Shown here: piece after piece, positions 1-45,129 of the stretch
Numbering within the stretch: the stretch's first letter is position 1
How the letters are laid out: each line of letters starts with the position of its first letter
Source of the DNA: a virus
Taxonomy: Duplodnaviria; Caudoviricetes
IMG/VR virus record: IMGVR_UViG_3300043773_000874
Span: 1-45,129 of that record
Direction: 5' to 3' (one strand)
Length of the DNA: 45,129 bases
Program-made: the position numbers and the translations under genes
The notes under the pieces: model-generated
Told to the model about the DNA's origin: nothing
Databases searched by the model: none
The model's input: the letters and a program-made list of their open reading frames with translations, nothing else

Positions 1-9
1 AAGAAGAAT

Positions 10-18
10 TGGTAGATT
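10..18 (+). promoter_or_regulatory. Putative extended -10 promoter
   Basis: TG-G-TAGATT ends 13 nt before ATG at 32; the -35 region lies outside the window. Confidence 0.35.
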
Positions 19-31
19 CTATTTGCCATTT

Positions 32-394
32 ATGGCTCAACTACCGATTGCGGAAGCTGACATCTGTATATTTCAAGGTGCCACCTTTAACCAGACCTTA
101 TTCTATGAGACGGGCGAACCTTCGGCCCCTGTCAACCTTGCGGGTTATACAGCCAAGATGCACATCAGGTCAAAGCCCGAATCCAAGGCACTAATTCTTG
201 AATTGTCTACAACCAATGGTAGAATCGTCTTGAATGAAACTACAGGATCTATTAGACTATTTATTTCGGCGTCCGACACGGCGTCACTCTCGGTCTGTGA
301 TAAAGCCGTATATGACCTTGAGCTTACAACAGGGGCCATCACAACCCGAATCCTACAAGGTAATGTTATCATTTCACCAGAGGTTACCCGCTAA
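32..394 (+). CDS. Tail/baseplate Ig-like (BppU-N-like) fibre attachment protein
   Basis: Motifs I.QGATF, PVNLAGYTAKMHIR, AVYDLEL, ILQG.V.I.PEVTR; ATG at 32 preferred over TTG at 23; paralogue of 2747..3115. Confidence 0.7.
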   Translation: MAQLPIAEADICIFQGATFNQTLFYETGEPSAPVNLAGYTAKMHIRSKPESKALILELSTTNGRIVLNETTGSIRLFISASDTASLSVCDKAVYDLELTTGAITTRILQGNVIISPEVTR

Positions 395-715
395 ATGAGC
401 AAGATCTGCATTCCTATTCCATCCAGCAGTGTTATTGGCGTTTCAACAACCCCAATCAACACCCCAAGCGTCAACATCCTTCGGGTTGAGCCATCAATTA
501 CTGGATTAACTGGCGGTGGGGCAACTAATCTTGACGGCCTTGTTACAGCAACAGGAAATTATGTTGTGGGAATTTGTATCTTTCTTGTAATTAGTGGAAT
601 CCCTGCGATTTATCAGCTTGTCAGCGGAAGCAACGCCGAGAACTCACCATCTATTATTCGCCCAAACGATTTTGATGAAATGACCAACGCCAAGGTTTGG
701 ATACAAAGAATGTAA
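395..715 (+). CDS. Small tail-associated structural protein
   Basis: Abuts the previous gene; LTGGGATNLDG and SPSIIRPND..W motifs resemble tailspike N-terminal modules. Confidence 0.55.
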   Translation: MSKICIPIPSSSVIGVSTTPINTPSVNILRVEPSITGLTGGGATNLDGLVTATGNYVVGICIFLVISGIPAIYQLVSGSNAENSPSIIRPNDFDEMTNAKVWIQRM

Positions 716-719
716 CGAA

Positions 720-2750
720 ATGAAATATATTCTATCACTTATTATCAGTGGAGCCTTGGTTGTTTCGGGCTTCGGGCAAACTCGGAACGTTCTTGTAGGA
801 ACCAATAATGCCGTAGTCCAACCCACCAACTTTTGGAGTGCTGATGCTTCAAATGCTCGCACGGGACTTGGTTTGGGGACAGCGGCCACCAGTTCGGTAT
901 CAGCATTTCAGCCAGCTTCTACCGCACTTTCCAATTTGGCAACTGGTAATGGCGGGGCATTGAGCAACCTTCAGGCCACAAATCTTGTTGGAATTATTCC
1001 TGCATCTAATATCTCCACAGTCACATTCACCAACATTGGGGGAACGCTTGCTATTTCTAGTGGTGGTACAGGAGCAACAAATGCGGTCAATGCTCGTCAG
1101 AATCTTGGTTCCACAATAGTTGGCGATGCTGTGTTTATTGCCACAAACGCAGCAGCCGCTAGAACCGCAATTGGCGCTTTGGCAACAGATGGAAACGCAA
1201 TTAATCTTACAAATTTTCCAACTATTCTTTTGCAAACAAATGGCAATGGTGCGGGACTAACCAATCTCACAGCCGCAAATATTACTGGAACAGTTGCACT
1301 TGCATCCAATCTTAGTTCGCCGCTTTCTCTTACCAACGGAGGCACGGGAGCCACCAACGCCGCAATAGCAAGAACCAATCTTGAATTGGGCTGGTCTGCG
1401 CTTACGAATACAGATGCCACAAATTTCCGCAATGCCATCGGGCTTGGAACTACAAATAATGTGGTGTTTAACGCTATTGTTGGAGGCGCTTCAACAAACA
1501 ATTTTATTCAATTAGATAATGGAGAATTTAATGGATCGTGGTCGTTTGTTAGTGCGGTTGATTTCGATGAACCAGCGCAAACCCGCACAAATCTCGGTAT
1601 TCCTTGGAGCGGGCTAACAAACACCAACGCCGCAACATTTCAATCAGCACTCTTTGGATCTAATACCAATCCAGTTTTGGTCAACACCAATGGAGAGGTT
1701 GTAAGCCCGACCAACTTCTGGCAAGCGGCCCCGATTACAACGACATTTATTGAGTCCCAGCCGAATACTAACTTCACAACCAACATCACCCCAGCCCGAT
1801 TCCTCCATATCCACAGTCTGGCCACCAACATTGCAAATGTAACAAACACTATTGTCCTCCCGACTAACACGTTAACATTTGAAGGAGATGTGGCCATTGT
1901 TGTGCACAAGGGGCCAACCAATTCCATGACAAGGGTTCAGCGGGTTGGATCGACCAATAACCTGATCACATTGACCCGCTTTGACGAGGCTGTGCAGTTT
2001 GTCTACTACAATGATGTGTGGCAGTTCGACCATAACGTTGCATTTGTTGAACCCATCTACTTCTCTGGCACCAATGCAGCAGCCAATGCGGCGGCAAGCA
2101 GAACAAATTTGGGGTTAGCACCATTTACTAGCGATGGTTACGCACAATTAAGAAACGAAGCAGGCGATGTTATTTTGGAAGTTGAAGACGGCGTTACAAT
2201 TTATAGAGAAATTTATTTTGAAGGAACAAATGCTTCTGCAAACGCCGCCATAACCCGCACCAATCTCGGTCTCGGAGCCACATGGCTCACGAACACCAAC
2301 GTCACGAATTTTCGCAGCGCGATTGGGTTGGGGGCATCAAATCAGGTCACGTTTGAGGCCATTGTTGGGGGCTCTGGATCAATTAATGTGGTAAACAGCG
2401 AATTTTTTGGGGCTTGGTATTTTGATGACTCAGTTAGCTTCGGCGCGCCAAATGTTGTCCGCACCAACCTCGGTCTCCCGCTCCCAGCCCTCACCAATAC
2501 CAACAATGCCAATTTCCGCAATGCCATAGAACTCGGAGCCACTAACAACGTCTCCTTCTCCAATGTGACAGCATCTGGCACTCTCACAGCCACTGGCACC
2601 GTGACGGCAACCACCAATCTTGTGGTTAATGGGTTTGTAGACTTCTCCACCAACCACACCAACTCAAACCCCGCAACCAACAACCAGATCAATGACTTCA
2701 TTGAGATTCGTGTTGGAACCAATCAATTCTGGCTACCAGTTTACAAATGA
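720..2750 (+). CDS. Tail-fibre-like protein with N-terminal signal peptide
   Basis: GGTGATNA..AR.NLG fibre repeats and multiple RTNLGL repeats; MKYILSLIISGALVVSGFG|Q resembles a Sec signal; ~45 TN dipeptides by manual count. Confidence 0.75.
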   Translation: MKYILSLIISGALVVSGFGQTRNVLVGTNNAVVQPTNFWSADASNARTGLGLGTAATSSVSAFQPASTALSNLATGNGGALSNLQATNLVGIIPASNISTVTFTNIGGTLAISSGGTGATNAVNARQNLGSTIVGDAVFIATNAAAARTAIGALATDGNAINLTNFPTILLQTNGNGAGLTNLTAANITGTVALASNLSSPLSLTNGGTGATNAAIARTNLELGWSALTNTDATNFRNAIGLGTTNNVVFNAIVGGASTNNFIQLDNGEFNGSWSFVSAVDFDEPAQTRTNLGIPWSGLTNTNAATFQSALFGSNTNPVLVNTNGEVVSPTNFWQAAPITTTFIESQPNTNFTTNITPARFLHIHSLATNIANVTNTIVLPTNTLTFEGDVAIVVHKGPTNSMTRVQRVGSTNNLITLTRFDEAVQFVYYNDVWQFDHNVAFVEPIYFSGTNAAANAAASRTNLGLAPFTSDGYAQLRNEAGDVILEVEDGVTIYREIYFEGTNASANAAITRTNLGLGATWLTNTNVTNFRSAIGLGASNQVTFEAIVGGSGSINVVNSEFFGAWYFDDSVSFGAPNVVRTNLGLPLPALTNTNNANFRNAIELGATNNVSFSNVTASGTLTATGTVTATTNLVVNGFVDFSTNHTNSNPATNNQINDFIEIRVGTNQFWLPVYK

Positions 2751-3115
2751 CCAACTACTGGAGACTTGAGAGAGATATTGAAATCGTCCAAGGAAAGACA
2801 TGGACGGCGAAGTTTCGTTATCTGACCAAGTCTTGCAAGGGAAAGTCGAATGTCCCAGTTAATCTTTCGGGCTACGGGGCTAACATGGTCATCCGTGAGT
2901 GCGCCAAGGATAGTGCTAGTTTGCTCACATTGACCGCAGGAAACGGAATTACGCTTGGAGCGGACGGAACTATCGAAATAGTAATGACAGCCACTCAGGC
3001 GTCAAATCTGACGGCGGGAGACAATGTTTACGAAATTGAACTAAGTCTTGGCTATACCTATATCGCATTTGCCACAGGTAAGGCCAAGGTCTACGAGGAG
3101 ATAGCCCGAAGCTAA
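2747..3115 (+). CDS. Tail/baseplate Ig-like (BppU-N-like) protein, second copy
   Basis: [34 protein letters not shown] align with 32..394; ATGA overlap. Confidence 0.7.
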
Positions 3116-5685
3116 TGGCCCAAGAAGTCATAGAGATTACGGAGAGGGAAGTCGAAATTGTTGAGGTTTTTAACCAAGAAAACGAAACAATTGAAATTAT
3201 AGAGAGCGGACCTCAAGGGCCGACTGGCCCGCAGCCCGACATCAACTACACCGTAGTCTCGTCAGCCCGAACCCTAGAAGCAGCAGACCTAATCGCGGCA
3301 GACACCTCTGGAGGCGCATTTACTCTTACCCTCCCACTTAACCCTAGCAATGGTGATGCGGTAGACATCTTTGACTTCTCCGAAACCTTCGACACCAATC
3401 CTCTCACGATTGCCCGCAACGGATCTCGGATTGAAAGCCTAGAAGAGAATCTGGTCTGTAATGTCGAGGGGGCATATTTTACTCTGATCTACACAGGATC
3501 TGCCCGTGGATGGCAGGTATTGCCAAGATACGCAACTGGAGAGTTTTCACTTACAACTCAAGGCGACATGCTCTATCGTGGCGCATCGTCCAACACAAGG
3601 CTCCCCATCGGAACCACGGGACAGGTTCTCAAGGTAAATAGCGGAGCTACAGCCCCAGAATGGGGGACTATTTCGACTGCCCCCAGCGGCCCCGCAGGAG
3701 GAGATCTCACGGGAACCTATCCAAACCCTACCCTAACCACTTCAGGCGCAAGCGCGGGGACTTATACGAAAGTAACGGTAGACACCAAAGGACGGGTTAC
3801 AGTTGGAGCCACCGCTACCCCGACAGATATCGGAGCAGCCCCAACAGTGCATACCCACACTCCAAGTGAGGTAGGGCTAAGTAATGTAAGCAACACCGCA
3901 CAGGTAACTAGTGTGGGAGGGACAGCCCCTATAGCGTCCTCTGGAGGCACAACCCCGACAATATCTATCTCAGCAGCCACTACTGGCGCAGCTGGATCGA
4001 TGAGTAGCGCGGATAAGACCAAGCTAGACGGCATCGCGGCCAACGCCAATAACTACACCCACCCCAATCACAGTGGAGATGTGACAAGTAGCGGAGACGG
4101 GGCGACCACGATAGCTAATGATGCGGTCACCAACGCCAAGCTGGCCAACATGGCGACTGCCACGATCAAAGGACGGGCCACCGCAGGCACAGGCGACCCC
4201 GAAGACCTAAGTGCTAGTAGTGTAAGGACGCTCCTAAATACAGATCAAGTCACAGACTCCCGCACACCACTTTCCCACACCCACGGCAACCTCACCAATT
4301 CGGGAGCCATCGGCACCACCGCCAACCTGCCGCTCAAAACAGGCACAAACGGCGTAGTCGAGGCGGGTTCATTCGGCACGGCGGCAGGGCAGTTTGCGGA
4401 GGGCAGCCACACTCACGAACTTGCCTCGCTTTCCGCCACAGGCGCGGGAACCGATGACATTTTAGTAAGCGATGGCGATGGCACGTCATCGTGGCGCAAC
4501 CTTTCGACGTTTATTGGCGAAAATGTTGGCCCCGCAGACATTGGCGCAGCGCAAGCCTCCCACACCCACACCGCCGCTGATATAGATAGCGAATCAGCAG
4601 ACGCAGGCTACGTTCTCACCGCAGATGGAGACGGAGGCGCAAGCTGGGAGGCAGCAACAGGAGGAAGCCCAAGTTCTTACGAAATCAAAACAGAGTCATT
4701 TACCGCTTCTGTTGGTGGTCGGTATGCGTGTGACACAAGCGCGGGGGAGGTGGTGCCATCGCAAGCGGGACAGTGGGAATTTTTTGGGTTGCGTGTATTC
4801 AACTCCGATCAAGAATACTCTCCTTCTGTTTATATTAATGTTGCAGAGCAGAGTGAGAGTTTTTTTATCAATGAAAATTATATTCTTGAGTTATACGTCA
4901 ATCAAGATGAAACAACGTATGATACAATTATTGAATTCATTAACGAAAATGGAGGAGACTATGGCTTAAGTGCAGAGCTTGTCGATGGATATGATGGTTC
5001 AGATCTTCTGCCGCCAGATGAAAGTATTGAAGACAATATACCTCAAGCTACCCCTGAGTCATTTGCCTATGACTTGTTTGAGGTGACCCCTCCTGAATCT
5101 CCGAATAGTGGCGATAGTTTCACTTTGGCTGACGCTTTCGGAACATGGGCCAACAATGCTCCTGAGATTGTCGGGTTGGAGGATATTAATGGAAATCCGC
5201 CGCCGCTAACTTTGGACATTAATGGGATAGCGAATCTTTTGTATGTGAGCGACATTGGGTGGAGAACACTAGACAGCACAAAAAGCATCGCGCCTGAAAA
5301 ACCAGCCTTCAGCCGTGAGCCCGCGACAGGTTCTAGTGGCGCCTTGGTTACATGGGGTGGGGGATTTGATACAACGGGAGGATTTGCAAACAACGCTTTC
5401 GTGGTGCCAGCGGGACTTGGCGGCTTGTATATGTTCAACGCCGCGATCTTTTACAACCAACCTTTAGATACACAAATGGAACTGGGAATTTATGTGAACG
5501 ACAATCGTGTTCGCGCTTTTTACACAGCCACTTTTGACGGTGAGCAGGGACAGGCGCAAGTGTTCGGCGTGGTCGATCTTGATGTCGGCGACACCGTTGA
5601 TGTGCGCGTAAATTTCTTTGGGGATCAAGATGCGTATGTAAGAACTGACGGTGGAGTCAGTTGGTTTACAGGAGTAAAACTATGA
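3115..5685 (+). CDS. Long tail fibre with T4 gp9/10-like domains and C-terminal C1q-like receptor-binding domain
   Basis: GPQGPTGPQ collagen stretch; [16 protein letters not shown] module; [14 protein letters not shown] fibre motif; several HTH/HxH metal motifs; C-terminal F.VP..GGLY.F ... VDLDVGDTV ... WFTG. Confidence 0.8.
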
Positions 5686-6119
5686 CGGAATATTATAAAA
5701 AAGTTAGCGAAATTGTAAGGCAACGAGGGGGAAGGGTTGGGGTATTGCAACTATGGCAAGTTGTCGATGACAAGATCGTTATGTGGCACCCTACTCTAGG
5801 CGACAGGCCAACTAAAGAAGAGGTGGATGCCGTCCAACTGCAAGAAGAACTACTAACGGCAGAACAAATCGTCAGCCGATACTTCAGCGCCTACCAAATC
5901 GCTGCCCTCCAGCGTCTTGAATATGCCTTACTGCAAGCAGGCAAGCCCCTCGGACTTCAGATGACCGCCGCGAAGCAGTGGTTGGAAAGCGTGATGCTTT
6001 CATGGGCCGCATCCCCAACACCCGCACCAGCGGAGTCTTTCGGCCAGCCGCAGGCGACCTTTGCGGAGGCGAGTGGGGAGGCTGTGGCTGACTTAGCCAG
6101 CCCGAACCCCGAAACATAA
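5682..6119 (+). CDS. Putative tail-fibre assembly/chaperone protein
   Basis: ATGA overlap with fibre stop (start 5682); W..TLG.RPT.EE motif typical of XkdW-like/fibre-assembly proteins. Confidence 0.5.
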
Positions 6120-6122
6120 TAA

Positions 6123-6151
6123 TCGCCTCCAACCCCGAATCCAGATATACT
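6123..6151 (+). promoter_or_regulatory. Putative sigma70-type promoter, near-leaderless
   Basis: TCGCCT-N17-TATACT; ATG at 6160. Confidence 0.4.
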
Positions 6152-6159
6152 AAATAGAA

Positions 6160-6390
6160 ATGGCCTCCCTCTCTGCATATTACCCATTACCAGTAGTAGC
6201 TGGCACCACCGCAGGCACCTACACAGAGGGAAACGACTCTAGGGTTGTCGGGGCGGCACAGAAGGTTGGAGACTCAGATATAGAGATTACCGATGCTTCC
6301 AAGGGTATTATTTTTCGGGATTCCAACGGAGTTCGTCACAGATACAGGGCGGGAACAGAGGGGCAACTTATAGAGGAGATTTTGCCATGA
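6160..6390 (+). CDS. Small fibre-related protein
   Basis: GTTAGTYTEGNDSR and DIEITDASKGIIFRDSNG..R motifs, which recur in phage fibres. Confidence 0.6.
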   Translation: MASLSAYYPLPVVAGTTAGTYTEGNDSRVVGAAQKVGDSDIEITDASKGIIFRDSNGVRHRYRAGTEGQLIEEILP

Positions 6391-8003
6391 AATACTTTTT
6401 GATTATTTTACTTGCTTTGGTTTCGGCGTCCTACGGTCAAAGACAGACAGTAATGGTTAACACAAATGGTGGAGTTGTTTTTCCAACAAACTTTTGGCAA
6501 CAGGCTCCAATTTCCACAAATGTTCAGGAGTTTATTGGAACCAATGCTTTTGGACAAACCAACGGATTTCTTCAATTTGTTACCCGCCGTCACGATATTA
6601 CTTATCCACAGCAAACCAGTTGGACTCCAATACCAGACACTTATGCTGGGGTGACGCCACAGGGCAGGCTTTGGTTGGCAAATGCCGATCCAACAACTAA
6701 TAATTCCGTTTCTTTAGCTGTCTTTAGTAATGTTTTCAATCTTTCGCAACAGACAAATTTAATAATAACAAACGCCAATGCCGCGCATGGAGGTTATAGA
6801 TATAATGCTGAACGCAATGTCATGTATGCTAGTGGTAGGAGTGACCGAGTTATTGGAATTAATCCAACCAATTATTCTGTAAGTATTATTTCAACAAATG
6901 CTGGAGCCCAGCATAGACCAGCTTTGATAGTTGGTGCATTTATGTATGTCTCTAAAGGTGGTGCCCCTTCATCAGAGGGTATTAGTAAAATCAATTTAAC
7001 CAATGATGCACAAGTAGATGTTGTTACCGTAGCGCCAACAAATGCTAATACGGCTGCAATCTATCGCATGGAAACCAATCCCGCTGGAACAATTTTGGCG
7101 GGAGCAATGACGGGACTAAGTGGATCTAATTCTGTTTTTTGGACAATTGAACTTTCAAACTTTTTAGCAACCAGAACCTCAACAACCAATTTGATTTATA
7201 ATGTTATTGGTGTAAATGAAAATTACGCATTTGTTTCTGGCAATCCTAGTGGAGCTTATAATTTAACTAATCATGATTTTATAAATATGGGTAATTTTTC
7301 GTATAGCGGAGTTTATAGCACAAATGGCAATGTGTATTTTTTTGGAGATGGTGAAATTTATCAATATAATTTAAACAATTCAAATAAAACCACTTATTAC
7401 ACGGGAAAATTTGGAGCAACCGATAGATTGCAAGGAATGGCAGAAATTGACGGAAAAATTATTGCAATAGATGGAAAAACAAATATTTACGAATTGCAAT
7501 TTATACCATCGGTTTCTTCTCAAGAAATGAATATTAGCAACGTGGTTGATGGTGCATCATTGCCACTTGTGACCAATGTTTCTATTTCCAATAATTATCC
7601 GTTGTTGAATACTAATAGGAATGCCTATTATGAAATTAATCCGCTAGAAACAAATAGAAACGTTTTAAGCACATCATTAATGGAACAAGGAAATCAAACA
7701 GTATTTCCAAATGGATACCAATTTACAATTCGTAACAATAGCACTTCTAATAACATTAATTTTTTAAGATTCCAAGGAAGCACTATTACAACGATTCCTC
7801 CCCAACAATCAAAAACGTGGATATTAATAAACCCAACATCTACAACATTCACTAATAGGTGGAAACAAATTTACAGTCGCGAAGAAATGGGACTTGGCAG
7901 TGGTCTATCAACTAACCGTGTTTTTATTTCTTACAATGGAACCAATTACACCACTAATACCGTTACCATAAGCAATGGGATTATTATAGGATGGACGCAA
8001 TAG
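6387..8003 (+). CDS. Signal-peptide-bearing Asn/Thr-rich beta-rich (propeller-like) protein, putative receptor-binding/adhesin
   Basis: MKYFLIILLALVSASYG|Q; PTNFW module shared with 720..2750; visibly AT-rich; ~24 TN dipeptides. Confidence 0.65.
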   Translation: MKYFLIILLALVSASYGQRQTVMVNTNGGVVFPTNFWQQAPISTNVQEFIGTNAFGQTNGFLQFVTRRHDITYPQQTSWTPIPDTYAGVTPQGRLWLANADPTTNNSVSLAVFSNVFNLSQQTNLIITNANAAHGGYRYNAERNVMYASGRSDRVIGINPTNYSVSIISTNAGAQHRPALIVGAFMYVSKGGAPSSEGISKINLTNDAQVDVVTVAPTNANTAAIYRMETNPAGTILAGAMTGLSGSNSVFWTIELSNFLATRTSTTNLIYNVIGVNENYAFVSGNPSGAYNLTNHDFINMGNFSYSGVYSTNGNVYFFGDGEIYQYNLNNSNKTTYYTGKFGATDRLQGMAEIDGKIIAIDGKTNIYELQFIPSVSSQEMNISNVVDGASLPLVTNVSISNNYPLLNTNRNAYYEINPLETNRNVLSTSLMEQGNQTVFPNGYQFTIRNNSTSNNINFLRFQGSTITTIPPQQSKTWILINPTSTTFTNRWKQIYSREEMGLGSGLSTNRVFISYNGTNYTTNTVTISNGIIIGWTQ

Positions 8004-8006
8004 TCT

Positions 8007-8035
8007 TTGACTTAAATCCCGAAACAAACTAACCT
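8007..8035 (+). promoter_or_regulatory. Sigma70-type promoter for portal
   Basis: TTGACT-N17-TAACCT; ATG at 8047 implies a very short leader. Confidence 0.55.
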
Positions 8036-8046
8036 ACTTATTCCTA

Positions 8047-10317
8047 ATGGCTTCCAACGGCAACGCAGAACTGGAAAATCTACCAGAAAGTGGTAGTCCC
8101 CCGAAAAAACGCATTAAATCATCTGATAGCCTTGTGGCAATCGCCAACAAGTATATCGAACAAGATGAGGATGCGGCATATCTTCGGGCGCGGGCGCAAG
8201 CCCTAGTCAACGGCGAAGCCCCATATGATGCCGAAGAACTAAAGAGTAAGGGGCTAACCCATGTGGTTAATGCCAACTTCGGAGAGGCCAATGCCATCAT
8301 GGAAGCCGCCTTGGCCCCGTATATCGAACTTCAAAACGGGGTTCCCCGTATCGCCAACGTCATCATGGAATCTTATCAGGGGGACTCCAATGAAGACTCC
8401 GAAATCATCTCTGAGGAGTTTGATTGGATGCTTAAGGAGTGGAGTGATCATGCCTACAATATGCAACTCCTTTCCCGCGAGTTTGTGGGTGACGGGGTTG
8501 GGGTTGCCATGTGGCCCGATGAACGCTCCATCTTCTGGGAGCCGTGCGGACTCAAAGACTTTAAGGTAGCCCGCGATACCAAGGTATCAGATGAGTCTAT
8601 TGAAGTGGCCATCGTCCAACGCTCTATGAGCGTGAGTGAGCTTTATCGATACATCCGTAATCCTAAAGCCGCGAAAGAGCTTGGTTGGAATCTCAATGCC
8701 GTTAAACAGGCCATCTGGAAGGCTTCGACCAAACGGGATCAGTGGAAAAATTACACCGCCCACTGGGAAGACTTTGAGCGCGAGATTAAGGAGAATGACC
8801 TCTACGCTGGTGAATCGGCTTACCACCGCGCACAACTGATCTACGGCTACAACCGCGAATTCGATGGCAAGTTCACCCAACTTATCGGTTCCCGCGATTC
8901 TTCGGATTTCCTCTACGAACGCTACAGCCGCTATGGCAACGTGAACCAATGCTTCGTCATCTTTACCTACGGAGTCGGACAAGGAACATTCCACACGATT
9001 CGCGGCCTCAAGCAGAAGATCTACAACCAGATCCAGATCTCTAATCGCGTTCTTTGTCAGTCAGCCCAAGCCGCCATTACATCTGGCCTCATCCAGTTGC
9101 AAGGTGACGCCGAAGCCATCCAAGACTTTCAATATATTGAGGTCGGGCCGTATACGTTCATCCCTAGTGGATTGACTCCGATCCAACTTCAACCGCCGTC
9201 GATTGCTACTCAGGGTCTTCCTGTCTATAACCTAATGACCCAAGTGTTACAGAACAACACAGGCAGCTACCGCTCTCGTCAGGCCACCCCAGACGGCCAA
9301 GCTCGTTCCGCCACTGAAGTTGTTCAGCAGGCCCGCCAAGAATCCACGCTCAACGCCGCAGCACTGGAACTCTTCTATACTCCGTATAACAAGCTTTTGA
9401 CCGAACAATACCGCAGGGCGGTTAATCCGTATCTTACGGCCAACGACAAAGGAGGAGCCTTGGCCCTAGAATTCCGCCGCCGCTGTGCCCGTCGAGGCGT
9501 CTCTGTTGAGCGTATGCGTCAGTTCCTCAAGGTTACAGCCTTCCGCGCCATGGGTGATGGAAGCCCCGTGATGACGGAGATGGCCAGCAAGCAACTCATG
9601 GAGCTTTATTCTTTGATGGACGAGAAGGGTAAAGAAAACACTCTGCGTTCCGTTATTGCTGGTATCTCTGGTGTGGGCTGGCAGAAGGTCAATCTCTTTG
9701 TTTCAGACAAAGGCCCGCGCCGTGTGGTGGACTTTGATATCGCCAATCTTGAGAATGGCAACCTCCGTCAGGGCATTCCTCAGATGGTTCACGATAGCCA
9801 GAACCATGCGGTTCACATTGAGGCCCATATTCCAATGATTGCCGAGATCATTGAAGCCCACCGCCAGCAGCAAATGGCCGATGAGCAGGCAATGCAGATT
9901 CTTCGTCCTGCTGCTGACCATGTGACCGAACACCTTGTCTTCTTCTCTAATAACAGCTATAGGGCGCAGGAAGTCCGCGAACTTAAGCGCCAACTCCAAA
10001 ACCTCACAGCCTATATCGATGAGCTGGAGCAACAGGTCATCAACCGCATGATGGCCCAACAGAGCCAAGCACAAGAGCAAGCCATGCAGGAAGCCCCGCA
10101 AGGACAGATTGATCCCCGATCCGAAATGGAACTCCAGAAGGCCCAGTTGAAACTGGCTGAGATGCAGGAAAAGCGCATGATGAACCAAGAGACGCACCAG
10201 CAGAAAATGGAGACCATTCGTCAACAAATGGCTCTTAATGATCTTAAAACCCGCAGTTCCATTCTTGAGAAAACAGCCAGACCCGCAGGCCGACCCCCGA
10301 TGGCTACAACAGCATAA
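8047..10317 (+). CDS. Portal protein
   Basis: 756 aa; SATEV..A clip/stem motif; Q-rich helical C-terminal barrel; upstream of scaffold and capsid genes. Confidence 0.8.
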   Translation: MASNGNAELENLPESGSPPKKRIKSSDSLVAIANKYIEQDEDAAYLRARAQALVNGEAPYDAEELKSKGLTHVVNANFGEANAIMEAALAPYIELQNGVPRIANVIMESYQGDSNEDSEIISEEFDWMLKEWSDHAYNMQLLSREFVGDGVGVAMWPDERSIFWEPCGLKDFKVARDTKVSDESIEVAIVQRSMSVSELYRYIRNPKAAKELGWNLNAVKQAIWKASTKRDQWKNYTAHWEDFEREIKENDLYAGESAYHRAQLIYGYNREFDGKFTQLIGSRDSSDFLYERYSRYGNVNQCFVIFTYGVGQGTFHTIRGLKQKIYNQIQISNRVLCQSAQAAITSGLIQLQGDAEAIQDFQYIEVGPYTFIPSGLTPIQLQPPSIATQGLPVYNLMTQVLQNNTGSYRSRQATPDGQARSATEVVQQARQESTLNAAALELFYTPYNKLLTEQYRRAVNPYLTANDKGGALALEFRRRCARRGVSVERMRQFLKVTAFRAMGDGSPVMTEMASKQLMELYSLMDEKGKENTLRSVIAGISGVGWQKVNLFVSDKGPRRVVDFDIANLENGNLRQGIPQMVHDSQNHAVHIEAHIPMIAEIIEAHRQQQMADEQAMQILRPAADHVTEHLVFFSNNSYRAQEVRELKRQLQNLTAYIDELEQQVINRMMAQQSQAQEQAMQEAPQGQIDPRSEMELQKAQLKLAEMQEKRMMNQETHQQKMETIRQQMALNDLKTRSSILEKTARPAGRPPMATTA

Positions 10318-10324
10318 TTTATAC

Positions 10325-10353
10325 TAGACAAAGTTATAATCTGCGTATAGTTA
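10325..10353 (+). promoter_or_regulatory. Weak putative promoter
   Basis: TAGACA followed by TATAGT/TAGTTA in the AT-rich 46-nt gap. Confidence 0.3.
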
Positions 10354-10363
10354 GATCTTATTA

Positions 10364-10651
10364 ATGGAGTGGACAGATCAGGATGCCCGTGAATGGGCCA
10401 AAACTTGGGCGATGCCTCATATGCAAAAGGGGCTTAAATTTATCTCCAAACGGGTTCGCCCGAAACGGAGCGGTAGCCCTGTCGCTCAAGGGTTCGATCT
10501 GTCGCCAGTGTTTATTAAGAGCGCGGGTTTTTATGAGGGCAGTCAAGAGGTTATGGACCTCATTGAAACTTTGGGTTATGGACAGGTAAATAAACCCAAA
10601 TTTGACTTGCCAGAACCTTTCTCCCATATAACTTCAGAAGAAACAAACTAA
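10364..10651 (+). CDS. Small head-module protein
   Basis: 95-aa ORF in the conserved slot between portal and scaffold. Confidence 0.65.
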   Translation: MEWTDQDAREWAKTWAMPHMQKGLKFISKRVRPKRSGSPVAQGFDLSPVFIKSAGFYEGSQEVMDLIETLGYGQVNKPKFDLPEPFSHITSEETN

Positions 10652-10659
10652 TATAACTT

Positions 10660-11982
10660 ATGGCTAATATCCTTAATTCCGCCCTTACGGGTGACGCAGA
10701 CTTCGCTGGAACCATTTTTGGAGGGGCCAACGCAGAACCCGCCCCCGAAGTTCAACCCAATGAAACCGCCGCGCCCGAAACCCAGCAAGAAGAGCCAAAG
10801 CCAGCAGCCGAAACCCCGAAAGAGGAAACTCCCAAAACGGAGAAAAAAGCTCCCGTTAAAGCGGAAACCAAATCCAAAGCCACCAAGGAAGAGGTAGAGA
10901 AGAAGGTTGCAGATATTACCAAGGAAGTATCGTCTAAGGATGCTAACGAGCAGACAGAAGCAAAAGACGACGATGACCTCCCGCTTAACCCCCACTTTGC
11001 CGATAAGCCCATCTCCGATAAACCTGAAGGTGACGATTCCGAGAAGGGGGTCTCAAGCTGGAAAGAGATCAAAAGCGAAATGAAAAAAGCCCGTGAAGAA
11101 CGGGACCGCCTGAAGGCCGAACTCGACGCTACTAAAGAAAAGGTTGGGAAATATGAGGGGGAAACAGTCAAGACTCTCCAAGAAGAGCTTGAGAGCTACA
11201 AAACCCGCATGGCAGAGCTTAATCGCGAGCTAAAAACCGCCAATTTTGAGCGAAGCCCTGAATACATCGAAACCATTAAAAAGCCCCTGAGTGGCCTTCA
11301 GGGCGATTTGAAAGCTATTGCAGAAGCCAATGACGCAGACTTCTCCAAACTCTGGCAAGCCTTGACCGAACCAGACGCTCGCAAACGTATCGACTCACTG
11401 GAAGACCTCACGACTGACTTCAAGCGTATGGAGCAGTTATCTATCGTCAAGATGGCCGATAAATACCATGAGTTGGCCCAATACCATGAGCGGTTTCAGA
11501 AGGAGGCAGAATCCCTTTCAGAGGCCGAAAACGCCCGCAAGGCCCAATCCGAACAGGAGTTTATTGAGAACGATCAAAGGCTCCAGAAGGCGTTCACGGC
11601 CAAAACTTGGACAAATCTGGAAGATCGCTATTCTTTCCTCCAAGAAATCGACGGGCAGGATGACTGGAATAGCCATATCCGTAGTGCCAAAAAGAACGCC
11701 GCAGAGACCAATCTGGATCGCTTGAGCGTCGAAGACCGAAGCGCCATCCTCGCACGGGCTGCTGTAGTCCCCTTCCTTGAGTCGGCAATCAACCACTATA
11801 CCGCTCAGATGGAGAAGGTAAGTTCCGAAAAAGACGCCAAGATCAAAGAACTTCAAACTCAGCTAGAAGGCTTGGTCGGAGCCACCCCCAGCTTGGGTAA
11901 GGCCACCGAAACCGATAGCAATGACGATGGGGATGAAAATCCCGACAGTTTGATGAATTTCGGAAAATCTATATTCCGATAA
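10660..11982 (+). CDS. Capsid scaffolding protein
   Basis: Acidic Pro/Glu/Lys-rich disordered N-terminus, long coiled coils, directly upstream of capsid gene. Confidence 0.75.
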   Translation: MANILNSALTGDADFAGTIFGGANAEPAPEVQPNETAAPETQQEEPKPAAETPKEETPKTEKKAPVKAETKSKATKEEVEKKVADITKEVSSKDANEQTEAKDDDDLPLNPHFADKPISDKPEGDDSEKGVSSWKEIKSEMKKAREERDRLKAELDATKEKVGKYEGETVKTLQEELESYKTRMAELNRELKTANFERSPEYIETIKKPLSGLQGDLKAIAEANDADFSKLWQALTEPDARKRIDSLEDLTTDFKRMEQLSIVKMADKYHELAQYHERFQKEAESLSEAENARKAQSEQEFIENDQRLQKAFTAKTWTNLEDRYSFLQEIDGQDDWNSHIRSAKKNAAETNLDRLSVEDRSAILARAAVVPFLESAINHYTAQMEKVSSEKDAKIKELQTQLEGLVGATPSLGKATETDSNDDGDENPDSLMNFGKSIFR

Positions 11983-11985
11983 AAT

Positions 11986-12025
11986 TCTGCTATTGACAAA
12001 TTTGTGCAAATATAATAGTTTGCAC
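11986..12025 (+). promoter_or_regulatory. Capsid promoter with overlapping inverted repeat
   Basis: TTGACA(11993)-N17-TAGTTT(12016); GTGCAAA-N8-TTTGCAC dyad at 12004-12025. Confidence 0.6.
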
Positions 12026-12026
12026 C

Positions 12027-12150
12027 CAAGACTGAAGTCTGAGTTGGTCGCAGACACCTCGCTGGCGGGTTAGCGCCTTCAAAATTTGTAGCCGTAAATC
12101 TCTGGTCGCGGCCCAGAAACTCAACCGATAGACGGGCACCCTATGCCCCG
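12027..12150 (+). ncRNA. Candidate structured 5' leader RNA of the capsid mRNA
   Basis: TGAGTT/AACTCA closing stem around three hairpins, followed by a GGGCA/TGCCC hairpin; longest non-coding stretch in the structural module. Confidence 0.45.
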
Positions 12151-12192
12151 AAATCAAAATCTAACCCTTAAACCAAATAGAAATAAAATATC

Positions 12193-13431
12193 ATGTCAGC
12201 ACAAACTGCTACTACCTGTGAGGCCATCAATGATAATTTCCAGCGCGAGACTGGACGTATCGCCCTTGGCACTCATCGTTTGGGTCTTTATAAAGATCCC
12301 TATCTGCGTTTTGTTACCCAGTCGGCATTCCCCGACAACATGGGCAAAACGATCACCAACACCATCGCCCAGCGCACAGTTGCCGTTGGCAGCGGATGGG
12401 AAGAAATTGGAGTCACTGGCGAGGGAAGCCCCACGCAGGACAACTCCTGCTTGGCTCCCGTCAAGAAAGTTGGCTACGCCTTTGAACAGAAGACCTTTTC
12501 GCTCCGCCATCAGGCGATTGAGTCGGATTGGATCTGTTTGGAAGACGTTCGCACTTCGGCTTTCCCGATTGACGATGTCAACAACTACATCAAAATCTTG
12601 GCCGACAACGTCAACGTTGAGTGGATTAAGCGTTATGATGACGATTACTACTCCGCAGTGACGAAAGTCTCTGTTGAACCTGGTCTTGCAGAATCAACTT
12701 CCACTTCTGGTTTTACCAGTGCGTTGCCTGCCCCGACCTCCGTTCTTACGGTTGGCGTCCTTCGCGAACTCTATGACCGCCTCTACCAGAACAACGCTGG
12801 TGATGACGGTGATGCGGTGACCGATGACGGCTCGCCCGTGTTCAACGTGTTTGCCGAACGCGCCACGATTGAGAACCTGATCAAGCTGAACGAAGATGTC
12901 CGTCAGGATATCCGCTACAGTGATCGCGTTAACGATCTGTTGGGTGCCAATGGCTCCTCGCTCCTGCCCAAAAAGGCTTACGGTGGATTTGTGTTCCACA
13001 GCCGCCCGTTCCCGAAGCGTTTCAACGACAACGGATCTGGTGGGTTCACCGAAGTTGCCCCGTATATCGCTGCCTCTGGCGCGGTCAAGGGAACGAAGTA
13101 TATCATCAACCCCGCCTACAAGGCTGCGAAGTATACCTCCACGGTTATCTTCCATCCGAAGGCCGTTGAGTGGCTCGTCCCGAACCCGAACCTCAAGGTT
13201 GGCAAGCTTGTTTATGATGCTCAGAACTATCGCGGAGACTTCCGCTGGATCAACGAGTACGACAAGAACTGCAACCCTGACAAAAACAGTGGTTACTGGC
13301 GCGCCAAGATGGCTTGCGCGGCGAAGCAGATCTTCCCTGAATTTGGGTACTATCTGCTCCACCTCCGCTGCAATCTGGCGGGCGACCTGATGACCTGCCC
13401 CAGCAATAGCGGATACGGTTACCTCGCGTAA
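12193..13431 (+). CDS. Major capsid protein
   Basis: 412 aa; follows the scaffold; own promoter and A-rich initiation region; codon usage appears biased as in highly expressed genes. Confidence 0.8.
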   Translation: MSAQTATTCEAINDNFQRETGRIALGTHRLGLYKDPYLRFVTQSAFPDNMGKTITNTIAQRTVAVGSGWEEIGVTGEGSPTQDNSCLAPVKKVGYAFEQKTFSLRHQAIESDWICLEDVRTSAFPIDDVNNYIKILADNVNVEWIKRYDDDYYSAVTKVSVEPGLAESTSTSGFTSALPAPTSVLTVGVLRELYDRLYQNNAGDDGDAVTDDGSPVFNVFAERATIENLIKLNEDVRQDIRYSDRVNDLLGANGSSLLPKKAYGGFVFHSRPFPKRFNDNGSGGFTEVAPYIAASGAVKGTKYIINPAYKAAKYTSTVIFHPKAVEWLVPNPNLKVGKLVYDAQNYRGDFRWINEYDKNCNPDKNSGYWRAKMACAAKQIFPEFGYYLLHLRCNLAGDLMTCPSNSGYGYLA

Positions 13432-13439
13432 TTAGTTAG

Positions 13440-13498
13440 TCTCTATTCATCAAGGCTTGCCTTGGAGTAAAATCTAAGGCAAGCTCTATGAGGAGAGA
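13440..13498 (+). promoter_or_regulatory. Long stem-loop after capsid gene (attenuator, processing or stability element)
   Basis: GCTTGCCTTGGA-gtaaaa-TCTAAGGCAAGC 12-bp stem, extendable with TCTCT.TTCAT/ATGAG.AGAGA; no U tract. Confidence 0.6.
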
Positions 13499-13507
13499 AT
13501 AACTATT

Positions 13508-13750
13508 ATGAAACTAACTATACCGACTGATTATACCCTGCCTGAAGATGTTGCTGACGGGGATACTTTTGAAGAGCTTGTTACCTTCCGTGTTGAAGGC
13601 GACTCCCTTGTCCCCACCATGATTGCTGGCGTTGAAATCGCCGCAGACGAGGAAGAGGACATGGAGATGGAGGACGAGGCCGCTGACGAAATGGAAGCAG
13701 GCGTGTCCCCAATGGCTGGCATGGGTGAGCGTATCATGGGCATGGCTTAA
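13508..13750 (+). CDS. Small acidic head-module protein
   Basis: 80 aa, very D/E-rich; preceded by GAGGAG. Confidence 0.65.
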   Translation: MKLTIPTDYTLPEDVADGDTFEELVTFRVEGDSLVPTMIAGVEIAADEEEDMEMEDEAADEMEAGVSPMAGMGERIMGMA

Positions 13751-13769
13751 AGGACGGAGACCATAGGCT

Positions 13770-14927
13770 ATGGCTCTCCCCACTTTAGATGCGGTGTTTG
13801 CTTCGGCGGCGGATCAGCCCCGAAGGATGATGCTTGCCCAATGGCTGGTTAATGTTCAGTATTCGGGATCGTTCGCGGATTACTATACCCTCCCAGAGCA
13901 GTATTTGTGGGCCAAGATTGCGGTAGCCGAAGGCGCGCCCAAAAGCGAGGCAGATTACATATCCCTTCCCAAACAATATGTCTGGAAAGCTATCTATGAT
14001 GTTGTTTCGGGGTCGAGCGCGGGCACTACGGACTGGAGTGAGAAACAAGCTTTGGGACATATTGCCGCCGCCTATCGCGGTGACACGGCCAATCCCGCAA
14101 ACCTAGCCACCTATATCAACTGGCCTTGGCGCTATCAGGTTGCGTCCATTATTACAAACACCGCCATTGACACTAACGCTCAAGCATTTATTACAACAAG
14201 CGGCGCTACCGATGTTAAAGGGATTGATCAATTTGTCAAAGAAGTAAAACTATTAGGCTTGTGGGATTCCATGGTTTCTTGGCCCCTACGCAGCAGCCAG
14301 AACGCAGGAATAGGCACCACGGCGTATTCGCTGGGTGGGTTGGGGACATTTAATGGGACGCTGGTCAATGGGCCTGTTTGGACAGCGAGTGGTTTGGTCA
14401 CAGATGCGACTAATGAGCATGTGGCGCTGCCCGATGCTACCAGCTTGCGTAATATACGCAGTGCAATGTTTGCATTTAAGCCAGATGACAATTCTTATAA
14501 TCAAGAGTTGATAGAAATTCAGGGATTGAACACCAGTCGTTACGCAAGTTTTGCTTTTGACGGGCAAAGCTTCTTCGGGGCTACACAAGGCCACAAACTA
14601 AACACTTGGAGAAATGGGGCTATATCTCAAAATCAAAACGGATCGCGCTTGCTAAGTCTGGGAACGTGGAGAACGGGCGCATACACGGCAGACAATACAA
14701 GCGATAACGTATTTGACAACGGGACATTAGCAGCGGGCGGCACGCGAACGGGTCTATCGGCACTAAATCCATCAGGTGATTTAGCATTTAGACGCATATT
14801 TGGCTTATCACTGGCCATGACGGGCGCGTTTGCCATGACCAGCACGGCCACTTGGACAAACTCGCAAGTCGCTGCCCTGCACACCCTCTACAAACAAACC
14901 CTCGGCATGGGACTAGGACTACCATGA
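13770..14927 (+). CDS. Virion decoration/fibre protein with C-terminal lectin (LamG-like) region
   Basis: N-terminal helical repeats (Y.TLPEQYLW, YISLPKQYVW); FVK..K..GLW and GTLVNGP.W motifs. Confidence 0.6.
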   Translation: MALPTLDAVFASAADQPRRMMLAQWLVNVQYSGSFADYYTLPEQYLWAKIAVAEGAPKSEADYISLPKQYVWKAIYDVVSGSSAGTTDWSEKQALGHIAAAYRGDTANPANLATYINWPWRYQVASIITNTAIDTNAQAFITTSGATDVKGIDQFVKEVKLLGLWDSMVSWPLRSSQNAGIGTTAYSLGGLGTFNGTLVNGPVWTASGLVTDATNEHVALPDATSLRNIRSAMFAFKPDDNSYNQELIEIQGLNTSRYASFAFDGQSFFGATQGHKLNTWRNGAISQNQNGSRLLSLGTWRTGAYTADNTSDNVFDNGTLAAGGTRTGLSALNPSGDLAFRRIFGLSLAMTGAFAMTSTATWTNSQVAALHTLYKQTLGMGLGLP

Positions 14928-15208
14928 GCGTAGAAGACATACCAAGACGCAGAGGGATGGAGCGGGGAGTGAAACTCACGATGAGCGAGTTGATTGCGGG
15001 CATTGCCCTAATGGTTACTTTGTTTTCGGCCCTCAATGGTTGGGTTGTCTTGCCCGAACAAATGCGGTCTATCCAAGCCAATGATGCTAAACAGGATGCG
15101 CGGATTGAGATGATTAATAAAGAAAACCAAGAGAGATCCGAGACCTTGGCCCGTATTGATGAGCGCACAAAAAGAATCGAAGATTACTTGAAATCCAAGG
15201 GATTCTAG
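14924..15208 (+). CDS. Single-TM coiled-coil lysis-cassette protein (holin/antiholin-like)
   Basis: ATGA overlap at 14924; TM LIAGIALMVTLFSALNGWVVL, then coiled coil LARIDERTKRIE. Confidence 0.6.
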   Translation: MSVEDIPRRRGMERGVKLTMSELIAGIALMVTLFSALNGWVVLPEQMRSIQANDAKQDARIEMINKENQERSETLARIDERTKRIEDYLKSKGF

Positions 15209-15223
15209 TCTAGCTTTAAATCT

Positions 15224-15508
15224 ATGAAATCATTCTTTGCCACCCTTCTGGGTATTCCTTCCAAAATCTGGAGTTTCTACGCACCTATCCTTAAAGAATT
15301 GTTTGTGGATGCGGCGTCCAGCCTCCTACCTCTCGCCTTGGACATTGTCCGCGAGTTGGCCGACACCAGCAAAACTGGCGCACAAAAGCGCGAGGCCGCT
15401 GTCAAAAAACTCACCAGCGCAGCCATCCGTAATGGGATTGATGCCTCCGAATCTTTGATTCGTTTTACTATTGAATCGGCTGTCCAACGTGTCAAAATCG
15501 AACAATGA
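15224..15508 (+). CDS. Holin-like protein (LL-H-like C-terminus)
   Basis: Amphipathic N-terminus; G..KRE.A ... IE.AV motif. Confidence 0.55.
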   Translation: MKSFFATLLGIPSKIWSFYAPILKELFVDAASSLLPLALDIVRELADTSKTGAQKREAAVKKLTSAAIRNGIDASESLIRFTIESAVQRVKIEQ

Positions 15509-15840
15509 AAGACAAACTTCTAGCATTCTTGGTTAGTAAGTTGGGCGGAGTTGTTACTCCTCTCATCGCCATGGCGGTAGCCGCTATTGTCTCCCGTCTT
15601 GCTATGGTTGATCCGAAGCTGGCCGAATCTGTTGATCAGGTCAGCCTTACTGGATTCATTGTTGCCCTCCTTATCTCTATCGTTAACTACATCACCAATG
15701 AAGTGAACGTCAGGGGGGTCAAAAAGATCCAAGCCTTGGTCAATACGGATGAGGATGGAGTGGCTGGACCTATTACCTTCACCGAAGTCCGCAGGGCTAT
15801 TGAAGTCAAAAAGCCCGCAACCAAGCGCAAACGTAAGTGA
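15505..15840 (+). CDS. Two-TM membrane protein with peptidoglycan-binding-like motif (holin candidate)
   Basis: Two hydrophobic helices; VKKIQ..V..DEDGVAGPIT; basic C-terminal tail. Confidence 0.6.
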   Translation: MKDKLLAFLVSKLGGVVTPLIAMAVAAIVSRLAMVDPKLAESVDQVSLTGFIVALLISIVNYITNEVNVRGVKKIQALVNTDEDGVAGPITFTEVRRAIEVKKPATKRKRK

Positions 15841-16013
15841 AACCAATCAAAGATGAAGTCCTCAAAGCCATATTTACCCAAAAGCGCGAAGAAGATCGCA
15901 GAAGTTTCTTTGTCCGTTTACTCAGTTCCATCAAAATTGCGGCCAAAATCAAGCGGGGCAATGATGGAAAGACAGGTGTCACCATCGGAGTCCGAGGTGG
16001 AGCGGATTTCTAG
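15837..16013 (+). CDS. 58-aa cationic amphipathic peptide in the lysis cassette (not in the ORF track)
   Basis: GTGA overlap; MKPIKDEVLKAIFTQKREEDRRSFFVRLLSSIKIAAKIKRGNDGKTGVTIGVRGGADF. Confidence 0.6.
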   Translation: MKPIKDEVLKAIFTQKREEDRRSFFVRLLSSIKIAAKIKRGNDGKTGVTIGVRGGADF

Positions 16014-16024
16014 GAATTGGGATA

Positions 16025-16053
16025 TTGGCAGGCGTCAGTGCAAGTGGTAAAAT
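16025..16053 (+). promoter_or_regulatory. Promoter upstream of endolysin
   Basis: TTGGCA-N17-TAAAAT with TGn extension. Confidence 0.55.
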
Positions 16054-16075
16054 GAATGGGTGAGTAGTCGGCCCC

Positions 16076-16753
16076 ATGTTAAAGTTAATCCAGAAACTCT
16101 TTGGTTCTATCGGCTTCGATACTGGCCAAGCGCCGTCCTCACCGAGCTTGCCGTCCGAATCGCAAGAGAGCTTAAAGCCCGAACCGCCAAAAGAACCCAA
16201 GGCCAAGCCCGCCCCGAAACAGAAGACCCCAAAGGCTCTTGAGAATCTAGCCAAGATTGCCCTATCCCAAGTCGGGGTGAAGGAGTCTGGCGGCAACAAC
16301 AACGGGGCCAAGATCCGCAAGTACCAATCGGCAACCAGTCTGAAGCCAGCTTCATGGCCGTGGTGTGCGGCGTTTACGGGTTGGGTAATTCAAGAGTGGC
16401 TCAAAGACAAGGAGAATGCCGAGTGGCTGGGGCTAAAGGTGATGACCCCAGAAAAGTGGAGGCCCAAGACCGCAGCAGCATTCGGGTATATCCAGTGGGC
16501 AAAGGGGCGTCCCGCAACCACCAAGGTTTTGTCTTCAAAAGCCAAGCCTCAAGTGGGGGACTTTGTTATCTTTGATTTTTCCCATATCGGGATTGTGGTC
16601 AAGGTTGGTGAAAAAAACTTTCAGTGCGTAGAGGGAAATACCAACGGTCGAGGAACGCGAGATTCTACCTCTGGTGACGGCGTGTGGCTCAAAACCAGAA
16701 CATCTTCATTGGTAAGGAATTACGTTAGAATCAATCCATCAACAGCCAAATGA
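16076..16753 (+). CDS. Endolysin, CHAP-type cysteine amidase/peptidase
   Basis: A.SQVGVKE, PWCAAF (catalytic Cys), SHIGIV (His), VEGNT. Confidence 0.85.
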   Translation: MLKLIQKLFGSIGFDTGQAPSSPSLPSESQESLKPEPPKEPKAKPAPKQKTPKALENLAKIALSQVGVKESGGNNNGAKIRKYQSATSLKPASWPWCAAFTGWVIQEWLKDKENAEWLGLKVMTPEKWRPKTAAAFGYIQWAKGRPATTKVLSSKAKPQVGDFVIFDFSHIGIVVKVGEKNFQCVEGNTNGRGTRDSTSGDGVWLKTRTSSLVRNYVRINPSTAK

Positions 16754-16905
16754 AAGAGCGCGACCAACCCCGCAAGAAAAAGATCTACCGCAAGCCCGAA
16801 AACAAAACTTGCCCCTATTGCGGATCGGAAAAGATTGAACAAACAGTGATTCGGCATGTCGGAGTAATCAAGACATGCAAGAATTGCCGAGAACAAATCG
16901 ACTGA
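16750..16905 (+). CDS. 51-aa zinc-ribbon protein (not in the ORF track)
   Basis: ATGA overlap; CPYC...CKNC; basic N-terminus. Confidence 0.65.
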   Translation: MKERDQPRKKKIYRKPENKTCPYCGSEKIEQTVIRHVGVIKTCKNCREQID

Positions 16906-16906
16906 T

Positions 16907-17167
16907 ATGGCATCTCATGACCAGAGACTCCAGAAGGTATTGGACAAACTATCTCGCGATTTGGTTGAATACTTTGATTCGGGCTTTGTCGTTGCCACTT
17001 TTCAGGACGGCACCGAAACCAAAAACGCCTTCCTCAAGTTTGGCAATGATTATGCCATCGAAGGCATTGTATCCAATATCCATGACATCCTCTATGGACA
17101 AGAAGAGGATGAAGACGACGACGATTTGGATGACGGAGATTTGAAGAAAGCAATCAAAGACACATAA
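16907..17167 (+). CDS. Hypothetical acidic protein
   Basis: Tiles the operon; poly-D/E tail. Confidence 0.65.
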   Translation: MASHDQRLQKVLDKLSRDLVEYFDSGFVVATFQDGTETKNAFLKFGNDYAIEGIVSNIHDILYGQEEDEDDDDLDDGDLKKAIKDT

Positions 17168-17409
17168 ACTACACACAATGGCCAATGGAACCCTATCCTT
17201 CACCCTTCCAGAAGAACAACAGGAGTTTGAAGATGCTTGCAAAGCAAGCGATTTTCGCTGTGTTCTTGGGCATTTTGATGACGAGCTTCGCTCTCATCTT
17301 AAGTATAATTCTCATCCCGATTGGGATGGGGCAACTATTGAAAAAGTTAGACAAGTTCTTTACAACTTGATTGCCGACTACGGCATCACCATCCACTAAC
17401 TACACACAA
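17167..17409 (+). repeat. 12-bp direct repeat AACTACACACAA flanking gene 17178..17399
   Basis: Identical copies at 17167-17178 and 17398-17409, each forming a translation-initiation region. Confidence 0.7.
17178..17399 (+). CDS. Conserved phage hypothetical protein
   Basis: L.F.LPEE..EF..A ... LR..LKY motif seen in many small phage proteins. Confidence 0.7.
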   Translation: MANGTLSFTLPEEQQEFEDACKASDFRCVLGHFDDELRSHLKYNSHPDWDGATIEKVRQVLYNLIADYGITIH

Positions 17410-17411
17410 CC

Positions 17412-18014
17412 ATGACTACAGTATATATCTGTGGCCCTATGAGGGGCTACCCAAAATTAAACCACCCTGCCTTTTTTGAAGCTGAAGAAGCCTTGCTCAA
17501 GGCGGGACATCAAGTAATCAATCCCGCAAGGATGGATCAGAATCTTGGGCTAGACCCCCACAACTCCCAAATGGACGGGAAGTTTATTGAGGAAGCCGCC
17601 AGACGGGATATTGATGCGATCTTTGAGTGCGACGAGCTTGTCCTCCTTCCCAAGTGGGAAAAGTCCAAGGGGGCGCGGGCCGAAGTCGCGGTAGCACAAT
17701 GGCTAGAAAAGCCCTTGCGTCTTTACCCTTCCATGGTTAAGTTGGAGAAAGAAGATGTGTGCGACATCGCCAAACGTCTTACTTCCTATGATCGTCAAAG
17801 CGACTACGGAAGCCCGATTGATGACTTCACCAAACAGGCTAAAATGTGGGGAGCCATCCTTGGAGTCAATGTGACCCCGCAACAAATCGCCATGTGTATG
17901 ATTGCGGTCAAACTTTCCAGACTCACCAACTCACCCCGTCATAAGGATAGCTGCGTAGACATCGTAGGCTATGCACGGTGTTTAGATCTCTGTAACCAAG
18001 CAACATCTCTATGA
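17412..18014 (+). CDS. DUF4406 (nucleoside deoxyribosyltransferase-like) fused to DUF6378-like domain
   Basis: VYICGPM.G, VINPA, CD..VLLP.WE.S.GAR.E; then R..DYG.P...F, KLSR, DS.VDI.GYA. Confidence 0.75.
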   Translation: MTTVYICGPMRGYPKLNHPAFFEAEEALLKAGHQVINPARMDQNLGLDPHNSQMDGKFIEEAARRDIDAIFECDELVLLPKWEKSKGARAEVAVAQWLEKPLRLYPSMVKLEKEDVCDIAKRLTSYDRQSDYGSPIDDFTKQAKMWGAILGVNVTPQQIAMCMIAVKLSRLTNSPRHKDSCVDIVGYARCLDLCNQATSL

Positions 18015-19591
18015 GCAAAAAAATAGCAGTCCTTTCGGACTTCCATTGCGGCCACAAGGTCGGACTAACCCCAAAGGGTTATCTACCTGAAGAGCCAGCA
18101 GACGAGCGGGCACGGTGGGTCCACGCCAACCAAGCCTACTACAACTGGTATAAAAAACACATCAACCTCCACGGTCCCTACGATGTCATCTTCCTTAATG
18201 GAGATCTCGTAGACGGCACAGGCAAGAAGTCAGGAGGCACCGAACAGATCACCACCGACATGGAAGAGCAGTGCGATATGGCGGTTAAGATTATCCGCGA
18301 AATCCCGAAATCTAAAAAATGCGATATAGTTATCACTAGGGGCTGTGTAACCGCTGGTCATCGTGTGATTACATCTGATTTGCGGTGGGTTCCAGTGGAA
18401 TGGCTAAAGGTTGGTGATACGCTTTTAGCATGCGATGAAAATCCTCATCCAGAGTCAAATCGTCGTTACTGGAAAGAGTCTGTTGTTCTTAAAAATGAAC
18501 CACAAGAAGCCGAAGTATTTAAGATTAGATTTAGTGATGGAACGTCTATTGAGGCGACTCACGATCATCCATTCCTATGTAATATGCGTGGATACTACGG
18601 AACAAAATGGGGAACCGTTGAGTTTCTTGAAAAACAATTAAAATCATCATCTGTTAAGGTTCCTCTTCAGAAGTTCCTGCCAACTTGGGCAGAAGATGCA
18701 TCATACGAAGCTGGATATATATCGGCATTTTTTGATGGAGAGGGATATTTCTCTCAACGCAGAAAACCCAGAAGGAATAAGTATATCGATGAATCCCATT
18801 GTGTTGTCGGAGCATATCAAAACGAAAACGAAGTGTTGTCTTATTCTAAGCAAATCCTTGAAGAGTCTGGTTTTGACTGCAAAATAAATTACAAAGATTC
18901 AAAACATAAATGCAAAATGCTGGCAATTCGCGGAGGACTTGGACAGACATTGCGTTTCTTGGGCACATTTAGGCCAAAGCGTCTTTTGCCAAAACTGGAT
19001 ATTTCCAAACTCGGATGCATTAAGGCTTGCGATTCGGTATTTATTGAATCCATTGAACGAATCGGAATCAAAACCATTTACGCCTTAACAACCACTAGCA
19101 AAACATATGTTGTTGAAGGTTTTGTAAGTCACAACACTCCCTACCACACAGGAGATTCGGAAGATTGGGAAAACATCATCGCAGAGCGTGTAGACGCCGC
19201 AATTGGAGAACATGAGTGGGTGGATGTAGAAGGGGTCGTATTTGACCTTAAACACCACCCAGCAGGCTCTAGCGGCATTCCCCATGGTCGCCACAGCGGA
19301 GTGGCTAGAGATCGCCTCTGGAACCTCATCTGGGCCGAAAAAGAACTACAGCCCAAGGGAGATGTATTTATCCGCTCCCATGTTCATTACCACAACTTTG
19401 CGGGAGGGCCAGACTGGCTGGCGATGACCACCCCAGCCCTACAGGGGTTTGGTAGCCGATTCGGAGCCAGACGCTGCACTGGCATTGTGGACTTCGGATT
19501 CGTCACTTTCACCGTCAACAAAGGAACATACACATGGCAACCCATCATAGCAAAACTGGAAGAGCAAAAAGCTCCAATGATAAAATTGTAG
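18011..19591 (+). CDS. Calcineurin-like metallophosphoesterase interrupted by an intein
   Basis: SDFH.G, NGDLVDG, KHH and SHVH metal motifs in the exteins. Confidence 0.85.
   Translation: MSKKIAVLSDFHCGHKVGLTPKGYLPEEPADERARWVHANQAYYNWYKKHINLHGPYDVIFLNGDLVDGTGKKSGGTEQITTDMEEQCDMAVKIIREIPKSKKCDIVITRGCVTAGHRVITSDLRWVPVEWLKVGDTLLACDENPHPESNRRYWKESVVLKNEPQEAEVFKIRFSDGTSIEATHDHPFLCNMRGYYGTKWGTVEFLEKQLKSSSVKVPLQKFLPTWAEDASYEAGYISAFFDGEGYFSQRRKPRRNKYIDESHCVVGAYQNENEVLSYSKQILEESGFDCKINYKDSKHKCKMLAIRGGLGQTLRFLGTFRPKRLLPKLDISKLGCIKACDSVFIESIERIGIKTIYALTTTSKTYVVEGFVSHNTPYHTGDSEDWENIIAERVDAAIGEHEWVDVEGVVFDLKHHPAGSSGIPHGRHSGVARDRLWNLIWAEKELQPKGDVFIRSHVHYHNFAGGPDWLAMTTPALQGFGSRFGARRCTGIVDFGFVTFTVNKGTYTWQPIIAKLEEQKAPMIKL
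18344..19135 (+). mobile_element. Intein (264 aa) with LAGLIDADG-type endonuclease region
   Basis: Starts CVTAGHRV..; LKVGD; block B T.DHPFL; YISAFFDGEG; ends TYVVEGFVSHN followed by Thr+1; AT-richer than flanks. Confidence 0.92.
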
Positions 19592-19824
19592 TCCCGTCAT
19601 GGGATAGTGTCTGGGAGTCTTTCAAGGAAGACAACACCAAGACCACAATTGAAGCCATGGAGGCCGAAGGATGGAAGACTGTTAGGGATGTCGCCCGAAT
19701 GACCAACCTCTCAAGACAAAGGGTATTGGAATTGGCCAATAGCGACAAGATGGAGTCGGTAAAGAAGAAGGTTATTCAGACGGGCAAAACCCGTGAGATG
19801 GTATTTGTCAGGCCGAAAGTTTAA
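19534..19824 (+). CDS. Putative HTH DNA-binding protein
   Basis: W.TVRDVARMTNLSRQRVLEL helix-turn-helix pattern followed by a basic wing. Confidence 0.6.
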   Translation: MATHHSKTGRAKSSNDKIVVPSWDSVWESFKEDNTKTTIEAMEAEGWKTVRDVARMTNLSRQRVLELANSDKMESVKKKVIQTGKTREMVFVRPKV

Positions 19825-20649
19825 TCAAGGATCATACGGCCAATACTCAATTGCTTCTAATGTGAAGTTAACATCGAGTTCTGTTCCGTCACGACTATTA
19901 AATGCATAAATTGGGCAACTAAACGTTTGGCCCTCTATAATAAGGTTGAAGGTTCCATGTGTACCAGTTGCCAAGTCCCAATTGTTTGCTCGCATAGTCC
20001 ATCTAAATGTGCTTGCTGTAAAGGCTAATATGGGTTGAAATTCAAGACTATTGCCTTCTTTTTTATGAAAGAAAAGATTATAATATGTTTCATTGTGACG
20101 CCTGTCCGACTCCCAAGACAAACTAATATTTATTCTTGATCCAGAGGATGATGGCGGAGACGTTGTTACGCTGAAATCAAAAATGTCGATTCCAAATATG
20201 TTGGCACGTAAAGAGTCTGGAAGTGAAAGCTCGCAAATTAATTCTTTTTCATTTGGCGGTATGGTTCCCGATGTTTCGTCATAAACTGTTACTAATTCAT
20301 ATGGTGGTTCTGGGGTTCTATCAAGTCCCAAAGAACGCCCTTGACCAATGTTAATTTCCGTATTGTTGTCTGCTTCAAACTTTGATCCACCACTTCCTTG
20401 ACCTTCTTCCCACTCTCCCCGATAAGAAAATTTCCATTTTTTAACTTTCCAATACATGGATGCCGCATAATATGGAGGAAGCCATATATTCGGAATATCT
20501 TTATCAGATTCATCATATATTTCTACTTCAGAACAATTTACAACAGCGCCATCGATAGCTGTTGGTCTGCTGACAACAAGCTCTTCGGTTTCTGGATCGA
20601 TGTAAGATAAGAACCTAGGGAAATATCCAAGATGTGCGAATTGGGCCAT
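19825..20649 (-). CDS. Hypothetical (probable virion/tail) protein
   Basis: ATG at 20649, 1 nt after the upstream stop; beta-rich, AT-rich. Confidence 0.6.
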   Translation of the reverse strand: MAQFAHLGYFPRFLSYIDPETEELVVSRPTAIDGAVVNCSEVEIYDESDKDIPNIWLPPYYAASMYWKVKKWKFSYRGEWEEGQGSGGSKFEADNNTEINIGQGRSLGLDRTPEPPYELVTVYDETSGTIPPNEKELICELSLPDSLRANIFGIDIFDFSVTTSPPSSSGSRINISLSWESDRRHNETYYNLFFHKKEGNSLEFQPILAFTASTFRWTMRANNWDLATGTHGTFNLIIEGQTFSCPIYAFNSRDGTELDVNFTLEAIEYWPYDP

Positions 20650-20650
20650 T

Positions 20651-21079
20651 TTAAAATTCTGGAGCTTCTTCACTTCCATCCCAAACAACCATCCAATATT
20701 CTACTGGAACTCCATTAACACAAAATCCAACTTTAAGTGCTTCTGCGCCATCGGGCAAATCGCCCCCACCACCGCTGCTTGATCCAGCATACCCATCATT
20801 TGAAATTTGCGTGTCCCCAGATGCCGATATGCCAGCACTGCCGCTTTGGGTTGTAGCATATGTGGGCGAGGATTGTTGGGCGGAGGTATTATTTGATGAA
20901 TTTTGAGAAAGCTTTTGATCGTAGATGGATTTGGCCCATTGTGCCGTGTCGTTACTAATCAGCTTTCTGATTGTGGACTGAGAGAGTCTTCCAGATTTTC
21001 TGGCAAGATCACGATCAAGCTGTCGGGCAAATCTTTGTTGCTCTGTTGAGCTTTTGTATTGTGATGGTCCGCTTTCCAT
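20651..21079 (-). CDS. Hypothetical (probable tail) protein
   Basis: Ser/Gly-rich linker; C-terminal FCVNG.P motif; tightly coupled in the operon. Confidence 0.6.
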   Translation of the reverse strand: MESGPSQYKSSTEQQRFARQLDRDLARKSGRLSQSTIRKLISNDTAQWAKSIYDQKLSQNSSNNTSAQQSSPTYATTQSGSAGISASGDTQISNDGYAGSSSGGGGDLPDGAEALKVGFCVNGVPVEYWMVVWDGSEEAPEF

Positions 21080-21082
21080 AAA

Positions 21083-23854
21083 CTATGCAAATATTGAGGC
21101 ATTTAATACTTCCGCATAAATTCTGGCAAATCCATATTGATAAAGTTCTACGCGAGAATCGATAAGATATAATCCTCTTCTTGGAATATCTGATGGTGAT
21201 GTTGGGCCTAAATTCGTGGGCAATTGTCCACGAGAAAATGCGTCTCGTGAGACATTGGAAATACTCAAGGCTTCACCCCAATTAAAGGATATATCTGCGG
21301 CTCCTGTTTGGGAGTTTTGTCCACTGCTACCGATATTTATTTGTCTGTGTAAACACGGAGGTATCGTTGCTACCGAAGGTATATTTTGAACGCTGCCACC
21401 AAATCCAGATCCAGTAGATTTTGAAATAGCATAGGTTGTCGCTCCACCTTGACCAGAACCAGCACCTCCGTTAACCTCTCTTACTTTTGTGTAAGAATGA
21501 GATGCCGAAGCACTCACACGAACTGATTTTGCTTGGCCTTTTGCTACAAGTGTATGCGATTGTGGTTTAAAAACTGGCCATTGTTGAACGCCTCCGCCAA
21601 TCTTTGCCAGAATGTCTGCAAGTGTTACAGGATATTTCAAGAAAAAGATATAGCTCGTTGTTGGAATGTTGTTTGCGTAAACCTGCTCCATATCTATTTT
21701 AAAATCTGGTTTTACGCTTGAACTTGCAGATGCGCTTCCGCTTTCAGATATTGATCTTCCATCACTTCCAGCGATAATTGGGGCGCTTCCACTACTTGTA
21801 TATGATCCATCCTCTTTTGCGTCAGACCATACAACCGTCACTCCTTTTAAAACTGGTGGAAGTGACAGCGATGTTCTTGTCGGAAATTGCAGCATAATGG
21901 ACTCCAACTCTTGTTCGATTGCATCAAGATCAAATTCCCTAACAAGATCCAAGTCATCGGAAAGCGGATCGACAATTGTTGCGGCATTTCCAAGTTTTGA
22001 TCCAGAAGCAACGATACTTTCATCATAGGGGATAACCACATTAACATTAGGTTCGTATTCCTGTCCGCGAAGAGTTGGCAGGCTTCCATTGTCTCGCGAG
22101 GTGGTTGTTTTGCGGACGGTAAATTCAGTAACCCTCTGTTCGCTTTTTTCCAAGTCGTTGGCATCCAAGGCGGGCATGGACACCGAATCTTGAGCCACAG
22201 TCTCTTGGGTTGTTTCGGCGGGTGCGCTGGCGCGAAATTGTTCAGGAATAACATCGGGCTTGGACGCCGAAAGAGTCTTGGCATCAAAAACATTGGGAAC
22301 ACGAACTTCGGTTTTAATTGTTCTTTGATCACCCAAGGCTTCAATAGACCCATCAATCAAAAGGGCGTCTGGTTGGATAGATTGCGGATCAGCCGTCAGT
22401 CGAAGCGTTCTGGTGGCTATTTGACCCTGTGGGGTAATTACCGTTTCTGTCAATATTTCAGCCGCGCTGACATCTCTGGTGTTTGTTGAGACACGCTTAA
22501 CAAACTCTGTAACCTGTTCTTCCGATTTGGAAAATTCACCAGCACCAAGAGTTATGGCCGAAGGAGAGCTAATTACTCCTGCAATATTCTCTTCGATAAT
22601 TGTATCCGCTTGCGCGGCTCGGAATTTTTCGGGTGTAAGATCAAGCCTTGTCTTGCGGATGGTTTTACTGGTGAATACAGAAGGAACAGTAACCTCTGTC
22701 TTGACAGTTCGTCCATCCCCCAAAGCCTCTACGCTGGCATCAACGAGCGTAGCAGACGGAGTGAACGACTGATCCCCGACATCCAGCCGAAGCAGTCTTG
22801 TGCCGATTTGTCCTTGGGGAGTTAGGACTTTTTCCGAAAGCGTGACCGCCGAAGTGATGGAGCGTGATGTGGTGGCAACACGTTTGGTAAACTTATTAAC
22901 CTGCTCTTCAGATTTAACAAACTCTCCAGCGCCCAAAATAATATTAGGGTTAGCTGATCCCTCAACGGTTTGTTCAAAAACTGTGTCCTCTTGGGCGGCT
23001 TTGAACTTCTGGGGAGTGATATCTTCTCTTGTTTTGCGATAGGCTTCAGCCCCGAAAACTTGAGGAACTTCAACAACTCTCTCAACCAATGATTCGGCGT
23101 CTTCCCGCGAAACCTCTACGGTCCTTGTGGCTGTTGGATTCGGGGGAACATAATCGGCGGCTCCCTTGCGTTGAGTGGTGACGGTAGCTAGTTGGCGGGC
23201 CTCGTCGGTGGCTTTTCCAATAAGCAAGGGTCCATCTACCTTGTAGGTCTGGACAATCTTAACCGAAAGAAATTCGTTGTAGGGTTCGTAGGAGGTCTGG
23301 GTAATGACTCCGTTGACGTTCTCCAAAGTTCCCTGCTCCTCGCCAGTAGGAACAAAGAGTTGGCGGCGTTCTTGGACGGGGCCACGGGATGCATCGTAAA
23401 AATCCCGATTCCGAATAGGAAAAAGAGAATTTCCATCATCGTCAGTTTCAATCGACCAAGCTTCCTCAATCTCGGTATAGACAATTGCGGAGCCTTCGCG
23501 AGCTTCGTAGTTAACCCTCTGGTCGGGGCCAAGTCGGGCAACCTGACCCTCATTCTTAACTGAGCGTCTACGTCCTTGAATCGGGCCTAGATCGTCATCG
23601 TAGCGGGTGAAGGGCACCCAAGGGGCGGGCAGGATTTCGTAGATATGAGTGACCCGCTCGTCTCCGTTGGATGGCTGGGAACCCGTAAAGACATGGTTGG
23701 GATACCGCTTGGAATCTGGGTGCGGGCTTAGATCCTCTGGCACCCGATACCCCGCAACACGGGGATCTGCTCTCAGTCCAATCGTTGGAAAGTCTCTATC
23801 GTTCGCCGCATAAGAAATAACGTAGGAACGATTTAGGGGTGGTTGCTCTGCCAT
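21083..23854 (-). CDS. Large beta-rich structural (tail/baseplate-like) protein with internal tandem repeats
   Basis: 923 aa, Thr/Val/Glu-rich; about 2.5 repeats of ~128 aa. Confidence 0.65.
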   Translation of the reverse strand: MAEQPPLNRSYVISYAANDRDFPTIGLRADPRVAGYRVPEDLSPHPDSKRYPNHVFTGSQPSNGDERVTHIYEILPAPWVPFTRYDDDLGPIQGRRRSVKNEGQVARLGPDQRVNYEAREGSAIVYTEIEEAWSIETDDDGNSLFPIRNRDFYDASRGPVQERRQLFVPTGEEQGTLENVNGVITQTSYEPYNEFLSVKIVQTYKVDGPLLIGKATDEARQLATVTTQRKGAADYVPPNPTATRTVEVSREDAESLVERVVEVPQVFGAEAYRKTREDITPQKFKAAQEDTVFEQTVEGSANPNIILGAGEFVKSEEQVNKFTKRVATTSRSITSAVTLSEKVLTPQGQIGTRLLRLDVGDQSFTPSATLVDASVEALGDGRTVKTEVTVPSVFTSKTIRKTRLDLTPEKFRAAQADTIIEENIAGVISSPSAITLGAGEFSKSEEQVTEFVKRVSTNTRDVSAAEILTETVITPQGQIATRTLRLTADPQSIQPDALLIDGSIEALGDQRTIKTEVRVPNVFDAKTLSASKPDVIPEQFRASAPAETTQETVAQDSVSMPALDANDLEKSEQRVTEFTVRKTTTSRDNGSLPTLRGQEYEPNVNVVIPYDESIVASGSKLGNAATIVDPLSDDLDLVREFDLDAIEQELESIMLQFPTRTSLSLPPVLKGVTVVWSDAKEDGSYTSSGSAPIIAGSDGRSISESGSASASSSVKPDFKIDMEQVYANNIPTTSYIFFLKYPVTLADILAKIGGGVQQWPVFKPQSHTLVAKGQAKSVRVSASASHSYTKVREVNGGAGSGQGGATTYAISKSTGSGFGGSVQNIPSVATIPPCLHRQINIGSSGQNSQTGAADISFNWGEALSISNVSRDAFSRGQLPTNLGPTSPSDIPRRGLYLIDSRVELYQYGFARIYAEVLNASIFA
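22091..23068 (-). repeat. Tandem ~381-387-bp coding repeats
   Basis: VP.VF...D.TP.KF.A...SE.QV..F..R units starting at 23068, 22687 and 22300. Confidence 0.85.
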
Positions 23855-23861
23855 TTCGGAA

Positions 23862-23890
23862 AACTTACTCTAAAAAGAAGGTGGCGGCAA
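23862..23890 (-). promoter_or_regulatory. Promoter for a leaderless minus-strand operon
   Basis: TTGCCG-N17-TAAGTT; ATG (23854) 7 nt after the -10. Confidence 0.55.
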
Positions 23891-23903
23891 GATGATTTTC
23901 CGC

Positions 23904-23931
23904 TTGCATTGGTTAGCAAAAATGATAGGTT
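23904..23931 (+). promoter_or_regulatory. Promoter of candidate sRNA
   Basis: TTGCAT-N16-TAGGTT with TGn extension. Confidence 0.5.
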
Positions 23932-23937
23932 GCTCAC

Positions 23938-24011
23938 TTGGAAGGCATTCGTCTTCCTGTTTTCATGTGTGTGGGGCGGGGTCGGGCTAAAAACTCGGCC
24001 CCGCTTTTTTT
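23938..24011 (+). ncRNA. Candidate trans-acting small RNA (~75 nt)
   Basis: Own promoter; 5' hairpin GGAAGGC-attc-GTCTTCC; unpaired UGUUUUCAUGUGUGUGG; intrinsic terminator; no + strand ORF of credible length. Confidence 0.6.
23976..24011 (+). terminator. Rho-independent terminator
   Basis: GCGGGGTCGGG-ctaaaaa-CTCGGCCCCGC 11-bp stem followed by T7. Confidence 0.85.
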
Positions 24012-24017
24012 GAACGC

Positions 24018-24046
24018 TTGACAAGTTGGGTTGTCGGATCTATCTG
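24018..24046 (+). promoter_or_regulatory. Putative promoter
   Basis: Perfect TTGACA-N17-TATCTG; ATG at 24060. Confidence 0.45.
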
Positions 24047-24059
24047 AAACTCTACCTAT

Positions 24060-24683
24060 ATGGCATATCAATCCAATCAACCAAAAGCACCAGTCCTCTC
24101 ACATTTTACCTTGGCCAAAAACGGGCCAAAACTCGTATCCGTTAAATCTCCCCCCAAATGGGTCAAGCAAAATAGCCTATGCGTTATCGAATTAATCGTT
24201 GATGGTGTGGCCCATGTGTATTTCACTGAGAATAAGGACATTGCATCGAAGTTCCAGCAGTATGTGGGTAAATCTGTAGTGCTGATTGCCTCTGGCAACT
24301 CCAAGCAGAAGACTGATTCCATGGAGATCCAGCCTGCTGGGGTGCCCGCTTCAAGCCTGCCCGTGGCCCAGAGCGCCCCGCAATCGCCCCAGAAAGCCCC
24401 AGAAAGCGTTATTACGGCCCCAGTCCACAGGGACAAGGAGGCCAAGCAATTCCTCTGTCAGGCGGCAAATCTGATGCGGCTGTGCGTGAAGAAAGCCAAT
24501 GATATTGCGGTGGAGTTGAACCTTCCCGATCAGCATCGTCAGGGAATAGCAACGACGATGTTTATCCAAGCGGATAGACAGGGCTTCATTCAAGCCATGC
24601 CCATCACGGCATATACCCCCGAACAACTTGGATTCGGGGCAAGCAAGGCCGAATCCCTGAATAGTCCACAAGCGAATGACTGA
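24060..24683 (+). CDS. Hypothetical protein, possibly ssDNA-binding/recombination
   Basis: Beta-rich N-domain, Pro/Gln linker, helical C-domain; first gene of the nuclease operon; function is inference. Confidence 0.55.
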   Translation: MAYQSNQPKAPVLSHFTLAKNGPKLVSVKSPPKWVKQNSLCVIELIVDGVAHVYFTENKDIASKFQQYVGKSVVLIASGNSKQKTDSMEIQPAGVPASSLPVAQSAPQSPQKAPESVITAPVHRDKEAKQFLCQAANLMRLCVKKANDIAVELNLPDQHRQGIATTMFIQADRQGFIQAMPITAYTPEQLGFGASKAESLNSPQAND

Positions 24684-24930
24684 TGAGCGAGAGCGCGGCA
24701 TCGAAATTCTGTCGCATGATAAGGGATCATTCCTCGTTCAAAGTCGGTCTCATCGCGAAGACTACTACATGGTGGAATTCGCTACCGATGAAGTCGGAGA
24801 CATCACGGGATGTTCCTGCACTTGTCCAAGCTATCAATTCCGCAAAGAGTGCTTCCACATCCGATACCTCTGTAAACTCTTGGGCGTCGAAACGCCGAAG
24901 CCAACAAACAACCAACTAATAGCAGCATAA
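24676..24930 (+). CDS. SWIM zinc-finger protein
   Basis: V.S.S....Y.V ... CSCTCPSYQFRKECFHI (CxC-n-CxH). Confidence 0.8.
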   Translation: MTDERERGIEILSHDKGSFLVQSRSHREDYYMVEFATDEVGDITGCSCTCPSYQFRKECFHIRYLCKLLGVETPKPTNNQLIAA

Positions 24931-24934
24931 CAAT

Positions 24935-25096
24935 ATGAAGAAATCCAAGGCACAAAAGAAAGTGGCAACCGTAATGCGTGAATTTTCCAAGGGGAAACTC
25001 AAGAGCAGTTCGGGCCAGAAGGTTACGAATCCCCAGCAAGCGAAGGCTATTGCAATGTCGGAAAGTGGCATGAGCAAAAAGAAAAAGAAACGCTAG
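24935..25096 (+). CDS. 53-aa basic protein, DUF6496-like (not in the ORF track)
   Basis: KKVATVMREFSKGKLKSSSGQKVTNPQQAKAIAMSE. Confidence 0.75.
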   Translation: MKKSKAQKKVATVMREFSKGKLKSSSGQKVTNPQQAKAIAMSESGMSKKKKKR

Positions 25097-25965
25097 TGAC
25101 TGTCACCAATACATTCAATCTCCCCCAGCCGTTCGTTGACTTGGTGAGCGAGTCTTCATATTCGGCGGGGGAGGCTGATATCACTACTACGAGCCTCTTC
25201 CAGCCTCCGAAGATTCGGGAGTTGATGAAGCGCCACGGAGATAAGATTACCGAGGACGCTTCGGATCGCGTGTGGACAATGCTTGGAACGGCCAACCACT
25301 ACGTTCTAGAACAGATTGCCAAACGTAATCCCGAACGCTACCTGACCGAAGAGCGTTTCTACATGGATGTAGATGGCGTAAAACTTGGTGGACAGATCGA
25401 CCTCTATGACAGGCAAGAGCAAGTCCTTTATGATTACAAGGTCAGTAGTGTTTATAAAGCCTTGTCCGATGACAAGTTCGACTGGACGGCGCAAGCGGCA
25501 ATCAACACACTTCTACTTGAACATAATGGATATCCAGTAAAACGTGCAGCCATCATTCTTGTAATGAAGGACTGGAAGTTGCGCGACTCCAAAATCAAAG
25601 CTGATTACCCCAAGTGCGCTATTGTGGAAATTAAGTTAGATCCATGGAAGCCCGAAGAAACATTTGCATATATCAAAAGTCGAATTAATCTCCACCAACA
25701 AGCAAAAGACCTTCCCGATGACCAAATACCGATCTGCACACCTGAAGAACGCTGGGAAAAACCCACCATCTACGCCGTCCTCCCGAAAGAAGGAGCGAAA
25801 CGTGCCGTTAATGGTGGCTTATACGAGTCTGAATCTGAGGCTAAAGAACACGCAAAAAGAATTTCTGGTGCCGTCGAGAGACGGGAAGGGAGTTGTGCGC
25901 GGTGTATGGACTACTGTCGAGTGCGCCAGTTCTGCCAATTCGGAAGAAACCTAAAAACCAATTAA
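25096..25965 (+). CDS. PD-(D/E)XK exonuclease (Cas4/RecB-like)
   Basis: GTA.H, GGQIDL, YDYK, Q motif; C-terminal C..C..YC....FC. Confidence 0.8.
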   Translation: MTVTNTFNLPQPFVDLVSESSYSAGEADITTTSLFQPPKIRELMKRHGDKITEDASDRVWTMLGTANHYVLEQIAKRNPERYLTEERFYMDVDGVKLGGQIDLYDRQEQVLYDYKVSSVYKALSDDKFDWTAQAAINTLLLEHNGYPVKRAAIILVMKDWKLRDSKIKADYPKCAIVEIKLDPWKPEETFAYIKSRINLHQQAKDLPDDQIPICTPEERWEKPTIYAVLPKEGAKRAVNGGLYESESEAKEHAKRISGAVERREGSCARCMDYCRVRQFCQFGRNLKTN

Positions 25966-25970
25966 TAAAT

Positions 25971-26228
25971 ATGAGCATAGAATACAGAGGAGAAAAGTTC
26001 AGTGGCTATAACAAGCCAAAACGCACGGCCAACGGCCCTAAAAAATTCGCCGTCCTTGCCAAACAGGGAGATGAAGTGAAACTAGTTCGCTTCGGAGATC
26101 CCACGATGTCGATCAAGAAAGACCAGCCAGCCCGAAAGAAAAGCTACTGCGCGCGTTCTGGCGGCATCAAGGGAACAAGTAACAAACTGTCGGCCAATTA
26201 CTGGTCGCGCAAAAAATGGGAATGCTAA
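25971..26228 (+). CDS. 85-aa basic phage protein (DUF6321/DUF5754-like)
   Basis: ATG at 25971; NKPKRT..PKKFAV...VRFGD..M...RKKSY.AR...SANYWS. Confidence 0.75.
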   Translation: MSIEYRGEKFSGYNKPKRTANGPKKFAVLAKQGDEVKLVRFGDPTMSIKKDQPARKKSYCARSGGIKGTSNKLSANYWSRKKWEC

Positions 26229-26232
26229 TACT

Positions 26233-26370
26233 ATGAAAAAACGAGGACTATACGACAATATCAACGCAAGGAAGAAGGCTGGCACTAGCCGCCCGAAATC
26301 CAAATCTACTATCGATCCCAAGGTCTATAAGAAGATGAAGAGCAAAAAGGGTGGGTTTAAAGAAAAATGA
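26233..26370 (+). CDS. 45-aa Lys-rich phage protein (not in the ORF track)
   Basis: MKKRGLYDNINARKKAGTSRPKSKSTIDPKVYKKMKSKKGGFKEK. Confidence 0.7.
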   Translation: MKKRGLYDNINARKKAGTSRPKSKSTIDPKVYKKMKSKKGGFKEK

Positions 26371-26594
26371 AACCTCATCCAGACGATAGTATCTTTAAAG
26401 TCAAAGACTTCATCAACGAACTCTCGCGGGTTCAAGATGCTTACTTTGAGTCCTTGTGCTTTGAGCTTGGATTAGGTGACGGAGATGAACTTAAAGATCA
26501 TCTGTTTGACTACGTTTACAACGAACAGAAGATGGTAACATTCGGAGAGCATCTGGATGAGCTTGGTCAAGGAGATCTCTGGGACGGGCTGTGA
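26367..26594 (+). CDS. Hypothetical acidic protein
   Basis: ATGA/GTGA overlaps on both sides. Confidence 0.65.
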   Translation: MKPHPDDSIFKVKDFINELSRVQDAYFESLCFELGLGDGDELKDHLFDYVYNEQKMVTFGEHLDELGQGDLWDGL

Positions 26595-27376
26595 CCCTCA
26601 ACATCTTTACTATTGTTCTTGATGGCTCTCCGTGGATCGGGGCGCAGTTTGCAGAACTATGCCGATTAAAAGATACTGACTGGCGTTGGTCGATTGTCGA
26701 GGGGGCGGCGATGCCTCAGAAGGACACGGCTTGGATGGGTAACCAGACAGGGAAAGTTTCCCACGATGGTACTCATCAATTCCTACAAGCCCTAGCGCAC
26801 CATCCCCGAATCACGGTTAATAGCAAATCGGAATGGGGTGGTAAGACAGAGATGATCAATGCGGCGTTAACTGCTTTCAAGAAAGACGGCGTCTTACTTC
26901 AAATGGATAGTGATGAGTTGTGGACAGCCCAGCAGATGAGTGATCTTATTCCTCTCTTTGATGGCAACCCCGAAATCAATACCTTAAAGATCAAGATGGA
27001 TTACATGCTTGGGCCTAATGTAAAATCAACATCCACAGACGGTTACGGAAACAGGAAAGACGAGTGGGTGCGGGCTTGGAGGTACAGCGTTGGACTCTGG
27101 ATGGAGCGCCATGAACCTCCCGTGTTCAATGGGAATAGAGGCAAGATTTGCGAACGAGACGAGGCGACAGCTATGCTAGGACCAGTCCTCCACATGGCAT
27201 GGGTGACCCCGCAACAAGTATCCCAGAAGCAACGCATATACAAAGGTGGATACGAAAATGCCTGTGAAGATTGGGATAGGCTACAGCGCAACATGAAATG
27301 GCCTGTCAAAGATCTTAAACAGTTTTTGCCTTGGGTTGGTAGCGGGGCTTCGGCTGATTTACTTTTTAAGCAATAA
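26591..27376 (+). CDS. GT-A fold glycosyltransferase (GT2-like)
   Basis: IVEGA, S.DGT..FL, LLQMDSDELW (DxD), VLHM. Confidence 0.75.
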   Translation: MTLNIFTIVLDGSPWIGAQFAELCRLKDTDWRWSIVEGAAMPQKDTAWMGNQTGKVSHDGTHQFLQALAHHPRITVNSKSEWGGKTEMINAALTAFKKDGVLLQMDSDELWTAQQMSDLIPLFDGNPEINTLKIKMDYMLGPNVKSTSTDGYGNRKDEWVRAWRYSVGLWMERHEPPVFNGNRGKICERDEATAMLGPVLHMAWVTPQQVSQKQRIYKGGYENACEDWDRLQRNMKWPVKDLKQFLPWVGSGASADLLFKQ

Positions 27377-27412
27377 TCTGCTATTGACCTTGTAGAGATG
27401 GCATGGTAACTT
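27377..27412 (+). promoter_or_regulatory. Promoter for adaptor/ejection operon
   Basis: TTGACC-N17-TAACTT with TGn; TCTGCTATTGAC identical to the capsid promoter. Confidence 0.65.
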
Positions 27413-27422
27413 CGCGGGCAAA

Positions 27423-28397
27423 ATGTCCTCATTAAGTCTTGGCCTCGCCTGCGAGAGAATTCCTGCATCAGTAAAACCAATTGCCGATCCTCCTGATCTG
27501 GCGGGTTTTGATGCGGAAGCAGAACTTCGCAATAACATCAATCGCTTCTGCGAGAGGGTATTGGCTGAGGGGAAATGGCAAGGTACTCTGGTGCAGGCAC
27601 TTATCACCGCCTACGAGGACGCCAACGACAACAAGTTTATTACTCTCCCCCGCCATCTGGAGACCTGTATCCGTGCAGGCAAATCGGGCTACAAGACTGT
27701 GGCCGTTCAGAGTGAATGGTATCAGTATTTGCCCCAAGGGCGCGGCATCCGAAAAGCGGATGAGAAATACTTCGGCCCAATTCAGGACATGGGTGAGGGG
27801 TTTGTCACATTTCGGGACATGGAGACGCCGTCCCAACTTACCCTATCTAGCAGCGAAACAGAGTGTGCTGGCAGCTACATCTGGATTCGCGGAAAGGACT
27901 CAAATGGGAATAAAATTTATTCTACAGTGGATGGAGAACGAGTGGAGGGAATTCGTCTTGACCTTGGAGACGGAACCCAAACCACCTCTCAGACGTTTAA
28001 GGAGATCTATTCTGTCGAGAAGACCCCTACCACGGGCGTTATCTCCCTATCGGCTGGGGCGACAACGCTGGCCAAGTATGAGTCGGGCGAGCGGGCTATA
28101 AGCTACCGCCGTTATCTGGTGGATCGCAATTGGGACGCCGTCCAAGGCATCTTCAAGCGCAAGCATTGCTGGGCTATTAGCGACAACGACCCTCTCTACC
28201 CCGACTCCTTGGAAGCTATTAAGCTTGGCTTAATGGCTCTGAATGCCGAAGAGAAATCCGATGTCGAGCGCGGACAATATTACATGGATCGTGCAATTCT
28301 TCTTCTCAACGCCGAACTAAAAGAGTATAACGCAGGGCAAGAAGGGGTTATGCAAATTGCTCCTTGGCTTACCCGCCGACTCGTAAACATGACTTAA
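27423..28397 (+). CDS. Head-tail adaptor/connector-like protein
   Basis: Helical N- and C-termini around a beta-rich core; precedes ejection-type genes. Confidence 0.55.
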   Translation: MSSLSLGLACERIPASVKPIADPPDLAGFDAEAELRNNINRFCERVLAEGKWQGTLVQALITAYEDANDNKFITLPRHLETCIRAGKSGYKTVAVQSEWYQYLPQGRGIRKADEKYFGPIQDMGEGFVTFRDMETPSQLTLSSSETECAGSYIWIRGKDSNGNKIYSTVDGERVEGIRLDLGDGTQTTSQTFKEIYSVEKTPTTGVISLSAGATTLAKYESGERAISYRRYLVDRNWDAVQGIFKRKHCWAISDNDPLYPDSLEAIKLGLMALNAEEKSDVERGQYYMDRAILLLNAELKEYNAGQEGVMQIAPWLTRRLVNMT

Positions 28398-28398
28398 T

Positions 28399-29346
28399 AT
28401 GCCTCCAAGAGATAGACGTTTTCAACAAGCAGACCAACTAGCTGGAACTATGTTCAATGTGTTCCCACAGGGGGTTGGAGAACAAGTTAGTCGCGGGGCA
28501 CAATCCTTGGGGCAAGCAGTAATGGGTCTTGCCAGTCGCTTTACCAACCCGCTTGGAACACTGGCTTCAGATATCGGGGCCGCACGGGAGGCTGTGTCTG
28601 GAACCAGACTTATTGGTCAAAGACAATCCATGCAACAAGGGGTAACTGCACCCACTCCAGTTCTTCCTAGCGGAACGCCGATGACGGGATTTGACATTTA
28701 TCCCACAACTCCGCAATCTATTCCGCAAAATGTCGCTGCCACAGCCCCGCAACCCGCAGCTTCTTTGGTTTCTCCAAGTGTCCCAACATTCCCCACCGCT
28801 GGTATGGGATTGATGGGTAATCAAAATATCCGCCCTCTACCCACAGAACAAATTTACCCCACGACACGCATGGCTCCGACATTGGCTGATCGCGGCAACG
28901 TGACTACAGACATCACTGGCATGCAGGGCAAGGTTCCTATTCAAACTGCCTACGGAACAATCTATGCCACACCGCAACAAGCACAGACCCAGCGTGTTTC
29001 TGAAATGGGAACACTGCCAGCACAATCGGCGCGGTTGGCTAATATTGGCGAACAAGCCCGAAAAATGGGAATGGCCAAAGCTGGAGGAAGACAGATTGCC
29101 CAAGGTTACACCGAAACTATGAGACAGTTTGCCGAATCCACAATTCCTGAAGGAGCAAGGCGTTATAACCCAGCACCCCAAGGAAGGTTTGGTCAAGCCT
29201 TGGTTGGCAATTTTCCGCAGTCCACTGAAGCCAGAGAAATGAGACGCCAGCGCACAATGCCATCAACAATGGTTGCATCTTCAAGTCCCTATATTGAAGA
29301 GGAGCGTAGCCCGTTTTCAAATATTTACGGATTCCAACGCATTTAA
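28399..29346 (+). CDS. Putative internal virion (ejection) protein
   Basis: Low-complexity G/A/Q/P/T-rich, no Cys or Trp; position before the giant protein. Confidence 0.55.
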   Translation: MPPRDRRFQQADQLAGTMFNVFPQGVGEQVSRGAQSLGQAVMGLASRFTNPLGTLASDIGAAREAVSGTRLIGQRQSMQQGVTAPTPVLPSGTPMTGFDIYPTTPQSIPQNVAATAPQPAASLVSPSVPTFPTAGMGLMGNQNIRPLPTEQIYPTTRMAPTLADRGNVTTDITGMQGKVPIQTAYGTIYATPQQAQTQRVSEMGTLPAQSARLANIGEQARKMGMAKAGGRQIAQGYTETMRQFAESTIPEGARRYNPAPQGRFGQALVGNFPQSTEAREMRRQRTMPSTMVASSSPYIEEERSPFSNIYGFQRI

Positions 29347-30545
29347 TGGCTGAACCACTCACATCTTCTGATATTTGGAGAACCCAGCGTGGTTGGGGAG
29401 TTTCCCCCCTTGCCTCCGAGGAAGAGCGTAAACGCTTTGCTGCCGCTGGAGAAAGCCCGCTAACAACGCAAGCTCGCGAACGATTTGAGACTGGTCGCGG
29501 AATCTCCCCGATGGCTAGTCAGTCGGAGCGAGAGGCTTGGAAAGTTGCAGAGATTCAAGCGGGAACCAGATCTCCAATGGAATTGCCAGAATCTTATGGC
29601 GGGATGGGAGATCGTCCTAAAGCTACAACCCGCAGGGGATTTCGCATGCAACAGGAATGGGATAAACAGTATGAGATGATGCGGAAACAGGAAGAGGAAG
29701 CCCGTGAGGAAAATCGTTTCTTGATGAGCTATGAGTTGCAACGCCAACAAGAGGAGAGAATGAAGGGCGCACAAGATCTTCAAATCCAAGCTGGACTGGC
29801 AAAACAAAGCAGGCAGCAAGATGTTGAGAGGCAGGCCCAAGACATTATGAACAACATCGTCGGTTTCACCAGACCAGATGGCAGTAAGCAGAGTCCAATC
29901 AACGTCAACGATGAGGACGCTCCCGAAAGATTGCAGATGTTGATTGCCAACAATCGACGGGGAATGGAAAGTCAAGATGTCAAAGAGGTTGTGACCATGA
30001 TGCTTAATGATGCTCTTGATATCCGAGCAAAACGGGACGAAGAGATAATGTCCGACATCAAGGCAAAGGCTGGGCTGGCCAAGGATCTTAGCACTAACGG
30101 GTTGAGTATTGGAGAATTTACCAAGGACGGAAAGATTGATTATGTCGCGGCCTCCGATGCTCTTGGCAAAGCAATCGCAAAAGGAAGGGTTGAAGAAGAA
30201 GAGCGCAAGAGTTCTACTGCAATTGTCAATGATCTCCAAAAAGATGTGATCAAGATTCGTGGCGAGGTCGCCCGATACCAGAAGCTGCTTGAAGCCAGCC
30301 CCTCTAATCGAGAAGTTTCAAAACAGCTTCAAGGTGCCTTGGCTGATCAAGGTGTATTGGAAGACGAGATCAACAGACTGAGCCGTCCCCGCGAAGGAGG
30401 TGCCACAGAATCGGAGGGGCCAACTACAACAGAATCTCCCGCAAAAGAACTTAGTCAACAAGACCAAACTGCGCTAAACTGGGCCAATGCAAACCCAGAC
30501 GATCCTAGAGCAAAAAGAATTAAAGACAAACTTGGAGTTCAATAA
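29346..30545 (+). CDS. Putative internal virion (ejection) protein, coiled coil
   Basis: N-terminal G.SP repeats, long E/R/Q coiled coils, C-terminal QD..AL.WA.ANP.DPRA..IK.KLG motif. Confidence 0.6.
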   Translation: MAEPLTSSDIWRTQRGWGVSPLASEEERKRFAAAGESPLTTQARERFETGRGISPMASQSEREAWKVAEIQAGTRSPMELPESYGGMGDRPKATTRRGFRMQQEWDKQYEMMRKQEEEAREENRFLMSYELQRQQEERMKGAQDLQIQAGLAKQSRQQDVERQAQDIMNNIVGFTRPDGSKQSPINVNDEDAPERLQMLIANNRRGMESQDVKEVVTMMLNDALDIRAKRDEEIMSDIKAKAGLAKDLSTNGLSIGEFTKDGKIDYVAASDALGKAIAKGRVEEEERKSSTAIVNDLQKDVIKIRGEVARYQKLLEASPSNREVSKQLQGALADQGVLEDEINRLSRPREGGATESEGPTTTESPAKELSQQDQTALNWANANPDDPRAKRIKDKLGVQ

Positions 30546-33500
30546 TGGCCTTTGATCCAGATGAATATCTGAACGAGAAAGGCTCGCCATCTACCGCTAC
30601 AACGGAGTTTGACCCAGATGCCTATCTCAGTGAACCAGACTCAGAACAAGAACCTGAGTTTGATCCTGATGCTTATTTAGCAGAACCACCCCCAGTTGGC
30701 ACATCGCTTTTTGAGGAGATAACACAAATCCCGCAAGCCATCAAGCAGTCCATCGGACAGCCTTTGGAGGCCATGGGTGAGACCGCCGAAGTCTTGGGCG
30801 CTCCAGACCTTGGGGCAACGCTGCGAGGAGCCATTGAGGAACCCAAAGAATATGTCCCCGCTGCACAGAGATTCATGCAGCCACAAGAAGGAGAATTCCA
30901 GATTGGTGGGTTTGCTCCTCAATTCCTACCCCGCGCCATTGTTGAGCAAGCTGGTCAACTTGCTGGTGCTATCGGTATGCGGGCCGCTGGTGCTGCTGTT
31001 GGTGGTTTGACGGGATCTGTTGTCGGACCCAAAGGAACGGTGGCTGGTGCAGTCGCTGGATCTTTCCTTGGTCCAGCACTATTTGAAATGAGTCAGATTG
31101 TTGGTCCTGTGGCCCGTGAACGTGCCGCTAATCAGGGGCGAGAACAACCTAACGGTGACGATCTTGGTTGGGCGTGGGCTACGGCTGGTGCCAGTGGTGC
31201 GCTTAATGCTATCGGCGCGAGATACCTTCCCAATGGAGACAAGCTTGCTGGCGGGCTTGCCAAACGCATTTCTCAATCCTTCCTTGGTGAGGGTATCCCC
31301 GAAGGCGGTCAGGCCGCAGTTCAGCAGATCGGTGAAACATTCCTTACCGAGCAGGGGCTTGATCTTCGTCCGAAAGAAATTGCTGGTGAAGCCATTATTG
31401 GTGGTGGCGCTGGCGCTGCCGCAGTCGGTGTGGCCGAACCATTTACCAAGGCCAAGCAAGCTGCCGAGACTAAAGTGGTGGCAGAACAAGCCGCTCCCAT
31501 CGCGCCCGAAACTGCACAGGTGGTTAGCGAGCAGGCAAATCAAGTTATCAATGAGGCTCAAGTCGAGGAGACTGCCGAAACCCCCGAACAGCGAGTAACG
31601 CGCCTCCAAGAAGAAGCTACCGCAGCAGCAGGAATAGAACTAGAAGAAGAGGGGGAAGTCGGGGTCGAGCCGCCTGTTGCCATCACCCCGCCCGTAGCAC
31701 CCACTCCCGAAGGCGCAGTAGCCCCTGTAGAGCCAGTAGTTGAGCCAGTAGTAGCAGAGCCGCAGCCAGCCGCAGAAGTCGCGCCAGAGAGGCGGGATGA
31801 AGAATATACTTCTTCCGTCGAGGCGGGGAATACCGAAAGAGCGAAGCAACTGGTTGACGAGGCTTTTGTTGCGGCGTCCACCCCCGAAACAACTGATTCA
31901 GTTTTTGAGAGACACAAAGACTATAAGATGATGGGGCTTACTTTTGAGGAAATAGTCCAAAATCCCGAAGCACTAAGAGAAGAGGATCAAGACGATTACA
32001 ATACTGTGATGTATTGGGTGTCACAGATCCAGCAGGGCAACACGCCAACAGTGGTTGCTGATGACAATGGAATTCTTTGGGACGGATACCACCGACTTCT
32101 TGCAAGCAAGATAGCAAATGCCGAATCTGTAAACGTATTCAAATCAACCAAAGAACAAACGACTGATGAGGCTACTAAAGCCGTGGTTCGCGACAAAGAC
32201 GGGAACATTATTCCGCTCTCTCAAAGGTTCCCGCCAGCCGCCCCCGCAGTGACTCCTCCCGCCGAGGTGGCCCCCGAAGTTGCCCCGCCCCCGAATCTTG
32301 AACCTCTACGTCGAGTAGCAAGAGCAGAACAAACAGAAGAGGATGTTTCGGGGTTGGTCGGTCAAGGACTAGTCGAGCTATACAATGGGCAACCAGTGAT
32401 CACACAAGCGGGTCTAGAGGCGCTACCAGAGGCAGAACGCCCAAGGTTGAACCCCGAAGCCCGAAAGATCCAAATCGACACAGGATCAAACGAAGTAGTA
32501 GCCGAAGCCATCGCGAAGGGGCTTCGTATCGGGGTGGATCAGGTGGGAACAGGTGTGCGTATGCCCGCAGGCTGGACACTGGTAGAGGATATCTATGTTC
32601 CGCCGAAAAAGATGGAGAAGATTGACCTTTCTGATGTCGAGGCATTGGCAGAAGTAGACGAGAACTCTGACATATTTGCAGAAATTATCCGCAAGAAAGA
32701 TGAGGCGAAAGCGGCGGTGGTTCAAAAGCCAGAAGGATCTGCTTTTGCCAATCAGGAGGAATTCCGTGCGGCGTTTGATCTTCGCGGCGAGGGCCACGGA
32801 CGATTCGCCACAAGACTTGATCTGATGGTTGCTGATGGAGCCATTACCAGCGAGGGACAAGATCTAATAATGGCTGTTATCTTTGATAACAAAACAAATG
32901 ACGAGTTTTTGGCTAACATGGAGATGGGGTCTCTGCGTCCTCGTGTTTCCAGAGCATATGGTCGCGGTGGAGCTAGTCGGCAAACTGTTGAGACAATAAG
33001 AGGAAAGGCAATTGGTTATAAGCCATCATTGCGGATGATGCAAAATGCCAGAAAGGGTCTTCAAATAGACGAGCAAACAGCCGAAACCCTATCAACATTT
33101 TGGCATGAATTTGGCCACGCTGGATACTATTCGCTACTGGATAAGGCACAGAAAAGCAAGATCGCTTCTGTCTACAATAAAACAACTCAAACGCAGCGTA
33201 AAAAATTCTTTGAAAGCGGTGTTGCTGCTGCAAGACAAGCGGACTTCTATTCAAGATACTATGCCAAGAGCGAGTCAGAGTGGTTTGCTCAATCTTTTGC
33301 TGAATATGTTCTTACTAAAAAGTCAGAACAGAAGGCTTTAGTGCCAATATTTGAAAGCATCTTAAATAAAGTTAAAAATATATTTGGAAAACTGTTTTCA
33401 AGAAAGGAAGGGACGCCAGAGCTTGAAGACATTTTTGAATATATTATTCAGGGTAAAGACTATGGATCAACCAAGATTTGGTGGAACGGGATGCAAATGT

Positions 33501-36500
33501 CTTTATCTCCTGCAATCTATGGAGTTAGAGGGGCGCAACCTGTTGATCCTGCATTTAGTAGAAGGCTTGTTGAAAGAGAAAAACAGAACAGGGCCAAGGC
33601 TATGGGGCGCACCGCCCCCGAAGTAAGAGAATCCCGCAGGGAACCCACTCCCCTTACCCAACAAGACAGAGAGTATCTGGATGCGGTGGAAAGAGGAGAT
33701 TTGGATGCGGCGTCGAGGGCTGTAGAGCAAGCGGCTAAAAAGGCTGGATACACTATTAAGGCGTATCATGGAACAGATAAAAAATTTACCACATTTAAAA
33801 GTGAAGTTGGGGATGGTTTCTTTTTTGCCAACCGTCCAGTTAACAATCTTCCTCAAATTGTTTCATATTTGAAATTGTCAAATCCATTACGCATAAATGC
33901 AAACGGGGCACAATGGACTGATATTCAGTATGGTGACACAAAATATGATACAGGAGAACTTGCTGGAATCGCGATGGTTTCTGGATATGACGGGGTAATT
34001 ATTGAAAATGTTATTGAGGGCGGAGAAACATCTCCAGCAGATGTCACGATAGTTTTTAATCCTAATCAAATCAAGTCTGCCGCCCCCGTTACCCGCGATG
34101 ACCAAGGCAACGTCATCCCGCTTTCCCAACGCTTCCAGCCCACAGAAGAAGATATCAGGTATAAGAGGATTGAGATGCCGCGCCCTGCTGGCATGGAGAC
34201 CGAAGCAGTAGCAACAAAGCTGGAATCTTTGGGATTCGGGCGGGGTGGGATCGTGTCGGTGGTCAACGAGCCCGATGCTTCCTTTGAAGGCCGCACTATT
34301 ATCCGAGATGGGAAAGTAGTGGGCATAGAGCTAAACGCCGCAGCCCTGAAAGACGATGCTGCTGTAGAGCGAGTCCTTAACCATGAGATTGCCGAATCGG
34401 CCAATGCCGATGGAGCATTGAATACTTTGGTTGCTGGGTTGACCCCGAAAGAAAAAAAAGAAATCAACGATGCCATCACTAGGTTGGGCTACGCAGAGAA
34501 GGCTAGAACCGCCGAGGAAGCCGCCAGAGCCGTCGAGCTACTAGCCGAGGGATGGAGGGGAAGACGCTGGTTTGATCGCGCTGTAGCGCGTGTTGAGGCA
34601 TGGGCCAACAAGTTGGGCTACAAGCTTACCCGTCGAGCCGCTGAATACATTGCCGCCAGAAACATGGCGGAAGTAAATGAATCTTTCCGCAAGATGTCAA
34701 CCGCTGATGCTCTTGCAAATCTACGGGGCGCAAGGAAGGTCAACTTCAACGGACTCAGCGCCGTCTTGATTCCTCCGAGCGAGATGGAGTTTGCCTATTC
34801 TATCGCCGCCTACCATGGAACACCGCATGAAATCAAGGGAAGATTCCAGTTGGCAAAGATTGGAACTGGTGAAGGCGCAACTGTCTATGGATGGGGGCTT
34901 TACTTTGCCGAGAATATCGATGTCGCCCTTGAATACAAAAACAGACTAGCAAAAGAATTGAGATATGCTGGTTCTGAATTCGACAATAAAAACCCATCGC
35001 ATGTTGCGGCAGATAGGCTTGCTATGGGTAAATTTTATGGAAAGTCTCGCGAGGAAGTAATTCAAGAACTGGAAAATGATGTAGACTATTACGCAGATAA
35101 CGAAAACATACAAGCCCAGCAATGGAGCCAGCAGATAGTTCAAATTCTCAGATATAATAACGAAGCTAAAATAGAAAGGGTGGGGAATCTATACAGTGTT
35201 GATTTAGATGTTTCTGAAGATCAGTTGATGGATTGGGACAAGCCCCTGAGTGAACAAAATCCCGAAGTCCGTAAAAAGCTTGAGCCATTTCTTCCGCCAG
35301 CCTTACAGAATCCATTTGAGAAAAAAACTATACAAGAATTAATAGACGAAGATCCAACAATTCAATACGTCTACAGATATCTCGTAATGGAGGAAATGAA
35401 AAAGACCTCGTTTTTGGATATGTTCAGAGCATTATCCAAAGACGAAAGGGAATTCCGAGCAAAACAAAAAGTTTCCGAGGCGTTTAGGAGTGCTGGTATT
35501 ATTGGCATCCGATATCTTGATCAAGGAAGCAGATTCGCGCAGCCGAAAAAAACAGGATTCGGGTGGCTTGTGGATGACTATCGCGGATCAAACTATTTTA
35601 AAACCAAAGAAGAAGCAATTAAGTTTGCGGAAGAGGCTCAAACCAGAAACTACGTTATCTTTGATGAGGATGTGATCAGTATTACTGGGCGCAATGGCCA
35701 GCCTGTAGACATTCGCGAATCCCGCAGAGAAGACGCCATCCCCACCTTCTCCGAGGGAAGCCCCGAAGCATCTACTCTATCTACTATGGCAGCATCAATG
35801 GCCAAGGTGGATGCTGCGTCCGAGGCTAAAGGCCCGACCACCTACAAGATCAGCGAGATAGCCTCTGTTTGGATGGATCAAGGGGGAGATGCCCGCCAAC
35901 TCCAAGACATGGTAGTGGAGTATACCAACCTTACCCCAGCCAATGCCAAGAAGGTGGCCAATGCCATTGCCAAGCAATACGGATTGCAGCAGCAAATCGC
36001 GGAGACAGGTGCGGTGATTGCCGAGCCAGCCCCTGAAGTCGAGGGAGCGCCCCGCAAGACCAGTGTGCAGAGATTGATTGAGCAGGCTGTTCGGGTGCGG
36101 CGTCCTATCGTCAAGCTGGAGGTCAACGAGAAGACCGCGCTTAAAGACCAGATCCGCCTCAAGGCTCGCGAAGCCCGTGAGACCCGTAAAGCCCGCAAGG
36201 AAGCTGCAAGGGATCTGGCCGAAGCCGTGACTCAATACGTCAAGGACAACCAGATTCGCGGCCCCGTCCGCGCCCGCCAGACCATCTCCCTAGCCAAGCA
36301 AGCCTTGAAGCTGGATGTCAATAACGAGAAAGCCGTAGACCGCTACATCATGTATGTCGAGCGAGTGGTGGAGAATGCCAACTACGATAAAGATCTTTCG
36401 GACGCCAAGGCACTGCGTAAACGCGCCAAGGAGATGGCCAAGAAAAAGAATATCGGCCCCGAACAAAAGAAAGTCTTGGAGGCTATCGGAAATATCAATC

Positions 36501-39463
36501 CATCCTTGCTGGACAATCCCCACGAATACAATGTGTTGACTGAGAGGTATTTGCTTGGATTCCTTCCTGTCACCTCGCGCCGATACAGCGTCATGCCAGA
36601 TGCCGAAGCAAGGCAATACCTTGAGTCGCTAGAGGTGCAGATGACCCGCAACCAAGCTGAACTGGATCGCGCCGAGCTTGAGCGATTCTTTGAAGCACAA
36701 GCAGGATTTGCCGAGCAGCGCGGACTCTCTTTGGATGAAGCCCAGAATCTTCTCAACGAGGACGGGGATATCGCCACAATCATTCAAGACTATAACCTTG
36801 AGAAGCGTAAAGCCGCAGAGGAGATGCTGCTAAATCTGGCACAGAACGCGCAGAAGACGCTCAAGACCTACGATGATTCCGCAAACACGGCGCGGCAAAA
36901 GGAACTGATTTCATTCATGCAGAAGGTGAAGTTGGAAAGCATCACTTCTGACGAGAAGAAACGCTTTATCCGCTTTGCCAATAATATCTTGGCCAATGGA
37001 GAAACCTTCGGAGTTGAGCAGTTTGAGGCTGTGGCCAAAGCCCAAGAGAGACTAGTCGAGGCGGCGAAAGATAAGCGTTTGGCGCAAAAAATGAACGCAT
37101 GGATCGGGCCTTTGAGCGGCGGCTCGCCAGCAGAACTAGTTCAAAAACTTTCGCTTATCACGCAATCAGAGGTTGACACTCTCAAAAATATCTTTGGACG
37201 CGAGGCTGTTGGTGTCTTTCGCAGGGTTCTTGGATTGCTTGATCTGGATGTTGCTCAAACCGCATCTACTACAGCCAAAGAGAAAGTTGCAAACAAGGTC
37301 GGTGACTTTTACAAAAAACTCAAAAAGAAATACGGAGAAGAATCTGTTGGTCGGGAGTCCAACATCTTTACCACAGCAGCAGCCTATTTTATACAGGCGG
37401 AAGGGAACAAAACCCAAGAAGAGTCCATTGCTTATCGCCGCCGTCTTTGGACGGAGAACATCGAAGAACTCCGCAAAAGCGAGCGCAGGGAAGACCGAGA
37501 GGAAGCCGAAATAAAACAGCGGGCACTTGATTCTATTACTGGCAATAGCAACGCCGAGATATTGGATTCATTGAGATCAATCAATCCAGCAGCTTACGAG
37601 CAATTGATGTGGTGGAAGGATCAGATGCATCCTGAATACAAGCCTTTCCTCAAAGACCACGTTGAGAACTTCCGTAACCAAGCCAACAACTACGACAACG
37701 TCGATTACCTTTCGATTCACTACAAGTGGGATCAGTCGCCAGAGCTTCCTTCTGATCTTGAAATTCAAGAATTTGACGATCCTGTTTCGTTTAGAATCAA
37801 ACAAGCCGCAAATTCCGTAAAACGCAAAGACCATCCAAGCCTCCCCGTTAATCCAAAAACTAGGGTCAAAGCAAACATCGATGTCAACTTTGGCTATAAT
37901 CAATATAACGCGCTTACCGAACAAATAGAAAAGGCATACACTGCTCCAGCTTGGGAAGCCGTATCCGCATTTGTGCGAGATCCGCTTTTTGAACAGGTTG
38001 TTGGAGGAAAAACAAATGCTGATTTTGTTAAAAACATATTGCGGAACATCAAAGCAACGCGCACCCGCAAGGCTATGCTTGATGATGAAAATCAGATCAT
38101 CGGTGGAACCGTTGCTCTCACCAGAAGGATCTCAACACAAGCAACGCTAGGTGGATTTACTCAGCCCCTTAGACAGGTTCCCGACCAGTTGTTCAAGCTA
38201 TTCGCTACAACAGGAAGGTGGGATCTTATTTCTAGAAATATAGTTGATTCATTGTTGAATTACTCTTCTGTGAGGAACAATCCCCTTCTCAATAAATTGC
38301 CTATCGGTCGCCGTGGAGATGCTAGGGCTGGATCTCAGTTTGCTGCCGAGTTCAACGAACTTGCCCGAAAAGTTGAGGCATCTGTGACCAACAAGCAATG
38401 GACAAGATACAAGGAACTTATGACCCAAATGGGAGAGTTCTGGATGACGCCTCTTCGCGGGTCAGATACTTGGATCGCCAAAGTTTCTTGGATGAGCTAC
38501 TACGAAGCCGAGCTAAACAAACGGGATATCAAAATGGAAAGCTGGGAGCGGGAGGCCGAACTATTTGAAATCGACCCCGCTAGACAGGAAGCGGCGGCAC
38601 AGGCCGAATATCTGGTGGACTTCTATGCTGGAGCCAGTGATCCGACCAAGATGGCAGCACTATCCAAACAAGGAAACAATGGATGGCGTGAGTTTTCCAA
38701 GCTTATCTTTTTGTCCCTTAACTCGTTCGCACTACAACAAAAGTCTGCACTTATGTCTGACTTTCGCGATCTTATTCTTCGTTCTGGTAGCAGACAAGCC
38801 GCTCTTGCTGGAATAACTGGAGCAATTGGCGGCATGGTTGCCTTCCACGGTATGAGGATCTTTATTATTGGCGGTCTTCTCTATCCAGCAGCTATGATGG
38901 TTCTCAAGGGAATCTTCGGAATCGACATGGATGAACCCGACGAAGAAGAGCAGGAGAAACAACTCAAAGACAACTGGCGCAAGATGAAAGCCTCAATCTA
39001 CTCAAACATTGTGGCTGGTGGCGCGGGGCAGTTCCTTGAGGGCAAGTCAATCGACGCATTCAATAGAACCATGTATCTCTGGGACGCCCACATCAACCCC
39101 GATGAGATGATGGATGATAAGGGAGAGTTTATATCTTTCAGCAAATACGAGAAAGAAAAGTCTCCGTTCTACCGATTCCGCAGCTACGACAAATCCGAAT
39201 TCACTTTTGGTTTGGCGGATGTTTTGACCGAGCAAGCGCAGAGAAGCGTTGATCAAACGGCGCAGCTTCTCAGTGATGAAGAAATGAGCGTGTATACTGG
39301 CAATGAACAAGCCTATGCCTTATTTGCTACTGGCGTCGAGTGGGCTTACTTCTTCAGACTAATGGACACCGATCTCAAGCGTATAACGACTAAGCTGAAG
39401 AACGATATCGACAAGCAAGCCAAGGAGCGCGAGGCAGAACTCCGCGCCATCCGAAATCGTTAA
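30545..39463 (+). CDS. Giant (2972 aa) polyvalent virion/ejection protein: ParB-like, zincin metallopeptidase and two ADP-ribosyltransferase-like domains
   Basis: FDPD.YL x3; Gly/Ala hydrophobic segments; DGYHR (32081); HEFGH (33104) with downstream EWFAQ; AYHGT..GFFF..GYDG..QIKS (33761); AYHGT..GEG..YGWGLYF..NYVIFD (34808). Confidence 0.85.
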   Translation: MAFDPDEYLNEKGSPSTATTEFDPDAYLSEPDSEQEPEFDPDAYLAEPPPVGTSLFEEITQIPQAIKQSIGQPLEAMGETAEVLGAPDLGATLRGAIEEPKEYVPAAQRFMQPQEGEFQIGGFAPQFLPRAIVEQAGQLAGAIGMRAAGAAVGGLTGSVVGPKGTVAGAVAGSFLGPALFEMSQIVGPVARERAANQGREQPNGDDLGWAWATAGASGALNAIGARYLPNGDKLAGGLAKRISQSFLGEGIPEGGQAAVQQIGETFLTEQGLDLRPKEIAGEAIIGGGAGAAAVGVAEPFTKAKQAAETKVVAEQAAPIAPETAQVVSEQANQVINEAQVEETAETPEQRVTRLQEEATAAAGIELEEEGEVGVEPPVAITPPVAPTPEGAVAPVEPVVEPVVAEPQPAAEVAPERRDEEYTSSVEAGNTERAKQLVDEAFVAASTPETTDSVFERHKDYKMMGLTFEEIVQNPEALREEDQDDYNTVMYWVSQIQQGNTPTVVADDNGILWDGYHRLLASKIANAESVNVFKSTKEQTTDEATKAVVRDKDGNIIPLSQRFPPAAPAVTPPAEVAPEVAPPPNLEPLRRVARAEQTEEDVSGLVGQGLVELYNGQPVITQAGLEALPEAERPRLNPEARKIQIDTGSNEVVAEAIAKGLRIGVDQVGTGVRMPAGWTLVEDIYVPPKKMEKIDLSDVEALAEVDENSDIFAEIIRKKDEAKAAVVQKPEGSAFANQEEFRAAFDLRGEGHGRFATRLDLMVADGAITSEGQDLIMAVIFDNKTNDEFLANMEMGSLRPRVSRAYGRGGASRQTVETIRGKAIGYKPSLRMMQNARKGLQIDEQTAETLSTFWHEFGHAGYYSLLDKAQKSKIASVYNKTTQTQRKKFFESGVAAARQADFYSRYYAKSESEWFAQSFAEYVLTKKSEQKALVPIFESILNKVKNIFGKLFSRKEGTPELEDIFEYIIQGKDYGSTKIWWNGMQMSLSPAIYGVRGAQPVDPAFSRRLVEREKQNRAKAMGRTAPEVRESRREPTPLTQQDREYLDAVERGDLDAASRAVEQAAKKAGYTIKAYHGTDKKFTTFKSEVGDGFFFANRPVNNLPQIVSYLKLSNPLRINANGAQWTDIQYGDTKYDTGELAGIAMVSGYDGVIIENVIEGGETSPADVTIVFNPNQIKSAAPVTRDDQGNVIPLSQRFQPTEEDIRYKRIEMPRPAGMETEAVATKLESLGFGRGGIVSVVNEPDASFEGRTIIRDGKVVGIELNAAALKDDAAVERVLNHEIAESANADGALNTLVAGLTPKEKKEINDAITRLGYAEKARTAEEAARAVELLAEGWRGRRWFDRAVARVEAWANKLGYKLTRRAAEYIAARNMAEVNESFRKMSTADALANLRGARKVNFNGLSAVLIPPSEMEFAYSIAAYHGTPHEIKGRFQLAKIGTGEGATVYGWGLYFAENIDVALEYKNRLAKELRYAGSEFDNKNPSHVAADRLAMGKFYGKSREEVIQELENDVDYYADNENIQAQQWSQQIVQILRYNNEAKIERVGNLYSVDLDVSEDQLMDWDKPLSEQNPEVRKKLEPFLPPALQNPFEKKTIQELIDEDPTIQYVYRYLVMEEMKKTSFLDMFRALSKDEREFRAKQKVSEAFRSAGIIGIRYLDQGSRFAQPKKTGFGWLVDDYRGSNYFKTKEEAIKFAEEAQTRNYVIFDEDVISITGRNGQPVDIRESRREDAIPTFSEGSPEASTLSTMAASMAKVDAASEAKGPTTYKISEIASVWMDQGGDARQLQDMVVEYTNLTPANAKKVANAIAKQYGLQQQIAETGAVIAEPAPEVEGAPRKTSVQRLIEQAVRVRRPIVKLEVNEKTALKDQIRLKAREARETRKARKEAARDLAEAVTQYVKDNQIRGPVRARQTISLAKQALKLDVNNEKAVDRYIMYVERVVENANYDKDLSDAKALRKRAKEMAKKKNIGPEQKKVLEAIGNINPSLLDNPHEYNVLTERYLLGFLPVTSRRYSVMPDAEARQYLESLEVQMTRNQAELDRAELERFFEAQAGFAEQRGLSLDEAQNLLNEDGDIATIIQDYNLEKRKAAEEMLLNLAQNAQKTLKTYDDSANTARQKELISFMQKVKLESITSDEKKRFIRFANNILANGETFGVEQFEAVAKAQERLVEAAKDKRLAQKMNAWIGPLSGGSPAELVQKLSLITQSEVDTLKNIFGREAVGVFRRVLGLLDLDVAQTASTTAKEKVANKVGDFYKKLKKKYGEESVGRESNIFTTAAAYFIQAEGNKTQEESIAYRRRLWTENIEELRKSERREDREEAEIKQRALDSITGNSNAEILDSLRSINPAAYEQLMWWKDQMHPEYKPFLKDHVENFRNQANNYDNVDYLSIHYKWDQSPELPSDLEIQEFDDPVSFRIKQAANSVKRKDHPSLPVNPKTRVKANIDVNFGYNQYNALTEQIEKAYTAPAWEAVSAFVRDPLFEQVVGGKTNADFVKNILRNIKATRTRKAMLDDENQIIGGTVALTRRISTQATLGGFTQPLRQVPDQLFKLFATTGRWDLISRNIVDSLLNYSSVRNNPLLNKLPIGRRGDARAGSQFAAEFNELARKVEASVTNKQWTRYKELMTQMGEFWMTPLRGSDTWIAKVSWMSYYEAELNKRDIKMESWEREAELFEIDPARQEAAAQAEYLVDFYAGASDPTKMAALSKQGNNGWREFSKLIFLSLNSFALQQKSALMSDFRDLILRSGSRQAALAGITGAIGGMVAFHGMRIFIIGGLLYPAAMMVLKGIFGIDMDEPDEEEQEKQLKDNWRKMKASIYSNIVAGGAGQFLEGKSIDAFNRTMYLWDAHINPDEMMDDKGEFISFSKYEKEKSPFYRFRSYDKSEFTFGLADVLTEQAQRSVDQTAQLLSDEEMSVYTGNEQAYALFATGVEWAYFFRLMDTDLKRITTKLKNDIDKQAKEREAELRAIRNR

Positions 39464-39469
39464 TGAGAA

Positions 39470-40048
39470 ATGAACGGGAGAATCGTAGTATCCCATCATT
39501 CTTCTTTAGATTTCTTGGATCTTTCGGGCGACCTTTGGGTCTACAATAAATCTGGAAAGCCAGTAAACAGAGTTACTGATATTCCGATAGCCAATGATGG
39601 GCGCGAAGGATCAGTATACATCCTCCACATTCTAGAGAACTATGACAATCTAGCAGATAAAACCATCTTCATTCAGGATGATTTGCATAATCACCAGCCA
39701 TCGATTGATAAATTTATTGAACATGCCGAACAAGATGTCGACTTCTACCAATTCCCATGCACTTGGAGGAAAGACAACCCGACATTTCACAAAAGGGAAA
39801 TCGTCAATGGATTCATTGATCTTCCAACCATCCGAAACAAAGAGGCTATTGTGGATTTCTGCTGGAGATTTAATTTGACCCTTCCATACCGCTACGAGAC
39901 CGAAACTTGCTGCTTTTTCATGGCATCAAGAGATGTATTGCGGTCTGTGACTAAAGAGAAATACAAGCTTATTGCTTCTTGGTTGCGGGAAAATCCCGAC
40001 AACGAATTTGTCTTTGAGCATTGCCACAAGCTATTATTCATCAAATGA
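39470..40048 (+). CDS. DUF3431-like putative glycan-modifying enzyme
   Basis: N.GRE..VY..HI.ENYD.LAD.TIF.Q; VFEH near the C-terminus. Confidence 0.75.
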   Translation: MNGRIVVSHHSSLDFLDLSGDLWVYNKSGKPVNRVTDIPIANDGREGSVYILHILENYDNLADKTIFIQDDLHNHQPSIDKFIEHAEQDVDFYQFPCTWRKDNPTFHKREIVNGFIDLPTIRNKEAIVDFCWRFNLTLPYRYETETCCFFMASRDVLRSVTKEKYKLIASWLRENPDNEFVFEHCHKLLFIK

Positions 40049-40686
40049 AAAAGAAAAGCGGATTTGCATTCAATAAACCAGTTGGTCTTGGCAACCAATT
40101 GGTAGTTCTATACCATGTATTCAATACTTATCCCGAAGTAGAGGATCTATACTTCCCATGTATGGATAGTTGCCGCCACTACTTCAACTCTGACAAGTTT
40201 CGATGCGGAGAATACTACCATAAAAACATGGATAAATTCCGCCTCATAGAGTGGGAGGAAACCAAGGATGCTGGCAATTTGTTGAGGTTTACTGAGCTAG
40301 ATTTAAAGCCAGAATACCAAGACAAGATCAAGTCAATGGTAGATAGCTTTGGTAATCGGGATTTGGTGGCCGTCCATATGCGCCACGGGGACTACGATCA
40401 CTGGAATGACGGAAAGTTCTACTTCACCAAAGACCAATACATGGAGAAGGCAAGGCAATCCATCGAATTATGGGGCTTAGAAAATCCCGCCATTGTGGTT
40501 TTCTCCAATGATCGCAAGGATGGGTGCGCGGTTTCTTGGGATTTGACGGGCGGAGACGGGGTGCTGGATTTGTTCCTGATGTCCCACTTCAATTACTTTA
40601 TCAGAACATTCTCTACGTTTTCTGGGGTGGCCTCCAGACTCAGCCAGAACCGAGGATTGTTTAAGGGAGAAGTTGTCTTACAGTAG
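40045..40686 (+). CDS. GT11-like alpha-1,2-fucosyltransferase homologue
   Basis: GLGNQL, VAVHMRHGDY, FSND, DLFLMS...STFS; ATG at 40045 (ATGA overlap). Confidence 0.8.
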   Translation: MKKKSGFAFNKPVGLGNQLVVLYHVFNTYPEVEDLYFPCMDSCRHYFNSDKFRCGEYYHKNMDKFRLIEWEETKDAGNLLRFTELDLKPEYQDKIKSMVDSFGNRDLVAVHMRHGDYDHWNDGKFYFTKDQYMEKARQSIELWGLENPAIVVFSNDRKDGCAVSWDLTGGDGVLDLFLMSHFNYFIRTFSTFSGVASRLSQNRGLFKGEVVLQ

Positions 40687-41322
40687 TCCTCGCTTCTTGG
40701 CCTCGTCCAGTTCTTCCTGAGTCCATTGCTGGGCATACCAGACTTCAGCATCCCAAGGTAGCGGTCTCATGCGGTCAACCCCAAAAGAGATCCTTCCGTA
40801 GTTGTTGGGGCTATTCTCTTCCAACTTCACAAACTTATCCTCTGGCAGCATGTCCTTGTCATGGGGGAGGAACAGGTAGCCCCGCAAGAAATCCAGAATG
40901 AAACTGTGGCGGATAAGGAAGGTTGATTGGGCGCAACTCATCCAAGGTGCAGTATCCATCTTCGCCCCAAAGACCATGCCCCTGTCACCAAGATCCTCGT
41001 ACATCTTTTCAGGAACCCAACCGAACCACAGGCAGTCTGCTTCTTTGTAAATGAAATCTCTTCCACAGTTGTAGGCAATCATAGCCAGCGCACAGACAGA
41101 GGCCGACCAGCCACACAACCCTTCGCGACCCTCTTTGATAAGGTCTCCGACATGGCCAACGTTGTTATCCAAAAAGATATCCCCCTCTAATCCGCTAGTG
41201 TAGTCCGTGGACATGATATAGTAGTTGTTGGAATACCTTTCGGTGTTGGTCTTCCAAACCCCAAGCATCATCTCGTCCCAATCGCAGCGCCGATGGTAGC
41301 CCGAACCAATGATGTAATTCAT
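40678..41322 (-). CDS. Nucleotide-diphospho-sugar transferase-like (GT-A) protein
   Basis: DFIYKEADCLW acidic metal-binding motif; start at 41322 by ATGA overlap. Confidence 0.55.
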   Translation of the reverse strand: MNYIIGSGYHRRCDWDEMMLGVWKTNTERYSNNYYIMSTDYTSGLEGDIFLDNNVGHVGDLIKEGREGLCGWSASVCALAMIAYNCGRDFIYKEADCLWFGWVPEKMYEDLGDRGMVFGAKMDTAPWMSCAQSTFLIRHSFILDFLRGYLFLPHDKDMLPEDKFVKLEENSPNNYGRISFGVDRMRPLPWDAEVWYAQQWTQEELDEAKKRGLL

Positions 41323-41882
41323 TTCTTGCGGTAGATGGATAGGGTGGGCTTTATCCAACGCGCCGTAGCAATAAACCTCAAGTCCCGCGAGAAGTCTTCC
41401 ATCCATTGATATCCCCAGAATTCAAAGATATCATTCCAGTAGGATTGTGGTTGGCAATTAACATGGTGGTGACCGCCCGTAGACCATTGCGGTTCCGAGT
41501 AGGTCATGGCCACGATCTGGGCAGAGTTGAAGGTAGCCATGTAGTTGTTCACATACTGTTGTTCAACGTGTTCAACAAACTCACATGACCAAGCAAGATC
41601 AAAAGATCTATTTGGTTTGTATGGGCCTTGGGTGTAGTCATGGATCATTATCTTGTCCTTAACAGGGCTATGCTCAAGAGCCTTGTAAGATCCCTCAATC
41701 CCGATAGCGTCCACTCCATTGTCCATGAACCACTTGATTGCATGACCCTCGCCGCACCCAATATCAATTAGGTTTTTGGGCTGGAAGGTATCGATTAGTT
41801 TTTGCCATACGATTGGATCGTAAGTATCTGGGTCGCCGCCTTGAACAAACCCTCCGAGGTGGCCGTCTTGTACGAGAATCAT
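41319..41882 (-). CDS. Class I SAM-dependent methyltransferase
   Basis: IDIGCGEG, FDLAWSCEFVEHV, GHHHVNCQ. Confidence 0.85.
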   Translation of the reverse strand: MILVQDGHLGGFVQGGDPDTYDPIVWQKLIDTFQPKNLIDIGCGEGHAIKWFMDNGVDAIGIEGSYKALEHSPVKDKIMIHDYTQGPYKPNRSFDLAWSCEFVEHVEQQYVNNYMATFNSAQIVAMTYSEPQWSTGGHHHVNCQPQSYWNDIFEFWGYQWMEDFSRDLRFIATARWIKPTLSIYRKK

Positions 41883-42388
41883 TTAATTGCCTCCATAATA
41901 ATGGTTTCGATTTCGTTATTGTGATCACCAATTACTTTTCCATGGCCTTCCAACTCACTAAATCCGCAGCCACAAATCTTATCTGGATCAAATCCAGCAG
42001 CAAAGAAACAAGCTTCAAGAATCGAATGATTCCAAGCCGAGAGATGGCCGTGATCCAATAGGATAGACTGAACAGCTTTTCGTTTCGATCCATCCCCGAA
42101 TCCAGATTGCCCGTGCCATTTGAGATACGGCCCGTCTGCCAAATCGTAGATCTTGTCTACGCTAGGAACTGCAATCCGTAGTATCCCATCTGGTTTTAGG
42201 ATTCGGTAGGATTCAGTGAAAAACCTCACGGCATCAGGGGTTGTGGTATGCTCGACCACATGCTCCGCAAAGATAAAATCAATTGAATTGTCTTTATATG
42301 GAAGGGGTTTGGTAATGTCCAGATCCGCATCATGGTTCTCCCAGCCAGCCAGAATATTCCCGCCGCAACCTAAGTTTAGTTTTCTCAT
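41879..42388 (-). CDS. Class I SAM-dependent methyltransferase (type 11-like)
   Basis: LNLGCG, LPY.DNS.D.IF.EHV.EH, RILKP.G.LRIAVP. Confidence 0.85.
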   Translation of the reverse strand: MRKLNLGCGGNILAGWENHDADLDITKPLPYKDNSIDFIFAEHVVEHTTTPDAVRFFTESYRILKPDGILRIAVPSVDKIYDLADGPYLKWHGQSGFGDGSKRKAVQSILLDHGHLSAWNHSILEACFFAAGFDPDKICGCGFSELEGHGKVIGDHNNEIETIIMEAIK

Positions 42389-43698
42389 GTCAGTAGCATC
42401 TTGAATATTCTTTCATTCCACTTTGAGGCTGGACGATCCATGGAATCTGTCCAGCTTGATGGGTGGTCTTGATGGTGGAGGATTTTTTCATTCGGGATTT
42501 CGGCAGGATAGCGGTCTTCGATCAAGTTGTCCATCGTGGAAACCCATCCGAATTGACGCCTGATCCAAGCGGCTACGGCCAAGTCAAACCAAGGGGAGGC
42601 CACGGCACAGTCAGGGAAATTGTAGATTCGGTCTGCCAGCCAGTCCCAACGGAAGGCAAATAGCTCCCTGCCTATGTGGTTGGGATCGCGCCTCACCCCG
42701 ACAGCCCCGAACCTACGGCAATGTTTGACTACTTTGTGGAGGTTGATGATCTGCACATCATCATTAGTCCAGACAATGATATCCCGACCCTTGGTAAACT
42801 TGAGAGCCTTGGCCAGCATCTCCTTCAGCATGGGTAGGGGGCGTCGATCCCCAATATTCTGAGCCGTCCGATGGATATTATCTGCTGTCAGCATGTGGTC
42901 GAAGTGCGCCTTTTGGCTCTTTAAAGCCTCTCTATGGCGTTTTTCTTGCCCGAATCGATCCACAATCGCCCAGACTTCACCAACTGGAAGCAGGGTTTTT
43001 TCCACCTCGTCACAGATCTGGTCTACGTTGTAGTCCCGATATCGGAAGGTAGAGGTAGCGGTAACTGGAGGTGGACTCCCGCGCCATCCTTCATTAATCA
43101 AAGCAATCGTCGGACACTTGGCAGCATTAGCCAGCCATAGGTGGAGCGTGTCAATGGTCACCAGACAGGATGCCGCATCCAGAACCCCCAATAAATCAAA
43201 TGGCTTTTCTGCTTGGATAGTGGAGAGGTCTACGATTTTGTATTCGGGGAACCTTGCCCTGAGTCCGCGCATCAAATGTTCGCTATGCGCGAATGGCGAA
43301 GATACCCCATGGGTAGCCACAGCAATGAACGGGCTATCTGGAATTAGCTTTGCCTCTCGTTTCGGATCGCGTCGATCAAAGATGTAGGGATACTTCCTCC
43401 ACAGATCCCGAAACCCACCAAGTCGATAGCTTTCCAAAGCGTAGTTCTTTTCCTGTTTGGTTTCTTTCGGATGCATGAAGACCTGTGCTACCCTAAGATC
43501 TGGTAATCCTTGGCAGAGATTAATGCAATGCTGCAACTCCACGGGATCTCCGCTATACTTCTTTGTTTGGCAGTAGCTTGTCCCCTCAAAGATCGAAGAG
43601 TATTTCTCCGATGTTACAAAGGTGGTTCCCTTGTTGGCGTAAGCCACGGGCAAAAGATTGATATTATCTCCGAGTCTCCCCAGATTCAGGATGGTCAT
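42385..43698 (-). CDS. GT9 (heptosyltransferase-like, GT-B) domain fused to a GT-A-like domain
   Basis: GRLGDNI..LP and VTIDT..LWLA.A..CPTIAL; C-terminal IVWTNDDV and P.FD. Confidence 0.7.
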   Translation of the reverse strand: MTILNLGRLGDNINLLPVAYANKGTTFVTSEKYSSIFEGTSYCQTKKYSGDPVELQHCINLCQGLPDLRVAQVFMHPKETKQEKNYALESYRLGGFRDLWRKYPYIFDRRDPKREAKLIPDSPFIAVATHGVSSPFAHSEHLMRGLRARFPEYKIVDLSTIQAEKPFDLLGVLDAASCLVTIDTLHLWLANAAKCPTIALINEGWRGSPPPVTATSTFRYRDYNVDQICDEVEKTLLPVGEVWAIVDRFGQEKRHREALKSQKAHFDHMLTADNIHRTAQNIGDRRPLPMLKEMLAKALKFTKGRDIIVWTNDDVQIINLHKVVKHCRRFGAVGVRRDPNHIGRELFAFRWDWLADRIYNFPDCAVASPWFDLAVAAWIRRQFGWVSTMDNLIEDRYPAEIPNEKILHHQDHPSSWTDSMDRPASKWNERIFKMLLT

Positions 43699-45128
43699 AG
43701 CTTCTTGAGCATATCCAAAAGAGGGAGGAGGTCAACCATGGAGGTGCGGCGTTTAATCTCTGCCTCCAGCATGGACTTGTATATACCGTGTATATCCAGA
43801 TCGGCTACGTCTTGGTGGGATATCCCACTTATCGCCGCCTCCGCATTGTTATCCAGTTGAGATATAGTCTTGGCTATAGATGCGGGATTCCCTGCCTCGT
43901 AGTCCGAGTCCATGATGGTCTGAATGTCGCTATCCGACAATAAATTCCAGTTGTAGGCTAACGCCGACTCCTTCCCACAGAGTAAGAGATGGGCAACTAA
44001 CTGCTTCCAAGCCTCTCCCTTCTGTTCTCCGTAGCGTGTTTCGGTGGGTAAGGCTATGTGTCCTCCTCCCATGGCCATCTTTTTTTTGAGTTGGGCAGAC
44101 TTGATGCCAAGCAGCTTCGCACACCTGTTAGCCAGTTCATCCCGCTCAATCCCGTCTTCCAAGACAGACAGGGCTTGCCCGACCTTGCCCATGGCAATCT
44201 GTTTATCCTCAATTGAGTTTTTATCCAGCGATTCCGCCAATGCTTCAGGATAGATCTTGGCATTTGAGATCAGACTCGCAAGGTCTCCGCCCGAAACAAT
44301 GAAGGAGTCGGGATCTCCATCGGGCAGCATGACGGCCCTGACTTTGACTCCGAGGCTTGCCAGCCCCGCAAACGCTTTGGAAGCCGCCTCCTTGCCCGCT
44401 TTGTCCCCGTCGAATACCAAGACAGCCTCCCCGCATAAACGTCGAATGGTGGAGCCGTGGGATGCGGTGAATCCCGTGCCCAAAGGAGCAACGGCATTGG
44501 TGATCCCGTTCAAGTGGCATCTGATAGTATCAATCTGTCCCTCGACAATGACCGCTTGCCCCGAATCGATGATGGATCGTTTGGCCTTATCCAGCCCGTA
44601 GAGAAGCTTTCCCTTGTGGAATAGGGGGGATTCTGGTGAGTTGAGATACTTGGCAGGGTGGTTATCGGTGGTTCTCCCACTAAATCCAACCAGAGTTCCC
44701 GACTCATCCGCTATCCCGAACATAATCCGATTGGTAAAACGTAGCGTCCCATTATCGTAAGTTAGACCCGATAGGGTATGATGATTGGTATTACCAGATA
44801 GATTATACCTGTTCGGGGCGAAGCCGATCTTCCATTCCTCGCAGATCTCTTTATTGAATCCGCGCTCTTTAAGGATCTTTCGGGCTTCGGTCCCCTCCTT
44901 ACTTAAAAGAAAACTGAAAAATTGTTGGTGGGCTTTGTAGACCACAGATACCAAGCCCCTTCGTAGCTTGTCCGCTTCGGACTCTTGTTCCTCAATGGCA
45001 ACCCCAGCCTTGGCACCAAGCTTACGGACAGCTTCTGGAAAGTTAATCTTGTCCATCTCCATGATGAAGCGGAAGACCGACCCACCTGCCCCGCATCCAA
45101 AACATTTATAGTTTCCTTTTTCATCATT
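43695..45128 (-). CDS. dnaG: DNA primase, DnaG-type (5' end outside the window)
   Basis: In-frame upstream YKCFGCGAGG zinc finger; GFSGR, KYLNSPE..F.KG..LY, VEG.ID, FDGD.AG, DPD Toprim motifs. Confidence 0.95.
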   Translation of the reverse strand, partial: NDEKGNYKCFGCGAGGSVFRFIMEMDKINFPEAVRKLGAKAGVAIEEQESEADKLRRGLVSVVYKAHQQFFSFLLSKEGTEARKILKERGFNKEICEEWKIGFAPNRYNLSGNTNHHTLSGLTYDNGTLRFTNRIMFGIADESGTLVGFSGRTTDNHPAKYLNSPESPLFHKGKLLYGLDKAKRSIIDSGQAVIVEGQIDTIRCHLNGITNAVAPLGTGFTASHGSTIRRLCGEAVLVFDGDKAGKEAASKAFAGLASLGVKVRAVMLPDGDPDSFIVSGGDLASLISNAKIYPEALAESLDKNSIEDKQIAMGKVGQALSVLEDGIERDELANRCAKLLGIKSAQLKKKMAMGGGHIALPTETRYGEQKGEAWKQLVAHLLLCGKESALAYNWNLLSDSDIQTIMDSDYEAGNPASIAKTISQLDNNAEAAISGISHQDVADLDIHGIYKSMLEAEIKRRTSMVDLLPLLDMLKKL

Positions 45129-45129
45129 G

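Follow-up and report, generated by a model that had tools for sequence, protein, structure and literature searches.

A conserved, predicted small RNA of a Caudoviricetes phage with an unpaired core complementary to CA-rich gene starts

Early-gene turn-off in phages is known mainly from T4 proteins that read Shine-Dalgarno (SD) or AU-rich start regions. Among RNA regulators, GcvB of enterobacteria acts in an Hfq-dependent manner. GcvB is a chromosomal host regulator of amino-acid genes, a single small RNA (sRNA) that silences many mRNAs via ACA-containing translation enhancers near the start and pairs upstream of the SD sequence (PMC3879156). Phages P1 and P7 encode C4, an antisense RNA of about 77 nt that acts in trans by occluding ribosome-binding regions and provides superinfection immunity; it is cut by RNase P from a longer transcript, has three stem-loops with two pairing loops (a' and b') and acts in the setting of lysogeny, within a temperate-phage immunity operon that includes an antirepressor (PMC5320573). 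In T4, the GGAG-cutting RNase RegB and the repressor RegA shut off early mRNAs via a motif in the initiation region, and RegA sites include the AUG (PMC3014915). StxS is an RNA of about 74 nt that derives from a promoter-terminator pair before an operon as a processed by-product of antitermination, binds Hfq and acts in trans (PMC7547250). The terms 'start codon' and 'multiple targets' are absent from the main text of a review of phage sRNAs (PMC12197685).

Here, we describe a real and conserved unit of about 75 nt that is probably a so far undescribed phage sRNA gene, with a well-defined candidate regulon outside the analysed DNA. As far as sequence conservation goes, it has the features of a trans-acting sRNA, namely its own promoter and intrinsic terminator and no coding frame. 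No description of the element was found in listings from a mainly open-access literature collection.

Anatomy and setting of the unit

The window, by which we mean the whole stretch of 45,129 nucleotides that was analysed, is IMGVR_UViG_3300043773_000874, positions 1-45,129, a linear, 62%-complete record of Caudoviricetes that encodes tail, lysis and primase genes according to Pfam and PHROGs profile searches. The unit is placed between a 923-aa gene on the minus strand (start 23854) and a 207-aa gene on the plus strand (start 24060; cf. Table 1). Every element that an earlier note on this DNA had described, i.e. promoter, 5' hairpin, unpaired core, stem and U7, was found at its coordinates, and the RNA is predicted to fold as described there, into two hairpins round an open core (-33.7 kcal/mol, z -4.35, equalled by 1/200 shuffles). 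Forcing the 3' arm of the terminator open would cost about 20 kcal/mol, and no RNA antiterminator fold was found at the locus. The claim that no plus-strand gene lies upstream for the terminator to serve was confirmed as well: the 923-aa neighbour is on the minus strand, and no plus-strand gene ends at the terminator of the unit. The promoter was not listed by a consensus promoter scan, so that the support for it is comparative. Promoter, core and terminator are conserved, a micro-ORF on the opposite strand is not (see below), and the notion of a stand-alone non-coding unit is supported.

Table 1. Features at and around the predicted sRNA gene (positions in the window)
Feature	Position	Strand	Basis or remark
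Predicted sigma-70-type promoter	23904..23931	+	At this locus in 65/70 loci
-35 box TTGCAT	23904-23909	+	Sequence
-10 box TAGGTT	23926-23931	+	16-nt spacer before it, ending TGA (extended TG)
Predicted small RNA, about 75 nt	23937..24011	+	Start inferred from -10; fold; 45 distinct homologues
5' hairpin, 7 bp	23940..23957	+	Stem differs in type B; some divergent members have a weak hairpin or none
Unpaired core, likely seed: U-run, CAU (23964-23966), GU-run	23958..23974	+	Complementary to CA-rich AUG-AAA-AC starts
Intrinsic-terminator-like 11-bp stem and T7	23976..24011	+	Stem 23976-24004, T7 24005-24011
Second promoter-like motif TTGAAC-N16-TGTC	24010..24037	+	Predicted driver of downstream operon
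Divergent promoter-like element of 923-aa gene and GCAAG..CTTGC inverted repeat over -35 box	23867..23907	.	Function inferred
923-aa gene, function unassigned	21083..23854	-	No Pfam, PHROG or usable Atlas match
207-aa gene, weakly OB-fold/SSB-like	24060..24683	+	Foldseek best E 0.017 (no match < 0.001); many OB-fold rows
Possible secondary target, CA-rich start of DUF4406/DUF6378 gene	17395..17420	+	Mean relative rank 0.14, 9 genomes

A TTGAAC motif follows the stem at a distance of 2-21 nt in 62/63 loci, and since a promoter-like copy stands behind the terminator, the downstream operon would probably need no read-through. Eight loci have a copy of the motif within the RNA promoter. In its general form, TTGAAC-N16-(T/G)GTC, the motif occurs in 8-10 copies per near-complete genome (G001-G005, G008, G011) with a peak at a spacer of 16. 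This hints at a sigma factor or activator specific to the phage, although a scan of proteins identified no sigma factor. Another copy lies at 16835-16862 of the window. An ORF-opening ATG is found 6-9 nt past the -10 hexamer at 46/110 distinct TTGAAC sites vs 2.2% at random, from which we infer that the middle mRNAs made from these promoters are often leaderless. Many phage mRNAs thus appear to be leaderless, as the earlier note had proposed, and this applies to the TTGAAC class. On the other side of the unit, the divergent element of the 923-aa gene keeps a spacing of 36-37 nt to the RNA promoter in 59/63 loci, and together with the short inverted repeat between the two it is possibly a shared operator.

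Neither an integrase nor an antirepressor was found among the 46 window proteins or among 48/64 shared proteins of the relatives, most proteins being without a family, and annotated phages gave no match to the locus or to the putative capsid protein. The named cellular primases nearest to the phage primase are those of Verrucomicrobiota (32-39% identity), a weak hint at a host in this group; a primase scan of genome contigs returned only generic primases of other phyla (27-39% identity), and in a quick primase tree the phage clade falls outside every cellular group. Some Verrucomicrobia are reported to be SD-scarce (PMC10783764). In a host-like sample of 6 probable and 6 possible Verrucomicrobiota loci, taken from 1/64 parts of a metagenome set, SD-like words were present at 2/49 and 0/23 starts, respectively (2/72 together), vs 194/486 in other loci; the likely host group is SD-poor. 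Elsewhere in the window, a 526-aa gene (18011-19591) has sub-threshold intein and LAGLIDADG matches and a form of about 260 aa in relatives, a 2972-aa protein (30545-39463) carries an ART-PolyVal ADP-ribosyltransferase domain at residues 1067-1180, and a cluster of glycosyltransferase-, methyltransferase- and DUF3431-like genes occupies 26591-27376 and 39470-42388.

Conservation among related phages

With each flanking protein as a query, 66-69 viral loci were recovered, and the 69 loci from this search plus the window gave 70 loci for comparison. Promoter, core and terminator are present together in 65 of them, 63 by the strict pattern and another 2 in which the spacer is 17 nt long; two of the five loci without the unit lack upstream DNA, and the other three are distant relatives that gave no match to the pattern. 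A scan with the promoter-plus-core pattern gave 110 loci, all terminator-bearing ones being this same locus, and what alignment-based searches contributed beyond that was limited to three distant loci with no pattern-detected unit. The search pattern fixed the -35 box and part of the -10 box, and these columns are conserved by construction; among the promoter columns left free, the extended TG is kept in 91-96% and the fifth -10 base in 93%, vs 35-63% for most spacer columns.

The loci encode 45 distinct RNAs of 63-91 nt, each with a predicted terminator of 12-17 bp that is built from one of several unlike stem sequences. CAU is retained in 41/45 RNAs and missing in four, UUUUCAUGUGU is retained in 28/45, and the GU-run, which is part of the search pattern, is present in all 45, its length shifting in 2-nt steps. 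The core has a median unpaired probability of 0.83, with at least 0.7 in 32/45 RNAs. The U-tract is degraded in some members of what we call type B, and 6/45 RNAs have 3-5 T in 11 nt. Type A comprises 29 sequences and type B 7; the two are unlike in both stems, yet their 12-nt core is 94% identical, vs 42% for the spacer, 28% for the 18 nt 5' of the core and 59% for the terminator arm; the earlier note had named a seed less conserved than its flanks as a finding that would speak against it, and the opposite was found. Among 20 type-A sequences, the stems show 16 one-sided changes and 1 two-sided change with all pairs preserved, and for the 5' hairpin 12 one-sided changes were counted, the pair being kept every time. 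Covariation counts from the cross-type alignment were left out, because that alignment misaligns the stems.

We speak of types, not clades, because members of A and B are intermixed in a tree built from the N-terminal part of the 923-aa protein (L448-L512), which suggests recombination beside the unit. HNH endonuclease-like inserts, noticed by eye in the sequences, occur upstream of the unit in L011, L018, L056 and L057 and downstream of it in L035/G024 and L055/G008, so that they flank the unit on either side and leave it intact. In two further units (L484 and L493), a tandem pair of UUCAUGU elements is present and a strong 5' hairpin is missing.

Expression was looked up in three sequencing runs, as assembled contigs only and with small word shares. 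One metatranscriptome held 9 contigs with 99%+ identity to an 18-kb stretch of the relative G007, and one of the 9, with 311 nt and a depth of 4.7, bridges the whole locus. These contigs place the phage in the library and are not proof of a small RNA, DNA being a possible source; a discrete transcript of the unit was not seen among them.

Gene starts complementary to the core

Twenty-four relative records were used for the analysis of targets, and because their genes were called with a simple ORF script, the gene starts are noisy. Eleven relatives hold a block of small, variable genes beside the primase, with DUF932 and GP88 genes, which from gene content and position are probably early genes; some of them lie behind TTGAAC motifs, and sigma-70-like matches are not clearly concentrated in the block (11 vs 47). 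The block was delimited after a first target ranking had been seen. In a k-mer ranking that ignores the RNA, made for nine of the eleven relatives, ATGAAAA was rank 1 of 16,384 7-mers enriched on the block sense strand, and ATGAAAAC and CATGAAAA were rank 2 and 3 of 65,536 8-mers. All three complement the core, ATGAAAAC exactly, whereas same-sense k-mers of the RNA reached best block ranks of only 109 and 395. Forty-one distinct ATGAAAAC sites fall in the block, which makes up 7.6% of the strand length, vs 21 in the other 92.4%; 40/41 of them open a frame of at least 40 aa, and the block sites open 35 different MKT N-termini. With CAC directly upstream, ATGAAAAC occurs 14 times in the block and 0 times outside. 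Counted per gene, with only ORFs common to at least 3 genomes considered outside the block, it stands at the start of 27/174 block genes vs 5/425 elsewhere, which becomes 20/137 vs 1/187 for small genes and 18/83 vs 4/91 by family. This enrichment supports the complementarity to CA-rich, SD-less AUG-AAA starts that the earlier note had seen in the core. A further strongly enriched block 9-mer is GGTGACAAG, with 15 vs 4 contexts in 6 genomes (G001, G002, G007, G008 and others).

The predicted duplexes between core and starts are modest (-10 to -20 kcal/mol, opening costs excluded), and the commonest block leader ends in ACC-AUG, which gives one bulge or mismatch with the type A core. Three versions of a test that compares starts of block genes with those of structural genes pointed in the same direction: in hand-made lists, from which clusters with automatic starts that looked wrong had been left out, the AUC was 0.86 (13 vs 19 clusters, 3/100 shuffles); in position-based lists it was 0.65 with homologue-chosen starts (16 vs 24, p 0.06, 8/100 shuffles) and 0.83 with the best of three ATGs (21 vs 26, 0/100 shuffles), and in this last test the type B core gave 0.74 (1/100 shuffles). 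The AUC of 0.83 agrees with the proposal that structural-gene starts pair weakly with the core.

Several results limit the specificity of the match. When the genes of the phages are taken together, starts and internal ATGs are not told apart by the core (AUC 0.49), and with a value of 0.53 for host-like loci a universal anti-start activity was rejected. The best-cluster energies were matched by 20-35/150 shuffles of the type A core and 34-150/150 of type B, and a PWM of all starts showed no tuning by base order (shuffle p 0.13-0.98 over eight cores). Co-variation between seed and target at block starts had a p of 0.056 (7 genomes), and the p-values overstate independence because the genomes are related. 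The cores of G005 and G008 have no U-run, yet their blocks hold 2 and 5 ATGAAAAC sites. Since these two genomes keep MKT starts without the U-run and the cognate p is borderline, the motif may be a plain, efficient initiation signal that the RNA exploits and not a co-evolved tag.

Three starts in the window had been named as targets in the earlier note; the pairings exist as described there, but are at chance level, as 23 non-self window sites pair with the core over at least 11 uninterrupted pairs and about 200 over at least 9. Among 1443 ATG windows, the start at 19534 ranks 3rd, that at 17412 14th, and that at 17178 is outside the top 25. The site at 19527-19537 is inside the coding sequence of an overlapping upstream gene, and the HTH label of its gene was not confirmed by Pfam or PHROGs, while at 17169-17181 the CACACA is gone in most relatives among the matches listed. 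The third site, 17400-17408 at the DUF4406 gene, has a leader that is CA-rich in all 34 distinct pairs listed, but its co-variation with the core is not significant (p 0.32, 12 pairs). No gene family of the block is present in the window, where ATGAAAAC occurs once, as the complement of the RNA; because the best-matching starts lie in a block absent from this incomplete record, the likely targets are missing from the window.

The exact 17-nt complement of the core has 47 viral matches, of which 32 are the RNA gene itself; 10 of the remaining 15 (5/9 independent cases) are the first ATG of an ORF of at least 80 aa, vs a baseline of 5.6% of ATGs in five relatives. None of the five viruses with exact complements carries a relative of the putative capsid protein (0/5), and three are about 25% complete. 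A reversed-pattern control gave 4 matches. In L613, L618 and L638, ArdC-like anti-restriction genes start with the exact core complement (around 701-717).

Proposed action, alternatives and known systems

The unit has conserved promoter- and terminator-like ends and a mostly unpaired core, in which GUUUUCAU is exactly complementary to the block start motif. With moderate confidence, we propose that it gives rise to a trans-acting RNA of about 75 nt, which would mask CA-rich AUG-AAA-AC starts and damp the block; leaderless middle mRNAs would be spared. Host RNA polymerase would transcribe the RNA from the onset of infection, and as it accumulates, three parts of its core would pair: CAU with the AUG, the U-run with the codons for Lys and Thr, and the GU-run, often with one bulge, with the CA-rich leader upstream. 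A duplex over the start would keep ribosomes out and lower translation of the block. The middle mRNAs from TTGAAC promoters, often leaderless and free of the motif, would escape, and overall, translation would switch from early to middle genes. Early genes of a related co-infecting phage could be struck in the same way. A broader version of this proposal is more tentative, and we think it rather less than even in probability: the phage, probably virulent and with an SD-poor host, would use one RNA as an anti-initiation code against CA-rich starts of its own early block, of competing phages' early genes and of matching host genes, and would direct ribosomes to leaderless middle mRNAs. The RNA would then correspond to the proteins RegA/RegB of T4, and the strategy might recur among phages whose hosts are SD-less bacteria.

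Pairing of this kind might instead serve other ends, with host mRNAs or the early genes of other phages as the real targets and the match to the phage's own block as a side effect of a shared optimal start signal. This is unlikely, though it would account for a constant core alongside variable targets in the phage itself and for exact complements at genuine gene starts of other viruses (ArdC-like in three cases), and it would suit an SD-poor host group; against it, in the small host-like sample the core had no preference for starts over internal ATGs (p 0.24 and 0.31), AAA was the second codon in only 5/72 host-like starts, and the block of the phage itself has the motif at a far higher density. 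If the RNA were instead a decoy, a U/GU-rich single strand that binds a host or phage protein (e.g. ribosomal protein S1 or an RNase) and not mRNAs, one would understand why the pattern-fixed GU-run is common to all 45 RNAs and changes in 2-nt steps, why four RNAs do without CAU, and why target co-variation gave p-values of 0.32 and 0.056. The conserved 8-mer, the exact complement of a top-ranked block start motif, would be left unexplained, and we regard a decoy as improbable.

We give equally little chance to the idea that the short transcript arises as a by-product, from a promoter and terminator that insulate the downstream operon or are antiterminated into it, as in lambdoid PR'-tR'. The terminator does stand directly before an operon, some type-B U-tracts are degraded, and one RNA-library contig spans the locus; yet a separate promoter-like motif for the operon follows the terminator, there is no RNA antiterminator fold, and a by-product would not retain a 12-nt core while its stems get replaced. 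The least credible alternative, which the earlier note had itself named as a refutation, is that the element is just where translation of a minus-strand micro-ORF begins (MKTGRRMPSK, 23966-23934). It has a good minus-strand start context and its MKT recurs in most relatives, but the U-tract and promoter are oriented along the plus strand, the peptide is found in only 3/46 distinct sequences, lengths range from 3 to >30 residues, the frame shifts within the hairpin loop, and 4/46 have no ATG.

If a silencer of block starts is indeed what the unit encodes, one phage RNA would read a start-codon motif common to many unrelated genes in phages of an SD-poor host group, and leaderless phage mRNAs would be linked to escape from an RNA silencer. 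Reporter tests could draw on a seed and a motif that are both well delimited, and on variants found in nature.

Like C4, it would be a short phage RNA predicted to occlude initiation regions in trans; unlike C4, it has its own promoter and terminator, two hairpins round one linear core and many motif-sharing candidate targets, and no gathering-level Rfam match was found in the window, the two far-sub-threshold matches at the locus both being to families other than GcvB. It differs from StxS in that no antiterminator fold was detected and a promoter-like motif of its own precedes the downstream operon. RegB and RegA of T4 are proteins and the predicted agent here is an RNA, so that it would be an analogue in function only. 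With GcvB it shares a G/U-rich seed directed against C/A-rich elements of many targets, the pairing being predicted here, whereas the present unit of about 75 nt lies between two phage genes and has a core centred on the start and first codons of SD-less starts. By analogy, it is a unit that would work like GcvB and, having no Rfam match, is not a member of that family.
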